From: a virus
DNA length: 64,000 bases
IMG/VR virus record: IMGVR_UViG_3300036801_000174
Span: 1-64,000 of that record
Direction: 5' to 3' (one strand)
The notes beneath the pieces were generated by a model. It searched no databases and was not told where the DNA came from. It worked only from the letters and a program-made list of their open reading frames with translations. The position numbers were made by a program, and so were the translations under genes. The first letter of the stretch is position 1; each line of letters starts with the position of its first letter. Shown here one piece after another: positions 1-64,000 of this stretch.

Positions 1-239
1 CTGGCCAGCGGGGTTACCGCGTAGGCGGGTTCCTCGGCGTACTCACCGGACCCGCCGCCGCCAGCGCAGAAGTTGGTGTAGGTGTCCGGGGATGAGTCGG
101 AGCTGCCGAAGTGGGCGACCGTCGCCAGGCCGAGGCCACCCCCGCCGCCCGCTCCCCAGCACTGCACGTCCAGCGATGTGATACCGGCCGGGACTGAGAA
201 AGTGAAGCTGCCGTGGGTGCTGAAGGCCTGCGAGGGCAC
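1..239 (-). CDS. glycine-rich minor tail protein, 5' part only (runs off window)
   Basis: GTG at 239 reads MPSQAFSTHGSFTFSVPAGITSLDVQCWGAGGGGG..., the same PAG..QCWGxGGGG module as the N-terminus of the 1600-aa tail protein. Confidence 0.7.
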   Translation of the reverse strand, partial: MPSQAFSTHGSFTFSVPAGITSLDVQCWGAGGGGGLGLATVAHFGSSDSSPDTYTNFCAGGGGSGEYAEEPAYAVTPLA

Positions 240-296
240 CGCTAACCCGCACCCCCTGGGGTAGGCGCGTGCGGGCGTTATTGCAGGTCAGTGCGG

Positions 297-358
297 TAGA
301 ATCGTGCCCAGAAACGATACGGGCGCGACCGGTGTGTCAGCACCATGTGGCCGCGCCC
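297..358 (+). promoter_or_regulatory. -10 box (TAGAAT) and GC-rich leader hairpin of HNH gene
   Basis: TAGAAT at 297-302; GGGCGCG (321-327) pairs with CGCGCCC (352-358). Confidence 0.5.
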
Positions 359-380
359 TAACCGAGAGGAACCCTCGGCT

Positions 381-1187
381 ATGGACAAGTGTGGCACGCC
401 CGAATTGCCGTTCCCGACCGGCGAGCCCGAGCCGCCGGAGGAGTGGCGGTGGGTAGTTCGTTATGAGGGACTCTATGAAGTCAGTTCGTATGGGCGCATA
501 CGCAGGGTGCCGGGGCTTGACTGCCGAGGGCAGTACGCGCGCGGCGGCGTCCTTAGGCCCAAACTCACGAACGGTTACCCGACGGTACAACTCTACGGCC
601 GAGGGCCGAGCAGTTCGAGCGTAACGCGACTCGTCCACAAACTTGTTGCCGAAGCCTTCATCGGGCCGTGCCCTCCGGGGCAGGAGGTGTGCCACGGCCG
701 GAACGGGAAGGCAGACAATCGGGCGTCGCAGCTCCGCTACGGCACGCATCGTGAGAACGAACACGACAAGATCGTCTTCGGTACGCTGCTCACCGGGGAG
801 CGCAACCCGCTGGCGAAACTGACCGATAAAGACGTGGCAAGCATCCGGCAGCGGCGAATAGACGGCGAGAAGAACGTAACGCTTGCGCGGGAGTTCGGTG
901 TGTCGCGCGGGGTGATCACTCGCATCACGACGGGACTCAACTGGCGACGGGACGGTAATCCGTCCCTGGTGCGCCCTCCGCAGAAGCGGAGGCTGTCCGC
1001 CGCTGACATCATGGTTATCCGGACGCGATATGCCGCAGGGGGCATCCGTCAAGATGAACTGGGCGCCGAGTTCGGGATGCCGCAGACGTCCGTCAGTGGG
1101 ATAGTCCGTGGTCGGCTCTATCCGGATTGCCCCGGACCTATCACGCGCTCAGCACGCGCTCCCCGGCGTGCTGCTCAGATGGCTTGA
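381..1187 (+). CDS. NUMOD4-HNH homing endonuclease with C-terminal HTH repeats
   Basis: EEWRWVVRYEGLYEVSSYGRIR (NUMOD4), VHKLVAEAFIG..VCHGRNGKADNRASQLRYGT..EN (HNH), two HTH-like segments; AGAGGA upstream of ATG 381. Confidence 0.88.
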   Translation: MDKCGTPELPFPTGEPEPPEEWRWVVRYEGLYEVSSYGRIRRVPGLDCRGQYARGGVLRPKLTNGYPTVQLYGRGPSSSSVTRLVHKLVAEAFIGPCPPGQEVCHGRNGKADNRASQLRYGTHRENEHDKIVFGTLLTGERNPLAKLTDKDVASIRQRRIDGEKNVTLAREFGVSRGVITRITTGLNWRRDGNPSLVRPPQKRRLSAADIMVIRTRYAAGGIRQDELGAEFGMPQTSVSGIVRGRLYPDCPGPITRSARAPRRAAQMA

Positions 1188-3406
1188 ACGGTCATGACAA
1201 CCGGAGCGCCCGCGCTGCCAGTGGGCGTCGCGGAAGTCGTGCCCAGTGCCTGGATGGACATCGACCCTGAGGCGATGGCGCCGAGCAGGTCGAAATTATA
1301 GGACGAAGTGGGCGTAAGGCCGGTCACGACGAAGCTCGCCGAGTAGGGCAGCTGGATCGCCGCCGAGCTGATCTTGCTGGTGATCGCGTTGCAGACCGGC
1401 GTGACCCCGCCGTGCGCGGCGAGGCCGAAGGAGAAGTTGACATTGGCAGTGGCCATCGAGAGCAGGAACGTCGCGGTAACCACGACACTGCCGCTTGAGG
1501 GTGCAGCCCACGACCCGGTGTTCACATTGGCGCTTGAGAACGCGGCAAGAGTCGTCGAGGAGACCGCGAGCGCGGTGAGGGTGCCGGGCTGGTAGCTCGT
1601 GGGTGCCGTGAGGTACGAGCCCGAGACCGTCCCGCCAGTGACGCCGGGGTTCTGCCACGTTCCATCAGCCCGCAAAAACAGGCTCGTCCCGCCGGGTGGC
1701 TGCGTGATCTGGGGAATCGGCGCCGAGGCGGAGTCAATCAGGGTTGAGATGAACGATCCGCCGGCCCCGAACGTGACGTTCCCGTCCCACCGGCCACCAT
1801 TCGGCACCCCCGCATGGGCACTGGACTGGAGAAGGGCGGTTACGGATGAACTGTTGAGGTTGGCCTCATTGCCCTGGAACGACAGTTCCGCAGGTGAGCC
1901 GACCGTGACCTTGACCAGGCTGACCGCCGTAGATGTGGACGTAGCCAGGAAGTGGTTCGAGTTGAAAACGCCTTTATCGTTGGCAAGCTGGACGGGAACG
2001 GCGCTTCCGTCCTGGTCGAAGTAGTTCCCGACAATCGTGTAGTCGCCGGCTTGCGAGCCGAGGGACAGGTGCCAGCCGCTCGACGGGGAGCCCGTGTAGG
2101 TGAAGTGCGTGCCGGCGGTCATCTGCAGGCCGCCACCGCCAGCAGTAGCGCCAAGGGTCAGGTTTTCGGTGCAGGCGTGGAACAGGCCGCCCCGGATGCG
2201 GATGTCCGTGATCCCGGCGCCGTCACCGTAGACGCCGCGCCAGGATGCCGAGAAGATGCATCCGTTCGTCTCGAAGCCGACGCCGTTCCCAGCCGAGGCC
2301 GAGGTGAGATTCACACAGGTTCCGGTAGCGCCACCACGGTCGAAGTTCCCGAAGAAGCACCGCTCCAGGTAGACATCCGAGGTGTCGGTGATCTGGACGC
2401 CGATGCAGTTGGCCGCCGCCGACCCGGTGCCCCCGGCGAGGCCGTTCATGGCCAGCCCGCGGATCTTCATGCCGTTCGGGTTGGTGGTGGGTGCGCTGGC
2501 GGTACCGATCTGCAGCAGTGGCGTCGGGGATCCGGTGGGGAACGTTGAGGACGGGCAGACTGAGCCGCCCAGGAACGTGTCGGGAAAATTCTGCCGGTTG
2601 CCCTGGCCGGTGCAGTCGATGTCCACGCCAACCGGGATGGTGACGGTGGAGTCGAACGCGTACCGCTGTGACAGGACCAGCGGGCCCGGCACGAGGCCCG
2701 AATTGATGGCCGTGGCTGCTGCGCTGACTGCTGCCTGGTCTCCCGAGACTCCCGTGATCGTCCCGAACCATTCTGGCCGCGTGCCCCACAGGCCGCTCCA
2801 CGCCGCAGCCGTGGAGCCCGTAGCGACGGCCGCCTGGCCTGCTGACGGTGTGCCTGAGAGGGTCACCCCGAGCCCCGACCCGCCGCCGCCTACTGTCCCG
2901 CCGATGAACCGCCAGAGGGCTTCAGCGGCGTTGTAGGTGAATCCGACGAGATCAACGGCGCTGGCGGTCGTTGACAATGTCGGTGCCGAGGCGCCCCCGA
3001 AGTTAAATTGCGACGCCCAGCTCAGCGTCCGGGAGCCGGTGGCGTCCTGGGCGATCCAGAATTTGATCGTCTGCCCGTCCTCAGGCGAGGTGGGGTTGGC
3101 GATCGTGGCCGTGGACCCGGTGAGGGTGAGGCGGAAGTCATTCCCGGCCGCGGCGTTGACGGCGACTGAGGTGCCGTAGGTGAGGGTGACGACAGCGGGT
3201 GCGACGAAGCCGGTGAAGTCCGCGCCGGCGAGAGGGGCGTAGACCCCGGACCCGCCGCCGCCGCCGGACCCGGAGCCGAGGTTGGCGACCGTAATCTGCT
3301 TGGTGGTGCCCGTTGGCGACTGGGAGGTGTCGCTTACGTCAACGATGACCAGGACGTCGTCAGGGCCGGGTGTGTCCAGCGCCGGGTAGTTGGTGATCTG
3401 CGGCAA
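1175..3406 (-). CDS. tail fibre/spike protein with beta-helix-like region
   Basis: 743-aa T/S/G-rich ORF, fibre-type N-terminus MPQITNYPAL..DVLVIVD, beta-helix-like repeats, position in tail module. Confidence 0.7.
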   Translation of the reverse strand: MPQITNYPALDTPGPDDVLVIVDVSDTSQSPTGTTKQITVANLGSGSGGGGGSGVYAPLAGADFTGFVAPAVVTLTYGTSVAVNAAAGNDFRLTLTGSTATIANPTSPEDGQTIKFWIAQDATGSRTLSWASQFNFGGASAPTLSTTASAVDLVGFTYNAAEALWRFIGGTVGGGGSGLGVTLSGTPSAGQAAVATGSTAAAWSGLWGTRPEWFGTITGVSGDQAAVSAAATAINSGLVPGPLVLSQRYAFDSTVTIPVGVDIDCTGQGNRQNFPDTFLGGSVCPSSTFPTGSPTPLLQIGTASAPTTNPNGMKIRGLAMNGLAGGTGSAAANCIGVQITDTSDVYLERCFFGNFDRGGATGTCVNLTSASAGNGVGFETNGCIFSASWRGVYGDGAGITDIRIRGGLFHACTENLTLGATAGGGGLQMTAGTHFTYTGSPSSGWHLSLGSQAGDYTIVGNYFDQDGSAVPVQLANDKGVFNSNHFLATSTSTAVSLVKVTVGSPAELSFQGNEANLNSSSVTALLQSSAHAGVPNGGRWDGNVTFGAGGSFISTLIDSASAPIPQITQPPGGTSLFLRADGTWQNPGVTGGTVSGSYLTAPTSYQPGTLTALAVSSTTLAAFSSANVNTGSWAAPSSGSVVVTATFLLSMATANVNFSFGLAAHGGVTPVCNAITSKISSAAIQLPYSASFVVTGLTPTSSYNFDLLGAIASGSMSIQALGTTSATPTGSAGAPVVMTVQAI

Positions 3407-3441
3407 CCGGTTCCGCTCCCTTCGGGCGCTAGGGTGCGGTC

Positions 3442-3681
3442 ATGGCGATCTTTAAACAGGTAGAGGAGAAGCCCGGCGGAGCGCGGAACGTCGTCAAGTG
3501 GGACGTGCGGACCGTCCGCGACTACCGGCCGCTGTACTTCCTTGACCGGACCCGGGCGGGCTATGACCCGGACGGCGGCCAGTTCGTGACGGTGAACATC
3601 GGCGTGGAGTTCGAAGATGATGAGTCGGCCCAGGACTTCGAGGCCAAGGTCCGCGCCTTGCTGCCTGAGATGAAGCCGTGA
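3442..3681 (+). CDS. hypothetical protein, leaderless, counter-oriented
   Basis: 79-aa ORF filling the intergenic gap; TAGGGT-N6-ATG. Confidence 0.65.
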   Translation: MAIFKQVEEKPGGARNVVKWDVRTVRDYRPLYFLDRTRAGYDPDGGQFVTVNIGVEFEDDESAQDFEAKVRALLPEMKP

Positions 3682-3714
3682 GCATCCCGTACCCGGGCAC
3701 CTGAAGTACCCGGC

Positions 3715-6700
3715 CTACTCCATCACCAGCCCCGTCTGATCGGTGACATCGTTCCCTGCTTCGTCCTCGATTTCCTCGAGCGACGGCACGCCCCACATCG
3801 ACGGCGGGTACCAGTCCGCGACGACTTCGGCCGACGCGGTGCCCTGCGCGAAGTTGATCTTCCGTTTAACCTGGGTGACCCGCCACACGGACGTGAACGG
3901 GGGCTGGCCGGGCATCTGCTGGGTCACCTGGATCACGTCGCCCGGGTTGACCGCGAGCACGTATTCCCAGGCTTGCGGGACGGTCTGCGCCATGCCCGCC
4001 GCGTCCACCGTCAGGGACGTGATCCGCTGCCGGGGCACCCCGAACTGGCCGAAGATCCACGACGCCTGCGCCTGGATCTGGGTGGTGTCCTGCAGGTAGC
4101 TGGTGAACTGCTGCTGGTTGTCGCCGAACTGCGCCAGCGACGCCTGCACCGCCGCCGCGTACTGGGCACCGGGCCCGAACACCAGCCCGCCGTGGGTTTC
4201 CGCCGACCCGGTCGCTGACCCGGCCTGGCCCGCCGGGACGGCGAAGACGTCAAATTGGGTGACCGCGATGTCGTTGAACACTCTCTGCGGGTCCGTGTCG
4301 AAACTGACGTCGCCGGAGTAGGGGATCTGGCCGTAGGTGACGAACGGGCCAAGGTGCCAGGCGACCTGCTGGGCGGCGAGGTGCTCGCGGGAGAAGTAGC
4401 ACAGGTTCCCGCAGGTGTCGGTGTGCAGGAACCCGTCGTCGGAGGCGGTGATGTTGCCGATCGAGTCGCCGGAGGACTGGCCCCCGGTGTCGAGCTCGGC
4501 CACCACAGCGAGACTGGCGGGGTCGATGCACCTTTGCGGGCTGGTGATGCCGCCGGACAGCAGCAGCCGCTCGATCCGCTGCGCCACCGTGTCCCCGAGC
4601 GCCGACGCCGCCGCCGGGGGGCTGGCCCCGGTGCCGTAGGAGGTGACGTACAGGTAGGGCTGGACGGTGCGGGCGTGCAGCTGTTCCGCCCCGCCCGCGT
4701 TCCCGGTCCAGTAGCTGTACTCCGGCGCCAGGCCGGTGACGGCCAGCCACGCTTCGCCGCTGACCGGGTCGGTGAACAGGTTCACGCTTTCGGGCTGGCT
4801 GACCGCCGAGGTGTAGTCCCCGGCGGAGTTCGTGACGTACACCGACAGGACCGACCGGTCCCCGAGCGGGGAGCCACCCGACCCGGTGTCGTTGAAGAAC
4901 GGGATGCCGAGGTACAGCATCCCGTCGGGCAGCCAGTACGGGCCGCCGGTGCTGTTGGACAGGAACTGGCAGGTCACGGCCGGGGCGGGGAGCTGCCCGA
5001 ACGCGGCGTAGGCCGCCATGAAATGGGCCATGATCCGTGCCCCGGGCAGGACCCTCGGGTAGATCGCCAGGTGGCTGTAGGACACGTTGCCGCACCCGGC
5101 CAGCGTGCCCGCCGCCGGTGGTGCGCCCATGTTCCCGGTCCCGGCGCCGGCGAGGAACCACTGCCACTGGGCCGCCATGGCGGCGGGCCCGGAGACGGTG
5201 GCGACGACGCCGCCGTTGACGTACACCACCCAGCTGCTCTGGGTCATGGTGACCGTGACACCCATCCACGCGTTGTCCCACAGGTACTGCTGCGGGTACA
5301 GGGTGTAGATGACGGTGGAGGTGGGGGTGGTGCCAGCCCAGGTGGTGAACGTCAGCTGTGATTTCGCGTCCATCGACAACTGGGCCAGGGGGGCGTCAGC
5401 GGAGGCGATGGTCCACAGCACGATAGGCCCGGGGCTGACCAGGGGGCCGGACGTCGCGGCGGGCTGGCCGAGGTAACCTTCCGGCTCGTTCCCGCCGCTG
5501 GCCGTGGCGGGCCGGATGGGGATCCCGGCGGTGGCGAGGGCGGGTTTGAACCAGCCCTCGATGGTGACACCCCCGCTGAGCGGCGGGAACGTTGCGTCCT
5601 GGCAGGACAGGTACCGGCCGGCGGAGGAGACGCCGTTGCCGGCCTGCTGCCAGGCCGCGGAGTCCGGGTCGCCGTACATCCAGCCCTGCTCCTGCGCGAA
5701 GGCCTGGGTGGCGATGTAGGCGAAGACGCTCTGCGGGTTCCCGCCGGGTGAGAACGGCCCGTAACTCGTCAGGCCGGCCGGGGAGATGACGATCTGCAGC
5801 GGGTTGCCGGACGCGGGGGCGGCGTTGACCAGGTCCGTGGCCTGGTTGACGCCGGAGTCGTCGCATGGCCACCACCAGCCGGACCCGGTGGCGAGGTCGG
5901 CGAGCACCTCGGCCCGGTAGGAGGTGGGCAGCAGCCGGTTCGCCACGCTCCACAGGTCCGTGGCGGAGGCGTTGGAGATCCCGCGGTAGGTTTTCTCCCA
6001 GGTCTGCGGCCAGCGTTCCATGTTGCGCTGGATGACATGCCACCTGGTGCCGCCGGGGGGGACGGCACGGATCCGCACCGGGGTTCCGGGGGTGATGTGC
6101 GGGTAGTAGGGGCTGGCGGGGTTGAACGGCGAGACCGCGCCTTCGGGGTTGTCGAGGGCCAGGGTGACTTCGGACGCTTGCAGGGCGTCGAGTTCGTACT
6201 GGACCCCGGTGGTCTCGTCCCATGACCGGAGCCGGTGGGCGCGGGTCTGCAGGTCGGTCCATTCCATCTGGTCGGCGGGGGTCTGGAACCCGGCCCCGAA
6301 CGCCGCCTCGAAGATCAGGTACGGCCAGGAGGGGTTGAGGCCGTACGGCACCGGGGACGGGGCGCCGATGACGACGGCGATGATGACGCCGGACAGGTCT
6401 TCGGGTGAGGTGGAGGTGGCGGTGACCGTCTGGCCGCTGCTGGCGACCGCGCAGGCGGAGGCCAGGACGGTGTCGGAGGTGAAGTCGTGGCCGTTGGTGC
6501 AGGTCACGGTTTCCAGCTGGGTGTAGCCGGGCGGGGCGAACGTGGTCCCGGCGGACACCGAGTCCCCGGTGACGGCGGCGAGGAAGAACGTCAGCTGCGG
6601 GACCGCCGTGCCGCCCGTGTCCGTGATCGGGTGCAGGACCGGGGACGGCACCCCGGCGGAATACTCCAGGCCGGTGACCCCGGCGGGGGCGAACAGGGCC

Positions 6701-8517
6701 AGGGACTCCGCCGCCGCAGAGTAGGCGGTGACGGCCACGGTTTCGTCCCAGGTCCCGAGGCCGCCTACCTCGGTGACCAGGACACTGAACCCGGCTGCGT
6801 AGCCGCTGGGGGCGACGTAGACGGCCTGCGGGACGCCGATGAGGTTGGGGGTGAACCAGACGGTGGTCCGGCATGCCCCAGTGGGGTCTGAGGGTGCCTG
6901 GGGCCGCCAGTAGGAGTGCAGGTCGTCGCCCACGGACACGGTGACCGGCGGGGAACCGGGGGCGGCGTGCCACCCCACGACGGCGAACAGCCAGTTCCCG
7001 GCCGTCGCGGTGCCGGTCCCGCCGCCCACGCTCGAGGACGGGGCGAGCGGCACGACGGTGGAGGCGTTCGCGGGCAGGCTGGGGCCGAACACGGGGTTCT
7101 GGGTGGTGACCCCGGCCCACTGGTTGAGTACTTCCGGCGGCCCGTACTGCGACGCGGTCAGGGTGGCATTGCCGGAGAACGACGCGATGGCCCAGGTGAG
7201 CGTGACCCGCCCGGCGAACCCGTTCCCGCCCGGTGAGCTCTTCCCCCCGCCACCACCGCCACCGGGCCCGGTGAGCGGGCTCAGGCCACCAGCGGGAGCA
7301 GTGCCGCCATCCCCACCCGGGCCGCCCGTGGACACCGCCACAGCCCCGGCACCGCCGTGGGTGGTGGTAGCCGCTGTGCCGGCGGTCCCGGCCGCACCCG
7401 GGCAGCCTGACCCGCCGCCGCCGCCACCACCTCCGCCGGCCCCGGCACCGCCAGCGCCCCCGTTGTGATGCGAGGTAGCCGAGGAGCCGGTTCCGCCTGC
7501 GCCTCCGGATGTTCCGGACCCGCCGGAACCGCCGTGCGCGGTGACCGTGACCGAATCGCCAGCGAAGACCGTGGACTGCCCGCCAGCACCGGCCCCGGAT
7601 GACGTAGCGCCGAGACCGCCAGCCCCAACGGTGACCGGGTAAACCGTTCCCGGGGTTACCGCCAGCAGCGGCGTGGCAGCCCACTCACCACCGCCGCCAG
7701 CCCCGCCACCAGACGACGACCACGCCCCGCCGGCACCGCCGCCCCAGCATTCGGCCAGGACCGCGAACACCCCGGCCGGGCACGTCCATGACGGCGGCAG
7801 GACGTAGGTGACCAGGATCTGGCCAGCGGAACCGTCCCCACCAGAGGAACCCTGGCCCTTGCCGGTGCCGCAGCACCCGCCCCCGCCACCGCCCGGTGAC
7901 CCGCCACCGGTCCCGTTCGCACTGAACGCGCCGTTGTAAAGACCGCCCGCACCCCCGGCGCCGCCACCAGCTACGGCAGCCGCACCGGGACCCCCGGCGC
8001 CGGCGGGGTTGCCCCCGGTTCCGGCCCTGCCCGCCGACGCGACCCCAGCTCCCCCGCCACCACCGCCGCCGCCGGACGCGGGGGAGAACAGGCCGGTGTT
8101 CCCGGCCCCGCCCGCCCCGCCGGCCCAGGCAACCGAACTGGACCCGGCCGCTGCCCCGGCCGGCGCGGTGGCGCTTACCGCCCCGGGCCCGCCGAGGGCC
8201 GAAACGGTGACCGAGTCCCCGGTGAACGTGGTCGTGGCGCCGTTGCCGCCGGGGAACGTCCCCGCCGACGTCAGCAGGCCCCCGGCTCCCCCGGTGCCGA
8301 CGCTGAACGTGTAGGTATGGGCCGGGGTAACCGCCAGGGCCCGTTCAGCGGCGTAAGCACCCCCGCCGCCGCCCGCGCCCGCGAACGTGGTGGAGGCGCA
8401 CCCGCCACCGCCGCCGCCCCAGCACTGGACCGTGACCGACGTGACCCCGGCCGGGCACGTCCAGGTCCCGGAGGCCAGGAACGAAAGGGTCTGCGGCCCG
8501 AAGGTGACCGAGGCCAT
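3715..8517 (-). CDS. large minor tail/baseplate protein (glycine-rich domains, LamG-like region)
   Basis: 1600-aa ORF; two WTCPAGV..CWGGG glycine-rich modules, LamG-like GVTIEGWF..HLAIYPRVL segment, downstream of tape measure. Confidence 0.8.
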   Translation of the reverse strand: MASVTFGPQTLSFLASGTWTCPAGVTSVTVQCWGGGGGGCASTTFAGAGGGGGAYAAERALAVTPAHTYTFSVGTGGAGGLLTSAGTFPGGNGATTTFTGDSVTVSALGGPGAVSATAPAGAAAGSSSVAWAGGAGGAGNTGLFSPASGGGGGGGGAGVASAGRAGTGGNPAGAGGPGAAAVAGGGAGGAGGLYNGAFSANGTGGGSPGGGGGGCCGTGKGQGSSGGDGSAGQILVTYVLPPSWTCPAGVFAVLAECWGGGAGGAWSSSGGGAGGGGEWAATPLLAVTPGTVYPVTVGAGGLGATSSGAGAGGQSTVFAGDSVTVTAHGGSGGSGTSGGAGGTGSSATSHHNGGAGGAGAGGGGGGGGGSGCPGAAGTAGTAATTTHGGAGAVAVSTGGPGGDGGTAPAGGLSPLTGPGGGGGGGKSSPGGNGFAGRVTLTWAIASFSGNATLTASQYGPPEVLNQWAGVTTQNPVFGPSLPANASTVVPLAPSSSVGGGTGTATAGNWLFAVVGWHAAPGSPPVTVSVGDDLHSYWRPQAPSDPTGACRTTVWFTPNLIGVPQAVYVAPSGYAAGFSVLVTEVGGLGTWDETVAVTAYSAAAESLALFAPAGVTGLEYSAGVPSPVLHPITDTGGTAVPQLTFFLAAVTGDSVSAGTTFAPPGYTQLETVTCTNGHDFTSDTVLASACAVASSGQTVTATSTSPEDLSGVIIAVVIGAPSPVPYGLNPSWPYLIFEAAFGAGFQTPADQMEWTDLQTRAHRLRSWDETTGVQYELDALQASEVTLALDNPEGAVSPFNPASPYYPHITPGTPVRIRAVPPGGTRWHVIQRNMERWPQTWEKTYRGISNASATDLWSVANRLLPTSYRAEVLADLATGSGWWWPCDDSGVNQATDLVNAAPASGNPLQIVISPAGLTSYGPFSPGGNPQSVFAYIATQAFAQEQGWMYGDPDSAAWQQAGNGVSSAGRYLSCQDATFPPLSGGVTIEGWFKPALATAGIPIRPATASGGNEPEGYLGQPAATSGPLVSPGPIVLWTIASADAPLAQLSMDAKSQLTFTTWAGTTPTSTVIYTLYPQQYLWDNAWMGVTVTMTQSSWVVYVNGGVVATVSGPAAMAAQWQWFLAGAGTGNMGAPPAAGTLAGCGNVSYSHLAIYPRVLPGARIMAHFMAAYAAFGQLPAPAVTCQFLSNSTGGPYWLPDGMLYLGIPFFNDTGSGGSPLGDRSVLSVYVTNSAGDYTSAVSQPESVNLFTDPVSGEAWLAVTGLAPEYSYWTGNAGGAEQLHARTVQPYLYVTSYGTGASPPAAASALGDTVAQRIERLLLSGGITSPQRCIDPASLAVVAELDTGGQSSGDSIGNITASDDGFLHTDTCGNLCYFSREHLAAQQVAWHLGPFVTYGQIPYSGDVSFDTDPQRVFNDIAVTQFDVFAVPAGQAGSATGSAETHGGLVFGPGAQYAAAVQASLAQFGDNQQQFTSYLQDTTQIQAQASWIFGQFGVPRQRITSLTVDAAGMAQTVPQAWEYVLAVNPGDVIQVTQQMPGQPPFTSVWRVTQVKRKINFAQGTASAEVVADWYPPSMWGVPSLEEIEDEAGNDVTDQTGLVME

Positions 8518-8520
8518 TGC

Positions 8521-8925
8521 CTAGCCCTCAAACAGCGAGATGGCTTGCACGGCCACAGGGAAGGTGTCACCTGGCACGACCACGATGGGTGCGCCGACCC
8601 AGACCGTCCACCACAGCCGCAGGGGCGTCCCGGCGGTCGTCCAGACCTCGCCGCCGACAACGTCCGGCCAGTCCGTGGACCCGCTGTTCGTCCACGTCAG
8701 CGACGCCGTGTTGTGGCTGGCTGCGGGGTTCCCGGACGGCGAGGCCCAGGTGAGCGCCATGCCGCCAGCGGTGTACCCGGTGGCCACCAGTTCGGTCATG
8801 TGCGATGTGGCCGTGGGCGTGGTCGTGCCGAGGCGCAGGTGGGTTCCGCCGACCGTGGGGAACGAGGAGAGGCCGAGGACGGCGGACAGGAACGTGGCCG
8901 CCGTGGTGCTGTCCCAGTCCGCCAT
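8521..8925 (-). CDS. minor tail protein
   Basis: 134-aa ORF with LRLGTTTP..TELVATGYTAGG, between tape measure and large tail protein. Confidence 0.7.
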   Translation of the reverse strand: MADWDSTTAATFLSAVLGLSSFPTVGGTHLRLGTTTPTATSHMTELVATGYTAGGMALTWASPSGNPAASHNTASLTWTNSGSTDWPDVVGGEVWTTAGTPLRLWWTVWVGAPIVVVPGDTFPVAVQAISLFEG

Positions 8926-8962
8926 GCCGCAGCGCTCCCTTCGCGGGCGTTACGCTGCGTGG

Positions 8963-9157
8963 ATGACCGAGCCGGGCATGCTGGACGCGCGCGTGGACTA
9001 CCTGACCCTGCGCATCGAGGAGTTGCACGACCGCCTGATACTGCGCGCTGATGAACTGGACCGGCTGAAGCACGAACTGCCGGTCGGCAGCGCTCAGCGG
9101 TTGTTTGCCGTGGGCATCGCGGCCGAGTTCCGGCAGCTCGCCGACGTGCTGGAGTAG
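8963..9157 (+). CDS. hypothetical protein, leaderless, counter-oriented
   Basis: TACGCT-N6-ATG; 64-aa helical ORF filling the gap. Confidence 0.6.
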   Translation: MTEPGMLDARVDYLTLRIEELHDRLILRADELDRLKHELPVGSAQRLFAVGIAAEFRQLADVLE

Positions 9158-9161
9158 CAAG

Positions 9162-12100
9162 CTAACTGCTGCGCCCGGCCAGCTTCAGCCCTGAGCCGGT
9201 GTTCCGGTGCGCCCGCTGAAGCGTGTAGGTTTGCACCGCATTGGCGATTTCCTTGCCGTCCAGGTTCACGTGAACGTTGATCACCTGGCCCGGCCCGCTG
9301 GCATTGCCGCCGCCCTGCACAATGATCGGCATCGGCTGAACCCCGCCGCCAGCGCCCACATGCGGGCTCACCAGCTTCCCGCCAGCAGCCTTCTTGTGAG
9401 CCTCCGCCGCGCCCTTGCCCACCCCGTCCGCGAACTGCTTGCCGAGGTCTTTCCCCAGTTCGGCCAGGGACTTGCCGTCCTTCCCGCCCTTCAGCGCCTT
9501 CACAATCGACTTCGCCAGGTCCTTGATCGACGCCTCAACCCCGGACAGCGCCGACTTCAGGCCCGCGGCCAGGCCCTTCCCGATATCCGCACCGGACTCA
9601 TACGCCGCATTCGCGCCGGTCACACCAAGCTGCTTCGCCGCCTTCGCAAGCTGGTTCTGCAGCTGCGCGACCTCTTTCACGCCCCCCGGCCCCCCGGACA
9701 GCAGCGTCTTCGCCGCCGGCAGCCCGGTCGTCACCCCCGCCTGCAGCAGCTGCTTGATGCTGGTCTTGTCCAGGCCCTCTTTCTTCAGCTTCACGATGTC
9801 GTTCTTGAACGCGCGGACCTGGCCGATGTACTTCTTCAGCTGCGACTGGACCGACTGGTTCACCGGACCGGGGTCGGTGCCCTGTTCTTCCTCGTAAACC
9901 CGCTCACCCTCGGTTTTCACGTTCCCGGCGAGGGTGACGATGTTGCCGCCCTCGATCGCCGAGGACTGCACCGACTTGAACAGCGAGTCGGCGGCCTGGA
10001 TCTGCGACTCGAGATCCTTCCGCTGCCCCGCGAGCTGCTGGAGTTTGGCGGTGTCAGATTTCAGCCACGACGAGATCGCCGAGTCCTCGCCCCCGGTGAT
10101 CTTCTTGTCTTTCAGCGCCTTCGCCAGATCCGACTCGAGCTTGCGCATCGTGTCGGCGATGGTCTTGTCATTGAACGGCTTCAGCGTCCCGACCGCGAGA
10201 TCCTTGGCGGCCTGCTGGACGGCGGCCTTCCCGCCTTCGAGGCCCTGGGCCAGTCCTTCGGCGTCGTTCTTGCCGATGCCCTTGAACACCTTGCTTGGGC
10301 TCTGCGTGGCGTGCGCGGCTTTCACGGCCGAGGTGACTGCGTTGGCCATGGCGGTAGCTGCTGCGACAGCGGCGCCCGTGCCCGCCCGGATCCCGGCTGC
10401 GAGCCCGGCGCCCAGGGCGGACCCGGCAGCGTTCCCGGCTGCAGCCATCCCGGACAGGGCGCCGCGGATCTGGCCCACGATGGCCCGTGCCGCGCCGACT
10501 GCGGCACCGCCGCCGGACTGGATGGCGTTCGTCAGCCCGGAATCGAACGCGCGGCCCGCCGACGCCCCGGCGGCCGACATGGCACCGGACAGGGCACCGA
10601 GGCCGGACAGTTTCGCGCTGGACAAATCGACAGTGACGCCGTGGATCTTGACGTTCTTCGCCGCGGCCTGGATCCCCGACGTGTCAACCTTGTCGACCTT
10701 CGCGGTCGCGGGGACCTTGGCGTCCTTCACGCCCGAGGCGTCGGCGTGGGTGATCTTCGCTTTGGCGTTCACCGAAGGCGGCGCCAGGCCCCCGGCGGTC
10801 AGGGACTTCGCGAGCGCCGCCTTGTCGACGTGGATCTTGGCAGTGACCGGGATGTTCATCGGCCCGCCAGCGGTCAGGGAGGCCCGCAGCGCGCCCTTGT
10901 CGACCTTGGGGTGGACCGGGATGCTCAGCGGCCCGGCGCTCCCGGTCAGCGACCGCCGCAGCGCCTCACCGCCTACCGGCTTCGGGGCGACGGGAATATG
11001 CAGCGGGCCGGCGGCAGGAGACAGGGACTTCGCCAGCGCGCCCTTGTCAAGGTGCGGGGTGACCTTGACCGGCACCTGGGCGGCCTTGCCCGCGAACCCG
11101 TGCTGCGTGAATTCCTTCAGCCACGGCGGCTCCCAGGAGCCGGTGAGCGCCGGCTTCCAGAACTTGCTGATGGAGAACTCGCTGGCCTTCTCCAGGCCGC
11201 TGGCGGCCTTGCCGAAGCCCTTGAAAATGTTGTCGAGGATGTGCCCGGCGCCCTTGGTGACAGGGCTGTTCAGCACCGTGTTCAGGCCGTTGATGGCACC
11301 CGTCATGAGCTTGATGCCGTTCACGGCGGCGGTCACCAGGCCAGGGCTCACGGTCTTGATCAGCTGCGACACGCTCTTGACGAACTGGTTACCCGGCCCT
11401 GCGCCCTTGCCCACCAGCTGGCTGATGAACCCGCCGACCGCCCCGCCCAGCTGCTTGAACGAGGCCGCAGCCGGCCCCATGTCCTTCTTCAGCGAGGAGA
11501 TGAAGTGCAGGAACCCGGCGGACTTCTCCTGCTTGTCCAGGGCACCCAGCATGTTGCTGATGACCGGCGCCGCGCCCTTCGCCAGGGACACCAGCGACGG
11601 GATGGCGTCCTGGGCGGCCTTGAGCGCCTTGGGGATGTCGTGCAGGAAGTCCTTCTGGATTCCGGACTTGGCGCTGGCCTGCGAGAACGCGTGCCCGAAC
11701 TGCTGGATGGACCGCACCGAGGCCGCGATGGGCTTCGGCATCCCGGCCCACGTGTTCTGCAGGCTGGTCAGGGCCTTCTGCTCGGCCTTCAGGTTCGCCT
11801 TGGTCGGGTCACGCTCAGCGGCGACCTGGGCGGTGTGGTACTTCGCCTGGGCTGCCGTGACGGCGGTGAGGCCGTTCTTGACCTTCTCCAGCGCCGGGGC
11901 CGCGAGCAGGCCGAACGACCCGAAACCCGCGCCGAGGGACAGGACCCCCGGGGTGACGGCGACGACGGCTTCGACCAGGGCACCGATCCCTGCGGCCATG
12001 ACGGGGATGTCCAGGCTGCCGAGACCGCCCATGATCTTGCCCATGCGGCCGAGCTCGTTGTCCGCGTTCTCGGCGTCGTGGGCGAGCCGTTCGACGTCGC

Positions 12101-12584
12101 TTCCGCCACCCCGTCCGCCCCGGCCGCCGAACAGCCCTCCGGCGCCGCTGGAGATGCCGCGCTGCGCCAGGGCCGCCTCGGCGGCGTTGTCGCGGACCTT
12201 CCCCAGCGCCTCGGCGTACGCTTCCGCACCGACAGCGGACCGGCCCAGGCTCGGTGCCTTGACCGCCTTCAGCGCAGCAGCGGCCTCAGCGGCGTCGTCG
12301 CGTACCCTGGCCAGTCCCTCGGCTGCCGCTTCCGCCCCGGTGCCGATCTCGCCGAGCTTGACCCCGGAGTCCCGGATCGACTTCAGCGCCTTCGCGGCTT
12401 CCGCTGCGGCGTTGCGCAGCGACCCCAGCGACTTCGCTGCGGCACCGAACGAGCCCGCGATCTCCCCGGCAGCATCCCGGGCGTCCTTCAGGGACTTCGC
12501 GAGCTCCCGGGCCGCCGCTGCGGCGTCCTGGAGGGAGCCTGCCCCGTGGACCGAGATGTCTACGGACGCGGAGACATCAGCCAC
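9162..12584 (-). CDS. tape measure protein
   Basis: 1140-aa Ala/Gly/Lys-rich helical ORF, SPSKVF motif, C-terminal VNLDGKEIA, follows tail chaperone. Confidence 0.85.
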   Translation of the reverse strand: MADVSASVDISVHGAGSLQDAAAAARELAKSLKDARDAAGEIAGSFGAAAKSLGSLRNAAAEAAKALKSIRDSGVKLGEIGTGAEAAAEGLARVRDDAAEAAAALKAVKAPSLGRSAVGAEAYAEALGKVRDNAAEAALAQRGISSGAGGLFGGRGGRGGGSDVERLAHDAENADNELGRMGKIMGGLGSLDIPVMAAGIGALVEAVVAVTPGVLSLGAGFGSFGLLAAPALEKVKNGLTAVTAAQAKYHTAQVAAERDPTKANLKAEQKALTSLQNTWAGMPKPIAASVRSIQQFGHAFSQASAKSGIQKDFLHDIPKALKAAQDAIPSLVSLAKGAAPVISNMLGALDKQEKSAGFLHFISSLKKDMGPAAASFKQLGGAVGGFISQLVGKGAGPGNQFVKSVSQLIKTVSPGLVTAAVNGIKLMTGAINGLNTVLNSPVTKGAGHILDNIFKGFGKAASGLEKASEFSISKFWKPALTGSWEPPWLKEFTQHGFAGKAAQVPVKVTPHLDKGALAKSLSPAAGPLHIPVAPKPVGGEALRRSLTGSAGPLSIPVHPKVDKGALRASLTAGGPMNIPVTAKIHVDKAALAKSLTAGGLAPPSVNAKAKITHADASGVKDAKVPATAKVDKVDTSGIQAAAKNVKIHGVTVDLSSAKLSGLGALSGAMSAAGASAGRAFDSGLTNAIQSGGGAAVGAARAIVGQIRGALSGMAAAGNAAGSALGAGLAAGIRAGTGAAVAAATAMANAVTSAVKAAHATQSPSKVFKGIGKNDAEGLAQGLEGGKAAVQQAAKDLAVGTLKPFNDKTIADTMRKLESDLAKALKDKKITGGEDSAISSWLKSDTAKLQQLAGQRKDLESQIQAADSLFKSVQSSAIEGGNIVTLAGNVKTEGERVYEEEQGTDPGPVNQSVQSQLKKYIGQVRAFKNDIVKLKKEGLDKTSIKQLLQAGVTTGLPAAKTLLSGGPGGVKEVAQLQNQLAKAAKQLGVTGANAAYESGADIGKGLAAGLKSALSGVEASIKDLAKSIVKALKGGKDGKSLAELGKDLGKQFADGVGKGAAEAHKKAAGGKLVSPHVGAGGGVQPMPIIVQGGGNASGPGQVINVHVNLDGKEIANAVQTYTLQRAHRNTGSGLKLAGRSS

Positions 12585-12630
12585 GGGTCACCCCCGGCCG
12601 GTGGCGTGACGTGGGAGAATGGTGTTTGCG

Positions 12631-12783
12631 ATGAGGCGGATTCGGTGGTGCGATGCCCGCACGCTGAGGAACGGTCTCCCGTGGCAACTGGCGGTGTACC
12701 TCGGCGTGGCCTGCTCGCCGTCGCTGCATCTCTCGCTCAGCAGGTGCACGTTCCACCGGCTCAAGGGGTGGCGGGAGAGTTAG
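12631..12783 (+). CDS. small hypothetical protein, counter-oriented
   Basis: 50-aa ORF MRRIRWCDAR..GWRES preceded by CGTGGGAGAAT; its stop overlaps the stop of the minus-strand gene. Confidence 0.4.
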   Translation: MRRIRWCDARTLRNGLPWQLAVYLGVACSPSLHLSLSRCTFHRLKGWRES

Positions 12784-13202
12784 ATGCCGGACTCCTCGAG
12801 GATCTGCTGCACGATGTCGTCGCAGGCGGGGCCTATCGCACCCCGGGCCCACGCGATGGTGCTCTCCACGTAATGCGAGCCCTTCTGGGTGACGCTCTTC
12901 CCGAAGAACGACGAGCCGTCCGTGAGCACCTTCGCGTGCTTGACGGTGATCGTGCCGCCGTCGTTCCTGAACGACGCGTACAGCGGCAGGTGCGTGGACA
13001 CCTTCACCTCAGCGTGGCCGCCGCCGCCTTCCAGGTCCGAATGCTCAGACCCGGCCAGGGCACCTGACCGCTTCGGCGTGTTGCGCTGGAACTCGGCGAG
13101 GAACTTGGGCTGGAACTCCTGGGCGCACCGCAGCGCGCCTTTCTCCTCCAGGTCCCTGGCCGCGCGGGACAGGGCATCAGCGAACGCGTCGAGGCTGGAC
13201 AT
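12780..13202 (-). CDS. HK97 gp10-like tail completion protein
   Basis: TPKRSGALAGS..YASFRNDGG motif and position. Confidence 0.7.
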   Translation of the reverse strand: MSSLDAFADALSRAARDLEEKGALRCAQEFQPKFLAEFQRNTPKRSGALAGSEHSDLEGGGGHAEVKVSTHLPLYASFRNDGGTITVKHAKVLTDGSSFFGKSVTQKGSHYVESTIAWARGAIGPACDDIVQQILEESGI

Positions 13203-13203
13203 G

Positions 13204-13847
13204 TCACCCGCTCCCGTTGCGGATCGCGTTCATCGTGGTCCCGATCGGGCCGAGCCACCGGCCCATCTTCAGCGGCAACTGCTGGGTCTCCCAGGGCTTG
13301 AGGCCGTAGTCGATCAGATAGAAGCAGTCTCGGGCAGTTCGGGCGTCGAGTCCGGGAGGTGGTTCTGCGACTCGTCCGGTGAGCCATTCCTTGAGCCACC
13401 ACCATCCGTCGAACTCTCCGGACTGGCTGGCTCTTTTGGGCCGCTCTCAGCGTTCAGTGCCTCCTGGTATGGCTCAATCGCGGTCTTCAGTACCTTCGAG
13501 GCCGGGAGAGGAAGCACCTTCCGGGAGTCCGCCGAGTAGGGCAGCGGGATATGCGGCATTGCGTCAGGGGCCGCATAAGACCAGTCCGTGATCAGCGAGG
13601 CGAGCAGGTCATCGCGGCGCTGCAGGAGCATCTCCGCGGTCACGCGCATGCGGGGCGTCTTCTTCGGCGCCACGCTCACGCCATCCGCGGACACCTCGTC
13701 CTCTTCGTTGGCCTCGTCCTCGATCTGCCTGGCGTAGGCGCGCGTGAAGACCGCCTGGTAGGCGTCATCGTCGGCGGCTGTCAGGGCATCGATGTCCCGG
13801 AGCTCGACCCAGTGCTCCCCGGTACCACCCGGGACCTCAACGCGCAT
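13204..13847 (-). CDS. tail assembly chaperone GT, -1 frameshift product
   Basis: in-frame C CCA AAA at 13440-13434; -1 frame open to TGA at 13204 (..YLIDYGLKPWETQQLPLKMGRWL..). Confidence 0.75.
13314..13847 (-). CDS. tail assembly chaperone (G)
   Basis: 177 aa between major tail and tape measure; LITDWSY motif; GPK at slippery site. Confidence 0.8.
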   Translation of the reverse strand: MRVEVPGGTGEHWVELRDIDALTAADDDAYQAVFTRAYARQIEDEANEEDEVSADGVSVAPKKTPRMRVTAEMLLQRRDDLLASLITDWSYAAPDAMPHIPLPYSADSRKVLPLPASKVLKTAIEPYQEALNAESGPKEPASPESSTDGGGSRNGSPDESQNHLPDSTPELPETASI

Positions 13848-13923
13848 GGCAAGCCTTTCCTTGAACGTGTATGTCAGCCGTTAATGACAGGCCGTGGCGC
13901 GGCCCAGAGAAGGCCACATCGGC

Positions 13924-15189
13924 TTAATACGTAGCGACTGCGTTTTGCAAGGTGATGGTGCATATGCCCCATCCACCAGAGTTGCCAACATTGGAGGTAT
14001 TGCCCAGAAGTATCCCAGTGGTGTTGTATCCGAACAATGTCTTGTCCGCAGTCAGCTTCGCGCTGTTGAAGGCGCCGATCTGGGCCGACATCGAGAACGA
14101 GACCAGGCTCGAACCGCTCAGGCCGTTGCTGGTCGTCCAGACCAAAGTAGGACGAACATTGGACAAATAGTTGTTAAGCGCACTTTGATCAGACGCCGGA
14201 GCGTAGTCAATCGTGAAAGTCCCGTCCAAAGGACCACGAGCTATGACATAGGGGGCCTGCTGGCCATCGACTGCGGGGATCGGCTCGACCTCGCGGACGA
14301 GGTCAATCTCCCAGCTCATGATGTTGTAGATGCCGGTCCCGCCGATGGTGGACGTGCCCATCCACGCCGGGATCGAGTTCACCGAGGAGAGCGAGGGCGT
14401 GATGGTCCCGGCCGGAGCGGTCTGCGGCCAGCAGGTCACCGCGCCTTCCCACGTGAGCAGCCCGGTCGCGGCCCCGGAAATCTTCAGCGAGCTGAAGCAC
14501 GAGAAGGGATACAGGTCCCCGTAGAATCCGCCGCTGCCCGCGGTCTGGTTGCGGTCGAACAGTGCGTGAGACGGCGGCTGGCCATTGACGAGGCCTGTGG
14601 CCGAAGCCGGGTTCAGGGTATTGAAAACGTGCGTAAACGGGGCCACGACGGTCGTGACGGCGATGCCGGTCAGGTGCGAGAACCGGATCGGCGTGGTGGC
14701 GTCGACCACGATGGACGTGGCTGTCGAGCCGGTGCCGACCTTGACGATCTCGGCCGTGGTCGTAGTGCCGATCTGGATGTAGGTCCCGGCGACCGCCGAG
14801 GATGCCGAGGTGACGGCGATCGGCCCGGCCCCCGGTGACAGGGCACCGGAGGTGGTCCACGTCGGCGTCCCGGCTGTCCCGGTGGCGGTGTAGTCGCCGA
14901 ATACGTTCAGGAGCACATGCCCGATGGTGTCGCCGAACAGCGGCGACGCCGGGATGGCGACCTCGGTCCAGTACGACCCGAGCTGCAGGTCGTAGACGGA
15001 CGTCATGGCGCCCCGCAGGCCCTTGTCCTCAAGCAGCCCCAGCTTCGGGTCGGGATTGAAGCCGGCCACTGGCAACTCGACATACCCGCTCGAAGGTGGC
15101 GTACCGGTCGTCGCTTCCTTGGCGATGCCGACGAACCGCTCGGCAACCGGGTATATGGCAGTAGGCACGGCCAAAGTCATGGAACTCAC
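13924..15189 (-). CDS. major tail (tube) protein
   Basis: 421 aa, ERFVGIAKEATTGT N-terminal motif, beta-rich, upstream of chaperone. Confidence 0.8.
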   Translation of the reverse strand: MSSMTLAVPTAIYPVAERFVGIAKEATTGTPPSSGYVELPVAGFNPDPKLGLLEDKGLRGAMTSVYDLQLGSYWTEVAIPASPLFGDTIGHVLLNVFGDYTATGTAGTPTWTTSGALSPGAGPIAVTSASSAVAGTYIQIGTTTTAEIVKVGTGSTATSIVVDATTPIRFSHLTGIAVTTVVAPFTHVFNTLNPASATGLVNGQPPSHALFDRNQTAGSGGFYGDLYPFSCFSSLKISGAATGLLTWEGAVTCWPQTAPAGTITPSLSSVNSIPAWMGTSTIGGTGIYNIMSWEIDLVREVEPIPAVDGQQAPYVIARGPLDGTFTIDYAPASDQSALNNYLSNVRPTLVWTTSNGLSGSSLVSFSMSAQIGAFNSAKLTADKTLFGYNTTGILLGNTSNVGNSGGWGICTITLQNAVATY

Positions 15190-15238
15190 CCATTTCTGTC
15201 AGGGCAGGCTGGAAGGCCGTCCGGATGCTGGGAGTGGT

Positions 15239-15604
15239 CTAGTCGTCGCTCTCGGAACCGCCCTCAGGCGGCGTCACGCTGACCGCAGCCGGGCTCTTGG
15301 CCCTGGGCGCGGGTGCTGGCACGGCCGGGGTCTTAGAGACCGCCTCAGCGCTGTCCCCGCCCTCGTCCTCCGGCTCCGGGTCGGCCAGCCGCTTCGGCAG
15401 CGGGCCGTCCGAGGGGAACCAGTCCGCGGTCGGCGGCGGGAACCACGCGGCGGCCTCGTCCGGGTCCTCCGGCACCATCACGCCGAACGGGCCGGAGAAC
15501 TCCCGCTCCTCGCCCGGCTTCACGTAGCCGACAATCACGGCGCGGGCGTCCCGGGTCTCAGGAAAGGAGCACGGGGTGGTCCCGCAGAAGGTGAACTCGG
15601 GCAT
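15239..15604 (-). CDS. virion-associated hypothetical protein
   Basis: GGAGG then ATG at 15604; acidic Pro-rich C-terminus; precedes major tail. Confidence 0.6.
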   Translation of the reverse strand: MPEFTFCGTTPCSFPETRDARAVIVGYVKPGEEREFSGPFGVMVPEDPDEAAAWFPPPTADWFPSDGPLPKRLADPEPEDEGGDSAEAVSKTPAVPAPAPRAKSPAAVSVTPPEGGSESDD

Positions 15605-15640
15605 GGGACCTCCAGCGACGTGACGTGGGAAGATGCGGGG

Positions 15641-16030
15641 ATGATCAGCGAGGAGCAGGTGGCATTCCTGGCCGCGCGGCTTGACGAGGACGAGACGAGT
15701 GCCAAACTGGCTGCCCGCGAGGGTGGCACGTGGACGCAAGACGATCCCGCACGCTTCCCGGGTTCGATCTCAAGCCTTGGCGGCCCGGTCGTTTACGACG
15801 AAGGCGCACCGGATGAGAACCAGGCTCCGCACATCGTTCGGTTTGACCCGAACCGTATGCTCCGCGACGTGGCGGCCGACCGGCAGCTGCTCGCCGCCTG
15901 GCAGCAAGCGGAGGCTGCTACACCTGCTAGCGCCTGGGAGAGCGACTACGCGCAGGCGCTAGAACGGGCCGTCAGGATCCGGGCCGCCGTCTACAGCGAC
16001 CACCCGGACTACGGGAAGTTGTTCGGCTAG
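15641..16030 (+). CDS. DUF6221-like protein, counter-oriented
   Basis: FLAARLDEDE..HIVRFDPNRMLRDVAA..AVYSDHPDY; GAAGAT-N6-ATG. Confidence 0.75.
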   Translation: MISEEQVAFLAARLDEDETSAKLAAREGGTWTQDDPARFPGSISSLGGPVVYDEGAPDENQAPHIVRFDPNRMLRDVAADRQLLAAWQQAEAATPASAWESDYAQALERAVRIRAAVYSDHPDYGKLFG

Positions 16031-16647
16031 ACCGGGATATTGGGCACCGGAACAAGCCTCGGGCAATACGCCCAGAACTCGAACGTCGCGTCGCCTGCGT
16101 ACCGGCCCCGCGCGTCAGCCCTGCCCTCGGCGTTGACGACCGGCTGGAATGGCATGGACGCGTCCTGCCCGGCCATGCCATCGGTGACGCGGCCGAAGAA
16201 GTTCTCCCCGGCTTCCTCGATCAGCCGCCCCTCCGGCGTGGAGGTGCCGAGGGTGGGGTCGGCGTACAGCAGGTTCAGCATGGCGTCGAGCAGGTCATCA
16301 AGGCCGGCTTCGGCGGTCTCCACGTGCTGTTCCTCGGAGATCACCACGAGGCGGCACTGCACGTTGTACCAGTGATTGAACCAGCCGCCCATTGCGAGGC
16401 GCTGGCGCTGGCGCTGGAAGCCCGCGACGCCCATGACCGCGCCCCAGCCGTGACCGTCGGGCATCCCTGCTGTGTAGTACGGGTCGGGGACGCCTTTGGG
16501 TGCGTACGGGTAGGCGGTGCCCAGCCCGGAGGCCGTGAGGGGGCCGTTCTGGTATGCGATCCCAGCGTCCGTCGTGACCAGCAGGCCACCGAAGTAGGCG
16601 GCGATGGCCTCGCGGACCTGCTGCCGCTCGCCGGTTTCCCCGGTCAC
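16027..16647 (-). CDS. tail terminator/neck protein
   Basis: 206 aa, LLYADPTLG motif, position in neck module. Confidence 0.6.
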   Translation of the reverse strand: MTGETGERQQVREAIAAYFGGLLVTTDAGIAYQNGPLTASGLGTAYPYAPKGVPDPYYTAGMPDGHGWGAVMGVAGFQRQRQRLAMGGWFNHWYNVQCRLVVISEEQHVETAEAGLDDLLDAMLNLLYADPTLGTSTPEGRLIEEAGENFFGRVTDGMAGQDASMPFQPVVNAEGRADARGRYAGDATFEFWAYCPRLVPVPNIPV

Positions 16648-17600
16648 GGCCGCCAGCCAGGCCTATAGGGCTCGAGGAAACCCAAGGCGTCATTGATGAG
16701 GCCGCCCGCCTGGCCGCCCCTGCCTTCCTCGGTGAAGCGCTTCCCGGTGCCGAAGGCGTCCACGGGCAGTTCCTCGGACACGTCCTCACGCATCAGGAAC
16801 GCGATGGCGAAGCAGATCACGGCCTGCAGGATGCCCCGCGGCATGCCGGTGACCAGGACCCCGCCGTCGTGGGCGTTCACGACCGGGGCAGCGAGCGGGA
16901 CCGTGGTCACCGCGGGGGGCACCGTGGGCACACCCGGCACGTACGAGGAGCCGACGGTGACCACCTCGGACTTGCCGAGGTCGTAGAACCGCAGCTGGTC
17001 ACCGGGCAGGACACTGGTCGCGTCGGTCAGGGACAGCGAGTCATCCGAGGCGGCGCATGCGGAGTTCAGCACGGTCGACGGGAATCCCGCCACATACGAC
17101 ATCGCGATGAACACCCGCCGTCCCGGGCGGGGTGCCTGCGGGCCGAAGATGCGGGGCATGACGGGGCCGGGCGGGACATCGCCGCCGGGGCGGAAGGAAT
17201 ACTGCCGGCCCCACGTCATCCACGCGGTCGGGTTCGGCAGCGGGTCGGTCTTCATCTCCGCCGGGTCGGTGCCGTACGACACGGCGGTGATGCCGCGGAC
17301 CGGGACGTCACGGGGCCGGACCGTCACCCGGCCGTCGTGGCTGACCGGCACCTGGTGGTTCTCGCCCTGCACGTAATGCCCGTCGAGGCGCATCGTGCGG
17401 CCCTCGTCGAGGTCCAGGCACGCTTGCGTGGCGGCGAGCAGGACGTCGGCGAGCTCGCCTTCCTGGGCGTCCTCGAACAGGCCGGGGACGAGGTTGTCCA
17501 GGTCGAGCCAGTGCGGGTACGCCCTGAACGCGTCGTCAGTGAGGTAGGGCTCGGTGAGGACCGCGGCGGGTGGCGGGGTGAGGACCGGGATTGCTGCCAT
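16644..17600 (-). CDS. head-tail connector/adaptor
   Basis: PYLTDDAF N-terminus, YVAGF..MPRGILQA..FLEPYR C-terminus. Confidence 0.7.
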   Translation of the reverse strand: MAAIPVLTPPPAAVLTEPYLTDDAFRAYPHWLDLDNLVPGLFEDAQEGELADVLLAATQACLDLDEGRTMRLDGHYVQGENHQVPVSHDGRVTVRPRDVPVRGITAVSYGTDPAEMKTDPLPNPTAWMTWGRQYSFRPGGDVPPGPVMPRIFGPQAPRPGRRVFIAMSYVAGFPSTVLNSACAASDDSLSLTDATSVLPGDQLRFYDLGKSEVVTVGSSYVPGVPTVPPAVTTVPLAAPVVNAHDGGVLVTGMPRGILQAVICFAIAFLMREDVSEELPVDAFGTGKRFTEEGRGGQAGGLINDALGFLEPYRPGWRP

Positions 17601-17614
17601 GGGCCCTCACCGCC

Positions 17615-17863
17615 TCACGCTGCGACGGTCCTGGGTTTGGGGTGCAGGGCCTTCTTGTTCTTCGCGGCCTTGCTGCCGTGCGGCGCCGGGGCATGACCCT
17701 GTCCCTGACCGTGTCCCTGCCCGTGCCCGTGCGCGGGCTTGGCACCCTTCTTGTGGCGTGCCGGGGGTGCCCGCTTTTTGCCGGCCTTCCCCTTGGCGCC
17801 CTTGCCGCCCTTGGCTCCGGGCTTCGCTGCCTTCCCCTTGGCGCGGTGTTTGGGGTGGTGCAC
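17615..17863 (-). CDS. small basic Lys/His/Gly-rich protein
   Basis: 82 aa, no acidic residues, fits the gap in the late operon. Confidence 0.55.
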   Translation of the reverse strand: MHHPKHRAKGKAAKPGAKGGKGAKGKAGKKRAPPARHKKGAKPAHGHGQGHGQGQGHAPAPHGSKAAKNKKALHPKPRTVAA

Positions 17864-17876
17864 AGCGGGAGCGGGC

Positions 17877-18299
17877 CTAGCTCGTGATAACGACGTACGA
17901 GACGAGGAAGGTGTGCGAGGCCGTCATCGACGCCGTGTTCTTGATCGTGATCGCCGTGGCCGTAACCGAGGCGATCACCGTGGCGACGTTGGTCAGCGTC
18001 GAGGTCGTGTCCACCAGGGACACCAGCACCGCTGCCGGGGCGGCGGCGTAGGTGTTCCCGAACGTGACCGTGGCGATCGTGCCCGCCGTGACCGATGTGC
18101 CGTCCGTGGTCAGGACGAACGACCCGCCGAGGTCATGGCCCACGGGCGCCGAGGAGACGCAGTGGGTGACGCCCGCGACAGTGGGGGCTGTCCCTGCGCC
18201 GCCGAGCTGGGGCACGCCGAGCGGGCCGGTCAGGGTGCCGCCCCAGATGGGGAGCGTGTCGGCGTACGCGGCAACGATGCCGTCGTTCGGGTTGGGCAT
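17877..18299 (-). CDS. virion structural protein (decoration/fibre-like)
   Basis: 140-aa T/V-rich ORF with GGAG RBS, downstream of capsid. Confidence 0.6.
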   Translation of the reverse strand: MPNPNDGIVAAYADTLPIWGGTLTGPLGVPQLGGAGTAPTVAGVTHCVSSAPVGHDLGGSFVLTTDGTSVTAGTIATVTFGNTYAAAPAAVLVSLVDTTSTLTNVATVIASVTATAITIKNTASMTASHTFLVSYVVITS

Positions 18300-18332
18300 G
18301 GTGATGCTCCCTGGGGTCGTTGCCTGACGGGG

Positions 18333-18674
18333 TTACTTGGCGGCTGCCTTCGCTGGCGCTGCCTTGGCGGCAGGTGCCTTGGCGTGCTCGGCCGGTGCCT
18401 CAGCCTCCGCCGGGGCGGTTGCCTGGGCGGCCTTGACCAGCTGGTTCACGGCGTCGAGGAGTGTGGCCGGGTCCTTGCGGCGCTCCAGTTCCTCGCTGAT
18501 GAGCCGGCGCTGCCGGCCGATGTCGGTCTCCCACTGCGGCTGCCCCGCGGTGGCGAAGCCGGCCAGGCGCTGGCCAAGTTCCTCGGGCAGGTCGAACGCG
18601 CCGTCCTTGCCTGCGGTGTAGTGCTCGCCGGAATCGTCGATGGCGATGGCGCCTGTGCGCGAGTAGAGGCGCAT
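18333..18674 (-). CDS. hypothetical virion protein
   Basis: AAGGAG RBS, MRLYSRTG.., Ala/Lys-rich tail. Confidence 0.6.
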   Translation of the reverse strand: MRLYSRTGAIAIDDSGEHYTAGKDGAFDLPEELGQRLAGFATAGQPQWETDIGRQRRLISEELERRKDPATLLDAVNQLVKAAQATAPAEAEAPAEHAKAPAAKAAPAKAAAK

Positions 18675-18743
18675 GCGTGCTCCTTCGGGCATGACAAAGG
18701 CCAGACGCAGGGCCCGGCCTCGTCAGCGAGTAGGTGGATACGA

Positions 18744-19541
18744 TCAGGCGGCGCGGCGGTTCTTCCGCAGCGCGAGGTTCCGTGAGCGCGTCACGGCTTC
18801 AAGGTGAACCGGGTTCACGCAGTGCCGGACATGGCAGGTGTGATGCACGTCGTGCTTGTCGGGGATCGGCCCGTTGGCCAGTTCGTATGAGAAGCGGTGC
18901 GCGTCAACAGGCTCACCGTGGCGGCGAAAGAACTGGCCGTACCTGGTCTTCTGGTTGAGGCTCGCGGTCCACAGCCAGCATGATTCGGTCTTCTCGACCT
19001 TGGCCCAGAACCGGTCTTCCGCCGTCAGCGACCTCGGTCGGACGACGTCCGGATCCTTGAGCCACTTCCGGTAGCAGGGTCGGCAGAGATCCCGCTTGTA
19101 GACCGGCTTGTCCGTCCGGCCGCACTCAGTGCAGACGGTCGGCTTCTCCGCCCTGGGCTTCGCCGGAATGACATCCGGAACGTAGCCCCAGGAGTCGCCG
19201 CCCCGGCCCCTGGCAAGGTTCATGCGGCGCGTCACGGGCTCCAGGTGCGCCGGGTTGCAGCAACGGCGGTGGGCGCACCTGTCCGTAACATCGCAGTCCG
19301 GCTCGCGCGTGTGGCACAGATGGTCGAGCACCAGGCGGCCGGGGATCTCGCCAACCAGGAACTGGTACGCGAGGCGGTGCGGCAGGCGCGTGCCGTTCGG
19401 CATGCCGAACTGGCCGTAGCCGTTCGGCGCGATGTAGCCGGTCCAGGGCCAGCACTCGCCCGGCCCGCGCTTGTCTACCTTGGTCCAGAACAGGCGCTCG
19501 CGTGACATCGCGGACGCCCGGGCAGGCGTAATCTCGGTCAT
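18744..19541 (-). CDS. tandem HNH endonuclease
   Basis: two RFWxKV..CWxWT..YGQF..HR..H.C..C.NP.HLE.VT units. Confidence 0.88.
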   Translation of the reverse strand: MTEITPARASAMSRERLFWTKVDKRGPGECWPWTGYIAPNGYGQFGMPNGTRLPHRLAYQFLVGEIPGRLVLDHLCHTREPDCDVTDRCAHRRCCNPAHLEPVTRRMNLARGRGGDSWGYVPDVIPAKPRAEKPTVCTECGRTDKPVYKRDLCRPCYRKWLKDPDVVRPRSLTAEDRFWAKVEKTESCWLWTASLNQKTRYGQFFRRHGEPVDAHRFSYELANGPIPDKHDVHHTCHVRHCVNPVHLEAVTRSRNLALRKNRRAA

Positions 19542-19573
19542 GTCTGCTCCCGGTAGAAGCGGGCTGGCAGGCA

Positions 19574-19628
19574 GACCCGGCCGGTGCACCACCACCGGCC
19601 GGGTCACGCCATTCTTGCCACGATCCTA
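19574..19628 (-). promoter_or_regulatory. -10 box (TAGGAT) and 13-bp leader hairpin of HNH gene
   Basis: TAGGAT at 19628-19623; perfect inverted repeat 19574-19586/19593-19605. Confidence 0.55.
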
Positions 19629-19672
19629 CCATGACAGACGGTCGTACTCAGCGCGTTTGCGCAGGTCAGGGC

Positions 19673-21169
19673 CTATGCTACGTTCTGCAGCATGCCCATA
19701 GCCACAGGAGCCCGGCAAACCAGGGCACCTACGGACCTTATCTCAAATTCACGACGCGGACCTCCGCCAGCCGTGTTCGCCACGCGCGAGATGCCATAGT
19801 CGAACTGCGCGGTGTCCCGCAGGTTGCGGTACTCCAGCACCGAGGAGATGTTGGCCTGCGGGAACGGCACCCGGTCAGTCCGGGCGATGATCGTGCCCGG
19901 GGGCAGCGACACGTGGACCTCGATCGGCACCGTCACGCCGCCAGCGGGGGCGTTGACGATCTCCCCGACCCGCCCGCCCGCGGTCACGCTGATGCGGCCC
20001 GTGGAGTCGGTGTTCAGGAACGTGGTAGCCGAGTTCGTGCCCAGGATCAGGTTGGCGATCTCCTGCGCCTGCGCGGCGTTGACCATGATCGCGGTCGGCG
20101 AGCACTTGACCTGGTTCCACAGCGGCAGGAACAGCTTGGCCTCGATCTCCGTCACGGTGCCACCGGTGAGGGTCAGCGCGGCGCCGTCGAGGGAGGCGTT
20201 GATGGACGGGTTGGTGGTCCCGGTCCCGGACTGCACCCACTGGCCGGTGCCGTTGTAGTCGCCGGTCAGGTTGGCCACGAAGCCGTCGTAGTCGTTGGCG
20301 TTCGCCGAGCCGTTGTCCGCGCTGGTGTTGATGGTCGGGACCGAGTTCGCGGTGCCCTTCCAGCTGGTGGACATGTCCGGGCACTGCGTCGCCGGCGGCA
20401 GCGTGTTGTTGCTGGAGATCGTGGAGGTGATCGTGGCGGTGTTGGTGGTCGTGGTCGTGTAGTAGTACCACGTGGAGGCGTCCGCCGAGTAGAACCAGTC
20501 GTAGGCCACGGCGCCCCGCACGGAGGCTACGGTGGCGGTGACCGAGTTCGTGGACCCGGACCCGAATGTGGACACCAGGCTGGAGGTGCCCTGGCTGTTG
20601 CCCGAGCCGTAGTAGTAGCCCGAGCCGGTCCGCGCGGCCACGCCCACGTACAGGCTGACAGCGCCGATGGAGCCGCCCGTGGTGTGCTGGGCCAGCGTCG
20701 GCGCGGCAGGGTGGGCCAGCGCGAACGACTGGGCGCCGAGGAGCTTGCGGTCGTCGGCGATCAGTACCTGGTTCAGGACGTTGAACGTCGTTATGGCATA
20801 GGGGTCCCCGTACCCCTTCGCCAGGTCGAAGGCGTCCTGCGTGACCAGGCCGGCGAGGCCGGTGGGCTTGTACCGGGCCTGGAAGTCCTGCTCGAGGAAC
20901 ACGGTCTCGTTGGCGGCGTAGTCGAAGCCCATCGACGGGTCCGGCTGCGAGTTGGTCAGGTTCATGATCGCGCGCCATACCGCGAACGGGTTCCCGTCAG
21001 GGCTGGCCTTGCGGGAGACGATGTCCCGGAACGGGGTCACCACCGGGATCAGGGTGACGAGACCGGACAGGTCGTAGCTGTAGATGCCGGTGGACTCGAG
21101 GATGCCCGTGGTCTGCGCCTTGTGGATGGCCGACAGGGTTTCCTCGGTCACGTTTTCAAGACCGCTCAT
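19673..21169 (-). CDS. major capsid protein with Ig-like insertion
   Basis: 498 aa after scaffold; AAAGGGG RBS; capsid-like termini (YDLSG..PVVTPFR; APVAMGMLQNV); central T/S/G-rich insertion. Confidence 0.8.
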   Translation of the reverse strand: MSGLENVTEETLSAIHKAQTTGILESTGIYSYDLSGLVTLIPVVTPFRDIVSRKASPDGNPFAVWRAIMNLTNSQPDPSMGFDYAANETVFLEQDFQARYKPTGLAGLVTQDAFDLAKGYGDPYAITTFNVLNQVLIADDRKLLGAQSFALAHPAAPTLAQHTTGGSIGAVSLYVGVAARTGSGYYYGSGNSQGTSSLVSTFGSGSTNSVTATVASVRGAVAYDWFYSADASTWYYYTTTTTNTATITSTISSNNTLPPATQCPDMSTSWKGTANSVPTINTSADNGSANANDYDGFVANLTGDYNGTGQWVQSGTGTTNPSINASLDGAALTLTGGTVTEIEAKLFLPLWNQVKCSPTAIMVNAAQAQEIANLILGTNSATTFLNTDSTGRISVTAGGRVGEIVNAPAGGVTVPIEVHVSLPPGTIIARTDRVPFPQANISSVLEYRNLRDTAQFDYGISRVANTAGGGPRREFEIRSVGALVCRAPVAMGMLQNVA

Positions 21170-21252
21170 GTGCTGCTGCCCCTTTCTGCGGGCATGCGGA
21201 ACAGGCCCCGGCGCTGAGCGCGGGACCTGGAAGTGTCAGGTGAGAAGCGGGG

Positions 21253-23241
21253 TTACCTGCGGCCGGCGTGGATCGCCGAGAGGGCGTCGATGGCCATGGT
21301 CTGCATCTCCCTGGCCACCTCGTTCTGCTCGGGCGCGGTGCCCCGGTAGAGCGTGTTCTTCATCTCGCGGGCCTTGGCCACGTCCACGGGCTGACTGCCT
21401 GCGGGCGTGCGGTCCTGGCCGCGGAGCGTCCCCGGCGGGGGAACTGCCCCGTTGGTGAACACCTTCGGCGCGGCGGGCTGCTCGCCGATCCTCGCGACCT
21501 CGGCCTTCAGCGTCTCGACCTGATCGCTGAGCCCGCTGACGTCCGCCGCCTTGGCGATGTCCTCCGGGGCCCGTGCGTCGAGCGCTGCTGCGACCGCGTC
21601 CACGATGAGGCCCTTCAGCACCTCGTGCGCGTCGGTGGTGTCGTTCGTGGTGGCGGGCTCTTCTGCCTTCGCCACGTCGTCTGTGTCATCGCCCTTGGCC
21701 ACGTCCGCGTCAGCGGCAGGCTCAGGCTCGCCCTTGGCGACGCCGTCAGCGGGAGTGCCCGCGTCAGCGGCCGGGGCCGGGGTCATGTCGGTGGGGTCGG
21801 GAGCCGGGGCGTCCATGCTGTCCTCCGGGCTGTCATCATCGGGCTCGGCGCCGCCCTGAACGGGTGTGACCTGGTCCGGGGGCACGACACCGATGAGCTT
21901 GCCGTTGCAGTCGTAGACGGCGCACAGGGCGTCCTGCCCGTCCTTGGCTACCACGGCGGGCTCAGCGGGCGCCTCAGGCGTCACCGCGTCTTCTTTGGCC
22001 ACCGCGTCAGCCGGGGCCTCCGCGGCCTCCGGGGCAGTCTCAGCGGCGTCCTTGGCGACGGCCTCCGGCACGCCAGCGGTCTCGGTCTGGTCAGCGGCCA
22101 CAGCCGTCTCCTTCTGCTTGGCAACGTTGTCATCAGCCATGGGCGCCGATGGGAGAGATTGGAGCACCTTGTTCAGCGACTCGCCGGCAGTGCGGATCAG
22201 CTTCTCGTTCGCCGACGACAGCACCCGCCCGGCCTTCGCCACCTGGGCGAGTGCCTCGATCACGTCCAGCGGCGCGGGGTCGAACCCGGCCATCGCCTTG
22301 CCGATCATCGCCATCGCGTCCGCGCCGCAGTCCGCCTCCGACTGCTCAGCCACAGCGAACGGGGCCAGCACACCGATGGCGTAGTCGATGGCGATGCACG
22401 CGTCGTTCAGATTCCACGCGTTCTCCGCGTCGCCGGGGTCCGCGACGGCGGCCTCGATGAGTTCCCGGTCGGACAGCACGCCCAGCGCGACCTGGGCGCG
22501 GGACAGGATGCTGCACCACTTCTGTGCCGTGGCCGCGTCTATGGCCTCCCACGCGGGGGAACCCGGGTCGGCGGGGTCGCCGGGGGCGTCACCATCGGGA
22601 GCGGCGAGAGGAACAGTGGGGTCCAGGCCGTCGATGCCGGCGTCGAGCTCGGTGCCGTCAGCCTTGCTCACCGTCTCCTTGAGGCTGCCGTCGCTGGCCC
22701 AGTTGTCCGGGATCATGGACGACGCGCCGAGGGCCTTCGCTCTGCGGATGACGTACGCACGGATGCGGTCATGGTCGGTGCCTCCGCGCCCTACGGCGCT
22801 GATCGCCTTGGACAGGTCGTCCTTGTCGCCGATCGGGTACGACGGGTCGCCGTTGTCGTTCTTGATGGCCGTGCCGGCGGCCAGCATCTTGCGCTTGTCC
22901 TCGGCGCTGTACTTGGCCTTGATCACGGCCTCGTACTCAGCGAGCGCCTTGGCGACCTCATCCAGTTCAGGCGCCGGGGGCTTCTGCGCAGCGTCGTGGA
23001 TCAGCTTGGCGATGGCCGCCGGGCTACCCGTCATGGTCACCTTCTCTTCGGTGCGCTCCGGCTCTGCCTTGGCGATCAGGTCCCGCACGAACTCGGGCTC
23101 CAGGAGGCCAGCGGACTCCCCGTCCTGCTTGGCGATGAGGAAGCGCGGGATGCCGTTGGCGCCCTTGCCGACCAGGTCAATACGGTTGAAATCGGCATCA
23201 ACCAACTCGGTCAGTTCGTCCTCGTCGGCGGTTGTGGTCAC
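21253..23241 (-). CDS. scaffolding/prohead maturation protein
   Basis: 662-aa acidic protein directly upstream of capsid; RIDLVGKGAN N-terminal motif; 14 [VI]AK motifs. Confidence 0.7.
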   Translation of the reverse strand: MTTTADEDELTELVDADFNRIDLVGKGANGIPRFLIAKQDGESAGLLEPEFVRDLIAKAEPERTEEKVTMTGSPAAIAKLIHDAAQKPPAPELDEVAKALAEYEAVIKAKYSAEDKRKMLAAGTAIKNDNGDPSYPIGDKDDLSKAISAVGRGGTDHDRIRAYVIRRAKALGASSMIPDNWASDGSLKETVSKADGTELDAGIDGLDPTVPLAAPDGDAPGDPADPGSPAWEAIDAATAQKWCSILSRAQVALGVLSDRELIEAAVADPGDAENAWNLNDACIAIDYAIGVLAPFAVAEQSEADCGADAMAMIGKAMAGFDPAPLDVIEALAQVAKAGRVLSSANEKLIRTAGESLNKVLQSLPSAPMADDNVAKQKETAVAADQTETAGVPEAVAKDAAETAPEAAEAPADAVAKEDAVTPEAPAEPAVVAKDGQDALCAVYDCNGKLIGVVPPDQVTPVQGGAEPDDDSPEDSMDAPAPDPTDMTPAPAADAGTPADGVAKGEPEPAADADVAKGDDTDDVAKAEEPATTNDTTDAHEVLKGLIVDAVAAALDARAPEDIAKAADVSGLSDQVETLKAEVARIGEQPAAPKVFTNGAVPPPGTLRGQDRTPAGSQPVDVAKAREMKNTLYRGTAPEQNEVAREMQTMAIDALSAIHAGRR

Positions 23242-23318
23242 GGCTCACCTCGGTTCGGGCGTGGGACGATGACGGGATGAGCAGTGAGGAGCCGGAGAGG
23301 CACACCGGGCTGCCGGTG

Positions 23319-23423
23319 CTAGTCGTCGTCCCCGCAGTCGGGACAAGCGCAGTCATTGCCGTCGCACCGGTCGCATCTGCCCTTGCGGCATGGCGGGCAG
23401 ATGAGATCCCAGGTGACGCTCAC
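23319..23423 (-). CDS. 34-aa Cys-rich peptide
   Basis: GTGA-coupled to protease stop; MSVTWDLICPPCRKGRCDRCDGNDCACPDCGDDD. Confidence 0.5.
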   Translation of the reverse strand: MSVTWDLICPPCRKGRCDRCDGNDCACPDCGDDD

Positions 23424-24040
23424 GGCCCGGTCCTGGCGCGTCGGCGGCGCGCTACGCCCTGCGGCGAGAAGCCGCCGATCTTGCCGGCCTTGTAGAGATC
23501 CCATGCCCTGGGCGTCAAAACCGCACCCACCAGCCAGTCACCCTTGCGGACGACGATCCCGTCACCGAGATCCCACGGCTGCTCGTTGCGGTAGATGTAG
23601 CTCTCCACGATCTGCGCCGCTCCGCCGTCCGCGTCGGTCCCGTCTATGTGGAACAGCCCGGAACGCGGGCCATTGAACATCAGGCTCCAGGCCGCTTTCT
23701 CCAGCTCAATTTCGCTGAAAAAATCACGTCCGCCGTCGAGGCCCTTGGCGATGCGGGGATCGGGGCCGGCCTGGTAGGCAACGCCGAGGACGTAGCGCTG
23801 CTCCTCGCCGTCACCCTTAGCGATGCCGTCGCTGTCCGCCAGCACGACCTGGGGGACGGTGGCGGCCAGGAGGCTGGCGCTGACCGTGGCCGCTACCATC
23901 TCAGGGCTCGTGCCATTGGCGTTCGCCGCCGCAGCGAGGTCGCTGAGAACGATCTGGCGCGGGTCGCCGTGGTCATCATCAGGAACACCGGACGGAGGGT
24001 CGGTCAATACGCATCCGCATGAGCAGCAGATGGCCGCCAC
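23420..24040 (-). CDS. XkdF-like putative prohead serine protease
   Basis: EEQRYVLGVAY..D..ELEKAAW..H..IVESY..GDWL..W..K.GKIGGFS pattern; start codon uncertain. Confidence 0.75.
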   Translation of the reverse strand: MAAICCSCGCVLTDPPSGVPDDDHGDPRQIVLSDLAAAANANGTSPEMVAATVSASLLAATVPQVVLADSDGIAKGDGEEQRYVLGVAYQAGPDPRIAKGLDGGRDFFSEIELEKAAWSLMFNGPRSGLFHIDGTDADGGAAQIVESYIYRNEQPWDLGDGIVVRKGDWLVGAVLTPRAWDLYKAGKIGGFSPQGVARRRRARTGP

Positions 24041-24060
24041 CCCCTGCCAGACTGGAGCGC

Positions 24061-24609
24061 ATGAGCGATGACCTGGTGACATGGCTGCGGGAGCAGATCA
24101 CGGCCGACCTGGAAGCGGCGAGGATCGTCGGCGCGGGAGGCTTTGAGCCGGAGCGATGGGATACCGACCCGCCGGGACAGGTGAACCCGGCACCCGCCCC
24201 CTACGGAGACCAGATCAACGCCGTGCTTGTGCCAGATCCCGAGGACCGGCGTGATCGCGAAAGCCTGCCCGGCTGGGTGGAGGTCGTCAGCTATAACCGG
24301 ATGCTCGGCAAACCACCTGAGGCCGACTGCCGGGACGATGACCTGCCGGTCGCGCTTGTCGACTATGGGCGGCGCGAGGTGGATCACATCTGCCGTCACG
24401 ACCCGCGCAACGTGGTCGCCCGCTGCGAGGCGGAACTGGCCATCCTGGATGAGTGCGACCTGCTGCTGAAGGTCGGCATCGCCTTCCCGGATGAGGCAGG
24501 CGTCGAGTCAGCGGAGCGGATCATGCGCCTGATCGGCGCGGCCTACCGTCACCGTGACGGCTACCTGGAGGAGTGGGCACCCGCCGCTGCCCTCCAGGGC
24601 AGCGGCTAG
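24061..24609 (+). CDS. DUF6221-like protein, counter-oriented
   Basis: DLVTWLREQI..HICRHDPRNVVARCEA..AAYRHRDGYLEEWAP; CAGACT-N7-ATG. Confidence 0.75.
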   Translation: MSDDLVTWLREQITADLEAARIVGAGGFEPERWDTDPPGQVNPAPAPYGDQINAVLVPDPEDRRDRESLPGWVEVVSYNRMLGKPPEADCRDDDLPVALVDYGRREVDHICRHDPRNVVARCEAELAILDECDLLLKVGIAFPDEAGVESAERIMRLIGAAYRHRDGYLEEWAPAAALQGSG

Positions 24610-27600
24610 CCCGGGATCAGGCTGCAGTTGCACCGGGGATGAGCCGGCGGCATGGTGTCGCCGCTTGAGAACGGCTGCCCGAGCGGGACGCGCCCCTCCG
24701 CCTCATTGTCCAGGCAGACCGGGCAGACGATCCCCGCCGCCGGGTCGGTGAGCCAGAGGCTGTACTCCACGCCGTTCTCCGGGTACGTGTCCATGGCAGC
24801 CTGCGCCGACGCCCCGGTGACCTGATCCATGGCCGCGCCTTCAGCCACGTCCGGGGCTGCCACGGCTCCGGCCAGCTGGTCTCCGAGGTCCCGCATGCTG
24901 GTGCCGCCGGTCACGCCACCCAGGACCCGGCTGAGCACCGCCGTGAACGCGCCCGTGATGGCTGTGACCGCGGCAGCCACAGCACCAGCCAGGAACGCGC
25001 TGAGCGCCGCGTCAAGGCCGAGAGAGGCAACCTGCCGCACGGCACCCTGGGTGTCCCCGGGCGGGGCGGCCTGCACGACCCTGTCATGGCCGTTCACCAG
25101 TGCCGTGGCGGAAACCGCGCCGATGAGATAGCCGCCGGTCACGATGCCCTCAGCGACCGCAGCCAGCGGCAGCGTGATGCCCGAGGCGGCCAGCCACTCC
25201 GCCAGCCATGCGGCTGCGGCACCGTTGCGGTCCCGCTTGCCCGGTGCGTCTCCTTGCTGTGCCGGGTTGGCTGCCAGGTAGGACATGGCCATCCGGTCCA
25301 GCACGGCGGGAGTCAGTGCCCGGGAGACGGCAGCGGTGACCTGGGGTGCCCAGTAGGCGACTGCCGGGCCGTCATGTTCCCAGCCCGGCCAGACTTTTGG
25401 GGGGCTCGCAGCTTTGGTGACCTCGGCGGCGCCGAGAGGGAAGCGGCCGACATCATTGCCGCAGTGCACTGACAGGTGAGTGAACGTCACCGGGGTCTCA
25501 GGCACGGCGGCGGGGAGCGGGTCACCGGGCTCCGTGTAGGCCAGGGTGACATGCGGGTGCCAGTCAGCATGCTCGCTGGCGGACAGGTCCGCCAGCGACT
25601 CCCGGAGCTGCTCAGCACCAGGGAGCACGACCCCGGCCCATGCGGGAGTCTTCCCGTCGCTGCTGTCCGATGGCGGGAACGTGCCGATGCCGCCCACGGT
25701 CCCGGTCAAGGGCCCGGGCATTGCTGCCGCTGCGGTGCCCGCGCGTTCGCACGCTTGCATCAGTGCTACCTCGTCCACGTCCGGGCCGAGGTAGACGATG
25801 GTGATGTGGTGATCCGTGACGCCGCCCGGGACCGGATCAATCAGCCCTTCCGGCAGGTCCAGCGAGATCATGCCCGAGCGCGGGCCCAGGTCATAGCCGC
25901 TGGTGTCCTTGCGGACTTTCACCCGGGCTGCGGCGTTCAGCTGTGCCGCCTCGGCAGCGTCCACGTGGCGGAACTCGAAGTCGCGCCACGTCCCGGCCTT
26001 GCGCCGTGCCTTCTCGAACCGGCGGAACGCGGCGAGTTCGGACTTCACCACTGCGGCCTGATCCTCCGGGCCGTCCTCGTCGTCGTCCTGCCCGATGAGG
26101 TCGTAGCTGGTGATGCCGGTGTCAGCGGTGATCCCCGTTGTGGGGGTGCCGCCTTCGCCTGCTTCCTTGGCGACCGTGCCCGGCTGCGGCGGCGGCGCGG
26201 GAGGCAGCGCCTTCGGCCCGTACTCCTGCTCAGCGAGGGGCTCGGCCACCAGCGGCGGGTTCGGCAGCACACCCTGAACACCCGTGAACGCCTCGTGCGG
26301 CAGCGGGGCATCCGGGTCCGGGGCGGCGGTCTGCGCGTCGACCGGCCCGGCAACCCCGTACAGCGCCGAGAGGGGGATGGGGCCGCCGCGTGTGGTGAAG
26401 AACACCCGCGGCACCGTCTGGCCCTCGGGCTCGGCCAGGCCGAACCGCATCTCCCGGATCTCAGACGCGCCGACGACGCCGTTCTGGATGTAGATCTGGT
26501 CGGACTGGGCGACGTTGAGCTGGTCGTCCTGTTCCTCGCCGCGGTCGAACTCGAACTCCAGCGGCAGGCCCAGGTCGTCGATGATGAATGCGGACAGGAT
26601 GCCCTCGATGTGCTCCATCAGGGGCAGGTCGCCGACGCGGTGCTGCACGTCGGCCTGCGACTCGCCGGAGGAGCGGTTGACATCCTCGGTGAAGCCCAGG
26701 TCCGACGGGACCACGTGGAAACTTGCGCAGGTCTTCCGCATCAGGAAGAGGCTGAAGGTGTCGGTGAACTCTTTCTCGTTGCTCCACGTGAACTGGCTGC
26801 CGCCGGGCAGCCAGCGGATCTGGTGTTTGGCGGCCTGGTCGCCGTAGATCATGGAGTCCCAGTAGGCTTGGAAGGTCTCGATCTGGTCGGGGTTCCACGA
26901 CTCCGGGGCGCTGGCGAAGGCTTCCGGTATGTTTCCTTCCGTAAAGCGCTGCAAAAAGTAGATCTGGAAGCGTATGTCCGTATTCGCATTGAGCATGATC
27001 GACTCAATAGGCGCGTGGCCGTAGGGCGAGTCGCTGTGCGGGCGGAAAGGCTCGTAGATCAGGTCATCCCTGGTCAGCCAGCCCCACGGCAGCCCGTTCG
27101 CGTACTGGACGTACGCCTCGGCGGGCGGCTCCGGCGAATCGCCCCAGTAATCCAGCAGCGGCGCGATCAGCGTCCCGTCAACCGGCTTCAGCCCGATGCA
27201 CTGCCCCGCGCGGTTGCGCATCCGGTACAGCGCCCCGGCGTCGTAGGCGAGAATGTCGTACGCGTACTTGGCGAACCAGGCCTTGAAACTCTGCTTGCGG
27301 TCAGGCTTCTTCAGCGCCTTCTGCGCAAGCGCAATCGCGCCGGTAACGTCCCCGGTGTAGCCCTGGGTAGCGATCAGCTTCCACTTCAGGCTGCGGATCG
27401 AGTCAATCCTGTGCCAGATACATATGTCCGCAACGTCGTAGGCCCCTATAAGGCCCTTGAGCGCATCGAAACTGACCCGCTCATGCGTCCTCGGGCGGGT
27501 CGCCACGTTGTACGACGTGGTGTAATCAAGGACGCGGGGAGTGCGGGAATACCCGTCATACGGCCCGACCGGCTCACCTGGGGAGAACGGGTGATCGGGG

Positions 27601-27731
27601 CCCATCTGCGAGACGCCGGCCGCCGCCTGGTGCATCGCTTCGGGACCGGGCCCGGCCAGTGTCTCCACGTCAGTGCCGAGGGCTTTGGCGGCGCGGGTCA
27701 GCGTCCCTGCGATGCGAGTGCGGACGCCCAT
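24606..27731 (-). CDS. portal protein fused to 2H phosphoesterase and MuF-like minor head domain
   Basis: portal N-terminal half (YGHAPIES, FHVVPSDLGF, EIREMRFGL); HITIVY and HVTLAY 2H motifs; C-terminal CPVC..PPAHPRCNC. Confidence 0.85.
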   Translation of the reverse strand: MGVRTRIAGTLTRAAKALGTDVETLAGPGPEAMHQAAAGVSQMGPDHPFSPGEPVGPYDGYSRTPRVLDYTTSYNVATRPRTHERVSFDALKGLIGAYDVADICIWHRIDSIRSLKWKLIATQGYTGDVTGAIALAQKALKKPDRKQSFKAWFAKYAYDILAYDAGALYRMRNRAGQCIGLKPVDGTLIAPLLDYWGDSPEPPAEAYVQYANGLPWGWLTRDDLIYEPFRPHSDSPYGHAPIESIMLNANTDIRFQIYFLQRFTEGNIPEAFASAPESWNPDQIETFQAYWDSMIYGDQAAKHQIRWLPGGSQFTWSNEKEFTDTFSLFLMRKTCASFHVVPSDLGFTEDVNRSSGESQADVQHRVGDLPLMEHIEGILSAFIIDDLGLPLEFEFDRGEEQDDQLNVAQSDQIYIQNGVVGASEIREMRFGLAEPEGQTVPRVFFTTRGGPIPLSALYGVAGPVDAQTAAPDPDAPLPHEAFTGVQGVLPNPPLVAEPLAEQEYGPKALPPAPPPQPGTVAKEAGEGGTPTTGITADTGITSYDLIGQDDDEDGPEDQAAVVKSELAAFRRFEKARRKAGTWRDFEFRHVDAAEAAQLNAAARVKVRKDTSGYDLGPRSGMISLDLPEGLIDPVPGGVTDHHITIVYLGPDVDEVALMQACERAGTAAAAMPGPLTGTVGGIGTFPPSDSSDGKTPAWAGVVLPGAEQLRESLADLSASEHADWHPHVTLAYTEPGDPLPAAVPETPVTFTHLSVHCGNDVGRFPLGAAEVTKAASPPKVWPGWEHDGPAVAYWAPQVTAAVSRALTPAVLDRMAMSYLAANPAQQGDAPGKRDRNGAAAAWLAEWLAASGITLPLAAVAEGIVTGGYLIGAVSATALVNGHDRVVQAAPPGDTQGAVRQVASLGLDAALSAFLAGAVAAAVTAITGAFTAVLSRVLGGVTGGTSMRDLGDQLAGAVAAPDVAEGAAMDQVTGASAQAAMDTYPENGVEYSLWLTDPAAGIVCPVCLDNEAEGRVPLGQPFSSGDTMPPAHPRCNCSLIPG

Positions 27732-27747
27732 TAAGCCGCCCCCTCCG

Positions 27748-28116
27748 CTACTGCTGCCGTTCTGCCAGCCACGCGGCGGGATCCATGACGAGCGCCATCG
27801 TGACCGTGTCCGGCTCGAGGCCCGTCACGCGCTTCCAGTCCCGCAGGAAGGACACGATCTGCTCAAGGTGCGCATCGCCATCTTCCCCGGCGACGGGCCA
27901 CGGGCCGTAGGTTTCCTGCCTGGCGGTGCTGCCCTCGGTCCACCAGAAGTGCAGCACGATCGCCTGCGGCCGGGGTGTCACGACCGCGCCGGGCGGCAGC
28001 CAGCGGAGTTTGTCCTTGTCGGCCTGGTCCCAGGCTTCCCGGAACGCGGCGGTCTGCTCGGGCGTCCAGTCATCCGCCAGCTGCACGTACGCCGCAGGCT
28101 GTTCGTCGCTGGCCGT
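27748..28116 (-). CDS. small protein with a portal-like N-terminal segment
   Basis: ORF between terL and portal; start uncertain (ACG 28116 after AGGGAG, or GTG 28086). Confidence 0.55.
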   Translation of the reverse strand, partial: TASDEQPAAYVQLADDWTPEQTAAFREAWDQADKDKLRWLPPGAVVTPRPQAIVLHFWWTEGSTARQETYGPWPVAGEDGDAHLEQIVSFLRDWKRVTGLEPDTVTMALVMDPAAWLAERQQ

Positions 28117-28131
28117 TTTGCACCGCTCCCT

Positions 28132-29816
28132 CTAGCCGCTTGACACCATGAACCGCTGGTCCCTGAACGCCACGTCACGCAGCCGCTTGCGGGCCTCTTC
28201 CGGGGTCTCGGGGGCTGGCCCGGGCTCTGGTGAGGGCAGGGCTGGAGGCTCGTCAGCGAGCGGCTCAGGACCGGCTGCGGCCAGTTGCTCGGCCTTGCGC
28301 TTGGCCCAGTCGATCCACGCATCGGCTCCGCCGCCGCCGAGGTTGACCGTCAGGTACCTGAGAGCATCACAGGCATGATCGGCCGCTTTGGGGTCGGCGT
28401 CCTCAGGTGATCCAGAACGGGCGTATGGGAGGTTCTCAAGTTCCTCGATCAGCTTCGGGCAGGTCCGGAAGATATGAATCCGCGGGCACGTCTCGAGCCC
28501 GTTTGCCCGGTGGTGAGGACACGCCGGTGCTTCGGCCATGTACGAATGGATCCGCTGCCAGCCCGTGATCCGGCTGCCCGGCCCCTTGCCCGCCTTGGTC
28601 AGGTATACGCCGTTCTGCGCATACATCCGCTCCTTTGGCAGGGCATCGCCTTCAAGGTTCCACATTGAGTCGTCAGCCCAGCGTGTCATGACGTGCTCGT
28701 CGCTGGCCTCGGCCGCCAGGATGCGCCTGGCCTGGTCCGACTCGCGGACGCCTGACTCGTAGATCTCTCTGTAGACCCACAGACGCTTGTCGGGGTCAAC
28801 CGAGCCCCAGAGCACCGCGAACGGGCTGGCGAACCCCCAGTCAATCCCGTTGTAGCGGTTCCACGATGGCGGCAGCGCGATGGGGTCCATGGTGTGGCGC
28901 TCGTAGTCGTACTCGGTGAAGATCTGGCCGGCGAACAGGTCCCACCTGCCGTCCCGCATCGCGGCCTGGCGCGCCGGGTCGGTGATGGCGTCCAGACGGC
29001 GGAAGTACGCCTCGTCCAGCCACGGGTTATCAGTGGCCTTCGCCTGGATGAACCGCACCGTGAGGCCGTGCTTATCGGTGATGACCTTGGAGCCATGCTC
29101 AGTTGGCTTTATATACCGTTCGCGAACCTCGCCGTGAGACGGGCCGCCCGGGTTTGTGGTGCAGCGCACCCCGATCACCGGCACGTCGCCAGCGGCACGC
29201 AGGCGCTCGTAGCGGAGGATGTCAACTACCCCTGGCGCCAGGAGCGTGAGTTCGTCTACCAGCAAAAGTTGGTATTCTCCACCTTGACGCCTAGAAGCGT
29301 CGTCTTTGGTCTCAAGGTAGCGGAACCGGAATTTGCTCCCATTAGGAAAGCTCAGTTCCCGGGAACTGCCGTTCCAGTGACCGCCGACGGCCTCGCCGAA
29401 CTCGAACTTCCGCAGCGCGGGGAAGATGGACTCCTCGAGCTCGTCATACGTGCGGCGCACCAGCAGGACGCGCAGCCCCGGATGTCTCGCACAAGCCCGG
29501 ATGCCCTCGGCCACGAGGGCCGCACTTTTCCCCCACCAGCCGCCCCTCCGTAGAGGACGTCGGCTTCAGTGGCGGCGTGGAAACGCTCCTGCGGGCACTT
29601 CCCGCAAGGCTCAGGCACCGGCACTGCGGCGCCGTTCCGCACCGCGATCTGCGCCAGGGCGCGCGGCTTGCAGATCGGCTCGTAGCCGATCAGCGAGAAC
29701 ACGTCCATCGCGGCCATGTGCGCCGTGTCCCGGCGTTCCTTCTCGGCACGCAGGGACCGCAGCTCGACGAGCTTCGCAGCCCGGATCTCAGTTAGCGAGC
29801 GGAAGTCCGGCATCAT
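28132..29816 (-). CDS. terL: terminase large subunit, split by a -1 frameshift in the Walker A motif
   Basis: LYGGAAGGGK in one frame, SAALVAEG..LLVDE..TTNPGG..GIDWG..DHACDALRY in the -1 frame; joined product about 561 aa. Confidence 0.88.
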
Positions 29817-30225
29817 CCTGCAGGGCCATCTCCAGTTTCAGTTCCTCGAGCTGGCGGTCAATCTCGGAGATCGCCAGGTACTCGTGCCGGTCAGGCGCAT
29901 CCAGGCCCAGCAGCTTGGAGCGGCGCTCCGACCATCCGCGAGCCCCGGTCCATGCCTCCACCTTCGTGCGCGGCGACGTGTGCTCGTCCCGCGCGATCAC
30001 CAGCAGCGCCGAGAGCGCGTCCTCGATCAGCAGCAGTTCCTCGGCGCGGGCTTCCTCAACGTGCGCGGCCGGGATCATCGCCAGGGCCTTGGAGTACAGC
30101 TGGCTCACACGCGGCTGCGAGATGCCGAGCCGGCGCGCGATCTCGTCCTGCGTGAGGCGCTGGCGGCGCATCTCGACGACCTGCGCCAGGCGGTCGGCCT
30201 GAGAGGGCGTCATGCGCCGTGCCAT
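29788..30225 (-). CDS. terminase small subunit (HTH)
   Basis: LTQDEIARRLGISQPRVSQ HTH, ERRSKLLGLDAP motif, directly upstream of terL. Confidence 0.75.
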   Translation of the reverse strand: MARRMTPSQADRLAQVVEMRRQRLTQDEIARRLGISQPRVSQLYSKALAMIPAAHVEEARAEELLLIEDALSALLVIARDEHTSPRTKVEAWTGARGWSERRSKLLGLDAPDRHEYLAISEIDRQLEELKLEMALQDDAGLPLAN

Positions 30226-30254
30226 AACCCCCCCAGGAATTACTTATAGGCGGG

Positions 30255-31364
30255 TCAGGCTGCGAACAGTTCGCCCTGCACCCACTTGAGGGTGGCGGGT
30301 TCTGGCTTAGCGGCCGATCGCTCAGGCGCCGCCAGCCACGCATCAGCAATGTCGAGGACTAGCGCCAGGCACGAGACGTCGAAGTATTCGCGGCCTCTGA
30401 CGGGGGCTTCTCTGGCCAGCGAGAGTGCACCCTTCACGGCATTCTCCGTGTCGAGTGCCAGCGTGCCGGGCAGCCCGGTGACCAGCCGCACCACGTCGCC
30501 GTAGCCGTCCTTAGCGTGCGCGAGCAGCCGCTGCTTGCCGTTGCCGGTCGTGACGCCGAACTTGACCACGGAGTTGCCCGTGACGACGTAGAACGCGTCG
30601 AACTCGGTGCGGGCGCAGAGCCGGCAGAGGCCGTCCCCGGACAGCACGTAGTGCGGCTTCGGGTAGCAGTCGTGGCCTGCCTTGCAGCGAACGTGCAAGG
30701 CGTGCTCTACGCCTCGGTACTCGTCGTAGATCGGCGTCGCGCCCAGTTCGGCAAGGCGCGCCCGGAACGCCGCATCGATTACCGCGGGATCACGCCCGCT
30801 GCAGATGGCGCAGATTGCCTTGCCTTGCTGCACGGACTGCCCGGTCGGATAACAATCGTGACCCTCGGAGCACTGGACATGAACCTTGGTGCGGGCGTTC
30901 CGGTAGGGCTCAAGCGCCACCGCACCCATTGCTTTCACGCGGGCATAGAACTCGGCCTCTGCTGTGTCCCGATCAAGACCCACACAGATCCGGCATGCCC
31001 CGCGCCCGCGCTGAAGTTCCCCGGGGCGCGTACGGCAGCGATGCCCGGCGGGGCAGAGAACATCGTGGGGGGTGTTCCGGCCGCGATACCTCTCGTACAG
31101 CGACGTGCAGCCGAGTTCCGCCAAGCGCTTGAGGAACGCGGCCTCTGTGGCAACGGGATCCTTGCCGGCGCATTTGATGCAGATGCCCCGGCCCTGCTGG
31201 ACGCAATTCGGGCGCGGTCGGCAATCATGACCTGCGCGGCAGCGCGCGCGGTGGGGTTGCTGAGCACCAAGCCACTCGGTCTCGAGTAACTCCGCCCCGA
31301 GTTCCTTGAGGCGGTGGCGGAAGGCCGACTCGGCCGCCAGCGACTGGGCGGTGCGTCCGGCCAC
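30255..31364 (-). CDS. zinc-ribbon repeat protein with C-terminal GIY-YIG-like domain
   Basis: four ~60-aa C..GH.C..G.G.C..C repeats then FYVV..KFGVT..RL..H. Confidence 0.7.
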   Translation of the reverse strand: MAGRTAQSLAAESAFRHRLKELGAELLETEWLGAQQPHRARCRAGHDCRPRPNCVQQGRGICIKCAGKDPVATEAAFLKRLAELGCTSLYERYRGRNTPHDVLCPAGHRCRTRPGELQRGRGACRICVGLDRDTAEAEFYARVKAMGAVALEPYRNARTKVHVQCSEGHDCYPTGQSVQQGKAICAICSGRDPAVIDAAFRARLAELGATPIYDEYRGVEHALHVRCKAGHDCYPKPHYVLSGDGLCRLCARTEFDAFYVVTGNSVVKFGVTTGNGKQRLLAHAKDGYGDVVRLVTGLPGTLALDTENAVKGALSLAREAPVRGREYFDVSCLALVLDIADAWLAAPERSAAKPEPATLKWVQGELFAA

Positions 31365-31589
31365 TAGTGCTCACCCGACACGCGGGCGATCTCCTCGCGG
31401 ACGGCGCGGCGGACCTCATCCACGCCGACAGCGAGTTCCTCGCGGACGATAGCGCGAAGCGCTACCGCATCAGGAGGGGAGCCGGGGATCGGCGCGTCAA
31501 TACCTCGCCTGACTAGCTCAGCGAGTGAGACGCCCGTCGCTTTCCACGGTTCAACAAGATCGTCGGGAAGCCAGATACTCGTCTTCATG
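31364..31589 (-). CDS. ribbon-helix-helix/CopG-like small regulator
   Basis: MKTSIWLPDDL..SLAELVRRGI; TATGCT-N6-ATG. Confidence 0.6.
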
Positions 31590-31686
31590 CTATGAGCATA
31601 CCAGCATGGCATGCCGTTGCGATGACCTGCGAGAACACTCTCAATGAGCTTGACTAGGGATACCGTCACGGTATACCGTCAGTCTC

Positions 31687-31971
31687 ATGAACACCACGGG
31701 GGCCAAGAACCACACCGCGCACTTCGACACCCTGGCCTGGACCGCCGGGCCGCTGACCGGTATCGACGAGGACCAGCGCTGCGTCAGCTGCTCGCACCTT
31801 CCCGGATGCCCTTGTCCCGAAGACTGCGTCACCCAGGCCGAGGCGGAGGCCGTTGAGGCCGCCGTCGTCGAGGAGCCGTGGGAGCGCGAGTTCGTCCGCG
31901 CAGCGATCCTGATGAGCGCGCTTGACGTCCTCGCCGGGGAGCCGCTGGCAGCCGAAGGGCGTGACCGCTGA
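31687..31971 (+). CDS. hypothetical protein
   Basis: TTGACT-N18-TACCGT-N7-ATG promoter; 94-aa ORF. Confidence 0.6.
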   Translation: MNTTGAKNHTAHFDTLAWTAGPLTGIDEDQRCVSCSHLPGCPCPEDCVTQAEAEAVEAAVVEEPWEREFVRAAILMSALDVLAGEPLAAEGRDR

Positions 31972-32264
31972 TGCCCGCGCTGGCGCCGGTCGTGCAGACC
32001 GTGATGCTGCCCACGCCGCGCGGAACCCAGTGCTGGGCGGCCCGCACCATCGACGGAGTGTGGGACCTCGAGCGCGACGAAGACCGCCGCAGCGACTGGG
32101 CCGTGACCCACCGCGCCACGCAGATCCAGGTGAACCTGCTGGGCAGCCTGCGGGACTGCCGGGCCTACGTCGCCTCAGGCGGGGCCGCTGAAGACCTGGG
32201 CCTCATCCAGGCCCACGAACGGGGCGCCCACGCTGTGCGGGTGCCCAGATGCCGGAGGTGCTAA
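31971..32264 (+). CDS. hypothetical protein
   Basis: TGATG-coupled 97-aa ORF. Confidence 0.6.
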   Translation: MPALAPVVQTVMLPTPRGTQCWAARTIDGVWDLERDEDRRSDWAVTHRATQIQVNLLGSLRDCRAYVASGGAAEDLGLIQAHERGAHAVRVPRCRRC

Positions 32265-32455
32265 ATGGGGCTCGCCGGCTGGGCAGCCCACAAAATGTTC
32301 TGGCGCTCGGTCAGGACAAGCCGCAGGTCGGCTGCACGCAGGCGCCGCCAGCGGAAAGCCAGGAACAGGAAGGGGGGACGGAGATGCCCGCATTGCGGAA
32401 GATAGCGCGCGTGCTGCTGCCCGCGAAGGGCAGGCACCGCCGGTAACGACAGCAA

Positions 32456-32490
32456 GCCAGCGCCCCCGGTCATACGGCCTGGGGCGCTGG
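32456..32490. terminator. hairpin between convergent genes
   Basis: CCAGCGCCCC..GGGGCGCTGG inverted repeat. Confidence 0.5.
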
Positions 32491-32496
32491 TCTGTG

Positions 32497-32862
32497 CTAG
32501 CTGACTGCCGGAATGCTGCCGTCGTCAGGCGGGGTACTGCCGTCGCCGGAGTCCACGGGCGGCACGGTGGCCGGGTCCGCGGCCTGCAGCTGCGCGACCG
32601 TCGAGGCCATGTCATCGGCCACGGCCTGGATCGCCGGGTCGTTCGCCGAGCCAGCGGCGGCGAGCGCGGCCTGCCAGTCGGAGATGGCCTGCACGACCTC
32701 GGCCTTCAGGGCAGCGTCGGCAGCCTGCAGTGCATCCAGTGCGGTCATGATCTTCTCCTGGTTCGTCTCGGTGCGCGACAGGCGCGCGAGGATCTGGTCG
32801 AGCTGGCAGCGGATGCTCTCCAGCGGGTCGTGATGAGGGCAGCACGGGTGGTGGAAGTCCAC
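32497..32862 (-). CDS. coiled-coil hypothetical protein
   Basis: GGAGGTGA RBS, 121 aa. Confidence 0.65.
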   Translation of the reverse strand: MDFHHPCCPHHDPLESIRCQLDQILARLSRTETNQEKIMTALDALQAADAALKAEVVQAISDWQAALAAAGSANDPAIQAVADDMASTVAQLQAADPATVPPVDSGDGSTPPDDGSIPAVS

Positions 32863-32888
32863 GGGTCACCTCCGGGGCTGCAGGGGCA

Positions 32889-33074
32889 CTACGCGGGCGG
32901 GGCCTGGCGCACGCGGGTTACGATCCAGGTCCCGAACCCGGCGAGGTGCAGGGCCAGGAAGAACAAGCCCAGCAGGATCATCGAAGTGGGCGCGATCCAC
33001 GACGGGGTAGAGACCTTTGCCACGTGGAAGATGAAGCCGAACAGGAAGATCAAGGACGCCACTACGGCGAGCAC
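32889..33074 (-). CDS. small two-TM membrane protein
   Basis: GGGAGG RBS, two hydrophobic helices. Confidence 0.65.
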   Translation of the reverse strand: MLAVVASLIFLFGFIFHVAKVSTPSWIAPTSMILLGLFFLALHLAGFGTWIVTRVRQAPPA

Positions 33075-33083
33075 GGCGCCTCC

Positions 33084-33335
33084 CTACGCTGCGGTCGGAC
33101 GGATGGTGCGCCTGGCTCGCACGGCGGTCGCGTGCTCGGCCTTCGCTACCTCAACCGGGTCGAGCATGATGCGGCCCCGGAAGCGGAAGGCCACGGGCAG
33201 TTTGCGGATGCCGTCGTCGGTGTGCCAGCCGCGGTTGATCCAGTTGCGCACCGTGATTGGGCTCACGCCGCACAGCAGCGCGGCCTGCTCAGTCGTGATG
33301 CAGCCGCTGGGGCCGGGTACAACGGGATCCACCAT
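33084..33335 (-). CDS. HTH (excisionase/MerR-like) DNA-binding protein
   Basis: ITTEQAALLCGVSPITVRNWINRG. Confidence 0.7.
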   Translation of the reverse strand: MVDPVVPGPSGCITTEQAALLCGVSPITVRNWINRGWHTDDGIRKLPVAFRFRGRIMLDPVEVAKAEHATAVRARRTIRPTAA

Positions 33336-33351
33336 CACCCCCAGGGAAACG

Positions 33352-33385
33352 AAAAACGCCCCGCCAGGGGCTCCTGGGCGGGGGC
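33352..33385 (-). terminator. intrinsic terminator
   Basis: CGCCCCGCC/GGCGGGGCG stem followed by TTTTT on minus strand. Confidence 0.6.
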
Positions 33386-33402
33386 GCATTGCTCCAAGGC
33401 GG

Positions 33403-33432
33403 ACGATACAAGAAGCAAGCCAAGGGGGGCAA
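33403..33432 (-). promoter_or_regulatory. putative late promoter
   Basis: TTGCCC-N18-TATCGT on minus strand. Confidence 0.5.
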
Positions 33433-33474
33433 GTTAGCGCGTGAGACCGCTGGGAAACACCCCGGTTGGTGAGG

Positions 33475-34443
33475 CTACGTGACGTGCTCAAGCAACACTG
33501 GCGTCGCGTGCGCTCGGTGATACGCCACCCACCGCTTGGCATTGATGTCGTACTCCTCGGCGGTCATCTCGTCCTGGCAGTTGTCGCAGCGGCTGTAGAG
33601 ATTCCGGTCACCGTCCGGCCACGCCCGCCGCAGGCTCCGCCACGTGCACTGCCTGCACGGCACGATCAGCAGCTCCGGTGGCGGGCTGGTCTCAAGCAGC
33701 AGCGAACGGGACCGGTAGTGCAGCCACTGGATGTCCCGCCCGGCGTCTTCCCCGCCAGCGAGTACCTGCGGCTGGAGGCTGTCGATCGTGACCCGCACCA
33801 GCTCGCGGTCACCGAACTCCTCGACCAGATCGGCCGGGATGGGCTCGGCGGGTTCCCGGGGCGGCAGCACATCCGCTGACGGCAGCCAGTCGGTGCCGAG
33901 GGCGCGCATGTCCTCATCGCGGGGCATCGGCGGCATGAAGACCTGCCTCGTCATCCAGGTGTCCTGCAGGGCGATCAGCGGAGTGATGTGCCGGGCCAGC
34001 ACCCGTGCGTTGTCGCGCACTCCCCTGGCGCTGCCGTGCGGGTGCTTCAGCGGGGACAGTGACAGTCCGGGCACCGACCTGACCCGCGCTGCCCACCCGC
34101 CGAGGGTGAACGCCATGAACGCCATGTGGGCCTCGACGTCTTCGCGCAGGATCACCTGCGGGCCGGCCGGCGAGTGGATCTGCACCTCCGCGACCAGCGG
34201 GTCACCGATCGCCGCGGCGAGGCGCACCCAGTAGCCGGGGAGATCCCTGGCGCAGTCGGCGAGGAACGTGGCGCAGCGGTCGCAGTAGGGCCGCGGGGAG
34301 CGGGCCGGGGTGACGATCCGCTCGCCATCCACGAAGGTGACGGTGCGGGCACTGCACCATTGATCTCTGGCGCACTCCTGGCCTGCGGATTCCGGCTCAT
34401 TATCTGACGCTGAGTGTGCCCGGTAAGGGCCGTCCCTCCGCAT
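33475..34443 (-). CDS. Cys-containing phage protein, candidate late-gene regulator
   Basis: 322 aa with CxxC pairs at both ends; last gene before late promoter. Confidence 0.55.
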   Translation of the reverse strand: MRRDGPYRAHSASDNEPESAGQECARDQWCSARTVTFVDGERIVTPARSPRPYCDRCATFLADCARDLPGYWVRLAAAIGDPLVAEVQIHSPAGPQVILREDVEAHMAFMAFTLGGWAARVRSVPGLSLSPLKHPHGSARGVRDNARVLARHITPLIALQDTWMTRQVFMPPMPRDEDMRALGTDWLPSADVLPPREPAEPIPADLVEEFGDRELVRVTIDSLQPQVLAGGEDAGRDIQWLHYRSRSLLLETSPPPELLIVPCRQCTWRSLRRAWPDGDRNLYSRCDNCQDEMTAEEYDINAKRWVAYHRAHATPVLLEHVT

Positions 34444-34484
34444 CCTTGGAGGGTAGCCGACCTGTCACAGTCGGTGACCGAGCC

Positions 34485-34676
34485 TTACTGCAGGCCCTCA
34501 GCCCGAAGGTCGATCACTTTTGAATCGGCATTCAGTTCAGCGAGGGTTTTTGTGGGGTTCCAGGTCAGGATCGGGCAGTCATCGGTCTGGCACCACGCCT
34601 GGGTGCCGCCGCCCATCAGCCATACTGGCGGCTCACCGCAGGCGGGGCACTTCAGCCCCACCGGCTCGCTGTTCAC
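34485..34676 (-). CDS. small zinc-ribbon protein
   Basis: CPACG..CQTDDC, GGAGG upstream. Confidence 0.55.
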   Translation of the reverse strand: MNSEPVGLKCPACGEPPVWLMGGGTQAWCQTDDCPILTWNPTKTLAELNADSKVIDLRAEGLQ

Positions 34677-34680
34677 CTGC

Positions 34681-35832
34681 TCATCCTCCCTCGGCGACCG
34701 CGTGAAGCGGGCGCGGCGCCCTCTCGGCCTGCACCTCGGCCAGCAGTCGCCCGGCCGTCTTATCGCCGACAGGAAGCTCCTTCATCACCAGGTACTTGGA
34801 GACCTTGCCGCGGTCGGCGAACAGTTCCCGGATGCCTTCCCGGATGTCCTCGTCGGTTGCCTTCCGGCCACCCTTCCGGCGTGCCTTCTGGACGGCACCT
34901 GCGGGTGGCTTCTGCGGGGCAGTTGCGGATGCCTTCCGGGGGGCCGTCTGTGGTGCATCCCCAGCGGGTAGCTCAGGTGCCGCCTGAGTGACCGTCTCGG
35001 GTGCAGTCTGGAGGTCGTTCGAGATGGCCTCCGAGAGGGCCTCCGAGAGCCCCAGGCGGCGTGACAGCCAGCTGTCCAAGACCGGCTCCCAGTGAGCCGC
35101 TCCGCCCCACGTAAGGCCGTCCTCGATGGCCTGGCGCACATCGGCCGGGAAGCGGCCCGTGCGCATGGCCGTGGCCACCGACAGCGGCACCGGCAGGCCA
35201 GGCTTGCGGGCCAGCACCGCGGCCACGGTGTCGCGCAGGTAGACGCGGGCGTCCTCAATGGCGTTCATCAGCGGCCAGGTGGTGACGCCGAGCAGGTTCT
35301 TGCGGCGCCACATGAAAAACGTCGGGCCCGGCGATGCCATCCAGCGCCGGAGCGGGATCGCGTCGACTGGCTCGGGCGGCGGCTTGCGGAGCGCCTTCCA
35401 GATCAGCCGGAGCACCTCGATGCCGAGGACCCAGGCTGTGGGGCAGGCCGCAGCGAGGATGACCCACAGCAGCGAGTCCGCGAGCGTGGCTGCCCCGTTG
35501 CCGAAGATGGTCAGTGCGGCGAATCCCCAGGCCGCGATCCTGGCCAGCCGCGACGGCCAGCCCAGGGCAACCAGGAGGTGATCGGCGATGACGTAGGTCG
35601 GGATGCCCAGGTCGATCATCAGGGGCAGCAGCCACGGCGAGTGCCAGCCATGGGCCGCAGCTGCGGCGGACAGGTTCCAATACGAGAACCAGGCGCCGGC
35701 GGCCATGGAGGCGATGACGAACGCGACTGCCACGCCGAGCCAGAGCTTCTGGGTGTCGCTGAGACGGCTGCGTCGGGCGTGGGCGGGCAGTGCAGGTGTC
35801 GGTGCGTGCATGCCGTCCATGTTGGCGGTCAC
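34681..35832 (-). CDS. DUF2637 / SpdB-like spread membrane protein
   Basis: SYWNL..A..HGW..LPLMIDLGI, four TM helices, IPLRRWMASP..TF.MWRR, C-terminal HTH-like segment. Confidence 0.75.
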   Translation of the reverse strand: MTANMDGMHAPTPALPAHARRSRLSDTQKLWLGVAVAFVIASMAAGAWFSYWNLSAAAAAHGWHSPWLLPLMIDLGIPTYVIADHLLVALGWPSRLARIAAWGFAALTIFGNGAATLADSLLWVILAAACPTAWVLGIEVLRLIWKALRKPPPEPVDAIPLRRWMASPGPTFFMWRRKNLLGVTTWPLMNAIEDARVYLRDTVAAVLARKPGLPVPLSVATAMRTGRFPADVRQAIEDGLTWGGAAHWEPVLDSWLSRRLGLSEALSEAISNDLQTAPETVTQAAPELPAGDAPQTAPRKASATAPQKPPAGAVQKARRKGGRKATDEDIREGIRELFADRGKVSKYLVMKELPVGDKTAGRLLAEVQAERAPRPLHAVAEGG

Positions 35833-35869
35833 GGGTGATCCTTCCTCGGATTTCCGGCTCAATGCGTGG

Positions 35870-36124
35870 TCAGTGGTGCCTGCGGGGCAAATGCGACTCC
35901 CGGCCACCACCTGGCCCGGGGCCAATCGCACGCTGGCGCTCAGCCTTGAGCCGGCGGAACGCCTCGGCGTCGGGACCGCGGTTCTGCCATCCGAACGCGC
36001 CTTCCCAGAACAGGTCAGTCATTACGCGGTCAATCTGGTGCGGGTCGCCGTTCTCGGCGCCCTGGCCGGCCACACCAGCAGGGGGGCGTACCGGCTCAGA
36101 ACCTGGCTTGTGAGTCATGATCAT
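35870..36124 (-). CDS. hypothetical protein
   Basis: AAGGAG RBS, 84 aa. Confidence 0.55.
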   Translation of the reverse strand: MIMTHKPGSEPVRPPAGVAGQGAENGDPHQIDRVMTDLFWEGAFGWQNRGPDAEAFRRLKAERQRAIGPGPGGGRESHLPRRHH

Positions 36125-36130
36125 TTCTCC

Positions 36131-36295
36131 TTAATTTCCGGGGCGCCGGGCCACGGGTACGACACGGTGAGCACGCTCGCCCCGGACGATCATGAGGACG
36201 ACCGCAGCGATCATGAGCACGCAGATGGCTGCGATGAGCCAGGTGGGCAGGGCGCCGATAGCGGCGACGATGGGCCAGGGATGGGTGTTTGTCAT
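36131..36295 (-). CDS. small membrane protein
   Basis: GGGAG RBS; MTNTHPWPIVAAIGALPTWLIAAICVLMIAAVVLMIV.. Confidence 0.55.
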   Translation of the reverse strand: MTNTHPWPIVAAIGALPTWLIAAICVLMIAAVVLMIVRGERAHRVVPVARRPGN

Positions 36296-36307
36296 GGGGT
36301 GCTCCCT

Positions 36308-36532
36308 TCAGAAGCGCTTAGTGATCCTTATCCAGGTATGGAACGGTCCCCTGAGGCTGTAGAACACCCCGAAACCGCGCCTGCGGTGATGCCGGAAGAG
36401 CAGGACGTGGACCACGAAGTAGCCCAGGACGATTGCGGCGAGGATGTGCATTGCTTGCTCCTTGAACTGGGGGCCCCGGCGCGGGCCCCGGCGGCTGGTG
36501 ATTGCCCGCGCCGGGGCGTCTGTGGTGGTCAC
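36308..36532 (-). CDS. small membrane protein
   Basis: hydrophobic helix plus basic tail; internal AAGGAG-ATG start possible. Confidence 0.5.
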   Translation of the reverse strand: MTTTDAPARAITSRRGPRRGPQFKEQAMHILAAIVLGYFVVHVLLFRHHRRRGFGVFYSLRGPFHTWIRITKRF

Positions 36533-37464
36533 CGCGATCTGCCTCCCCGGGGAGGGCGGTTACGGTAGGTGACTTCGGCTGGGAGCGGCACATGCGGCCG
36601 GTCTGGGCGGTTACGCTCTGCGACATCCTGTGTCCCTGATGTCCTAGATTGTCCTAGCTTTCGGTCCGGGGAGACCCGCCCGAAGGGCGCTGTGCCGGCC
36701 CTCCCGGCTTGCTGGCGCTCCGGCTGTGACCCTGCGTCACTTCGGCGCAGGCGCCCGCGCACCTTGGCAGTCACCCGCTGTAGCCGTCCCCGGTGCTGCG
36801 CCCACGCCTCGTCCTTGGACCCGGTGTAGCCGCCATGCTTGACGGCCAGCCCGAACACCCAGTCGGTGCTCTTAAAGCCGAAGTGATCCCTGACCTTGCT
36901 CAGGTTCTCGCCGTCGCGGAGCATCTGCCCGGCGTCGCGGCCGACCTGCTCAACGCACGGGACGCACCGCTTGCCGGGGTTGCGCGTCTTGCCGCGGCAG
37001 CGCTCGTGGTTGATGCAGTCGTGCTGCGGCGGGGGCACCGGGAGCGGCCTGCCGCCGTTGTTGCGCACCTTGTCCTGGTGCTGCTTCGGGCCGTCCCCGG
37101 TGAACAGGTTGCCGCCCCGGGCGCGGGACTCCTCCTCCGTCGTACCGGGACGCCAGGAATTGTGGGTTCCCACATCGTCCCAGTGCCGCGACTGCAGGCC
37201 TTCTGGGATCGGGCCGCCTTTGAATGCGAAGTTCTCCAGCACCACGCGGTGCGCCTGGCGGGTCACCCGCTTGCCGTCCTTGTCCAGGTACTTCACCAGG
37301 ACGTAACCGTCATCAGTGGTGGTGGTGGCGATCGGCTGGGCCTTGAGGTTGCGGCCCGAGGGGGACTTGCGGGCGTCGGCGTAGAAGTTGCCGTCCCAGC
37401 TGACCCGGAACCCGGGCCACGCGTCCCAGATCGGTTTCCACTGCTCGGGTTCGTGGTCGGTCAT
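36529..37464 (-). CDS. divergent NUMOD4/HNH-like protein
   Basis: EQWKPI..FRVSWDG..DGYVLV..AHRVVLENF..SRHWDD..N. Confidence 0.65.
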   Translation of the reverse strand: MTDHEPEQWKPIWDAWPGFRVSWDGNFYADARKSPSGRNLKAQPIATTTTDDGYVLVKYLDKDGKRVTRQAHRVVLENFAFKGGPIPEGLQSRHWDDVGTHNSWRPGTTEEESRARGGNLFTGDGPKQHQDKVRNNGGRPLPVPPPQHDCINHERCRGKTRNPGKRCVPCVEQVGRDAGQMLRDGENLSKVRDHFGFKSTDWVFGLAVKHGGYTGSKDEAWAQHRGRLQRVTAKVRGRLRRSDAGSQPERQQAGRAGTAPFGRVSPDRKLGQSRTSGTQDVAERNRPDRPHVPLPAEVTYRNRPPRGGRSR

Positions 37465-38291
37465 CGTGACCTCCCGGTGTGCGAGTGGTGCCTGCCGCCG
37501 CTCTTCGGCCTGTCGTCGTGTCCCTGCAAGGCCATTACGAACAGGTCACGGATTGTGGCGGCGCGCTCCGTGCGGGCATCAAGGGCCGAGCGGAGGCGCT
37601 CAAGCGACCGGGGGTCGTTGTAATCGGCGAGCTTCCAGAACTGCCACCAGCGCGGGTTCCGCGCCAGCGCCCGGCGCACTTTGGCAGCTTCGGCCTTCGC
37701 CTGCTCGTGGGTAGCGTTCCAGTAGTAGGCGCACATCTGGCCCGTATCAGCCCACGGGGAGTGCTCCTCCGCGGTTGCCCCGAGGAACACCAGGCGCCCG
37801 ATGAGGCCTGCGGCCTTCTCCTCATCGAACGGGCCGCTGGCGACGGCCAGGCCCTTCAGTTCGGCGTCCAGGGCGACCGGATCGCCGACTTCCGCCCGGG
37901 GCATGAGGCTGAAGGGGAGACCCTTCTGCACGGCGCGCCTGGAGGCACCACGCCACAGGCCGAGGAAGAACATGAGGCTGTCGTCAAGGCGGAACAGTTC
38001 AGCGCGGCCGTCTCCGGTGATCTGGCTGTCCGCGAAGCGCTTGTGGAAGGCGTCCTCCACGTCCTCGCCGCCTGGCACCAGCATGAGCACGTCCTCAAAT
38101 GAGAGGTAGAAGCCCCGCAGCCGCGCCTTCAGGCTGGTGGACGTGCCGATCTTGACGTTGTCACCCATGCGCACGAAGTAGACGACCGGCAGGTGATTCT
38201 CGCCTGCGAGGATGCGGGCCAGTTCAACACCACCCGCATAGCTGCGCTTGTCCATTCCCTGCTCCCCCTCAGGTCGGTTACGGCTTGTCAT
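37461..38291 (-). CDS. T5orf172/GIY-YIG-like domain protein
   Basis: VVYFVRMGDNVKIGTS..RL..E..FHKRF..ELF. Confidence 0.7.
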   Translation of the reverse strand: MTSRNRPEGEQGMDKRSYAGGVELARILAGENHLPVVYFVRMGDNVKIGTSTSLKARLRGFYLSFEDVLMLVPGGEDVEDAFHKRFADSQITGDGRAELFRLDDSLMFFLGLWRGASRRAVQKGLPFSLMPRAEVGDPVALDAELKGLAVASGPFDEEKAAGLIGRLVFLGATAEEHSPWADTGQMCAYYWNATHEQAKAEAAKVRRALARNPRWWQFWKLADYNDPRSLERLRSALDARTERAATIRDLFVMALQGHDDRPKSGGRHHSHTGRSR

Positions 38292-40162
38292 CGCGCTGCG
38301 CTCCCTATCAGGCGGCGCTCCTCTTCCCAGTCGGCGATCTCAACCGGGTCGTAGGCGGGTGCGGATCCCTTCTTGCGGACCGGTTCCGGGACGGGCTTCC
38401 CGGCCGCCCGGTCGCGCTGCATCTGCTTCTTGACCGCGTCGGGAGTCGGCCCGGTGATCTCGCGGTCGACCAGCTCGGCGATCGTCAGGGGCTCCGGCGG
38501 AGGGGGCAAAGCGGGCATATGTCCACGACTTGCCGGGACATCCGGGCCAGATTCCCCGGTGTCCGCGACTTGACCGCTGTCCGGGACAAGGCGCAGGGCG
38601 AGCTTGCGGGCCGTGCCGGAGGCTTCCTGGGCAGCGCGCTCAGGAGTGCCTAGCGGTGCGAGGGTGCCTTCGATGCCGAGACACGGCATGTCGCCGGCTG
38701 CGCTGGCGATGACGCCTGCCGTGGCCCAGGCGCGGGCCTCGGCGCCGGTCATGAAGGCAGCCTGGATCTCGGTGCTGGTCTTCGCGGTGACCACATGGAG
38801 GCGCCCCTTGACATCCGACCCGGCCGGCAGCGGGTGACGGTCGCCGACGAGCATCTTCCAGGTGGACGCGGCCGGGTTGGAGATGAGCTTGAGGCCCAGG
38901 TTCTCGCGGCTGTCCGCCGAGCCGCCGCCGGTTGCCTTCGCTGACAGCCGCTGGCCGATGTAGACCAGGTTGACCGCGACGGCGCGGCCGGTGAACGCAA
39001 CCCGGTCCAGCGCGATCACGGCCGGTGACATGCCCTTGCCGCCGATGGACCGCCAGTAGGACTTGAGTTCCGCCGCGGTCGCGTTCAGTTCTTCCAGGAG
39101 GGCGACGATCCTCGGGCCGGGGTTGGCGTGGACCTTGCCCTCAACGTCGGCGTGCAAGACGGCCAGGGCGTTGCGGCGGTCCACTTCGGCGGCCAGCCAG
39201 AGTGCCAGCTGGTGCACATCCTCGATCGTGCGGGCGTAGGCGACGTTGGGCAGGCCCGCCGCCCACTGGTGGCTCACGAGTTTGCGGTCCAGGACAACGG
39301 TGAGGGCGCCGTGATAGGCAAGCTGGGCGGCAGCGAGGCGGGCCGTGACACTTTTGCCATCCCCTGTGGGCATCGACAGGCCCAGGTGCGGGGAGTCGCT
39401 GTCGACGCTGACGATGAACGGGTCACTGGCGCCCTTGCGGGTCAGGCCCAGCACCATCTCGTGCTCGGCCGCTGCCTCCGCAGCGGCCAGGATCTCGGCC
39501 CAGGCGACGAAGCCGGGCATCGGCTCCGCCTTGGTGAACACGGCAACCGGACGGCGCCGCAGCGGCGACTGCGACCAGGCAATGCCGGGCGGCCCGGCGA
39601 TCGCGATCCGCGGCACGGCGGCGAGGACAGCCTGGCTGACCTTCTCCTTGGCCTGGACGTCGAAGTCAGGCCCGAACTCAAGCCACACCTTGCTGTGGTC
39701 GCGTGCGACCTGGGCGTCGCGGGCAGGGATCCCGGCAGTGGCGAGGGACTGTTCCAGCGGCTGAACGTTGTCTTTGACGTGGGTCCAGTTCCGCACGGTC
39801 CAGGTGAAGTGCCATATCCCGGCGAGGATCGCCACGGCGGCGATGACAGCAAAGACGCGGAGGGTGGCAGTGCGGTGCGCTGCGAGACCCCATGCGGTCG
39901 CGAGGATGGCGATGGTGGCCAGATGGCGGGCCAGGGCACGCCGGGATGCGTCGGGGTGCTTCTTGCCGGTGCCCCGGCGGGCCGCGTCCCTGCCTGCGGG
40001 AGTGCGGGGCTGACCGTCAAGCGGGATACCGGCAATCCACCGTCCCGCCGCTGTCAGCTTGCCGTGCTTGCGGCTGTGCTCCGCAATCCGTGACACGACC
40101 GCAAGAACCACCACAACGCAGACGATGATGACCGCGAGCGTGACAATGCTGCTAGTGCTCAT
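38288..40162 (-). CDS. FtsK/SpoIIIE-family (TraB-like) DNA translocase
   Basis: N-terminal TM helices, SPHLGLSMPTGDGKS Walker A, IVALLEE Walker B, GRA..Q motif, C-terminal winged-HTH-like tail. Confidence 0.8.
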   Translation of the reverse strand: MSTSSIVTLAVIIVCVVVVLAVVSRIAEHSRKHGKLTAAGRWIAGIPLDGQPRTPAGRDAARRGTGKKHPDASRRALARHLATIAILATAWGLAAHRTATLRVFAVIAAVAILAGIWHFTWTVRNWTHVKDNVQPLEQSLATAGIPARDAQVARDHSKVWLEFGPDFDVQAKEKVSQAVLAAVPRIAIAGPPGIAWSQSPLRRRPVAVFTKAEPMPGFVAWAEILAAAEAAAEHEMVLGLTRKGASDPFIVSVDSDSPHLGLSMPTGDGKSVTARLAAAQLAYHGALTVVLDRKLVSHQWAAGLPNVAYARTIEDVHQLALWLAAEVDRRNALAVLHADVEGKVHANPGPRIVALLEELNATAAELKSYWRSIGGKGMSPAVIALDRVAFTGRAVAVNLVYIGQRLSAKATGGGSADSRENLGLKLISNPAASTWKMLVGDRHPLPAGSDVKGRLHVVTAKTSTEIQAAFMTGAEARAWATAGVIASAAGDMPCLGIEGTLAPLGTPERAAQEASGTARKLALRLVPDSGQVADTGESGPDVPASRGHMPALPPPPEPLTIAELVDREITGPTPDAVKKQMQRDRAAGKPVPEPVRKKGSAPAYDPVEIADWEEERRLIGSAAR

Positions 40163-40331
40163 CCGTCCCTCCCGCGATGGCCTTGACGTGATGGAAGACC
40201 CATACGGCGCCCTGCTTCACGAGCCAGCCAGCCATGCACGCCGCAGCCAGGGCGGTGAGCATGACCGCGCGGGCCTTGTGGCGGCGCCACAGGCCGTCTG
40301 CCCGGCTCAGGTACTGGCTGGCTCGCTGCAT
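40152..40331 (-). CDS. small membrane protein
   Basis: AAGGAG RBS, 59 aa with one TM helix. Confidence 0.55.
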   Translation of the reverse strand: MQRASQYLSRADGLWRRHKARAVMLTALAAACMAGWLVKQGAVWVFHHVKAIAGGTDEH

Positions 40332-40353
40332 GGGTAACTGGCTCCTTGCCGGT

Positions 40354-41007
40354 TCAGCGGCTACGGGCACGGGTGGGCTGGCGGATGGTCTCGTGAGGCA
40401 GCGGGTGCGCGGTCCTGGCAGGTGCCGGTGCGCTGCGCTCCTCCGGGGCGTGGCCGTTGGTGGCGGCCTTGCCGGGCTCGCTGCGGGTGACGTCCTTCTG
40501 GGCGCCATCGGGGCGCGGGTCGCGGCCACGGGGCATCGGGTGGTCCTCCTGGCCAGGCCGGGTCCGTGCGCTGAGACGCTGGCGCAGCGACGGACGCCCG
40601 GTGCGCTCCTTACGGGGCTTCTGGCCCTTCTCCCGGCGCTCCGCCCGCTGGTCCCGGTCCCGCTGCCTGAGGTCGGCTTTGGCCAGCGGGCGGTCAGTGA
40701 GCGGGGTGTAGCCGCGCCAGGGAGTGGCCGGGCCGGGTGCCTGGCGCTTCGGCGCCTTCGCTGGCTCAGCGCGGACGCCGAGGGTCTTGTGCATCCGCTT
40801 CGGCGTGACCTTGCGCACCGCAGCCTTAGCCACCGCCGCGCTCCGGACCCTGGCACCGCGCTGGCGGTGCAGGATCTTCTGGATCTCGCGGTGGGCCGCT
40901 ACCCGCACTGAGTGGAACGGAGAGCGCAGCGCCTTGATCGCCTTCTGCAGCTTCAGCTTGTCGCGGACGCTGAGGGGGCGGTAACTGGATCCTTTTCCTG
41001 TAGCCAC
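40354..41007 (-). CDS. basic hypothetical protein
   Basis: AAGGAG RBS, R/K-rich 217 aa. Confidence 0.55.
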   Translation of the reverse strand: MATGKGSSYRPLSVRDKLKLQKAIKALRSPFHSVRVAAHREIQKILHRQRGARVRSAAVAKAAVRKVTPKRMHKTLGVRAEPAKAPKRQAPGPATPWRGYTPLTDRPLAKADLRQRDRDQRAERREKGQKPRKERTGRPSLRQRLSARTRPGQEDHPMPRGRDPRPDGAQKDVTRSEPGKAATNGHAPEERSAPAPARTAHPLPHETIRQPTRARSR

Positions 41008-42782
41008 TGCGGGCTCCTTGCTTCAGACGGGATCTTGCTGCCATCGGAGACGGCAGGCGGGACGGGTACGGCGGGCATCGGGATGGCCTGGCGGTGCGGG
41101 GCCTCGATCGCGGGCTGCGGCTGCGGTGCGCAGGCCGGGAAATTCTCGGGGCCGAGAGGGGCGGCGCAGTAACCGCGGCGCTCCCACACGGGCGTGACGC
41201 GGGCGAACACCGGGCGGGTAGACCGGTGCAGCACCAGGGCCTCGAACTTGGCCAGCATGCGGATGCGCTCCGGCGGCACGGCGCGCTCCTGGCGTGGCTG
41301 CCTGGTTTTCCCGCCGCCGGGGTTCTTGACGTGATCCCAGGTGTCGCGTGGCCCGCACACCGCAGAGATGGCCTCAAGATCCTGGTGGTTCGTCTCCCCG
41401 CCGAAAATGACCTTCACTGTGGCGTTGGTGAAAATCGTCTGGCCGTCCTGGTCGCCCCAGCGTGACCGCAACTGCGAGAGTGCCTGGATAGACGCCATAA
41501 CGGTGACGCCATGGCCGCCGGACTCACTCATCCACTTGTGCAGCGGCACCGGGCAGGTGATCGGCGCCTCGTCCAGGGCCAGGGTCAGCGGGCGGGGCAG
41601 GCGCGTGCGGGGGCTGGAGGACGCGACCCTCTTCGCGGTCTCAAACAGGTGCGCGGTGAACGTGGCGAAGTAGGGGGCCAGGGAACCGTGCGGCTTGTCG
41701 GCGCCGATCAGGTAGATCGTGCCGGTGCCATCGCGCACGAAGCGCTCAGCATCGAACTCCGTCCCCGGCGCGGGGCATGCAGCGGCGGCCATGGCCGGGT
41801 CGGACAGCCACGCCAGGGCGGTCATCACGCCCGTGGACGTGTAGCCGCCGTAGTTCTCGTCAGTGTTCATGCGCTCGGCCATCGCGGCGATCTCGTCGCC
41901 CCACCCGGGCGCCGCGTTAGCGTGCGTGGCCAGCACCCTGAGGGGGGTGGGGTCGGCGAGAACGGCAGCGGCCCAGCGGCGCACTTCCCAGATCGTCGCG
42001 CCGGGGATCAGGGCGGCCGCATGAAGCAGATACTGCAGGAAAGTCTTGGACTGGTGATCCCACCATGCGTCCTTGCCGGAGGAGTCCTTCGGCGCGGCGT
42101 TGATCAGGTATCCGGCGCGCTGCATCGCCACCGCCGGGTTCTCGCAGCCGCGTACAGGCGACCACGACAGGGTTGAGGGGATGCCGCCATCGCCGTCAGG
42201 GTTCAGCACCCAGATGGGCCCGTGGGCGCTGCGCGGGACGGCGGTATTGGCGTACAGGTCGGTGCGCGTCGAGGTGGCCAGTACCGCCCCGGGGGCATCA
42301 GAAATCCAGCAGCCCAGCAGCCCGGACTTCCCGGTCCGGGGCGGCGCTATGAGGATGTAGGTGTCTTCGGCGCTGCCAGCGAGCGTTCGGCCTTTCGCGT
42401 CGCCGATGACGACGTGTGATGTGTGGATGCCCGCGGTGCGGCGGCTGGCGGCGCGGGGTGACAAGTTGCCGCTGATCTCGCTGCGCGACGCTGTGCCCTG
42501 GTACTTGCGGCGCCTGCGCTCGGCCACCTTCCCGCCGGCGCGGCGCAAGCGCACAGCGTCGGTCACACCACGGACCCGCAGTACCGTGACCCCGCCAAGC
42601 GCTACCCAGCCGTAGGGGATGCCCGGGGCCATGTGGGCCGCCTCGGCGATGATCCCGGCGGTCAGGATGACGGCCGGTGGTGCGGTGCCCCTGATGGCCG
42701 AGCGCTTGGCCCTGCTGGCGCGGTCACGGACGGACCGCGGCAGGACGCTGCGCTTGGCCTTCGGGGCGGCGTTGGTCTTCAC
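40953..42782 (-). CDS. VirD4/TraG-like type IV coupling protein
   Basis: IAPPRTGKS Walker A, ATSTRTDL, WSPVRGC, LALDEA Walker B, GHGV..IQALSQLRSRWG. Confidence 0.85.
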   Translation of the reverse strand: MKTNAAPKAKRSVLPRSVRDRASRAKRSAIRGTAPPAVILTAGIIAEAAHMAPGIPYGWVALGGVTVLRVRGVTDAVRLRRAGGKVAERRRRKYQGTASRSEISGNLSPRAASRRTAGIHTSHVVIGDAKGRTLAGSAEDTYILIAPPRTGKSGLLGCWISDAPGAVLATSTRTDLYANTAVPRSAHGPIWVLNPDGDGGIPSTLSWSPVRGCENPAVAMQRAGYLINAAPKDSSGKDAWWDHQSKTFLQYLLHAAALIPGATIWEVRRWAAAVLADPTPLRVLATHANAAPGWGDEIAAMAERMNTDENYGGYTSTGVMTALAWLSDPAMAAAACPAPGTEFDAERFVRDGTGTIYLIGADKPHGSLAPYFATFTAHLFETAKRVASSSPRTRLPRPLTLALDEAPITCPVPLHKWMSESGGHGVTVMASIQALSQLRSRWGDQDGQTIFTNATVKVIFGGETNHQDLEAISAVCGPRDTWDHVKNPGGGKTRQPRQERAVPPERIRMLAKFEALVLHRSTRPVFARVTPVWERRGYCAAPLGPENFPACAPQPQPAIEAPHRQAIPMPAVPVPPAVSDGSKIPSEARSPQWLQEKDPVTAPSASATS

Positions 42783-43039
42783 CGTGACCGCCCCTTGCTG
42801 CGGGGCGCCCGCCGATCGCGCACCCGGTCAGGCTGGCGGTCTTCATCTGTCTGCTCACGCCAGGCGAGGTAGGAGTCACGATGGAGTTCCAGGTCGCTGA
42901 GATCACGCACGCCGTGTACTTCCTTCAGGTAACTGGCACGCTGCTCCTCGCTGTAGCCGGCCTTGCGCAGGCGCATCATGGCCCGGTCTGGTGATCCGTG
43001 ACGCCATTCGTCCCTGGCTGCACGCTCGGTGTCGTTCAC
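42779..43039 (-). CDS. hypothetical protein
   Basis: GAGG then GTG; GTGA-coupled to the coupling protein. Confidence 0.55.
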   Translation of the reverse strand: MNDTERAARDEWRHGSPDRAMMRLRKAGYSEEQRASYLKEVHGVRDLSDLELHRDSYLAWREQTDEDRQPDRVRDRRAPRSKGRSR

Positions 43040-43047
43040 TGGACGCC

Positions 43048-43638
43048 TCACCGGGTCCTCCCCCGCTGGACTGGCTCCCGGTCTTCCCACGGGTTGACGC
43101 GGGACTGCCTCAGGGCCTCTGCGGCACGGTCAGCCCTGCCGGGGCCCAGCACCTTGTCTGCGCGCTCGCGGGCGTCCACGGGCTGGCGCTGTGCGAGCGG
43201 GCAGTGCTCGTTGTGCTGCCTGGTGAGCCGCTCATTACGCTCCTGCGCCGACTCGCGCGGCTGTGCGGGAAGGGCCCGGTAGGCGTCGGGACCGTGCTCC
43301 CATGCGCCGGTGCCGGGAGTGAACGCACCCGACTTCCGCATCCGGGCGAACTGCTCGTCGCGGCGCCGGTAGATCTCGGCGTCATCGCGGCGGGGCCTGC
43401 CTGTGGCCGGGTTGATGCGGTCCCGGTAACCCGGCAGCGAGGAGCGGAGGCCGCGGGTGGCGCGCTCGGCCCAGAAGCCCTTGCCAGTCTCGGCGAACCG
43501 GCGGCGGCGCCAGTTGCCCACCTGGCCGGAGACGGTTCGCAGCGGACGCGTGGCCCGGTAGAGACCGTTCTGCAGGGGCACTGTGGCCTTGCGCGCGTAC
43601 CAGGGAGCGTCGTGAGCGTAGTCAGACAGGCGGCTCAT
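43048..43638 (-). CDS. Arg-rich hypothetical protein
   Basis: GGAGG RBS, ATGA coupling. Confidence 0.6.
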   Translation of the reverse strand: MSRLSDYAHDAPWYARKATVPLQNGLYRATRPLRTVSGQVGNWRRRRFAETGKGFWAERATRGLRSSLPGYRDRINPATGRPRRDDAEIYRRRDEQFARMRKSGAFTPGTGAWEHGPDAYRALPAQPRESAQERNERLTRQHNEHCPLAQRQPVDARERADKVLGPGRADRAAEALRQSRVNPWEDREPVQRGRTR

Positions 43639-43856
43639 CGTGACCTCCCTCGCCGCTGCGCTCGCTCAATGGCGGCGTGCGCTTCGTTGGTCACGGAGTT
43701 ACGGCGCACGGCGGAGCGGTCTCGGCCCACGTTGCGGGAGAAGTTCTCCATGAACTCGTGGAAGGCGACCCTGCTGCCGCGCGCCGGGTCATGCGGGATG
43801 TTCCAGATCTCGGCGAAGCGGTCGTACAGCCGCTCGACTTCGCCAGGCTTCCTCAT
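43635..43856 (-). CDS. hypothetical protein
   Basis: ATGA coupling at both ends. Confidence 0.55.
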   Translation of the reverse strand: MRKPGEVERLYDRFAEIWNIPHDPARGSRVAFHEFMENFSRNVGRDRSAVRRNSVTNEAHAAIERAQRRGRSR

Positions 43857-44305
43857 GGCAATTCCTTCCGTGGCACCGGCACCGCGTCCGTGATGACGTA
43901 GGGCACCTGGATGGGTGGCTTGGTCTCGATGACCTGGACGGCGGGGGTGTTCATCGCGGCGAGGATGTGCCGCACGCTCGCCAGTTCGGCCTGCGTCAGC
44001 CCGGCCACTGCGGCACGCGCAGCAACGGGCGCGGCCAGCCGCGCGGGGCGGACGCCGCGGCGGAACACCAGCACCGTGCAGAAGCGGTGCAGGATCCAGA
44101 CCTCAGCGACGACGACACCGCAGGCCAGCGCCAGGCCGATACCCAGCACGATGGCGTATGCCACCACCCACTGGGCAACGAAGTAGAGGACGAAGGCGGC
44201 AGCCGCCACGGGTGCGACCACCATCACGAACTCGGCCAGCACCTCCAGCGGGCCGCCGGTCTGGACGGTGACCCTGGCCGGGCGGGTGTACTCGTGGGTA
44301 GGCAT
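43853..44305 (-). CDS. membrane protein
   Basis: two TM helices, GAGGT RBS. Confidence 0.6.
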   Translation of the reverse strand: MPTHEYTRPARVTVQTGGPLEVLAEFVMVVAPVAAAAFVLYFVAQWVVAYAIVLGIGLALACGVVVAEVWILHRFCTVLVFRRGVRPARLAAPVAARAAVAGLTQAELASVRHILAAMNTPAVQVIETKPPIQVPYVITDAVPVPRKELP

Positions 44306-44677
44306 CTAGGCCACCTCTTCCGTTCCGCAGCACTTGCCGCGCCGGGCGGCCTCGCACTCGGTGCACTCCAGGCGCCCGTCGCTGCGGACCCTGGTGTTCG
44401 CCGCGGAGCGCCAGTGCCCGTTGTCGCACAGCGGGGAGGGCGGCAGGGAGCCGTGACCGGAGCCCTCGAAGTCCACGCCCGCCCAGATCCCCCATCGCTG
44501 GTCTGTCGCCAGGGCGTACTCCAGGCACGGCGGCCGTGACGGGCACGCCTGGCAGACCTGCTTGGCTGCGTCGATGCCTGCCGGGTCCTCAGGGAACTGC
44601 CGGTCAGGGTCGGCGCCACACGGGAGGCCGGGGGCGTCCCGGACGGCGCGCAGGAAGACGGCAGCCGGGCTGGTCAT
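44306..44677 (-). CDS. whiB: WhiB-family regulator with C-terminal zinc finger
   Basis: C..DPD.FP..AKQVCQACPSRPPCLEYAL..WGIWAG; then CDNGH..NT..G..ECTEC. Confidence 0.85.
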   Translation of the reverse strand: MTSPAAVFLRAVRDAPGLPCGADPDRQFPEDPAGIDAAKQVCQACPSRPPCLEYALATDQRWGIWAGVDFEGSGHGSLPPSPLCDNGHWRSAANTRVRSDGRLECTECEAARRGKCCGTEEVA

Positions 44678-44764
44678 GACGACTCCTCGCCGCGGACGTA
44701 GCGTCCGCCCTGGACCTGCCACCCGAAGGAGGCCAGCAGCGGATTGGGATGCGGTGTGCCGTCC

Positions 44765-44801
44765 TTGGCATCCTCCCGGCCCTGAAGGGGCCAGGATTCC
44801 C
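44765..44801 (-). ncRNA. IS200/IS605-type right end / 3' part of TnpB omegaRNA scaffold
   Basis: GGGAATCCTGGCCCCTTCAGGGCCGGGAGGATGCCAA hairpin resembles typical GGAATCCC..GGAGGATGTCAA ends; predicted guide 44764-44749. Confidence 0.65.
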
Positions 44802-44807
44802 GGGCGC

Positions 44808-46055
44808 TCATGCCGCGCTCCGGGCGGTTCCCGCCGCCGCGAACTGCGCGGGCTTCTGCGGGCATAGAGCCGGGTGCCCCCCGGCGTGCGCAGGGATTTC
44901 GCCGCCAGTGGCGATGAGTCCCCGGGCAAGTACATTGCGCGCGGCATTTACATCGGCGTGGTCTTCGTGGCCGCACTCCTGGCACCGGAAGACCGCTTGG
45001 CTCTCGCGGTTCAGGGCGTTGGTGTGGCCGCAGATGTGGCACTGCTGCGAGGTGAATCTAGGGTTGACGAACAGGACCGTGACATCGGACGCCGCAGCCT
45101 TTTGCTCTAGCCGAGTGGCGAGGGTGCCCCAGCAGGAAGTCAGAATGCCCCGGCTCAGGCTGGCCTTGGCCCGGGCTCCGTTGCGAAGGAATGCGCTTGG
45201 CTGGCCAGGATCAGGCTTCGGCGCGGGCCTTCGGGTCATGCCCGCGATGTTCAGCTTCTCCAGCACGATCAGGTCGTTCTCACGGACCATGCGCGTGCTG
45301 ACCTTCTCCGCCCAGTCCTTGCGCCGGTCGACAGTGCCCGCAGTGATGCGTGCCATGGCCAGCACGGTGCGCTTCCGTTTCGCTGAGCCCTTCTGCTGCC
45401 GGGCCCGCTTGCGAGCGAGGGTGCAATAGCGTGCGGCGTCCCGGTCACCGATCCTCGGGGCCCGGTAGTGCTGGCCGCCCGAGGTCACCAGTGCAGTACG
45501 AACGCTGCGGTCAATACCGATGCGGCTGCCCGAGGGCTCACGGACAACGGCAGGCTGCAACGCAGCGAATGACACGTGCCACCGCCCGGCCCGGTCCAGG
45601 GTGACCCGGTAAGACTTGGCCTCGGGGACCGAACGGGACCAGCGGAAACGTACCCAGCCAAGCTTGGGAATCTGAACTGCGCCCCAGTGCCGCGACTGGC
45701 GCTTGACGCGGTAGCCGCGCCCTAGGTCATGAACCCGGAATCCCTCATTGCGCCCGGCCTTGCGCCAGGTCGGGTGCCCATGCGTGCGACCGAAGAAGTT
45801 CTGCATCGCCTGAGCGAAATCCCTGAGCGCTTGGCCCTGGACTTCAGAACTGCCAGCGCGCAGCCAGTCGAATTCGCTACGGGCCTCGGTAAGTTGCCGC
45901 GACTGCTCTGCGTAGCCGGGTGCGTTCTTGCGCCCGGGCCGCCACCAGGACTGCTGCTCGACCGCCAGGTTCCAGACGAACCGGGCGTGGGCGCAGTGCT
46001 CGCGCAGGATCAACTCCTGGGCAGGCGTCGGGTAGAGCCGGTATCGGGTGCTCAT
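44808..46055 (-). CDS. tnpB: RNA-guided endonuclease TnpB
   Basis: RYRLYPT..HCAHARFVWNLA, GIDRSV, IVLEKL, TSQQCHICG..CQECG..ADVNAARN. Confidence 0.93.
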   Translation of the reverse strand: MSTRYRLYPTPAQELILREHCAHARFVWNLAVEQQSWWRPGRKNAPGYAEQSRQLTEARSEFDWLRAGSSEVQGQALRDFAQAMQNFFGRTHGHPTWRKAGRNEGFRVHDLGRGYRVKRQSRHWGAVQIPKLGWVRFRWSRSVPEAKSYRVTLDRAGRWHVSFAALQPAVVREPSGSRIGIDRSVRTALVTSGGQHYRAPRIGDRDAARYCTLARKRARQQKGSAKRKRTVLAMARITAGTVDRRKDWAEKVSTRMVRENDLIVLEKLNIAGMTRRPAPKPDPGQPSAFLRNGARAKASLSRGILTSCWGTLATRLEQKAAASDVTVLFVNPRFTSQQCHICGHTNALNRESQAVFRCQECGHEDHADVNAARNVLARGLIATGGEIPAHAGGHPALCPQKPAQFAAAGTARSAA

Positions 46056-46234
46056 GACCAGTCCCCGAACAGGCGGTCAAGGGCGCTGAACACGCCCTCG
46101 GCGCTTTCCTCATGCAGGACGCAAGCCTGCTGGCCTTCCGGCACAGGCTCGCCGCAGACCCGGCCGTGACCCATGGAGACCTGGCAGGTACGGGGACGGG
46201 GGTTAAGGAGGTCATCGATGGTGACGGTGCTCAT
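46052..46234 (-). CDS. small hypothetical protein
   Basis: ATGA coupling at both ends. Confidence 0.55.
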   Translation of the reverse strand: MSTVTIDDLLNPRPRTCQVSMGHGRVCGEPVPEGQQACVLHEESAEGVFSALDRLFGDWS

Positions 46235-46506
46235 GACGCACGCCCCTTCCTCGGTGCGAACGGGAAGACGTTGGACGCCGGCGAGATGGGCGTGATGCCG
46301 ATGCCGGAGGGGAGTTTGGTGCGGCCCCGGCGGGCGGAAGCCGCAGCAGCCATAGCCTCGCCCGTGCTCTCGTCGAGCCGGAGGACGCTGCGCCGGAAGG
46401 CTTCCACCTGGCCGCTGAGGACGTCCATCTGGTCGCGGAGGGCAGCGAGCTCGGAGGCGCGGGCTGCACAAGACGGGCAGCAAGGGGAGGGAGCGGGAGT
46501 GGTCAT
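46231..46506 (-). CDS. hypothetical protein
   Basis: ATGA coupling, coiled-coil. Confidence 0.55.
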   Translation of the reverse strand: MTTPAPSPCCPSCAARASELAALRDQMDVLSGQVEAFRRSVLRLDESTGEAMAAAASARRGRTKLPSGIGITPISPASNVFPFAPRKGRAS

Positions 46507-46676
46507 GACGCCGCCTCGGCGTGCTCGTCGCAGGTGCGAATGCGGCGGGAGACCGAGTCAACCCAGCGGCCGAGGGGGCCGCCATCCACGCTCGCGGTCT
46601 CCTCGAAGACGATCACGCAGCCGCAGGAAGCGGTGAAGGGCTCTGGCTCGGGGAGGCGAACGCGCTTGGTGGTCAT
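46503..46676 (-). CDS. small hypothetical protein
   Basis: GAGGT RBS, ATGA coupling. Confidence 0.55.
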   Translation of the reverse strand: MTTKRVRLPEPEPFTASCGCVIVFEETASVDGGPLGRWVDSVSRRIRTCDEHAEAAS

Positions 46677-46954
46677 GCCGACACCTCACAAACGGTTAGC
46701 TCGAGGTCCGGGTCGGCCGCTACGGCGCTGAGCCGGTCGTCAAGGTCCGCGCGGCCGTAGCACGTGCGGAAGGCTGAGGAGCCGAGAGTCAGCGGGTTGA
46801 TGCGCTGCCCGGTCTTGCTCGTGACCTCGACCATGTGGCTGACGTCGAGCACAGAACCGTGGACGTCGTGACGGCAAGCGGGGCACCAGAAGACAACTGG
46901 GCCACCGTCGAGCGGGATGCAGCAGGAAGGGCAGACGGTCTGGGCGGGAGTCAT
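46673..46954 (-). CDS. zinc-ribbon protein
   Basis: CPSC..CPAC; ATGA coupling. Confidence 0.55.
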   Translation of the reverse strand: MTPAQTVCPSCCIPLDGGPVVFWCPACRHDVHGSVLDVSHMVEVTSKTGQRINPLTLGSSAFRTCYGRADLDDRLSAVAADPDLELTVCEVSA

Positions 46955-47133
46955 GACGCGATCTCCGTCTCCTGCAGTTCGCCGACAAGTTCGGGGAGCT
47001 CGGGGAGCGTCTTCTTGAGCGAGTCGTTCACGAGGCGCCAGACGTGGCCGCCGCGGATGGCGGCTGTCAGGCGCAGGCGCTTAGCGACGTCTGGCTCAAG
47101 CCAGGTGCCCAGCGGGACGGTGCCGTTTGCCAC
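46951..47133 (-). CDS. small ribbon-helix-helix-like DNA-binding protein, first gene of transfer operon
   Basis: GGGAG RBS; beta-helix-helix pattern. Confidence 0.5.
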   Translation of the reverse strand: MANGTVPLGTWLEPDVAKRLRLTAAIRGGHVWRLVNDSLKKTLPELPELVGELQETEIAS

Positions 47134-47291
47134 GCGCTCGCTCCCTTGCTATCTAGCGATCTCCAGTGCTGGATTGCTATACGCTCACTGTGCCACCATG
47201 CGCGTAAGGTTGTCAAGCGGGACATCCCTAAGCTGGTGAGGTACCGTGTCCGCTAAGCGCACGTAGCCGCACATGGTGCTAAAGGGGACGC
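47134..47291. promoter_or_regulatory. divergent promoter/operator region
   Basis: minus-strand TTGACA-N18-CACAGT (47216-47187); CACCATGCGCG vs CGCACATGGTG inverted pair. Confidence 0.6.
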
Positions 47292-47708
47292 ATGAGCATC
47301 GGGCCGTCGTACCAGCTGGTGGCCGATGACATCTGCGCCCAGATCACCTCAGGCCGCCTGGCAGTAGGCAAGCCGATCCCGTCAACGCGCGAACTCATGG
47401 CCCAGTACAAGGTGTCCAGCACCGTCGCGCGCCATGCCGTGGAAGTCCTCAAGGACGCTGGCGTGCTCGACGGCCACCCCGGGAAAGGCGTCTACGTCAA
47501 GGCCCTCCCCAAGCAGGCCGCAGCGGAGCGGGCCGACGCGCAGGCGCTGGCAAAGGAAGTCGCCGAGTTCCGCGACGAGGTCGATGAGCGCTTCGCCGAG
47601 ATCTACCGGCGGATGGGCTGGGATGAGCACAGCCAGGAAGGACAACACGATGAGCAGCGACACAACGGGCGTCGTCTCCCTGGCGCTGCGGGAGGCCTAC
47701 AAGCCTGA
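47292..47708 (+). CDS. GntR-family repressor (KorA/KorSA-like)
   Basis: YQLVADDI..I.SG.L..G..IPS..EL..YKVS..VARHAV..L..G..PGKGVYV. Confidence 0.85.
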   Translation: MSIGPSYQLVADDICAQITSGRLAVGKPIPSTRELMAQYKVSSTVARHAVEVLKDAGVLDGHPGKGVYVKALPKQAAAERADAQALAKEVAEFRDEVDERFAEIYRRMGWDEHSQEGQHDEQRHNGRRLPGAAGGLQA

Positions 47709-48441
47709 CTTCCGCTCCCTGGCATCCGGGCAGGTCCGCGCGACCAGGGAGAAACTCGGTTTAGACCATGAAGAGTTCGCCGCTCACCTGACAAGCATGC
47801 TGGGCTGGGCGGTGCAGCCTGGCGTCGTCGCCCGCTGGGAACGGGGCGAAGGCACGCCGCCCGGCGACGTGGTCAAGGCCGCAGAGGTGGCAGCACAGTC
47901 AGGACCGGACGACCCTGAGCCCAGTGGCGTCATGCCCTACGCCGACCGGGGCCTGATCTCCCGCCAGCAGTGGAACGGGATGATCGCCGGGTCGCAGGAG
48001 TTCTTGTGGCTGTACGGGATGGCCGAGCTCGGGTACGCCGAAGACGACGAGACCCCGGTCATCATCAGCGCGGCGGCAGAGGCCGGGTGCGAGGTGCGGG
48101 TGCTGCTGCTCGACCCCGCCTACCCGGGGATACCGGACATCGACGCGGCCGAAGGCAACCCGCCCGGGACGCTTGCGGCGAGGATCGGGGCCTCCCTGGC
48201 GCGGTTCTCGCGGATCCGGCAGGCCAGCGGCGGCCAGATGCAGCTGCGGGTCTACGGCACCCACCCGACCGTGAGCGTGGTGCGCGGCGATGACGAGATG
48301 CTGATCACCCACTACATGCGGTCGTTCGCCGGGTCCAACAGCCCGACGATCGGCGCGACGGCTTCGTCGGCGCCGCGGATGTTCGCGCGCTACGCTCGCC
48401 ACTTCGCTGCGGCATGGGACGGCGCGAGGGAGGCGGCGTGA
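47650..48441 (+). CDS. XRE HTH plus DUF5919-like domain protein
   Basis: N-terminal HTH (VARWERGE); VRVLLLDP..LRVY..SVVRGDDEMLITHY..G.NSP. Confidence 0.75.
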   Translation: MSSDTTGVVSLALREAYKPDFRSLASGQVRATREKLGLDHEEFAAHLTSMLGWAVQPGVVARWERGEGTPPGDVVKAAEVAAQSGPDDPEPSGVMPYADRGLISRQQWNGMIAGSQEFLWLYGMAELGYAEDDETPVIISAAAEAGCEVRVLLLDPAYPGIPDIDAAEGNPPGTLAARIGASLARFSRIRQASGGQMQLRVYGTHPTVSVVRGDDEMLITHYMRSFAGSNSPTIGATASSAPRMFARYARHFAAAWDGAREAA

Positions 48442-49028
48442 CGCTCACTAGGGACCACGGTTGCGTTATGAGCATGCAGGACGCCGAGATCGCGGACACC
48501 GAAGTGCTGCTCGACGGGCCCAAGCGGTTCGTCCGCCAGGCCCTGGTGATGCCGGACGGGGAGAAACTCGACTGGTACTACCAGGACACCCCCGCCAGCG
48601 TGATGGTCGTCCCGGTACTGCCCGGCGGCCAGTTCGTGATGGTGTACCAGTACCGATGGAATTTGCGTCACTATGCGCTGGAGTTCCCGGCCGGTGAGGT
48701 CGCGCCAGGGGAGACGCTCGAGGTGGCGCTCAAGCGGGAGCTCGCCGAGGAGACCGGGTTCGCTCTCGGCGAGGGCGGGACGATGAAGCAGCTGGGCTCG
48801 TTCTACAGCCTGCCTTCCGAGACGAACAAGGTGACCCACGTTTTCCTGGCACGGCCCGTGGTATCGGCCGGGCCGGCCCGCAAGGACGACGAGATCGAGA
48901 AGTATTTCAACCTGACGGTGCATATCACAGCGCCAGGTCTGGCCATGGCACAGATCGGGAAGTCGGTTGCGGGGACCGAGACCATCACCGCGCTGATGCT
49001 GGCCAGGGACGCTATGGGGCGGGAGTAG
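48438..49028 (+). CDS. Nudix hydrolase
   Basis: Nudix box GEVAPGETLEVALKRELAEETG; GTGA-coupled. Confidence 0.9.
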   Translation: MTLTRDHGCVMSMQDAEIADTEVLLDGPKRFVRQALVMPDGEKLDWYYQDTPASVMVVPVLPGGQFVMVYQYRWNLRHYALEFPAGEVAPGETLEVALKRELAEETGFALGEGGTMKQLGSFYSLPSETNKVTHVFLARPVVSAGPARKDDEIEKYFNLTVHITAPGLAMAQIGKSVAGTETITALMLARDAMGRE

Positions 49029-49037
49029 CCTGCGGGC

Positions 49038-49268
49038 ATGGACAGCGGCGATCACTTCGCAGACCCGCAGGAGGTGGCTCACGCCTGCGCCTGCACCATG
49101 GCCAAGGCGGTGGGCCAGCTGGCTGGCCCCGGCGACGGGGAGATCGTCGTCATCCTGCGGGCCAGCGTGGACATGGACGGGGCCTCTGAGAGCGATCTGT
49201 TCTACTCATGGGACTGGTTCTGGCGGCCGAAGACGGAGAAGGCCGCAGGTGGCAAGGGGCTAGCCTGA
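49038..49268 (+). CDS. hypothetical protein, leaderless
   Basis: TAGCCT-N6-ATG. Confidence 0.55.
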   Translation: MDSGDHFADPQEVAHACACTMAKAVGQLAGPGDGEIVVILRASVDMDGASESDLFYSWDWFWRPKTEKAAGGKGLA

Positions 49269-49338
49269 AAGTGGCCGGGACCATCTCGGTGCTGCAGCTG
49301 GCGCGGGATGCGCTGGGGCGCGAGTAGCCTGCCTGAGC

Positions 49339-49686
49339 ATGAGCGATACGGCCGAGCACGTCAGGGGGTTCATCTGCCGCTGCGGCGACGAGAACGCCAG
49401 CGCGGACGCCCTGATGGCCGAAGTCCGCGCCCGGCTCGCCGAGGGCAGCGTGCACCAGATCCCGCAGCCGGTCACCGACACCAACTTCATCACCCGCGTG
49501 GTCTGCTCGCTGGAATGGGACTACGGCGCCTATATCACCGGCATCCTTAACGACCAGTGGTCTGCCGTGACCGCGCAGGACCGCGGCGGGCTGAGCGTGC
49601 TCATTGAGTGCGACGACGTGGAAGACGGCTTCGCAGCCGTGTGGAAAGCGTTCGCTGACCGGAAGCCGGACATCCCTGCTCGCTGA
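49339..49686 (+). CDS. hypothetical protein
   Basis: TAGCCT-N8-ATG, 115 aa. Confidence 0.6.
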   Translation: MSDTAEHVRGFICRCGDENASADALMAEVRARLAEGSVHQIPQPVTDTNFITRVVCSLEWDYGAYITGILNDQWSAVTAQDRGGLSVLIECDDVEDGFAAVWKAFADRKPDIPAR

Positions 49687-49730
49687 CTCCGCCCCTGGAC
49701 CTCGCGCCCCTCGCGGGTGACAATCCGGAT

Positions 49731-49931
49731 GTGCACCATCCCTTCTGGGTTGTCCTGCTCATCGGCGGATCCACCTTTGGGTGGATTTTCAAGCGGATGA
49801 AGTATGCCTGGGAAGACCACATCGGCGCGAAGATCCGGTTAAAGAACGCCAAGCGGGAACGGCGGAGGGCTGCGTTATGGGCCCTGGCGTTCGGGGTGGC
49901 GGGGCTGCTGATCCTTCACGTGCTGCTCTGA
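49731..49931 (+). CDS. small two-TM membrane protein
   Basis: GACAAT-N6-GTG; two hydrophobic segments. Confidence 0.55.
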   Translation: MHHPFWVVLLIGGSTFGWIFKRMKYAWEDHIGAKIRLKNAKRERRRAALWALAFGVAGLLILHVLL

Positions 49932-50060
49932 CCTGGCGCCGTCCAGTTGCCCGGCAACAGCATCAGCGAGGACAGCCTGCCGTGTGGGCACCCGCCTGCC
50001 GGCGATGTAGTACCAGGGCCGGAGCTTCAGCCAGCGTGAGGGAAGCCGGTCCGGGCGCAC

Positions 50061-50327
50061 CTAGGCCGTGGGCAGCGCGGCCGGGTGCGGGACGTAGCCG
50101 AGATGCTCCTGGCACTGGCAGCCGTCGGCCGGGCCCCATGACGGGCACAGGTTCCCGTAGTCGCCGTAGTGGCCGCAGGGCATGTTCATCGGGCGCGTGA
50201 TGCCGCAGCCGCAGCGGTCGTCGTGGAACGCCTCGGCGCGCTTGCCGCAGGTGGCGCAGGCGAGGAACGGGTTCGCTGGCGTGATCACCAGATGGGTGTG
50301 CGTATGGGTCAGGGTGGTCACGGTCAT
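50061..50327 (-). CDS. Cys/His-rich small protein
   Basis: CAGAAT-N6-ATG; multiple CxxC/CxC. Confidence 0.55.
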   Translation of the reverse strand: MTVTTLTHTHTHLVITPANPFLACATCGKRAEAFHDDRCGCGITRPMNMPCGHYGDYGNLCPSWGPADGCQCQEHLGYVPHPAALPTA

Positions 50328-50488
50328 AGGCCAATTCTGCCATCACACGCAGCCGCCGGGCTGATGCACACGGTGTTGCCGTGGGCGTGGCTCGCGGCGG
50401 TTTTGAAACTCGCCGCGCCGCCGCGAGCTAGCGAGCGGCGGAGACGTTAACTTCCTCCGTTAGGTACGTCGTTGGTTACTACGTTGGG

Positions 50489-50591
50489 CGGAACTGACTA
50501 CCGGGTGCTGGCGGTAACCACTTCCGCGACGTACCGGTAATGACTTCCGGGTGCTGGCGGTAGTGAGTTCCGGTACCGGTAATGAGTTCCG
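50489..50591. repeat. five 15-bp iterons, putative replication origin
   Basis: CGGTA(A/G)NNA(C/G)TTCCG at 50512, 50535, 50558, 50577 plus an inverted copy at 50489. Confidence 0.75.
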
Positions 50592-50603
50592 CTAGCACGC
50601 TGG

Positions 50604-51203
50604 CTACCACTCGTCATGGCGGGCCTTCTTAAACAGGTCCCAGGCGCCGTCTCCGCCCCACCGGCCGTTCGCCGCTTCCCACATGCTCAGGCAGCTGCGG
50701 TCCTTCCTCGGCGGCGGGCAGAACGTGGCGGCAGGGAGCCGCCAGCGCACCTGCCGGTTGCCGGTCTCGGGACTGATGACGGGGTGGCCATCCTTGCCCA
50801 GCAGGAAGGTGTTGCATGGCTGCGGGTTGAACTTCTTCTGGCACTGCTGGCAGGTGAACCTGCCACCGTGGGGGCCGAGGATCGGGAAGCCGCGCCAGTG
50901 GTCGGGTATTACGAGTTCGTACAGGTCCGCCGTCCGGTGATCACCGGTCCAGGCGCTCGGGAGGCCGCGGACCGCCATGCCTGCACCGCGCATGAAGTGC
51001 CACGCCTCGCGGACTGTCTTCTCGCTGAGCCCTGTCTGCCGCGCCAGCCGCTCGTTGCCCGGGTAGATCTCCTCACCGTCAGCCACGCCGTACTGCGCGG
51101 CCTGGTAAGCGACAAGCTTGATCGACGGCTCGACTAAGAGCGCGCCGACCAGGACGTTCCAGCGCGCGACGAAAAGCCTGTCCTCGTCATCTGGCGTGAT
51201 CAT
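50604..51203 (-). CDS. HTH replication initiator-like protein
   Basis: IYPGNERLARQTGLSEKTVREA winged HTH; adjacent iterons. Confidence 0.65.
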   Translation of the reverse strand: MITPDDEDRLFVARWNVLVGALLVEPSIKLVAYQAAQYGVADGEEIYPGNERLARQTGLSEKTVREAWHFMRGAGMAVRGLPSAWTGDHRTADLYELVIPDHWRGFPILGPHGGRFTCQQCQKKFNPQPCNTFLLGKDGHPVISPETGNRQVRWRLPAATFCPPPRKDRSCLSMWEAANGRWGGDGAWDLFKKARHDEW

Positions 51204-51323
51204 GGTGCTCCGTGGACAACAGAGTTGACACGGCTTACCATCAAGGTGCTCCTTGACTTAGCGGGGCAGCGTGGGGCCGGGAATCGTTAGCCAGCGATCC
51301 GGCCCTGCTGCATGTCTGGGCAA

Positions 51324-51521
51324 TTACTTGGCCTTGCGGTCCCGGATCCTCTTGATGTACTCGTCGGTCCAGTGGGCATACCTGCCGATGCGCCCCGGGG
51401 AGCGCCCGGCGTCCAGTGCCTCGTAGATCGCGGCCATCAGATCGGCGCGGCCAGTGTCCATCCGCTTGCGTGCCCGTTCGATGCGCCTGTCCAGGTCATC
51501 GGGCTCCATGTCGTCGGTCAT
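51324..51521 (-). CDS. small HTH-like protein
   Basis: TACAGT-N7-ATG; IYEALDAGRSPGRIGRYAHWTDEYIKRI. Confidence 0.55.
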   Translation of the reverse strand: MTDDMEPDDLDRRIERARKRMDTGRADLMAAIYEALDAGRSPGRIGRYAHWTDEYIKRIRDRKAK

Positions 51522-51579
51522 GGCCAACACTGTATCAAACTTGGTTGCGACAGTGTTGGGATAGTGCTACGTTGATTTC

Positions 51580-52350
51580 ATGACCGAGACACTTGCCGAA
51601 GTCCACGCCTGGGCATTACAGGCCGCCCTCGCCGAGTTCTGGCAGAACCCGCAGGCGAACCGGATCACGAGCCGGGTGCCGGGCCGGATCGCGGGCAGCG
51701 ATCATGACCAGCTAGTCCCTGAGGGCGTCAGCAATCCTTACTGGGAACTCGTCCGCCAGATGCCCTCGGACACCATTGGCGACCCGTGGCGCAAGATCCC
51801 CGGCCCGGACCCCTACTTTGGCGCGCTGGACGGCCGCTGCCTCGTGGACCGTCACTCGCTGTGCGGCATGTACTCCTGGGCGATCCCCTCGCCGGGCGAC
51901 ATCGCGTGGATCTCTGAGCGCCTGGACGGGAAGGGCATCGTTGAGCCGGGCGCGGGCAGTGGCTACTGGGCGTGGCAGCTCGTGCAGGCCGGCGTTGACA
52001 TCGTGGCTTATGAGCCGGTCGCCCCGGAGGACAACAAGTTCGTGACCGGCCCTCAGTGGCATCCGGTCCTGCCCGACGACCACGGCGTGACTGCGCAGCA
52101 CCCGGACCGCTCCCTGCTGCTGTGCTGGCCGTCCTACAGCGAGCCATGGGCCGCATGGTCACTGGCCGCCTACAAGGGGGACCAGCTTTTCTACATCGGT
52201 GAGGGACCGGGTGGCTGCTGCGCCGATGAGGAGTTCTTCAGCCTGCTTGACGCCGAGTGGGAGGAAGCCGGGGACTGCCCGGCGCATGTCAGCTACTCCT
52301 GCATTCACTGCTACCTGACCGAGTACCGCCGAAAGTCAGCAGGCCAGTGA
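51580..52350 (+). CDS. class I SAM-dependent methyltransferase-like protein
   Basis: YSWAIP, IVEPGAGSGYWA, LLLCWP, YIGE motifs; TACGTT-N6-ATG. Confidence 0.7.
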   Translation: MTETLAEVHAWALQAALAEFWQNPQANRITSRVPGRIAGSDHDQLVPEGVSNPYWELVRQMPSDTIGDPWRKIPGPDPYFGALDGRCLVDRHSLCGMYSWAIPSPGDIAWISERLDGKGIVEPGAGSGYWAWQLVQAGVDIVAYEPVAPEDNKFVTGPQWHPVLPDDHGVTAQHPDRSLLLCWPSYSEPWAAWSLAAYKGDQLFYIGEGPGGCCADEEFFSLLDAEWEEAGDCPAHVSYSCIHCYLTEYRRKSAGQ

Positions 52351-52411
52351 ACGCCATCCTCCGTGAAGCCCTGTCGGACCTGCGCGAGAAGATCGAGAAG
52401 GAGAGCAAGCC

Positions 52412-52663
52412 ATGAGCACCATCACCCGCAAGCCGTCCAAGCCCTGGCGCGTCGAGGGCAACACATCCCCCGTTGACTGCACCAGCAAGGCCGATGCCTA
52501 TGAGGTCGTCTCGGCGCTGGCCAAGGCTGGCGTCAGGACCGTCGTGCATCAGTGGATAAGCGGCTGCTGGGTGCTGTACGAGATCGCCGAGCCCGGCCTG
52601 ACCGCCAAGACCTCCCGGTACCCAGACACCAAGGAGAACGACGATGCCACTTCCGGTCGCTAG
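52412..52663 (+). CDS. hypothetical protein
   Basis: AAGGAG RBS. Confidence 0.55.
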   Translation: MSTITRKPSKPWRVEGNTSPVDCTSKADAYEVVSALAKAGVRTVVHQWISGCWVLYEIAEPGLTAKTSRYPDTKENDDATSGR

Positions 52664-53114
52664 CAGCGACGGCCTCACCATCCCCGCCGGGGACTTCAAC
52701 GACGACGGCCTGGCCGTGATCATCCTTCAGGGGGGCCGCTACGGCGGTGACTGGACCGTTCACGCCATGATCGACGGCGACAGTCTCGGCGAGTTCAGCA
52801 CCGAAGTGGACGCCCGGCGCAAGGCCGAACTGCAAACTGATCCCGGCTACCCGGACCGCGCCATCGAGACCGCATTCATCTGGCTCATGGGTGAGGCGAA
52901 GCGGCAGGGCATGCGCGTGGTCTTCTTCGAGTGCCTGAACAGCCGCTACGACGCGGAAAGCCGTCCGTACTTCTGCGCCGCGCAGGCACTGGTCGCCAGT
53001 GCGGCATTCACCCCGGAGGCCGGTGTCACTTACGCCGACGAGATGACCCTTGACGCGGTCATGGGCTACGCCACGGCCCCCGCTGACACCGGGTCCACAT
53101 CCTCTCCGGGATAG
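52644..53114 (+). CDS. hypothetical protein
   Basis: AAGGAG RBS, 156 aa. Confidence 0.6.
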   Translation: MPLPVASSDGLTIPAGDFNDDGLAVIILQGGRYGGDWTVHAMIDGDSLGEFSTEVDARRKAELQTDPGYPDRAIETAFIWLMGEAKRQGMRVVFFECLNSRYDAESRPYFCAAQALVASAAFTPEAGVTYADEMTLDAVMGYATAPADTGSTSSPG

Positions 53115-53160
53115 CCCGTACCACCATCGGCGAGATACTGAAGAAGGCGAGCGAGCAGCA

Positions 53161-53436
53161 ATGAAGATCACCGTCACGACAACGCCAGCCGAACTGATGG
53201 ACCGCGGCTGCTGGGATGCCGCCTGCGCAATGCTCGGCTTCAGCCCGCTGATCGTCAGCGAAGGCCAGATGGGCTCCGACTGCTCCATGATCCTTTCCGA
53301 GGCGCAAGCATGGAGGCTCGGGCTCATGCCATTCCGGCCCGGCCTAGAAGCTGAGCTTGAGGTCAACCACCTCGACGGCGATCCGACGAACAACGACCCC
53401 GGCAACCTTGAGCTACGGGAACGGGAGCAGTCATGA
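53161..53436 (+). CDS. hypothetical protein with C-terminal HNH-like motif
   Basis: ends EVNHLDGDPTNNDPGNLELR. Confidence 0.55.
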   Translation: MKITVTTTPAELMDRGCWDAACAMLGFSPLIVSEGQMGSDCSMILSEAQAWRLGLMPFRPGLEAELEVNHLDGDPTNNDPGNLELREREQS

Positions 53437-53708
53437 GCACCGACGACAAGATCACGGTCCCGGTAATCCAAGTCGTGATGCTGGCCGTCGCAGCCCTCAA
53501 CGGCCGCAAACTCGACTACGTGCCAGACGCCATCTGGCGTGAACTGCCGGACGCCTGGAAGGGCGAGCTCAACCGCATCCGCACAGCCAGCGCCCGGGAG
53601 CCCTTGCTGACCACCCACGGCGGCAAGGTCGTTGACGCACGCGAGAACTACGCCCCCAGCAATCTGAGGTGGCAGGACCGCAGCGACCCGGAAGAGAGCA
53701 AGCGATGA
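53433..53708 (+). CDS. hypothetical protein
   Basis: ATGA coupling. Confidence 0.55.
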   Translation: MSTDDKITVPVIQVVMLAVAALNGRKLDYVPDAIWRELPDAWKGELNRIRTASAREPLLTTHGGKVVDARENYAPSNLRWQDRSDPEESKR

Positions 53709-53899
53709 GCCCCAAGGTCGACAGCCAGACTCCCGCATGGGTCCTGGACATCGTCACCGAGCAGATCGGCCGCGGTGAGCAGATGCTCATAGACCACATG
53801 CTGGAGACCGGCGAGGACGTCTCCGACACCGCGCTGTGGATTCACCGCCGGAGCCAGTTCCTGAGCCTTCTGGCTCAGCGGGCGATGGCACCGCGATGA
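53705..53899 (+). CDS. hypothetical protein
   Basis: ATGA coupling. Confidence 0.5.
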   Translation: MSPKVDSQTPAWVLDIVTEQIGRGEQMLIDHMLETGEDVSDTALWIHRRSQFLSLLAQRAMAPR

Positions 53900-53930
53900 C
53901 CCAGGACCAGGAGAGCGCCGAGGAGAAGAG

Positions 53931-54212
53931 ATGAGCGAGCCTGAAGCAGCCGCGAACGAGCCGACCGAGGCTCCCCAGGGCGCCCGGTGCCCTTCAACCT
54001 CGAGGGCAGGGCGCTACCGCTACCCGGCCGGCGTGCAGTACGTCGGCGTGCAGTGCAAGTTCACCGAAGGCCACGAAGGTGATCACGCGGCAGACGGGGA
54101 GAATAGCCGCGGCGATGTGTTCTGGTCGCAGGACTCTGCCCCGGAGGCGCGGGAGTGGGCCCCGACCGCCCGCGAACAGGTAGACCGTGCCATGCCCCGT
54201 TCGGCCGAATGA
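53931..54212 (+). CDS. hypothetical protein
   Basis: AGGAG RBS; C..C..GHEGDH motif. Confidence 0.55.
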   Translation: MSEPEAAANEPTEAPQGARCPSTSRAGRYRYPAGVQYVGVQCKFTEGHEGDHAADGENSRGDVFWSQDSAPEAREWAPTAREQVDRAMPRSAE

Positions 54213-54333
54213 AACTTGCAATGCTTAATTCATCGCGAATTGCAATTGCGAAATACTACCTAAAGGCCATAGGCATTTCCTCCCGCACGGGCAATACTGC
54301 ATTGCGGCGGCACAACTCCCGGGAGGAACAACA

Positions 54334-54477
54334 ATGCGCAAACTCCGGGCCATAGCCGCCCCTGTCCTTGCTGCCGGTTTTCTTGCCGGTGCTCTCGCCA
54401 CCGTCGTGCCAGCCATCACATCGGCTCCGGCTGCGGTCGCGGCCGTCGCCGCGCCTGCGGTACACCTGCACTCATGA
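54334..54477 (+). CDS. 47-aa secreted peptide precursor
   Basis: GGGAGG RBS; MRKLRAIAAPVLAAGFLAGALATVVPAITSAPAAVAAVAAPAVHLHS; signal-peptide shape. Confidence 0.65.
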   Translation: MRKLRAIAAPVLAAGFLAGALATVVPAITSAPAAVAAVAAPAVHLHS

Positions 54478-54939
54478 AGAGCCTCGCCAACGGGGACGGC
54501 CCTGGCGTCGTCCACGCCCTGGGCGCCAGCAGCCCCGGCACGCCCTACGGTCTGACGCTGACCGGCGTGACCCTCAACCAGCTGCCCGAGATCTGGGCAG
54601 GAGCGACTTCGCGCGGCTCGTTGTGAAGCCGCCCCAGGCAGATCCGGTGACCGTCCAGGAGCACCTGGTGCTGCTTGCCTTCCTGCGTGACCACGAGTAC
54701 CAGGATGGTGCCCGGCACCGCCCCTGACCCCCAGACCGGTGGCAAGCGGCGCCCAGGTCATCGCTGCCCGCGACCTGGGCGCCGTCCTGTCCCAGAGGCT
54801 TGACAACGGTCACCAGCACGTCACGCTGAAGGTGCGTGCTCCGTCCGTAGTCCGGCAGGGCAGGTAGGTGAGCCGGGAGCGGTTGACCTCCGATGCACCA
54901 AAACGACCGCTCCCGGGCTGCAGCGCTAGGCTGACCCCC

Positions 54940-55107
54940 ATGACCGCTGACGTGCTGGTTCCCCCCGCCTGCCCGGACCTGCGCGCCGCTCCCCTGGCGC
55001 AGCTGCCAGCCCTGGTCGCGGCCCTGGCTCCCGTGCTCGAGCGGCTGATGCCGGAAGTGCCGGTTGCCACGATCGTGCCGGTGGCGGCCTTCCAGTCGGC
55101 TATCTGA
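54940..55107 (+). CDS. FxSxx-COOH (FxsA-like) RiPP precursor-like peptide
   Basis: 55 aa, leader-like PDLRAAPLAQL..LERL, ends AAFQSAI-stop; TAGGCT-N7-ATG. Confidence 0.75.
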   Translation: MTADVLVPPACPDLRAAPLAQLPALVAALAPVLERLMPEVPVATIVPVAAFQSAI

Positions 55108-55120
55108 CACTTGTCCTGTT

Positions 55121-55270
55121 ATGCGTAGCGGCGTGACCTGGCGCCGTGGCCGCATCGACCCGCCGTTCTGGTGGCGTCCCTGGATCACGCCATGGAGCGC
55201 GTGGCTGGACTGGTGGACGCGGCCGAGGCCGGTCACGGCCAAGGACTTGCGCAAGACAGGTCCACCCTGA
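55121..55270 (+). CDS. Trp/Arg-rich small peptide
   Basis: 49-aa ORF with many Trp residues. Confidence 0.35.
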   Translation: MRSGVTWRRGRIDPPFWWRPWITPWSAWLDWWTRPRPVTAKDLRKTGPP

Positions 55271-55457
55271 CCGGCCAGTACAAGACGCGCTAATCGCCCC
55301 CGCATAAAAGGCCCAATGGTCTACCGCAAAACCGGCGCATGGGATTTCGCCCCCGCACAGTAGCGAATCGCTTTCAATCCGCGACATCCCGGCGTACTCT
55401 CCCAAGCGGGCCATTGCTCGCGGCAAAGCAATCGCCAAGGGGAGGAACCGCAGCGCC

Positions 55458-55886
55458 ATGACTGATCCGCTGCCAGGCGCGTCAATAGGCGCCCCGCACG
55501 AACTGATCTCCTTATACGAGGACTACGGCACCCGGTGGCAAATCTCACCAGTCTGCGACGGGGACAGCGGCTACCACCTCGAGGCACGGCCCCGGCCGCC
55601 CGTCGAGGACTTCGAGCCCGTCACCGCGGACACCCCAGCGGAGATGCGGGAACTGCTCACCGCCCGTGAAGCCCGCCCGGCCAGCGACGAGGGCGCACGG
55701 GTCCGCGCCGACATCGCCCGCCAGCTGGCCCGCGACTTCCCCGGCTGGGACGTCGGCTGTGACCCGGCCGGGTGGGTGGCCCGCAGAGGGCACCGGGCAC
55801 TGTGGGCCGGGTCCGCGGTAGCACTCGGGGCGAAGATCGCGGCAGAGAGCGGCCAGTACACCCGGCCCCGGTTACGGGAGCCATAG
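55458..55886 (+). CDS. hypothetical protein
   Basis: GGAGG RBS; two W..-A/S..L repeat-like modules. Confidence 0.6.
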   Translation: MTDPLPGASIGAPHELISLYEDYGTRWQISPVCDGDSGYHLEARPRPPVEDFEPVTADTPAEMRELLTAREARPASDEGARVRADIARQLARDFPGWDVGCDPAGWVARRGHRALWAGSAVALGAKIAAESGQYTRPRLREP

Positions 55887-56035
55887 TGCCGGGCTGGTTC
55901 TGGCCGTTCATCGGCATCTCCGCCGTGGTCTTCGCGATGGGCGTGGCCGTGGCCAGCATGCGCAGCAAGGGCCGTCACGCGGGCGGGGAGCAGTACCAGG
56001 ACCAGCCGGGCTGGTGGACGGACTGGGATCCCTAG
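55886..56035 (+). CDS. small membrane protein
   Basis: GGGAG RBS, one TM helix. Confidence 0.5.
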   Translation: MPGWFWPFIGISAVVFAMGVAVASMRSKGRHAGGEQYQDQPGWWTDWDP

Positions 56036-56231
56036 AGCGGGCATGGCAGCCCTGCCTCGTCCTGGCCGCCGTCACGGTCAGGGCCTCCCGGGGCGCGGCT
56101 GCCATGCCTTCCACGTCCCGGTGGCGGGTGGCGTATGGATGCGCACATGACACTTGTCCGCTGAGCGGGAAGTCGACTGGGAGACATCCGCCACCGGGAC
56201 TACGATGCCACGACCAGTCCAAGGGGGGACC

Positions 56232-56585
56232 GTGACCGAGATCGATGACGACCTGCTGGCCGCGCTGATGCGCCGGGCCGACCCGGTTGCCGCTGCTCTC
56301 GCCGAGGAGTTCGGCCTGGAGGCGTGCGACGGTGGCTACCGGGTCAAGGACACCGGCACGCACTGGGTTGATGTGACGCGCCAGATCTACAACTGGCGGA
56401 TCTGCCGCATCCCCAGGAACTCGCCGATGACATGGGACCGGGGCTGGTGCTATGCAGGGACCGGCCCGGCATCGTTCACGGCGGCTGTCCTCGCTGCGAT
56501 GGCGTGGGACGGTGCCGACGGCAGCGAGCCTGCCGGGTGGAACAAGAACATCCAGACCGGTGAGTGGCGACCGCCAGCGAGTTAG
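56232..56585 (+). CDS. hypothetical protein
   Basis: AAGGGGG RBS; RGWCY..AWDG..EPAGWNK. Confidence 0.6.
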   Translation: MTEIDDDLLAALMRRADPVAAALAEEFGLEACDGGYRVKDTGTHWVDVTRQIYNWRICRIPRNSPMTWDRGWCYAGTGPASFTAAVLAAMAWDGADGSEPAGWNKNIQTGEWRPPAS

Positions 56586-56667
56586 TCTGCCGCAGCGGTG
56601 GCCGGGCGCGCGCGGTTGTCCGGTCGCCGCTGCAGCTCAAAGACGCACCGAGGGAAAGGGGCTACGC

Positions 56668-57021
56668 ATGACCGAGCACACGACGGCCAAACTGGCGAAG
56701 GCACTCAGTGGCATCCCCGGAGTACCGCGCGAGATGATCCAGCGGGCCGTGGACGGCTACTACCACGATTACCTCTCGCCGCTGGCCCTCCCGGAGGTTC
56801 AGCTGGTGAGCGACCTGCGGGATCTCGCCTCACGGCCAGCGACACCACGTGACTCCCGGCCGCTGCTGAAAGCGCTCGCGCAGGCTGTCATCGACGGCGA
56901 GCACGACGCGACCAAGGAAGAGTCCGACGCCTGGGCCGCGTCTCCAGATGGCCAGGAGACGTTCCGCCAGTTGCGCGATGACGTCACCTTCGGCGGCATG
57001 GTCCGCGACATGGACCGCTAG
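56668..57021 (+). CDS. hypothetical protein
   Basis: AAAGGGG RBS; GYYHDYLSP..GEHDATKEESDAWAASPDGQ. Confidence 0.65.
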   Translation: MTEHTTAKLAKALSGIPGVPREMIQRAVDGYYHDYLSPLALPEVQLVSDLRDLASRPATPRDSRPLLKALAQAVIDGEHDATKEESDAWAASPDGQETFRQLRDDVTFGGMVRDMDR

Positions 57022-57031
57022 CCTTGCGGCC

Positions 57032-57211
57032 ATGATGAACCCGACCTATCACTTCACCCGGATGCGGGAACTGCTAGAAGAGTTCGAGCCCTCCCGCGAG
57101 CGCTCGCTGGCTGCCACGAAGCTCGACGAGTGCGAGATGTGGCTGGACCGCTGCAGCCCCACGGAAGAGGCGCGCAACCGCGACATGGCCGCTCCTGCGC
57201 CCCGGGCCTGA
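57032..57211 (+). CDS. Acb2/Tad1-like small protein
   Basis: PSRERSLAATKLDECEMWL motif; TAGCCT-N7-ATG. Confidence 0.6.
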   Translation: MMNPTYHFTRMRELLEEFEPSRERSLAATKLDECEMWLDRCSPTEEARNRDMAAPAPRA

Positions 57212-57323
57212 GTGCGCCTGGGCCAGCCTTATCCCCGGTGCCTGAGCGGCCCCGTCAGTCTCACGTCTGGCGGGGCGCTCCGCTGTCCGGGGGCCAGCGC
57301 GAGCGAATCACTAGACTGGATTC

Positions 57324-57617
57324 GTGACTCCGAGCGAGACCGAAGCGCAGAACGCCATCAACGCCGCTGGTGCGGCATCGTCGGCTGAGTACCTGCGGCG
57401 CCTGAAGGCAATGCCGCGCTGGCGTCAGTGGCTCGTGGGCAAACTCGCCCCGCGCTGGCCCTTCACGGTCGCCCAGGCCCCGCCCGGCGTGATTGAACTG
57501 ACCAAGCCTCTTGACGTGCCGCCCGGCGTCATCCTCACAGGGACCGTCGCTGACTCTGCCGAGATGGCCGCCTACCAGGAAGCGTCGAACGAACTGCACT
57601 ACCTGACGGGAGACTGA
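57324..57617 (+). CDS. hypothetical protein, leaderless
   Basis: TAGACT-N6-GTG. Confidence 0.5.
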   Translation: MTPSETEAQNAINAAGAASSAEYLRRLKAMPRWRQWLVGKLAPRWPFTVAQAPPGVIELTKPLDVPPGVILTGTVADSAEMAAYQEASNELHYLTGD

Positions 57618-57635
57618 CCCAGCGCGGGCGGCCAC

Positions 57636-57878
57636 TCAGCCATCCGGAGGGCTGGCCACGAAAGTCCCCCAGCCGGGCCTCATCACGGCAAGCCGCTCGT
57701 CGACCAGCACCTTGAGCGCCTTCCTGGCTGTCAGCGCAGCCACTCCAGTCTCCTGCACAATCCGCTCCGCTGACGGCAGCCGGGACCGCGGCGGGTAGGT
57801 GCCGTCGCGGATGCCCTCGCGCAGCTGGGCCGCGATCTGCTGGTAGGGCGGCACGTCGCTGTCCCGGTCGACCTCCAT
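57636..57878 (-). CDS. stand-alone GntR HTH regulator
   Basis: PPYQQIAAQLREGIRDGTYPP..RLPS..TARKAL..PGWGTFV; TACGGT-N7-ATG. Confidence 0.85.
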   Translation of the reverse strand: MEVDRDSDVPPYQQIAAQLREGIRDGTYPPRSRLPSAERIVQETGVAALTARKALKVLVDERLAVMRPGWGTFVASPPDG

Positions 57879-57965
57879 GATCGCAACCGTACGCGGGCAC
57901 TGTGGACGGGTCTGGACCGTATTGCACCATGGCGGAATATGGTCCGCTAGGGCTAGGATTGCCGC

Positions 57966-58178
57966 ATGGCAGGCCCCGACCCCGCCAGCCCCGTGCCGGC
58001 AGCCACACTCCGCGGCGACTGGTTCACCCGGGGCTGGACAGTGAGCAGCGACGGCACGCAAGCCACAGCCCCGGACGGCACACGCGTGACCGCCAGCTCC
58101 CCGGCAGTCCTGAGAGTGTTCATCCACGCCGCGTGGTGGGACCGGCAGGTCGGGGAAGTTGTGAGTTCAAGAACTTAA
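57966..58178 (+). CDS. hypothetical protein
   Basis: TAGGAT-N6-ATG, divergent from GntR. Confidence 0.55.
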   Translation: MAGPDPASPVPAATLRGDWFTRGWTVSSDGTQATAPDGTRVTASSPAVLRVFIHAAWWDRQVGEVVSSRT

Positions 58179-58587
58179 GAACCCGCTGACGACCAGGTTG
58201 CCGCCACATGGCAGGAACTACGGAAATCTTTGCCAATAGCCCCACCAGGGCCATACCTTAGATGCCCAAAGGTCTGAGCCGCCAGAGGTCAGACATCCGG
58301 CACCTCCGGCGGCCACCAATGACGCCGCGGCGGCGGGCGGTGAACTGACGGCCTGGCCGGCACGCACTCCCGGCAAGGAGGGCAACGGCCGGGACGACCA
58401 CCCCCGCCGCCACGGCCCTCGCATCTTCCCGGCGATCTTCCTGCGGCGACGTCTCAAGGTGTGTCACCCTTGACTCTGCGTGATGCGCCGGTTACCTGGC
58501 GTTGCCCTCCTTGCCGACACACCAGCCGCCGCCCTCCGGATACGGGGCGGGGCTGCGTGTGGCTGGCGTGGTCTACGTGACGGGGGC

Positions 58588-58923
58588 ATGGCGGTGCGAC
58601 TCAGGGCGGCATGGGCCGCAGCAGGAGCGTTGTGGGCGGCACAGCTCGCCGAGGGCGTGCTTGCGCCGGGCCTGCTCAATGCCGAACTGGGCCTGCTGCT
58701 TGACAGCCTCACGATCGTCGTGACCGTGACCCTCGTCGGCTGGCACCTGCTCGACAGGTGCGGCCTGCGGCCAGCCGTGACACGCGCTGAGTATGAAGCC
58801 AACCGGGACGACATCGAGATGTTCAAGCGTAACTTCAGCCGGGCCAGGCAGGGTATCAAGGAGGCCACCGGGCCCGCAGGCCAGCCACTGCGGTGCGTCC
58901 GCGATGATGAGGCGGCCGGCTAA
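58588..58923 (+). CDS. membrane protein
   Basis: two TM helices; start codon uncertain. Confidence 0.5.
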   Translation: MAVRLRAAWAAAGALWAAQLAEGVLAPGLLNAELGLLLDSLTIVVTVTLVGWHLLDRCGLRPAVTRAEYEANRDDIEMFKRNFSRARQGIKEATGPAGQPLRCVRDDEAAG

Positions 58924-59375
58924 GCGCCCTTGGCCTCCTCCGTCTGGTCCTCTCCGGCGCGTATCTCGGCGATCCGCTCACGGGCCCAGTCCACGATGCC
59001 CAGCCTGAGGTCGTAGTCCATGGCCTCGTCTTGCAGGATGTCCCTGAAGCTGGCCGGGTCGCCCGGCAGCAAGCCGGGGAGGTCCGGCTCCTCGCGGCGC
59101 TCGATCTCCCGCAGGATCTCGGCCGCGTCTGACCTCCCGGCTTCGTCAAGGCGGCCCGGGGTGACGCCGACCGCGTGAGCCATGTGGGCGAGGGTCACCG
59201 CCCTGGCCACGACGGGCTCGTAGGTGCCCTGGCGGGACTCGTAGCCGCTCTCGATCTGCGACCAGCGCGCCTTGCTGACGCCCGCCTCCCGCGCCGCGTC
59301 GGCGGTCCTGGTGTGCGCCGCCTCCCGGGCCAGCCTGATGAGAACGGCTTCGGGGGGCGGTTGCGGTTTGCTCAT
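58920..59375 (-). CDS. immunity repressor (XRE HTH)
   Basis: AAREAGVSKARWSQIESG..TLAHMAHAVGVTP; divergent from cro-like gene. Confidence 0.75.
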   Translation of the reverse strand: MSKPQPPPEAVLIRLAREAAHTRTADAAREAGVSKARWSQIESGYESRQGTYEPVVARAVTLAHMAHAVGVTPGRLDEAGRSDAAEILREIERREEPDLPGLLPGDPASFRDILQDEAMDYDLRLGIVDWARERIAEIRAGEDQTEEAKGA

Positions 59376-59519
59376 GCGCTGCCTCAGTCCGTAGGTCACC
59401 CGCTGAACTGTACTGAACATATCGCACTGGACAAGCCACGCCGCACTTGCTAAACAATCTTGCAAATTCTGAACGGACTAGCTTGCCAACCCTGTTCAGT
59501 TCAGTCTAGTCTGTTCATC
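59376..59519. promoter_or_regulatory. cI/cro switch operator region
   Basis: repeated CTGAAC/GTTCAG; inverted pair TGAACGGACTAG (59470-59481) and CTAGTCTGTTCA (59506-59517). Confidence 0.6.
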
Positions 59520-59783
59520 ATGACCGATGGAACACAATCAGTCAATCCGGGACCAGGCGGAGCAATCGCCCAGCACCCGGAACGGCTCAAGTGGCGGCGC
59601 ACCGCCAGGGGGCTCGGCCTCAATGAAGCCGCCCGCCGGGCCGAGGTATCCAAGGCCCACCTGTCCATGCTTGAGCGCGGCATCCACGGCGCTTCGCCAG
59701 CCGTCCTGCGGCGTCTCGCGAAGCTCTACAAGTGCAAGATCGCTGACCTCATGCCTGATGACCCTGGCAAGCGTGCGGCATGA
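59520..59783 (+). CDS. Cro-like XRE regulator
   Basis: GLGLNEAARRAEVSKAHLSMLERG..LRRLAKLY; first early gene. Confidence 0.8.
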   Translation: MTDGTQSVNPGPGGAIAQHPERLKWRRTARGLGLNEAARRAEVSKAHLSMLERGIHGASPAVLRRLAKLYKCKIADLMPDDPGKRAA

Positions 59784-61523
59784 CACTCACCGAGGCCCGC
59801 GAGCGCATCGGCGAAGAGGTCATCTACCGGGCGCATGGCGCCATCGCCGAGGACGGCACGATCTCCAGCGTCGGCGAGCGCTTCGTCTTCGTACGCTACG
59901 CCGGGGACCGGCACTCCAAGGCCACCGATCCGGCAGCACTCACCCTGCTGGCAGGTGCCGCATGAGCACCCTCGCAGCGTCCGAGCCCATGGACTACATC
60001 TGCCTCGACTGCAAGGGCCACTTCCAGTCCTTCAGCATCTCGCCCGATACCTGCCCGCTGTGCGGTGCAGATTTCCGCGAGCGCGATTGCGCCGACGACG
60101 ACCTGGACGTGACATGACCGCCAAGCAGGTCCGGAACGACGCAGAGATACGCCTTGGCGGAGCCGACGCGGCGAAGCTCTGGCGGATGACGAGCAGCAAC
60201 GCACGCGGTCTCATCGGCCCGCTCGTGACGACGCTCACCTACCTGGACGAACAGGACAGCAGCAAGGAGACCGACGCGGCCTAGACATGCCACGGGCCCG
60301 CGTCAGCAGCGCGGGCCCGGCACGGCGAAACCGAGAACAGATTACCAGAAAGAGGCGAAACCAAGTGAACGACCCGATCATGACCCATCCTCCGGGCGCG
60401 GAACTCACCGCCCCCGGCATGGGCGCTCACATCCCGTTCAACTGCACTCCGCATGCGGGCGACGCCTGTCTCTGCAACGGCGTTCCGTCCGTCGTCCTCG
60501 TCATCGGCGAGATCTGCGGCCGGGACATCGCCCTGGTCATCACTGACCCGTCCGTCCTCGCTGAGCTTGAGTACGCGGCCCGGCTGGCGAACGCCCGGCT
60601 GGCGATGTGGGGTCAGGACCACAAGGAGGCTGCCGCATGAGCGTCAGCGCCACCCTCACCGACGATCCGTCCGGCGTGAAACTGACCGTCTACCGCGGCC
60701 CTGCTCTCCCTGGCGGCAGCATGCGCACCCGCTACAAGCTCACCAAGACCGACGGCTCGGAGATCGATCTCGGCATCACCGAGTGGCTTGGGGTGGTCCA
60801 CCTGGCCGAGCGCTGGGGTGAGGTCTCATGACCGGCCCCGAGCACTACCGCGAGGCCGAAGCGACGCTTAAGCACGCTGAGACCTGCGGCTTCCCCCTGG
60901 CGCAGCAGACGATCATCTACCGCTGCGCCCAGGTCCACGCCACTCTCGCTCTCGCTGCCGCTACGGCCATGAACTTCCCTGTCGGCGACGGCATGACCCA
61001 GGCAGAGCGGACGGCATGGCGCGAGGCGGCGGGGACGCGGGCCAAGGCAGGTGTCTTCAATGCCTGAGGCCACTACCTTCCGCATCTCCACGTACCGCAA
61101 ACTCGCCAAGGGCGAGCTCGGGCTCACACAGGCGGCCAGCAACCGCGTGGCCGCAAGCGAAGCGCTCGCTTGGGTGCTGAACGAACTGCCCGATGATGCC
61201 TGGACCGTCACCCATGACGACTCCGGCGACGTCGCCACCATCGTCATTGACTGGTCGCAGGTTCCGGATTCGATCCGCCACCCGAAGATCACTGCGGGGC
61301 GGCGATGACCGTCACCCTCGCCCCGGCCGTCCTCACTGACGCCCAGCGGGTCCTGCTCGCCGAGGCCATCGAAGACGCCGTTACGTACCGCCTGCCAGAC
61401 GGTGACTGCGCCGCCTGCCAGACCGCGCCGGACCGGACTTGCGGTGAGCACGTCGCTGACCTTGATAAGGCCGTTGCCTACCGCGTCCTCGCTGAGAACC
61501 TGCGTCTGGGGGCGGCGCTGTGA
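59780..61523 (+). other. string of small coupled early genes (59780-59965, 59962-60117, 60114-60284, 60287-60640, 60637-60831, 60828-61067, 61060-61308, 61305-61523)
   Basis: short ORFs, mostly with ATGA-type overlaps, downstream of cro. Confidence 0.65.
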
Positions 61524-62221
61524 CCGAAACCAAACGCTGCTCAACTTGCGGCAAGACGAAGGCCGCCGATGAGTTCGGCTGGACGAGCAAGGCAAAGCGC
61601 GGGCGCCTGAGCCAGTGCCGCCGTTGCGCTGCCGACGCCGCCCTCAAGCGCTACCACGAGAACCGTGACGCATGTATCGCCCGGATGCGCAAGTACAAGG
61701 CGGAAAACAAGGACCGCCTGCGCGAGCAGGCTGCTGAATACCGGGCCAGGAATCGCGCCCAGCGCCTTGAGCAAGGCCGTCAGCGCTACGCCGAGAATCG
61801 AGAGCAGTACGCAGAACGCTGGGCGCGGTATTACGCGGAGAACCGTGAGCGACTCCTGGAGCGCCATCGCGAATGGGTCGCGGAGAACAAGGAGCAGCAG
61901 GCCGAGTACGGGCACCGGTACTTCCGGGAACTCAAGGGTGCCGTGCTGGCGCACTACGGCGATCCCTGCGCATGCTGCGGCGGCACTGACCGGCTGAGCA
62001 TCGACCACGTTAACGGAGACGGGGCCCAGCATCGTGCGGCTGACGGCCTGGGCAGCAGCGATGCCATGTACCGCTGGCTGATCAGCAACAACTTCCCGGA
62101 GGGCTTTCAGACCCTCTGCTCACGCTGCAACTCAAGCAAGAGCCGCGGCGACCAGTGCCGTCTTGACCATTCACCCGCAGCCTCCGCGCGGCTGCCCCAG
62201 CCCGCAGGGAGCCCGTCATGA
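61520..62221 (+). CDS. HNH endonuclease
   Basis: KRCSTCG..CRRC, helical repeats, CACCG..LSIDHVNG..LCSRCNSSK. Confidence 0.85.
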   Translation: MTETKRCSTCGKTKAADEFGWTSKAKRGRLSQCRRCAADAALKRYHENRDACIARMRKYKAENKDRLREQAAEYRARNRAQRLEQGRQRYAENREQYAERWARYYAENRERLLERHREWVAENKEQQAEYGHRYFRELKGAVLAHYGDPCACCGGTDRLSIDHVNGDGAQHRAADGLGSSDAMYRWLISNNFPEGFQTLCSRCNSSKSRGDQCRLDHSPAASARLPQPAGSPS

Positions 62222-62805
62222 CCGCCCCCGCAATCAAGCCACACGACAGAACCGGGAACGTGATCTTGCAGCCGAAGGAGCCCGCGGACGTGACCGAGGA
62301 GACGCCCGAGCAGTCCTGGCCCAAGCCACGCGGCGCCCACTTCTCCTTCACCGCCGCGATCCTCGTCGACCATCCGCACCTCGCAGACATTTTCCGCGCC
62401 AACCAGGTCCGGCCGCCGACACCGGACGAGGCCGCGATGTACGAGCAGCGGCTCAGCGACCCCAAGTGGGCGTGGTTGCTAGCCCTGGTTGGCGAGACTC
62501 ACCCGCTGCGGCCCACGGCTGGTCCTGAGCCCGGGCCGATCGTGATCACACGCGAGGAACTGACCCAGGTCTGGGACGAACAGCACCCGGCCGAGCCCGC
62601 TCCCGTCGCTGCCGATCCTGAGCCCGCAGGTGACCCAGCCGAGGCAGGCGAGGACGTCTCCCCGCAGCCGGAAGCCGCTGAGCCAGCACCTGACGCCACG
62701 CAGGTACTCAACCCGGGCGAGGCCATGACGGCGCTCCTGCCGCCCGTGGAGGCACCCACAGCGATGCTGCCGGTCGCGACAGACGAGGACGGGGGCGAGT
62801 CATGA
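62218..62805 (+). CDS. hypothetical protein
   Basis: ATGA coupling, Pro/Glu-rich tail. Confidence 0.55.
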   Translation: MTAPAIKPHDRTGNVILQPKEPADVTEETPEQSWPKPRGAHFSFTAAILVDHPHLADIFRANQVRPPTPDEAAMYEQRLSDPKWAWLLALVGETHPLRPTAGPEPGPIVITREELTQVWDEQHPAEPAPVAADPEPAGDPAEAGEDVSPQPEAAEPAPDATQVLNPGEAMTALLPPVEAPTAMLPVATDEDGGES

Positions 62806-63050
62806 GCACCGCCAGCAGTCAGCAGATGCTCAACATCCTTGCCGATGTCTCAATCGGTCTCGCCATTACGTCGGTGTGCCTGTTCCTGGTCGTCGCGCTC
62901 TGCGCGCTGGCCAAGGGCTACCGCCTGACGGTGTCGCCGCCAGCGCAGCCGAAGCAGGCGCAGCCCAAGCCCACCGTCCCGCCCGGCATGACGACGCCGG
63001 CCCAGCTGGACCGTGACCACGTGGTGAAGCCGGGCGGGGTGAAGTTCTGA
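62802..63050 (+). CDS. small membrane protein
   Basis: one TM helix, ATGA coupling. Confidence 0.55.
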   Translation: MSTASSQQMLNILADVSIGLAITSVCLFLVVALCALAKGYRLTVSPPAQPKQAQPKPTVPPGMTTPAQLDRDHVVKPGGVKF

Positions 63051-63433
63051 TGACGCTCGCAACCCTGCCGAACACCCGCCCCGTCTTCGTCCAGCGCCTG
63101 GACCCAGACCGCAGGGCCATTCTCCTGGCCTGGCTCGCAGCCGAAACCCTCGAGTACCCCGAGCGGCTTCCGCAGGCCGCCCAGCGCGTCCTGCTGGCCG
63201 CGTGGGCCGCCGAGACGCTCCAGGGCGTGGTGCTGCAGGAGGCATGGCTGGAGTACCTGTCAGCGGTCCGGCTGGAAGAGGACGTGGACTCCGGGCTCGT
63301 TTCGTGGCAGCAGGTCGAGCCTGAGCTGATCTGCCCGGAACCGGCCGAGGTCGTGCGCGAGATGGCGCATGCCGATGCAGCAGCAGCGCTGAGGATTCTC
63401 GTCCTCGGCGACACCAACGGGGGGACTGACTGA
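63050..63433 (+). CDS. hypothetical protein
   Basis: TGATG coupling. Confidence 0.55.
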   Translation: MTLATLPNTRPVFVQRLDPDRRAILLAWLAAETLEYPERLPQAAQRVLLAAWAAETLQGVVLQEAWLEYLSAVRLEEDVDSGLVSWQQVEPELICPEPAEVVREMAHADAAAALRILVLGDTNGGTD

Positions 63434-63434
63434 C

Positions 63435-64000
63435 ATGGAAGAGGCAGAGATCGTGACGGGGGAACTGGTGCCGGTGTCTCCAGCGGCCACGCTGGAGGAG
63501 TATCGGCCGCGGATCGTGATGGCGCCCGAAGAGGCCAAGGCGCTCGACGGCCAGCTGCGCAGCAACATGCGCGCGGTCCTGCACGAGGGCAGCGACTACG
63601 GCCAGATTCCCGGTGCCGGGGACAAGCCGGTCCTGCTGAAGCCGGGGGCGGAGAAGCTGCTCCAGTGGTTCGGGTTCGGACACGCCATGGAGCGCGCCGA
63701 GATCGACACCGACGCGGACGGCGGGCGGCTGGGGGTCACCTACCGCTGCACCGTCACCAAGGGCCTGCCCGATGGCCGCGTGGTCACCGTGGCCATGTGC
63801 GAGGGCTACGCGGGCTACGACGAGGACCGGTTCTTCACCAGCAAGGAGCGCTCCGAGGAGAAGGAACGCGCCAACGCCGAGCGCTACCGGCGCGCGGTCA
63901 ACCCGTCGAAGTGCATGGAGTACCGGGCCCCGTGGAACACGGTCATCAAGATGGCGCAGAAGCGCGCCATGGTCGGTGCCGCGCTCCAGGCCACCAGCGC
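63435..64000 (+). CDS. phage recombination/annealing-like protein, partial
   Basis: DYGQIPG..KPVLLKPGAEKL..NTVIKMAQKRAMVGA; runs off window. Confidence 0.6.
   Translation, partial: MEEAEIVTGELVPVSPAATLEEYRPRIVMAPEEAKALDGQLRSNMRAVLHEGSDYGQIPGAGDKPVLLKPGAEKLLQWFGFGHAMERAEIDTDADGGRLGVTYRCTVTKGLPDGRVVTVAMCEGYAGYDEDRFFTSKERSEEKERANAERYRRAVNPSKCMEYRAPWNTVIKMAQKRAMVGAALQATS

What the first reader, a model, noticed from the sequence alone, without database searches (positions are those of the whole stretch)
29503..29549. Candidate programmed -1 frameshift inside the terminase Walker A motif
Seen: TerL changes frame exactly at GGAAGGGK|S. The break is an in-frame G GGA AAA heptamer (29532-29526), followed after 5 nt by a perfect 7-bp hairpin GCCCTCG-TGGC-CGAGGGC (29520-29503), with GGAGG 12 nt upstream. 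Established: SD-like element, slippery heptamer and hairpin is the dnaX/IS-type -1 signal. Inference: full TerL (about 561 aa) is made only by recoding and the 154-aa zero-frame product predominates. I know of no described case for terL. A one-base homopolymer error or an inactivating mutation would look the same.
Basis: partly seen in the sequence, partly recalled or inferred. Interest (0 to 1): 0.72.

Follow-up and report, generated by a model that had tools for sequence, protein, structure and literature searches.

The report
Terminase gene needing a ribosomal slip
This phage can make its DNA-packaging motor (large terminase) only if ribosomes slip back one base at a slippery site inside the ATP-binding loop, and the same arrangement is kept in many unrelated phage lineages, so it looks like a real, selected feature and not an error.

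Summary
On the minus strand, terL reads ...LYGGAAGGGK in one frame and continues SAALVAEG... in the -1 frame. The join is an in-frame G GGA AAA heptamer (29532-29526), with GGAGG 12 nt upstream and a 7-bp hairpin 5 nt downstream.

It is not a one-off error. Five N-terminal fragments from other assemblies (52-76% identical) change frame after the same lysine. Exact-pattern scans found 17 viral contigs and one Neobacillus genome with TerL split at G GGA AAA G/C, in lineages down to 26% identity. Within all-split groups both halves are under strong purifying selection (dN/dS 0.03-0.16, dS up to about 2). The heptamer and about 22 nt after it are nearly invariant in one group. A tree needs at least 8 gains or losses of the split.

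Most relatives are continuous with ordinary codons. The hairpin is not a shared feature, and the upstream GGAGG is only modestly enriched. Slippage itself, its efficiency and its purpose are inferred.

My searches found no paper describing this. The nearest are the proposed phiHau3 terminase bypass and the vB_MoxS-R1 split, both at the same P-loop position. This scan noted the same phenomenon twice before on other DNA.

The parts
29526..29816 (-). terL, zero-frame segment: ATG 29816 to Lys97 codon 29528-29526. It covers the N-terminal helices, the Q-motif helix, strand beta-1 and the P-loop up to GGAAGGGK.
   Evidence: In the AF2 model of the continuous relative P0004, beta-1 is 78-83 and the P-loop helix starts at K89.
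29526..29532 (-). Slippery heptamer G GGA AAA, in register with the zero frame.
   Evidence: The identical heptamer sits at the same junction in 17 viral loci and L152.
28132..29529 (-). terL, -1 frame segment: AAA 29529-29527, then AGT Ser and on to the TAG stop 28134-28132. It holds the rest of the ATPase and the nuclease domain.
   Evidence: Pfam Terminase_3 scores 29.3 bits against a cut-off of 23.2. PHROG phrog_2, large terminase, E 1.3e-29. 77% identity to the continuous relative P0004.
29352..29525 (-). Out-of-frame tail of the non-shifted product: 57 codons plus TGA.
   Evidence: The tail length is not conserved among split lineages: 3, 4, 12, 29 or 116 codons elsewhere.
29503..29520 (-). 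7-bp hairpin with a 4-nt loop, 5 nt after the heptamer. It is a possible local stimulator.
   Evidence: -13.7 kcal/mol, z -1.76. Its arms are the codons for Ala-Leu and Glu-Gly. 5 of 90 continuous high-GC relatives fold at least as well over the same 36 nt.
29545..29549 (-). GGAGG, Shine-Dalgarno-like, with 12 nt between it and the heptamer.
   Evidence: The same motif at the same spacing occurs in 4 of 8 split lineages and in 6 of 109 continuous relatives.
29788..30225 (-). Helix-turn-helix protein (145 aa) whose end overlaps the terL start. It is probably the small terminase subunit.
   Evidence: Pfam Sigma70_r4, E 8.8e-09. PHROG phrog_645. The assignment as small terminase is inferred from its position.
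24606..27731 (-). Portal protein (1041 aa), intact, downstream of terL.
   Evidence: Pfam Phage_portal, E 2.2e-17. PHROG phrog_2662, E 2.8e-62.

Best explanation
terL of this phage is written in two frames that meet inside the Walker A loop. Translation starts at ATG 29816. When GGA (Gly96) is in the P site and AAA (Lys97) in the A site, a fraction of ribosomes slip one base back. tRNA-Gly re-pairs with GGG and tRNA-Lys with AAA, so the residues stay Gly-Lys. Reading then continues with AGT (Ser). This gives a 561-aa TerL with an exact GGAAGGGKS P-loop. Ribosomes that do not slip make a 154-aa product that ends in the P-loop and cannot be an ATPase. The arrangement is maintained by selection and has arisen repeatedly in phage TerL genes. 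Its most likely effect is to keep the packaging motor at a low, set level, and perhaps to couple that level to the host's translational state, because GGA and AAA are rare codons here. Shown: the anatomy of the site; recurrence of the same heptamer at the same junction; purifying selection on both halves while the gene is split. Inferred: that ribosomes do the slipping; the efficiency; any role of the GGAGG and the hairpin; the purpose.
For: (1) Anatomy and colinearity with continuous relatives.

(2) Other assemblies show the same break. All 5 proteins found with the 154-aa product (52-76% identity) run through GGAAGGGK and then leave the frame. P0122 and P0123 share contig lengths with the C-terminal ORFs P0005 and P0050.

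(3) Exact-pattern scans. 9 of 13 viral loci with ...GGGGGAAAAG are TerL split by -1 at the heptamer. 8 of 9 with ...GGGGGAAAAC are split with a Lys-Thr join. 1 of 61 genome hits, L152 from Neobacillus drentensis, is split. C-part identities among split forms run from 26 to 99%.

(4) Selection within all-split groups. The Lys-Thr group of 8 contigs has C-part dS 0.87-2.2 and dN/dS 0.04-0.16. The L014 group has dS 0.15-0.30 and dN/dS 0.03-0.08. L017 against L026 gives dS 0.71 and dN/dS 0.11. The N parts are below 1 in every defined comparison.

(5) In the Lys-Thr group the two 24-nt windows starting at -9 and +3 each hold 2 variable sites, against 3-16 (mostly 6-13) per 24 nt elsewhere.

(6) Site specificity. 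In a homology-based sample, all 7 split loci of 80 carry this heptamer and none is split elsewhere. Among 119 protein relatives, the 5 that lack the N part start 3-45 residues after the P-loop lysine.

(7) The codons are atypical. In this phage GGA is 4.4% of Gly, AAA 12.7% of Lys and AGT 3.4% of Ser. In 96 continuous high-GC relatives the two Gly codons and the Lys codon are GGG in 14, GGA in 11 and AAA in 23.

(8) The same phage has the classical tail-chaperone -1 site C CCA AAA G just before the tape-measure gene. GGGAAAA is the reported or annotated chaperone slip site in mycobacteriophage TM4 and Microbacterium phage Bush (passages of PMC4626039 and PMC11749239).

(9) No other terminase was found in the 73-kb record.
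Against: No read data, protein or reporter evidence exists; slippage is inferred.

Most relatives are continuous. 114 of 119 proteins are continuous. In the window's own subfamily sample of 80 loci, 68 are continuous and none is split. All 16 loci recovered from two samples of 401 actinobacterial genomes each are continuous.

The split is polyphyletic, needing 10 changes with at least 8 forced. It could therefore be a recurrent homopolymer deletion. L015 and L152 differ from continuous relatives carrying GGG GGG AAA AG by one G. In-frame GGG GGA AAA AG is common in low-GC phages: 80 of 80 fetched loci.

One split TerL, L339, has no in-register heptamer (GGC GGG AAA GCG).

The downstream structure is no stronger in split than in continuous forms.

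For the window's own clade I had no DNA of relatives. The heptamer there is inferred from the two protein frames.

In E. coli the favoured A-site codon is AAG, not AAA (passage of PMC5009743).
Confidence: 0.75

Rival explanations
1. Tolerated, self-compensating indel. A one-base deletion in the G/A run of the P-loop happens to create a slippery heptamer. Low-level slippage then supplies enough TerL. The state is neutral or slightly harmful and serves no regulatory purpose.
For: At least 8 independent gains or losses are needed. L015 and L152 are one G short of continuous relatives with GGG GGG AAA AG. Most relatives are continuous. Compensated 'savior' indels are a known class (passage of PMC5009743).
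Against: The split persisted through dS of about 1-2 in the Lys-Thr group without reverting, although a one-base gain in a G5 or A4 run would restore the frame. The flanking about 30 nt is conserved. In high-GC families the would-be parents (G5A5 or G6A4) are rarer than the split forms. L416/L417 carry G5A5 before a Thr codon and the distant L489 does before AGT. None of the 96 continuous high-GC sequences carries the G5A5 or G6A4 form before an AGY Ser codon, the direct parent of this window's site (my reading of the sequences printed; one search tallied single codons only).
Confidence: 0.13
2. Dead gene. This copy is an inactivating frameshift in a defective phage or decaying prophage, and no functional TerL is made.
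For: The record is linear and estimated 72% complete. A single base is missing relative to continuous relatives. L339 shows that plain breaks occur at this loop.
Against: The downstream 465 codons are open and 77-83% identical to relatives. The nearest relatives share the break. Split groups show dN/dS near 0.1. The neighbouring portal and the 1600-, 1140- and 743-aa genes are intact. 0 of 16 prophage copies in sampled actinobacterial genomes are broken at this site, so it is not a common decay point.
Confidence: 0.06
3. Sequencing or assembly error: one G or A lost in the G5A4 run of this record.
For: Homopolymer miscalls look exactly like this, and reads could not be inspected.
Against: The same break occurs in independent assemblies from several sources. 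More than 120 G or C runs of 5 or more lie in the window, yet the long genes are unbroken. G5A5 and G6A4 TerL genes assemble in frame in the same collection: 80 of 80 and 15 of 16.
Confidence: 0.03
4. Other routes to the protein. RNA polymerase might add a base in the G5A4 run (transcriptional slippage). Or the two ORFs might be made separately and assemble as a split enzyme.
For: The runs are homopolymeric. A GTG at 29514 could start the second ORF.
Against: From general knowledge, productive transcriptional slippage in bacteria uses longer runs. The -1 frame has no start codon between its upstream stop and the lysine, so a separately made C fragment would lack the P-loop Lys-Ser. The N fragment would end in the loop.
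Confidence: 0.03

Closest known systems
Tail assembly chaperone G/GT -1 frameshift of long-tailed phages (lambda G GGA AAG; GGGAAAA in mycobacteriophage TM4 and Microbacterium phage Bush)
   Same: The same X XXA AAZ heptamer class, -1 tandem slippage, and a late structural operon of a phage. This window has its own chaperone site, C CCA AAA G, at 13440-13434.
   Different: In the chaperone case both products are used and the shift adds a C-terminal domain. Here the shift sits at residue 97 of 561, inside the catalytic loop, and only the shifted product can be an enzyme.
IS3-family transposase orfAB (for example IS911, IS3) and E. coli dnaX
   Same: A heptamer flanked by an upstream SD-like element and a downstream hairpin, as in this window. 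As in IS3 elements, the full enzyme needs the slip and the non-shifted product is a short N-terminal protein (recalled knowledge).
   Different: The gene family differs. In dnaX the shifted product is the short one. Neither flanking element is shared by all split terL lineages. No Rfam frameshift element matches.
Proposed UUA-triggered translational bypass in Streptomyces phage phiHau3 terminase (passages of PMC10732093 and PMC5009743)
   Same: An actinophage large terminase interrupted in frame. The break follows KGWG and precedes K, which I read (recalled Walker A consensus, no call) as the equivalent place in the P-loop. It has been proposed as a way to tie terminase synthesis to host state.
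   Different: There, 10-nt inserts starting with TTA are hopped over. Here one base is missing, there is no TTA, and the site is a canonical -1 heptamer. The terminase family is different.
Microbacterium prophage vB_MoxS-R1 terL in two ORFs (PMC9030533, section 3.7)
   Same: An inducible, replicating phage whose terL is broken at the P-loop. I read MW073100 and found RPRGWG, then TAG C, then AAG TCT, which is GWG|KS.
   Different: It has four extra bases starting with a stop codon, which needs a forward shift or hop. There is no X XXY YYZ heptamer.
Inteins inserted after GGGK of the TerL P-loop
   Same: The same junction, Lys|Ser/Thr. Most of the 113 loci that are not split continue in frame for more than 500 codons. 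3 of 3 such loci tested carry LAGLIDADG endonuclease domains followed by the rest of TerL.
   Different: The interruption is removed at the protein level by splicing, and there is no frame change.

Membership tests
-1 programmed ribosomal frameshift site, tandem-slippage class (X XXY YYZ) | Canonical heptamer in register with the upstream frame, exactly where homology changes frame | tested here: met
   G GGA AAA at 29532-29526. The junction is colinear with P0004.
-1 programmed ribosomal frameshift site, tandem-slippage class (X XXY YYZ) | Heptamer and split conserved among diverged relatives | tested here: met
   17 viral loci and L152 carry the identical heptamer. 5 of 5 N-terminal fragments leave the frame at the same lysine. 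No DNA was available for the window's own clade.
-1 programmed ribosomal frameshift site, tandem-slippage class (X XXY YYZ) | Purifying selection on the downstream frame while the gene is split | tested here: met
   dN/dS is 0.03-0.16 within three all-split groups, with dS up to about 2.
-1 programmed ribosomal frameshift site, tandem-slippage class (X XXY YYZ) | Stimulatory elements (upstream SD-like, downstream structure) | tested here: inconclusive
   GGAGG at 12 nt occurs in 4 of 8 split lineages against 6 of 109 continuous relatives (Fisher p 0.0017). Downstream folding shows no difference (p 0.26). The window's hairpin has z -1.76. In one group the roughly 22 nt after the heptamer are nearly invariant.
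-1 programmed ribosomal frameshift site, tandem-slippage class (X XXY YYZ) | Trans-frame protein made, with measurable efficiency | not testable with these tools
   This needs a reporter assay or mass spectrometry.
Large terminase TerL (ATPase plus RNase H-like nuclease) | Family profile match, fold, and an intact Walker A | tested here: met
   Pfam Terminase_3 is above its cut-off and PHROG phrog_2 matches. An AF2 model of the 77%-identical relative P0004 (pLDDT 87.3) matches D6E, Sf6, HK97 and T4 TerL. The Walker A is complete only in the -1 read-through.
phiHau3-type UUA-triggered bypass | TTA codon at take-off followed by a short non-coding insert | tested here: not met
   There is no TTA at the junction. 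One base is missing, not about 10 extra.
Curated RNA frameshift elements in Rfam | Covariance-model match | tested here: not met
   Four matches in 29300-29700, all far below their gathering scores, and none to a frameshift element.

The most novel reading that the evidence does not exclude
The Lys|Ser/Thr joint of the terminase P-loop is a general recoding hotspot. Phages use it as a valve on packaging-motor synthesis. Unrelated lineages have converged at least 8 times on a -1 slip at G GGA AAA. Other actinophages use a bypass or forward shift at the same joint. Because the slip codons are rare in high-GC hosts, the valve may read the host's translational state and so time or limit DNA packaging.
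Probability: 0.3. Interest if true: 0.85.

Novelty: new variant of a known kind. Interest (0 to 1): 0.74.

Why it matters
Programmed -1 frameshifting in tailed phages is textbook for tail chaperones, where it sets a ratio of two useful proteins. Here it gates an essential enzyme, the packaging ATPase-nuclease, by splitting its catalytic loop. It has arisen many times.

If confirmed, it would add a new and recurrent use of recoding in phages. It would suggest that terminase dosage is under tighter control than assumed. It would link three separate oddities at one protein joint: phiHau3 bypassing, the vB_MoxS-R1 split gene, and P-loop inteins.

There is also a practical point. Such genes are called as two ORFs or as pseudogenes, so annotation and completeness tools may wrongly score these phages as defective.

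Tried and rejected
(1) A homology scan of genome contigs with the single protein found no relative.

(2) Arthrobacter phage hits labelled '2: terminase' looked like two features, but '2' is the gene name. Phage Beans has one continuous terL.

(3) Gordonia phage Nyceirae is cited in PMC9030533 as having a split terL. It is split between the ATPase and nuclease domains, not at the P-loop.

(4) A blastn hit to Streptomyces phage phiCAM was a chance DVLYG match in another gene.

(5) Roseobacter phage CRP-9, found with the 154-aa product, has a continuous terL. No cultured phage with this split was found by these routes.

(6) A GC3 frame plot, meant to count other frame breaks in the window, was too noisy in this 68% GC DNA and was dropped. 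I rely instead on the unbroken long genes.

(7) A search for GGGAAA[AG] gave only 6 sites on both strands of the window and no chaperone site. The chaperone site turned out to be C CCA AAA.

(8) A test for stronger downstream structure in split forms was negative.

(9) Rfam gave nothing relevant.

(10) Papers that looked promising in listings mention frameshifts only for tail chaperones or only in reference lists: PMC6003738, PMC7911831, PMC12671070.
Full report
WHAT IS THERE

The window is part of a 73,382-base linear virus record, estimated 72% complete, with 68% G+C. On the minus strand lies a head-and-packaging operon:
- a helix-turn-helix protein, probably the small terminase (30225-29788);
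- terL;
- a small ORF;
- a 1041-aa portal (27731-24606);
- further downstream, a capsid-size protein, an HNH endonuclease, a tail chaperone pair and a 1140-aa tape-measure protein.

terL starts at ATG 29816. It reads through ...ADVLYGGAAGGGK (Lys97) and then runs into 57 unrelated codons and TGA. The -1 frame is closed 13 codons before the lysine and has no start codon in that interval. From the lysine it reads GKSAALVAEGIRAC... for 465 codons.

The zero-frame codons GGA AAA, preceded by G, form G GGA AAA (29532-29526). After a -1 slip the next codon is AGT. The product is then 561 aa with the P-loop GGAAGGGKS.

The C part is a large terminase. Pfam Terminase_3 scores 29.3 bits against a cut-off of 23.2. 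PHROG phrog_2 matches at E 1.3e-29. tblastn hits 737 phage records, all below 60% identity, and the listed ones are annotated as terminase.

An AlphaFold model of the continuous relative P0004 (77% identical, 62-row alignment, pLDDT 87.3) puts strand beta-1 at 78-83 and the start of the P-loop helix at K89. It matches the D6E, Sf6, HK97 and T4 large terminases. The break therefore lies inside the catalytic loop. The non-shifted product carries only the N-terminal helices, the Q-motif helix, beta-1 and the loop.

GGAGG lies at 29549-29545 with 12 nt between it and the heptamer. The 7-bp hairpin lies at 29520-29503 after a 5-nt spacer: -13.7 kcal/mol, z -1.76, 11 of 200 shuffles as good.

IS IT AN ERROR OR A DEAD GENE?

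Of the 119 listed protein relatives (of 468 hits at E up to 0.001 among 8000 candidates scored), 114 run continuously through the P-loop. Five lack the N part and begin 3-45 residues after the lysine.

A search with the 154-aa product among proteins of 84-270 aa gave five hits, 52-76% identical, from other assemblies. All five read ...GGAAGGGK and then leave the frame, with Val or Ala after Lys. Val or Ala is what a -1 offset of a Ser AGY codon requires. P0122 and P0123 share their longest-contig lengths (3785 and 2524) with the C-terminal ORFs P0005 and P0050. From this I infer that they are pairs.

On a 243-row FastTree, the window groups with P0003 and P0005 at 99% local support. The next clade out adds P0050 and three continuous proteins.

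DNA EVIDENCE FROM OTHER LINEAGES

An exact scan of viral contigs for GGN GGN KCN KCN GGN GGG GGA AAA G gave 13 loci. Nine are TerL genes split by -1 at the heptamer, with -1 ORFs of 388-455 aa. Four continue in the zero frame.

The same pattern ending in C gave 9 loci. Eight are TerL split at G GGA AAA C, with a Lys-Thr join and -1 ORFs of 402-439 aa, from five sample identifiers.

In one genome per species, 61 loci matched the pattern. One of them, L152 from Neobacillus drentensis, is a split TerL. The rest are unrelated genes.

C-part identities among split forms range from 26 to 99%. The window is 57% identical to the L014 group and 49% to L016.

Within groups in which every known member is split, both halves evolve under strong constraint (Nei-Gojobori):
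- Lys-Thr group: C-part dS 0.87-2.2, dN/dS 0.04-0.16.
- L014 group (four contigs, three sample identifiers): dS 0.15-0.30, dN/dS 0.03-0.08.
- L017 against L026: dS 0.71, dN/dS 0.11.
- N parts: 0.02-0.38 within these groups where defined.

dS values above 1 are saturated, so those ratios are rough. The direction is nevertheless clear.

In the Lys-Thr group the two 24-nt windows starting at -9 and +3 relative to the heptamer each have 2 variable sites. Other windows have 3-16, mostly 6-13. A gene inactivated at the root of such a group would not keep a 400-codon frame open and constrained.

CONTROLS AND COUNTER-EVIDENCE

Two homology-based samples that ignore the P-loop codons were taken.

The window's subfamily: 80 loci. 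68 are continuous. 12 were not resolved by the script: 11 have long open upstream frames and one is cut by the contig end. None is split.

The L017 subfamily: 80 loci. 67 are continuous, 2 are intein-type, 4 are cut by the locus start, and 7 are split. All 7 carry G GGA AAA G and belong to four lineages.

It found the same heptamer-bearing split genes plus one split TerL, L339, with GGC GGG AAA GCG. That sequence has no in-register heptamer and looks like a plain indel.

In-frame parents exist. GGG GGA AAA AG occurs in 80 of 80 fetched loci, but 76 of these have G+C below 0.55. GGG GGG AAA AG occurs in 15 continuous TerL of 16 loci, and several are relatives of the low-GC split forms L015 and L152. 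For those two lineages a recent loss of one G is a fair reading.

In 96 distinct continuous high-GC relatives the codons at the three heptamer positions are GGG in 14, GGA in 11 and AAA in 23. By my reading of the sequences printed, none carries the G5A5 or G6A4 form before a Ser AGY codon. L416/L417 carry G5A5 before a Thr codon.

Two samples of 401 actinobacterial genomes each gave 2 and 15 genomes with a relative. All 16 loci are continuous. The break is therefore uncommon, and it is not a usual decay point of prophages.

The tree needs 10 changes of the split state, at least 8 of them forced by well-supported branches; 0 of 500 label shuffles needed so few changes. The state has arisen or been lost repeatedly.

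In this phage's own long genes GGA, AAA and AGT are 4.4%, 12.7% and 3.4% of their amino acids' codons. The sequence at the join is thus far from what drift would write.

STIMULATORS

GGAGG with 12 nt between it and the heptamer occurs in the window, L019, L015 and 7 of 8 Lys-Thr contigs. It is absent from the L014 group, L017/L026, L016 and L152. By lineages as I defined them, that is 4 of 8, against 6 of 109 continuous relatives (Fisher p 0.0017). Among high-GC lineages alone it is 2 of 5 against 6 of 96 (p 0.049).

Folding energy of the 36 nt after the heptamer does not differ between 11 split and 90 continuous high-GC sequences (Mann-Whitney p 0.26). 5 of the 90 fold at least as well as the window.

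The window's hairpin arms are the codons for Ala-Leu and Glu-Gly, so part of the pairing comes from the protein sequence. I regard the hairpin as a possible local helper and not as a defining part of the site.

No Rfam family matches.

HOST COMPETENCE

The gene before the tape-measure gene (13847-13314) has an in-register C CCA AAA followed by G at 13440-13434. Its -1 frame is open up to the tape-measure gene. This is the classical tail-chaperone arrangement.

The same phage therefore appears to rely on an XXA AAA G slip elsewhere. That reading is inferred from position, since the gene has no family hit.

GGGAAAA is given as the frameshift site of mycobacteriophage TM4 (passage of PMC4626039). 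It is also given as the chaperone slip site of Microbacterium phage Bush (passage of PMC11749239).

G GGA AAG is described as highly shift-prone in E. coli (passage of PMC5009743). The same text notes the preference for AAG over AAA there.

LITERATURE

Seven full-text searches turned up no description of a -1 frameshift in the terL P-loop. The library lacks most subscription journals, so this is not proof of absence.

I read passages, not whole texts, of the following papers:
- PMC10732093 and PMC5009743 propose that Streptomyces phage phiHau3 terminase is made by bypassing 10-nt inserts that begin with UUA. The first break follows KGWG and precedes K.
- PMC9030533 speculates on a -1 frameshift in terL of the inducible Microbacterium prophage vB_MoxS-R1. 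Reading its record, I found the break at RPRGWG / TAG C / AAG TCT. That is four extra bases at GWG|KS, which needs a forward shift or hop. I did not open that paper's Figure S5, which sits in a zip archive.
- PMC6003738 and PMC7911831 concern tail chaperones only.
- PMC12671070 holds the search terms only in its reference list.

In this scan's own earlier notes, two findings on other genomes describe the same terL P-loop break. One reads it as a conserved -1 frameshift. The other leaves open whether the gene is rescued or dead. They are unchecked notes. My evidence was gathered independently of them and agrees with the first.

VERDICT

The reading as a genuine, selected -1 recoding site is well supported by comparative evidence, but it is experimentally untested.

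What remains open:
- whether the split is adaptive (dosage control or a sensor of host state) or only tolerated;
- how efficient the slip is;
- whether the flanking elements act as stimulators.

It is a new setting for a known mechanism.

Noticed in passing
window 13434-13440 (minus strand), genes 13847-13314 and the -1 frame up to the tape-measure gene 12584-9162: Classical tail-assembly-chaperone -1 site: an in-register C CCA AAA followed by G, with the -1 frame open for about 80 codons up to the tape-measure gene. No PHROG hit for the chaperone ORF.
   Followed up: partly
Viral loci, for example L250, L252, L271: Many TerL genes continue in frame after GGAAGGGK with an insert of about 375 aa that starts with Ala and carries a LAGLIDADG homing endonuclease. 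The rest of TerL follows. These are inteins at the same Lys|Ser/Thr joint. 3 of 3 tested.
   Followed up: partly
L444 (MW073100) 19556-19800: The published 'putative -1 frameshift' in terL of Microbacterium phage vB_MoxS-R1 is, on reading the DNA, four extra bases (TAG C) between GWG and KS of the P-loop. It would need a forward shift or hop, not a -1 slip.
   Followed up: partly
L339 (viral contig), P-loop region: A TerL split at the same lysine but with GGC GGG AAA GCG, so with no in-register slippery heptamer. It is probably a plain one-base loss, and the only such case seen.
   Followed up: partly
window 24606-27731 (minus strand): The 1041-aa portal protein carries a 2'-5' RNA ligase / LigT-like domain at residues 642-746 and a long C-terminal extension.
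   Followed up: no
window 29526-29816 and the relatives listed: The TerL N-terminal extension comes in two forms. One has Cys-rich motifs (C-K-P ... P-C-G-x-C-P-Q-E, possibly metal-binding), as in the window. A shorter form reads G-Y-x-P-x-x-K-Q. Both lead into the F-H ... D-V-L-Y-G-G strand.
   Followed up: no
window 29526-29552 and L019: The 28 nt from TAC GGA GGG ... through the heptamer and the following G are identical in the window and in L019, although the two TerL proteins are only 54% identical. This is either convergence or exchange of the site.
   Followed up: no
window 18744-19607 and 30255-31364 (minus strand): Two HNH endonuclease genes. One lies inside the structural module and one just upstream of the putative small terminase.
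   Followed up: no

Follow-up and report, generated by a model that had tools for sequence, protein, structure and literature searches.

What a block of genes of the actinomycete plasmid-transfer type does in a tailed-phage genome is the question raised by the window analysed here, a 64-kb stretch out of a 73.4-kb IMG/VR-type virus record with a CheckV completeness of 72%. The record encodes terminase, portal, protease and tape-measure genes, and on these virion genes the element is a tailed phage, as the sequence-only reading had held. Its replication genes are lambda-like (O-like, DnaC-like and DnaB), and a gene with a weak HTH_36 match, next to which another iteron-like array is located, provides no more than a lead.

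The block runs leftward from 47,133 to 34,485 (all coordinates of its genes given here and below are on the minus strand), and many of its genes overlap by 4 bases, confirming the tight coupling that had been proposed. The promoter assigned to it was sustained only in part: a TTGACA hexamer is located upstream of the first gene, but a consensus scan of 33.0–50.7 kb gave 0 promoter-like sites. The block opens with three small overlapping leader genes (46503..47133), the first of which (46951–47133) is weakly RHH-like. At its distal end, a 322-aa putative DNA-binding protein is encoded (33475..34443; PHROG 1568, 2e-11), with a terminator-like hairpin at 33358–33371, 3′ of the gene. Four recurring parts constitute the cassette: a coupling ATPase of the VirD4 type, a membrane motor with the FtsK/TcpA fold, an HNH nuclease and a membrane protein with a DUF2637 domain. 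Five other viral contigs also encode the coupling ATPase, and in three of them (G001, G003 and G004) its gene is beside FtsK-like and HNH genes; a homologue of the 322-aa protein occupies the equivalent place in G003.

The VirD4-type type IV coupling protein (609 aa, 40953..42782) was correctly recognised in the earlier reading, as it matched three Pfam families above their cut-offs: TraG-D_C (1.9e-19; 70.3 bits, cut-off 22), TrwB_AAD_bind (1.1e-9; 38.1 bits, cut-off 20.5) and T4SS-DNA_transf (1.5e-8; 34.4 bits, cut-off 20.1). The NCBIfam VirD4-like model was matched at 9e-10, yet below the family cut-off. Alignment of the four phage copies showed no variation in Walker A (PPRTGKS), Walker B (LALDEA) or the residues K152 and D404/E405, and all four copies carry a weakly to moderately hydrophobic Ala-rich hairpin at the N-terminus (Kyte–Doolittle peak 1.2–1.5). 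Two basic proteins without family matches are encoded nearby: a very basic low-complexity protein (217 aa, 40354..41007) between both ATPases, whose conservation is limited to the N-terminal 46 residues, in G003, and a protein of 196 aa (43048..43638) upstream of the coupling ATPase, which is conserved in G001 and G003.

The second motor had been described as an FtsK/TraB-like ATPase with transmembrane helices and a C-terminal winged HTH; the motor fold and the hydrophobic N-terminus were verified and a winged helix is predicted, but the FtsK_SpoIIIE family (PF01580) was not matched. In detail, the 624-aa protein (38288..40162; Walker A PTGDGKS) had no Pfam match at 0.01, a six-frame search gave no PF01580 match at E ≤ 0.1, and only 1 of its 99 homologues carries PF01580. 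A profile of 34 homologues matched TcpA (3e-8) and FtsK (5e-3) in the PDB, and Foldseek with the AlphaFold model (pLDDT 84) returned FtsK 6t8o (2e-17) and TcpA 6o1y (1e-16). Two strongly hydrophobic segments are located at the N-terminus (hydropathy 3.3 and 2.2), and the Walker motifs are invariant in the phage copies. Residues 559–623 form a helix–helix–hairpin–helix in the AlphaFold model (block pLDDT 91–94) and are predicted to be a winged-helix domain; a Pfam HTH match was obtained with none of the four isolated C-termini. TcpA of Clostridium perfringens pCW3, the best PDB profile match and a top fold match (TM 0.57–0.64 on target), is likewise a membrane-anchored FtsK-like ATPase and has its role in conjugation, but the identity is only 16–18%, and TcpA operates within a larger Tcp conjugation apparatus that is absent here.

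The DUF2637 (PF10935) domain of the third protein, a polytopic membrane protein by hydropathy (416 aa, 34681..35931; PHROG 29003), was also verified (2.1e-11; 44.4 bits vs. a cut-off of 22.8), and the domain was found in 4/5 related records, in 2 of them above the cut-off. The several small membrane proteins noticed before have, by hydropathy, hydrophobic segments: a single one in each of two small proteins of 54 aa (36131–36295) and 74 aa (36308–36532), and one in a 150-aa protein (43853..44305).

The three core proteins are of the actinomycete plasmid-transfer type, as had been claimed, since their matches are in plasmids and hardly in phages. The coupling ATPase matched 499 actinomycete plasmid records at 31–37% identity, none of 50,697 cultured phage records and no PHROG family. 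The FtsK-like protein matched 50 plasmid records (47 from Streptomyces), annotated as ‘Tra protein’, ‘pRL2-11’, ‘FtsK’ or DUF87, and one phage among the 50,697 records; the sole cultured-phage match in tblastn was Streptomyces phage Dagobah (34% over 247 residues, in a 309-aa protein). The DUF2637 protein matched 259 plasmid records, 250 of them from Streptomyces, and one phage (two records). Consistently, the closest cluster of the ESM Atlas carries the name ‘Putative Tra protein’. The order DUF2637, coupling ATPase and ~218-aa protein was found in 2/2 Streptomyces plasmids inspected, and pFRL3 has DUF2637 followed by an FtsK-like gene and a ‘conjugal transfer protein’. The loci of the Streptomyces plasmids NZ_CP063809.1 and NZ_CP149448.1 share with the phage the pairing of DUF2637 and a VirD4-type coupling ATPase (36–37% identical), but no FtsK-like or HNH gene is adjacent, one has a MobF relaxase, and none has phage genes. 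From the plasmid matches, we infer a Streptomyces-like host. The reading favoured here, tentatively and at a probability of about 0.4, is a relaxase-free transfer or spread of phage DNA by the cassette.

Such a mixture could also be an artefact, in which assembly joined a phage to a plasmid or AICE, or a recent insertion of an independent AICE into a prophage; the record is a metagenome-type contig, 72% complete and without end repeats, with a TnpB element inside the block. Against this, the cassette adjoins phage genes in independently assembled contigs: G001, G003 and G004 each encode head, portal, terminase and tape-measure proteins of their own, and their cassette copies are 49–55% (coupling ATPase) and 30–40% (FtsK-like protein) identical to those studied here. 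G001 has the downstream HNH gene and a portal-domain homologue in common with this record, the coupling ATPase in G002 is linked to homologues of its replication genes, and G004 is a complete genome of 101,305 bp with terminal repeats. Further, GC is flat (0.67–0.71) over both block junctions, the longest direct repeat flanking the block is 13 bp, compared with 11–16 bp in 30 shuffles, and integrases PF00589 and PF00239 had no match in the 73.4-kb record. A chimera was therefore rejected, as phage genes border the conserved cassette on both sides in other contigs, and so was an inserted AICE, for lack of an integrase of these families and of flanking repeats longer than chance. Neither of the two outcomes named beforehand as fatal to the sequence-only reading, a chimera or an AICE with att sites and integrase, was found, and an artefact or recent insertion is extremely unlikely. 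The integrase and bounding att repeats of pSAM2-type AICEs were not encountered here, in line with the earlier reading, although, because the record is only 72% complete, the absences of integrase, relaxase and a VirB4-like gene are provisional.

The comparison of viral loci also brought out a different partnership. The gene of the HNH/NUMOD4-like nuclease (311 aa, 36529..37464; PHROG 8e-9) adjoins the FtsK-like gene in 4/4 cassette-bearing contigs. The FtsK-like gene was found in 25 viral loci, and among the 24 further ones that were read, an HNH gene was adjacent in 12, while the coupling ATPase was present in only 2, so the widespread unit is the FtsK-like gene plus HNH. The same adjacency was seen in two MAG loci, and in a Pseudonocardia plasmid region the HNH gene is one gene downstream. 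With this as the widespread unit, a phage-internal DNA-handling role fits just as well: the FtsK-like motor and the HNH nuclease would have their task in the infected cell, such as the movement or clearance of DNA at septa, interference with host development or sporulation jointly with WhiB, or the processing of DNA from phage or host, while the coupling ATPase and DUF2637 protein would be later accessories of one sub-lineage. The cassette of G004 is indeed placed in an early region leading into replication genes, and the FtsK-like protein matched, weakly (9e-4), PHROG 1358 ‘FtsK/SpoIIIE-like’, which is filed under host takeover. According to the available part of PMC13587820, WhiB-like and FtsK/SpoIIIE-like genes occur in Streptomyces phages, some of them described as virulent, and its authors discuss the FtsK/SpoIIIE-like ones beside FtsK-like roles in host multicellular development. 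Those of cultured phages such as Jaresh and AndoPrime resemble the present case as phage-borne FtsK-superfamily ATPases accompanied by WhiB-like regulators, but the coupling ATPase was matched in none of the cultured phages. For all three core proteins, in contrast, the closest relatives with an annotation are plasmid proteins, several in transfer-type loci, and the cassette is almost absent from the 50,697 cultured phage records. VirD4-type coupling proteins, moreover, are not known to have a role outside type IV secretion and conjugation. A phage-internal role is possible but doubtful.

Among the phage-type genes reported as interleaved in the block, the HNH-like gene and the WhiB-like regulator (44306..44947; 6e-12) were substantiated, while the T5orf172/MUG113-like (GIY-YIG-type) gene (37461..38291) was weak, at 1.4e-3 just under the cut-off; it is present in this genome only among those compared, and is probably a homing-type insertion. 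The true start of WhiB is probably further downstream, because the domain spans residues 111–159 of the longest ORF; in G004, too, a WhiB homologue is encoded ahead of the cassette. A TnpB gene (IS605 OrfB/Cas12f-like TNB domain by Pfam; 44808..46055), not listed in the earlier reading, is inserted in the block.

Divergent from the block, on the plus strand, are the genes of a GntR-family regulator (138 aa, 47292..47708; PF00392, 1.3e-13) and a Nudix hydrolase (48414..49028; PF00293, 1e-13), as had been observed, but separated by a profile-matched XRE-type HTH + DUF5919 gene (47434..48441), whose true start is probably near 47.7 kb, after GntR. The suggested likeness of this pair to that of pSAM2, with the GntR-type KorSA and the Nudix gene Pif, did not hold as a conserved feature, as neither protein had a homologue in the four relatives searched and the NUDIX family was found in 1/5 records. 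In this genome, the divergent GntR protein is likely a repressor of the block. With the TraB/Spd systems of Streptomyces double-stranded DNA conjugation (pSVH1, pIJ101 and pSAM2 TraSA), the phage shares a motor of the FtsK fold that is anchored in the membrane and has a (here predicted) C-terminal winged helix, as well as small membrane proteins and a divergently encoded GntR-family regulator; in those systems, TraB pumps double-stranded plasmid DNA across membranes and no relaxase is needed. Unlike these, the phage has a motor without a PF01580 match, GntR and Nudix genes not conserved in relatives, an ATPase of the VirD4 type and an HNH partner that is conserved. A clt of 8-bp repeats was not found either: no clt-like cluster (at least four copies within 300 bp) was present in or beside the cassette between 33 and 48 kb, the only repeat arrays being located at 50.5 kb and 69.5 kb.

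Consistent with what had been noticed before, no relaxase of the two families searched was found (PF03432, 0/5 records; PF08751, 0/1 and 0/4), mating-pore genes were not found in the record, and PF12846 revealed no separate VirB4-like gene, only sub-threshold P-loop matches inside the FtsK-like gene. Some integrative mobilisable elements dock their DNA onto the mating pore of another element, and the lack of pore genes would suit a phage that supplies its own VirD4-type and FtsK/TcpA-type coupling proteins to bring its DNA to the pore of a conjugative plasmid, ICE or AICE already in the cell. That mobilisable elements carry what such hijacking takes is stated in the available part of PMC5357655, and the MobF relaxase of the plasmid relative accompanies its DUF2637/coupling-ATPase pair. 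The phage, in contrast, showed neither a relaxase of the two families nor an identifiable oriT, and hitch-hiking of this kind is unlikely.

As for a phage-plasmid, the virion genes are there, but replication is lambda-like, no ParA (PF13614, 0/5 records) or ParB-type partition gene was found, and the portal had no Streptomyces phage-plasmid match in PLSDB. With ParA in 0/5 records and only a 203-aa tyrosine recombinase in the complete relative G004, any plasmid-like or lysogenic phase that would make transfer worthwhile is hypothetical. The Streptomyces plasmid-phage pZL12 (syntenic with pSLE1), by its published description, is likewise an actinomycete tailed-phage genome in which a locus for conjugal transfer is present, and the idea of a dual-mode element thus has a precedent in print; the present lineage adds the VirD4-type coupling ATPase, and no ParA/ParB-type gene was found in it.

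ATPase and HNH pairs are a common defence layout, and the membrane-anchored ATPases (by hydropathy) with their HNH nuclease might instead act in superinfection or entry exclusion and stop plasmid or phage DNA on its way into the cell; the Nudix protein weakly matched the candidate defence family PDC-S07 (6.6e-7). PADLOC models of known defence families, however, matched 0/9 cassette proteins, and the relatives are located in plasmid transfer-type loci, making exclusion or defence very unlikely.

Several findings count against the favoured transfer reading: only 2/24 FtsK-like viral loci have the coupling ATPase, no clt-like cluster was seen, GntR and Nudix are absent from relatives, PF01580 failed, ParA was 0/5, and FtsK/SpoIIIE-like genes are found in phages that the accessible text of PMC13587820 describes as virulent. 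Under relaxase-free transfer, a tailed-phage lineage of high-GC mycelial actinomycetes would have fixed a plasmid-derived DNA-translocation cassette in its early/middle region. A hexamer of the FtsK-like protein would sit in the membrane of the hypha, bind phage DNA via its C-terminal winged helix and drive double-stranded copies through membranes or cross-walls, so that they reach the next compartment or hypha, as TraB of Streptomyces does for plasmids. The DUF2637 and small membrane proteins would take an Spd-like spreading role, the VirD4-type ATPase may serve as a second, substrate-recruiting motor, and a relaxase would be unnecessary for double-stranded transfer of this kind.

The conserved plasmid-type DNA-pumping block suggests that these viruses may have, besides infection by particles, a particle-free way of passing DNA between cells. 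In its full form, a virion-independent second route, in which a fixed relaxase-free cassette of two motors (VirD4-type, and FtsK/TcpA-type with its HNH partner) plus DUF2637 drives phage genomes from one hyphal compartment to the next or from hypha to hypha in mating, is conceivable though rather unlikely; if it is true, these phages would be true ‘conjugative phages’ rather than phage-plasmid fusions.

The source is a single virus record of 73,382 bases, the first 64,000 of which form the window; it is classed as linear in IMG/VR, with a completeness of 72% by CheckV estimate, and no terminal repeats were found in the record and no tRNA genes within the window, which has a GC content of 65–75% all along. 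Comparison with PHROGs assigned a siphovirus-type late module to the minus strand of the left arm, including the large terminase (28132–29514), the portal (24606–27731), the tape measure (9162–12584) and HNH nucleases; an XkdF-type protease (23420–24082) and, immediately upstream of the terminase, a small sigma-r4-like HTH protein (29788–30225) are encoded on the same strand. The right arm carries on the plus strand a lambda-like replication module that runs past the window end and comprises an O-like initiator, a DnaC-like loader, a DnaB helicase, an exonuclease and a resolvase. Seven iterons, AAGGGTGCG, lie within the lambda O-like initiator gene at 69543–69729 of the full record (G000), beyond the window, and a comparable array was seen upstream of the DnaC-like and DnaB genes of a related IMG/VR contig, G004 (76288–76455). 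The window thus belongs to a tailed phage that infects a high-GC actinobacterium; the WhiB gene and the plasmid matches of its proteins point to Streptomyces or a related mycelial genus as the host.

Two further features of this genome were observed. The 1041-aa portal protein contains an internal domain (residues ~612–771) resembling 2′-5′ RNA ligase or RNA ligase, which shares 68% identity with a free-standing ORF of the related contig G001 and also matches a Streptomyces plasmid gene annotated as 2′-5′ RNA ligase family. In addition, the load of homing-type nucleases is unusually heavy, with at least four HNH-type genes (18744–19607, 30255–31364, 36529–37464 and 61520–62221) plus one GIY-YIG-like gene.

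All genes that the sequence-only reading had named were found in the window by Pfam, PHROGs and hydropathy analysis; DUF2637, WhiB, HNH, Nudix and GntR were verified, while the T5orf172 match was weak. The coupling ATPase (40953–42782, 609 aa) of the minus-strand cassette (47,133–34,485) passes three coupling-protein models in Pfam and retains intact Walker A and B motifs, and an NCBIfam search added just one sub-threshold VirD4-like match. The second motor (38288–40162, 624 aa) had been called FtsK/TraB-like; the FtsK-type motor fold and the hydrophobic N-terminus were upheld, but neither PF01580 (FtsK_SpoIIIE) nor any other Pfam family was matched. Its family has 99 members, mostly metagenomic "hypothetical proteins". 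A phmmer search of PDB with the single sequence found nothing, so that a family profile was needed; built from 34 members, it matched the pCW3 coupling protein TcpA (3e-8) and FtsK (5e-3). Similarly, the AlphaFold model (pLDDT 84) matched FtsK motor domains (2e-17) and TcpA (1e-16). Two strongly hydrophobic segments are present at the N-terminus, and a helix-helix-hairpin-helix domain is confidently predicted at the C-terminus, although Pfam detected no HTH families when the last 100 residues of four FtsK-like proteins were searched on their own. Three small proteins of the block each carry a hydrophobic segment, and no paper on DUF2637 function was found within the open-access literature. Two genes had been overlooked: an XRE/DUF5919 gene that separates GntR from Nudix, and, inside the block, a TnpB gene (44808–46055, minus strand) with HTH_OrfB_IS605, OrfB_IS605 and Cas12f-like TNB domains. 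No TnpA was seen alongside the latter, and G004 has a TnpB relative of 28% identity a few kb upstream of its cassette. As for the proposed promoter of the block, the TTGACA hexamer exists, but a consensus scan gave 0 promoter-like sites; terminator-like sites (4 vs. 5.5 expected) were not above chance.

Pattern searches of IMG/VR turned up five more viral contigs with the coupling ATPase (G001–G004 and L037), and an assembly chimera was rejected. The pairing of the two motors recurred in the survey of phage genomes, in which the coupling ATPase adjoins FtsK-like and HNH genes in G001, G003 and G004, so that the three families occur together in four of four contigs, this genome included; 4 of 5 related records also had a DUF2637 match. 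The major head, tape-measure, portal or terminase genes that G001 and G003 carry are not homologues of those in this genome, while the HNH gene downstream of the cassette is shared with G001 and the replication module with G002. G004 is a complete genome of 101,305 bp with 127-bp terminal repeats. As the earlier reading had it, no integrase (PF00589, PF00239) was found in the record and no att repeat was recognised, the flanking direct repeats being no longer than those in shuffled sequences, and an independently inserted AICE, the pSAM2-type integrative element, was also rejected. An artefact or recent insertion is therefore highly improbable, since the cassette recurs in independent viral contigs, GC is flat across both junctions and no integrase was found. 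These results indicated that the cassette is a real finding, neither a chimera nor an inserted AICE. Between contigs the cassette proteins diverge by 45–70% with their catalytic motifs preserved, which points to long retention under selection. The only tyrosine recombinase encoded by G004 (65147–65758, plus strand; 203 aa; PF00589, 5.6e-43) lies downstream of its cassette; it falls short of the size of typical phage integrases and may be a dimer resolvase.

The closest affinities of the cassette were found among plasmids. The coupling ATPase matched 499 actinomycete plasmid records, none of 50,697 cultured phage records and no PHROG family. Among the same phage records, the FtsK-like protein matched one phage (Dagobah) and the DUF2637 protein one (Gilgamesh, 2 records), compared with 50 plasmid records (47 Streptomyces) and 259 (250 Streptomyces), respectively, and a megablast search of cultured phages with the 15.5-kb region gave nothing. 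The plasmid matches of the FtsK-like protein are annotated as "Tra protein", "pRL2-11", "FtsK" or DUF87. In plasmid loci the order DUF2637, coupling ATPase and a ~218-aa protein was seen, in one case with a MobF relaxase, and in pFRL3 DUF2637 is followed by an FtsK-like gene and a "conjugal transfer protein"; the surroundings of the coupling ATPase in a Pseudonocardia plasmid were uninformative. Taken together, the matches and their neighbours in transfer-type plasmid loci indicate that the cassette is plasmid-derived.

Consistent with the earlier reading, no relaxase (families PF03432 and PF08751) and no VirB4 were found, nor was ParA, the complete relative G004 included. Hitch-hiking of the phage on a resident conjugative element is considered unlikely. 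Of the pSAM2-like regulators, GntR and Nudix are both present, with GntR divergent from the block across a 158-bp region (47134–47291), but the pair is unique to this genome among the relatives compared. No cluster of clt-like repeats, the sites recognised by TraB-type motors, was found within the cassette or adjoining it. A different array, of the 15-bp site CGGTA-N3-A-S-TTCCG, was observed at 50489–50591, with five copies (four direct, one inverted) at a spacing of mostly 23 bp. The copies occupy a 276-bp gap immediately downstream of a weakly matching HTH_36 gene (50604–51203); when one mismatch was allowed, the window held 6 matches vs. 0.32 expected. Candidate roles for this array are those of a second origin, a partition site, a set of operators or a clt. 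Besides, a 58-nt direct repeat (79% identical) occurs at 48976–49033, spanning the Nudix 3′ end, and at 49275–49332, just upstream of an ORF starting at 49339.

When the search of IMG/VR contigs was widened, 25 viral loci proved to carry FtsK-like relatives. Among the 24 that were read (L029–L052), an HNH/NUMOD4-like gene was directly adjacent in 12, while the coupling ATPase was present in just 2, so that the widespread phage unit is the FtsK-like gene plus HNH. This distribution would fit a role of the pair in phage-internal DNA handling or host development. FtsK/SpoIIIE-like and WhiB-like genes are also known from Streptomyces phages called virulent, and the authors of that work treat them together with what such proteins do in the multicellular development of the host (PMC13587820). 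Such a role is doubtful but quite possible. Exclusion or defence is distinctly unlikely, as none of nine cassette proteins matched known defence families.

The favoured reading, to which we give a probability of roughly 40%, is relaxase-free, TraB-like pumping of phage DNA. The FtsK-like motor would move double-stranded phage DNA through hyphal membranes or cross-walls, the DUF2637 and small membrane proteins would take the part of spreading factors, the VirD4-type ATPase would serve as a second, recruiting motor, and control of the block would, in this genome, fall to the divergent GntR. The dual phage/conjugative idea has precedent: pZL12, according to passages citing it, is a Streptomyces element already published as phage and conjugative plasmid at once, and the function of the cassette is put forward as a proposal. 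As far as pZL12 can be compared from its description, this lineage differs in that no partition genes were found, two coupling-type motors are paired, an HNH partner is conserved and the cassette recurs across several unrelated structural backgrounds. The open-access literature searched yielded no account of a tailed phage with a VirD4-type gene.

Phage spread within a septated, multicellular mycelium is poorly understood, and phage-plasmid surveys regard conjugation as an alternative to virion transfer (PMC10123127). Phage-conserved, plasmid-derived and nearly missing from cultured phage collections, the cassette offers a concrete candidate, open to testing, for particle-free cell-to-cell movement of a phage genome. 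Even if the proposal is false, the FtsK-like motor and HNH pair, seen in 12 of the 24 loci read and usually in the absence of the coupling ATPase, is an unstudied two-gene phage module; if it is true, it would call for a fresh look at host range, resistance to receptor loss and gene flow in actinomycetes that produce antibiotics.

Follow-up and report, generated by a model that had tools for sequence, protein, structure and literature searches.

The DNA analyzed here, referred to as the window (64,000 nucleotides), comprises positions 1-64,000 of the 73,382-base IMG/VR record IMGVR_UViG_3300036801_000174. The record is linear without end repeats, has a GC content of 68.6%, and was estimated by CheckV to be about 72% complete. 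Its genes include typical phage functions (portal, large terminase, XkdF-type protease, tape measure, HNH nucleases, DnaB helicase, and RecB-like exonuclease) as well as WhiB, TnpB, a TraG/VirD4-like ATPase, and a NUDIX hydrolase. The record is a real phage and the phage is a soil actinomycete phage. The sequenced 73 kb contain no recognizable integrase gene, the window contains no tRNA genes, and a megablast search of positions 50-60 kb of the window against GenBank phages returned no match or noise.

A single fxsA-like gene stands alone between two spacers within a run of small genes on the plus strand (table 1). It encodes the peptide MTADVLVPPACPDLRAAPLAQLPALVAALAPVLERLMPEVPVATIVPVAAFQSAI, in which F51-Q-S53-A-I55 is followed directly by the stop codon, and this is exactly the 55-aa product ending in FxSxx that an earlier note on this DNA had described. 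An alternative GTG start at 54868 (79 aa) is possible in the same stop-to-stop frame; the first residues from the ATG start (MTA) are also those of the two nearest homologues, P0002 and P0003. Three out of 1333 stop-to-stop frames of at least 30 aa in the record end in FxSxx, and the 54940-55107 frame is the only one that matches the family. This frame is selected by gene calling with a simple codon-usage model of the record's long ORFs, and its codon-position GC (0.84/0.51/0.85) is compatible with coding, a measure that does not distinguish it from the exact antisense frame.

No Shine-Dalgarno-like (SD-like) 4-mer is present ahead of the ATG, which is preceded by a -10-like hexamer at a distance of 7 nt. 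The motif TANNNT ends 6-8 nt before the start in 9 out of the 106 called genes of the record compared with 0.30% of all positions, and eight of these nine genes are without an SD-like word; the Acb2/Tad1-like gene and two neighboring genes are among the nine. Judged on these counts, the placement of TAGGCT exceeds chance, which supports the proposal of the earlier note that the ORF is leaderless with its own, putative, -10 promoter element. A two-hexamer sigma-70 promoter scan found nothing in the region. The 212-nt gene-free spacer upstream marks the ORF off as a unit of its own. The downstream spacer has no terminator-like site on the plus strand and a folding z-score (-1.9) that is no better than shuffles, and positions 50-60 kb of the window, this spacer included, contain no Rfam match.

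Table 1. Positions of the features discussed in the text (window coordinates, except for the last line, which refers to the prophage contig of Streptacidiphilus sp. N8-3)
Feature	Position	Strand	Basis or detail
Upstream spacer, 212 nt, no called gene	54728..54939	.	gene calls
-10-like hexamer TAGGCT, putative promoter of leaderless transcript	54927..54932	+	7 nt before ATG
fxsA-like gene, 55-aa FxSxx-COOH-type RiPP precursor	54940..55107	+	ATG at 54940, TGA at 55105-55107
Leader motif P12-D-L-R-A-A-P18-L19 (family DLRxVPL block)	54973..54996	+	family alignment
Second leader motif R35-L-M-P38 (family R(V/I/L)xP block)	55042..55053	+	family alignment
Core V46-P-V-A-A-F51-Q-S53-A-I55-COOH	55075..55104	+	family alignment
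Downstream spacer, 350 nt, no called gene	55108..55457	.	gene calls
Acb2/Tad1-hairpin-like gene, 59 aa	57032..57211	+	PF24729, 29.2 bits (cut-off 27)
Orphan FxsA-like ORF of the Streptacidiphilus prophage	1042-1245	-	TIGR04268, 23.1 bits; 41-member profile, 32.1 bits

Membership in the FxsA family

The earlier note had named the peptide an FxSxx-COOH precursor and proposed a score against the family model as a check. The outcome was divided: residues 12-55 align with the whole 44-position profile of NCBIfam TIGR04268 (FxSxx-COOH) and reach its C-terminus, but the score of 18.2 bits (E = 0.0022; 15 bits in a six-frame search of the record) is below the curated cut-off of 28. The SjiA-type model NF040585 did not match the peptide at E-values up to 10. 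A search of an index of 5.8 billion proteins gave two relatives, P0002 (56 aa, 79% identical over the aligned 69% of the query, 23.5 bits on TIGR04268) and P0003 (54 aa, 71% identical), which carries the source name FXSXX-COOH protein and passes the TIGR04268 cut-off with 42.6 bits. Pfam PF27839 is precomputed for both relatives.

A profile of these three sequences (query, P0002, and P0003) was compared with 1.84 billion representatives and matched 52 proteins at E-values up to 0.001, 50 of which were taken (P0003 itself and P0054, a 554-aa protein with five short matched stretches, were left out). All 50 are FxsA-like peptides of 43-127 aa with the DLRxVPL and RxxP motifs and with AF-x-S-xx at the C-terminus or a few residues from it. 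The family alignment consists of 44 sequences (41 matches, the query, P0002, and P0003); nine matches that have a long tail or a long extension at the N-terminus (P0009, P0011, P0020, P0023, P0029, P0030, P0033, P0050, and P0051) were dropped. A profile built from the 41 members without the query and its two relatives scored the window ORF at 55.6 bits (E = 9e-16), and the same profile returned only FxsA-like matches, at E-values up to 100, when run on the 3577 six-frame ORFs of a 209-kb set of high-GC DNA from phages and prophages. A chance ORF was rejected on the basis of this score and of the lack of a false match among the 3577 frames.

Within the 44-sequence alignment, P38 and F51 are invariant and D13, L14, R15, P18, L19, R35, V46, A50, and S53 are nearly invariant. 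The window peptide has all of these residues, the V of the family VPL block is an A, and both the FxsA-type length (about 45-65 aa) and the free C-terminal F-x-S-x-x are present. Judged by its sequence, the 54940-55107 ORF is a genuine FxsA-family precursor homologue, as the earlier note had it, and the low TIGR04268 score reflects a divergent subgroup, the cut-off being operational and not a biological feature.

The peptide shares its length class, the DLRxVPL and RxxP leader, and the VPVAAF-x-S-xx-COOH core with the FxsA precursors of bacterial fxsA-fxsB(H)-fxsC-fxsT loci (TIGR04268), whereas its N-terminus (MTADVLVPPAC) is common only to two metagenome peptides. In contrast to bacterial fxsA, the gene is located in a phage, is accompanied by no FxsB and, judged by the Pfam matches, by no FxsC or FxsT on the same record, and has its own leaderless-type promoter. 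SjiA-type FXSXX-COOH peptides (NF040585) have the C-terminal FxSxx motif in common with the window peptide, but the latter belongs to the DLR-type leader group. The positions of F51 and S53 are those that FxsB-type enzymes reportedly cross-link, and FxsB is listed among the cyclophane-forming enzymes in PMC10114670; NCBIfam names likewise describe it as forming a cyclophane.

Maturase genes of bacteria and phage records

A DNA pattern for the core (VPVAAF[NQHK]S[AS]I-stop) found at least 120 stretches in species-representative genomes, and 80 loci from Kitasatospora, Micromonospora, Streptomyces, Streptosporangiaceae, and metagenome-assembled genomes (MAGs) were analyzed. Among the matches listed, an FxsB homologue was identified by tblastn in 77 out of 80 loci; its start is 14-495 nt downstream of the fxsA stop codon in 73 of them, and in the other four the best FxsB match is on the opposite side of fxsA at a distance of about 3 kb. 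The three loci without FxsB are L093 (110 nt of the locus left), L070 (on the contig of L096), and L034. Six loci were annotated with NCBIfam and the order fxsA then FxsB was found in each. The earlier note had spoken of an HExxH gene, which needs correction: NCBIfam now names this part of fxs loci an aKG-dependent peptide beta-hydroxylase (aKG-HExxH) domain, and it is fused to FxsB, and not a peptidase gene apart, in the four loci in which the gene is whole or nearly whole (the extension was called as a separate ORF in L094, and L030 ends inside the maturase gene). TIR-like FxsC follows FxsB in four out of six annotated loci and, where the locus reaches that far, a KGGVGR ParA-like ATPase (L045 and L094) and an FxSxx_TPR protein (L094) were found.

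PMC7159879 describes a coupling of the FxSxx peptide system to conflict systems that contain TIR and AP-ATPase/TPR proteins. According to a 2026 preprint (bioRxiv 10.64898/2026.10.19.760177), FxsC is an active TIR protein, whereas the TIR part of FxsT, a ParA protein, is inactive; the system is called functionally uncharacterized, and an antiviral molecule or a diffusible alarm signal is proposed as the role of the peptide. In these two sources the conflict modules coupled to the peptide are of the TIR/ParA/STAND kind.

A separate observation concerns locus L034 in Streptosporangium carneum, where fxsA has no FxsB within 3.2 kb downstream. The gene is located beside housekeeping genes and about 400-600 nt from a Phage_integrase-family gene, which places this orphan fxsA at the edge of an integrated element.

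Six-frame searches of the 73,382-base phage record found no FxsB (TIGR04269), radical SAM domain (PF04055), or HExxH hydroxylase (TIGR04267), and Pfam scans of its 106 called proteins found no TPR, TIR, or KGGVGR ATPase; the earlier note had likewise listed no radical SAM, HExxH, or TPR gene in the window. No fxsB remnant was found downstream of the fxsA-like gene, which points to a precise capture of the precursor gene. The claim that the precursor is an orphan stands for the sequenced 73 kb but, at about 72% completeness, covers the phage only in part. A cognate FxsB on the unsequenced part, for which this completeness and the linear record without end repeats would leave room, is highly improbable: three complete FxsA-bearing phage genomes are without FxsB, and the bacterial FxsB directly follows fxsA whereas 350 nt of noncoding DNA and unrelated small genes follow here.

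These complete genomes come from a census of viral records with three DNA patterns for the conserved core, which found 27 loci; the family HMM kept seven records (table 2), a sample that is blind to altered-core decoys and overstates core conservation since the patterns require the core. The remaining 20 pattern loci lacked an FxsA-like ORF and were discarded as noise of the patterns. A search for related loci in viral, genome, and metagenome contigs with the three-sequence alignment confirmed nothing, and tblastn of three FxsA queries against GenBank phages returned no match or only noise (E of 6 or above). The earlier note had suggested looking for phage copies without a maturase, and the census found such copies in all seven records: including the window record, FxsB is present in none of eight, three of which are complete (G001, G003, and G011). 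No radical SAM domain or HExxH was found in G001-G004. A portal gene is present in five out of seven records, among them all three complete genomes.

Table 2. Other viral records with FxsA-like genes (completeness values are CheckV estimates)
Record	Length	Ends and completeness	FxsA-like copies
G001	119.8 kb	terminal repeats, 100%	three, in tandem
G002	63.6 kb	63%	one
G003	113.1 kb	terminal repeats, 100%	one (28 bits on TIGR04268)
G004	108 kb	88%	one
G010	38.9 kb	32%	one
G011	54.4 kb	terminal repeats, 100%	one
G012	49.6 kb	59%	one

Based on searches of G001-G004 with the window phage terminase (no match) and capsid protein (one weak match), the FxsA-bearing records are not close kin of the window phage. 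For six out of ten phage peptides, the best score is with one of the 80 bacterial-locus peptides and not with another phage peptide, so that the phage peptides appear not to form one clade, a weak indication at such short lengths. The leaderless-type promoter layout of the window gene was found again at the fxsA-like ATGs of G002, G004, and G011, the genes of G001, G003, and G010 have SD-like words instead, and no candidate start was listed for G012 in this comparison. The Acb2/Tad1-like gene that the earlier note had placed 2 kb from the precursor is real (PF24729) and has a putative leaderless-type promoter of its own (TAGCCT), but it is not a conserved neighbor: it was found in none of the seven other records, a weak result because the control matched nowhere.

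The apparent lack of a single clade would fit a neutral passenger, a recently acquired host gene without function in the phage, as would the GC content of the ORF (0.735), which is slightly above that of its surroundings (0.61-0.70, with 0.68-0.70 in the upstream spacer), and its absence from four out of five related prophages (see below). Such a passenger is quite unlikely in view of the precursor-only state of all eight viral records, never with fxsB although this gene lies 14-495 nt downstream in 73 out of 80 listed bacterial loci. Furthermore, all family-invariant positions are kept, the gene has its own putative phage-type promoter, and it is triplicated in G001.

Related prophages and likely hosts

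Homologues of the window phage capsid protein with 72-84% identity were found in ten bacterial contigs, belonging to Streptacidiphilus sp. N8-3, six Streptomyces, and three MAGs (labeled Streptosporangiaceae, Amycolatopsis, and Terracidiphilus). The earlier note had proposed that the hosts be checked for fxs genes, and these were found: FxsB-family enzymes score above the cut-off in 102 out of 121 genomes sampled from the Streptacidiphilus family, and FxsB is above the cut-off in two of the five genomes that carry related prophages and in none of the other three. FxsB is thus mostly present in the likely host families.

The related prophage in Streptacidiphilus sp. N8-3 has a capsid protein that is 84% identical and has portal, protease, capsid, and DnaB genes in common with the window phage. 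The first ~50 kb of its contig have a phage-like GC content (0.68-0.72) compared with 0.73 or more beyond 60 kb. The prophage carries an orphan FxsA-like ORF (table 1) that follows a series of small genes on the same strand with PHROG matches, downstream of DnaB, and no FxsB is present on the contig. The ORF gave no BLAST alignment with the window peptide, but 30 out of 59 residues are identical with the chromosomal FxsA of the host, including all of the last 11 (RVEVAAFSSSI). The host chromosome contains two complete fxs loci within 19 kb, organized as fxsA-fxsBH-(acetyltransferase)-fxsC and fxsA-fxsBH-fxsC-fxsC-ParA/TPR-TPR; its FxsA peptides match NF040585 weakly (32.5 and 27.2 bits, cut-off 75).

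No FxsA-like ORF was found within 60 kb upstream of the capsid gene in the other four related prophages (0 matches in 3575 frames), and the five related-prophage genomes contain neither a close homologue of the window peptide nor a DNA match to positions 50-60 kb of the window. Related prophages and the window phage have only the head module in common. Since it is carried by one out of five related prophages, the fxsA-like gene is an exchangeable accessory, and in the single instance in which the host is known it copies the host's version. By the logic of this host-matched allele, the host of the window phage should carry a DLR-type FxsA. Among the matches listed, the peptides nearest to the window peptide (45-53% identity) belong to Streptosporangiaceae and unclassified actinomycete MAGs; the closest bacterial FxsA (52% identical) is from a Streptosporangiaceae MAG whereas the closest capsid relatives are in the Streptomycetaceae.

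That the relatives of the window phage are prophages would fit a lysogenic-conversion moron, in which an extra or variant FxsA precursor, matured by the host FxsB, would benefit the lysogen by arming or retuning the Fxs system against other phages or by signaling kinship. Morons typically form such separate units, flanked by spacers and equipped with a promoter of their own, and the orphan fxsA of S. carneum lies close to an integrase-family gene. The alarm or antiviral model in the preprint (bioRxiv 10.64898/2026.10.19.760177) favors this explanation, as such a peptide would be profitable for a prophage to add. Nevertheless, a moron is unlikely: an integrase was not found on the sequenced 73 kb, the gene is located in a one-strand block of small early-type genes near the Acb2/Tad1-like gene, and a core identical to that of the host would give no new product.

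Proposed counter-defense through the host Fxs system

Overall, the phage probably supplies the host Fxs system with a mimic of the peptide whose gene stands first in this predicted suicide-type immune cluster of its likely hosts. The leading interpretation, to which we assign about even confidence, is that the phage fxsA is a stand-alone transcription unit without enzymes that most likely acts in counter-defense via host maturation and the TIR-ParA module; the parts that we infer are that the gene is expressed, that the host enzyme processes its product, and which way the effect runs. The peptide would be made early from a leaderless mRNA and would be recognized by the host FxsB(H) radical-SAM/beta-hydroxylase, the one enzyme at which it could be matured or compete. 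As a substrate or competitor, it would then enter the host circuit to the cell-death module formed by TIR (FxsC) and ParA/STAND-TPR (FxsT) proteins, and by keeping up, or swamping, the peptide supply that this module reads, the phage could prevent it from firing during infection. The capture of the precursor alone, the triplication in G001, the early-type leaderless promoter that is common to the Acb2/Tad1-like gene, and the host matching favor counter-defense. It is weakened if the peptide is an alarm or antiviral molecule, as a phage copy with the same core would then seem to help the host. The lack of FxsB in three of the five genomes with related prophages, the restriction of the fxsA-like gene to one of these five prophages, the differing families of the nearest FxsA and capsid relatives, and the incomplete record also speak against it.

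A more specific version of counter-defense is possible but tentative, and is held with clearly less confidence. Here the phage fxsA genes would encode host-matched mimics that switch off abortive infection by the TIR-ParA-STAND (FxsC/FxsT) module: a steady level of FxsB-matured FxsA would be read as "all is well", and the phage would maintain this supply from its leaderless early transcript after host shut-down.

Short phage-encoded precursors with an active C-terminal part are known from arbitrium (AimP), and TPR receptors read small C-terminal peptides in known systems. The small precursor with its conserved C-terminal peptide has a similar layout and could be a communication peptide of this kind, with host enzymes doing the processing and a phage receptor sensing the product. 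This is very unlikely, as a TPR or AimR-like receptor is absent among the 106 called proteins of the record, an export signal is not evident by eye, and the bacterial family is tied to intracellular TIR/ParA modules; furthermore, the peptide has no sequence relation to AimP.

Counter-defense through the host Fxs system has parallels among phage inhibitors of immunity. Acb2 and Tad1 neutralize an immune pathway by binding its small-molecule currency, and the window peptide resembles these sponges as a small phage protein without an enzyme, with one such gene 2 kb away under the same type of promoter. Unlike Acb2 and Tad1, to which it has no sequence relation, FxsA would mimic a host peptide and need a host enzyme. 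Pseudo-ToxI (an RNA) and T4 Dmd (a protein) are antitoxin mimics encoded by phages, that is, phage-supplied copies of a labile host component whose loss triggers abortive infection, and the host-matched prophage allele fits this pattern. The mimic would here be a RiPP precursor, and the antitoxin-like part of FxsA in the host module is an analogy.

Full-text literature searches, judged by title and abstract, found no paper on phage-borne FxsA, including those on RiPP precursors as phage anti-defense; the supplementary neighborhood tables of PMC7159879 and bioRxiv 10.64898/2026.10.19.760177 may already list copies. If the more specific version with host-matched mimics is true, it would be the first counter-defense that acts through a RiPP precursor relying on the host's own maturase, and it would reveal the purpose of the widespread Fxs peptide. 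If counter-defense as such is true, it would be a new class of anti-immune device, for which orphan RiPP precursors in phages would offer a simple screen. The repeated capture of the precursor alone, with one host-matched allele, amounts to a natural experiment in which the peptide may be read as the control point of the system. Streptacidiphilus sp. N8-3, which combines two complete fxs loci with a prophage that carries an orphan fxsA-like gene, provides a cultured test-bed.

Two minor observations concern dosage and context. The three tandem copies in G001 are a hint of dosage, and the block of early-type small genes, the Acb2/Tad1-like neighbor, and the host-matched prophage allele provide a context for anti-defense.

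Putative leaderless genes and the surroundings of the fxsA-like gene

A TA(G/C)NNT hexamer located 6-8 nt ahead of the start codon is common to nine genes in the window, and eight of the nine lack a SD-like word. The combination suggests that these genes, among them the fxsA-like gene (start at 54940), represent a phage set with putative leaderless transcripts. Three micro-ORFs in three different frames, linked via ATGA-type 4-nt overlaps, are located directly 5' of the fxsA spacer. The first of them resembles a signal peptide or a transmembrane peptide, and the two micro-ORFs that were scanned (out of three) gave no family matches. In the phage record G002, a DUF6221 gene is located approximately 0.6 kb 5' of the fxsA-like gene; the window itself contains two DUF6221 genes, both inserted within the structural module on the opposite strand.

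Features in the window and in the compared loci (window positions unless a locus is named)
Feature	Position	Strand	Remark
TA(G/C)NNT genes (starts)	3442, 31687, 49038, 49339, 51580, 54940, 57032, 57324	+	
TA(G/C)NNT gene (start)	57878	-	
Micro-ORFs	54334-54727	+	47, 50 and 34 aa
DUF6221 genes	15620-16027, 24061-24606	+	
DUF6221 gene, G002	L017:5822-6229		
Portal protein	24609-27731	-	1041 aa
HTH/DUF5919 regulator, then NUDIX hydrolase	47623-49025	+	
Conjugation-like block	33478-42782	-	
TraG/VirD4-type coupling ATPase	40956-42782	-	part of block
FtsK/SpoIIIE-like protein	38291-40162	-	part of block; weak match
DUF2637 protein	34684-35832	-	part of block
WhiB gene	44309-44677		
TnpB-type gene	44811-46055	-	
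Tandem FxsA-like genes, G001	L003:1030-1778 (G001:C1:34575-35065)		
Integrase-family gene and orphan fxsA, Streptosporangium carneum	L034:3607-4750		
Two fxs loci, Streptacidiphilus sp. N8-3	L178 (G005:C1:321000-340000)		

Portal protein, NUDIX hydrolase, and mobile-element-type genes

Residues 642-746 of the portal protein match a 2H-phosphoesterase (2_5_RNA_ligase2) domain with a score of 32.2 bits (cut-off 27). The anti-CBASS protein Acb1 has this fold, and such an enzyme carried in the virion would represent a possible second means of counter-defence. In a separate gene pair, the regulator gene precedes the gene for a NUDIX hydrolase (52.2 bits), and NAD-derived products of TIR systems could conceivably be substrates of NUDIX enzymes. 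The phage also contains a conjugation-like block and, adjoining a WhiB gene, a TnpB-type gene whose product has OrfB_IS605 and Cas12f-like TNB domains.

FxsA-like genes in other genomes

The complete 119.8-kb phage G001 carries three FxsA-like genes in tandem, with conserved cores (VPVAAFQSSI, VPVAAFNSSL, and VPVAAFNASL) and diverged leaders. In Streptosporangium carneum, a Phage_integrase-family gene adjoins an orphan fxsA at the junction with housekeeping genes. The two fxs loci of Streptacidiphilus sp. N8-3 are 11 kb apart, and in one of them an AAC(3)-like acetyltransferase gene separates fxsBH from fxsC.
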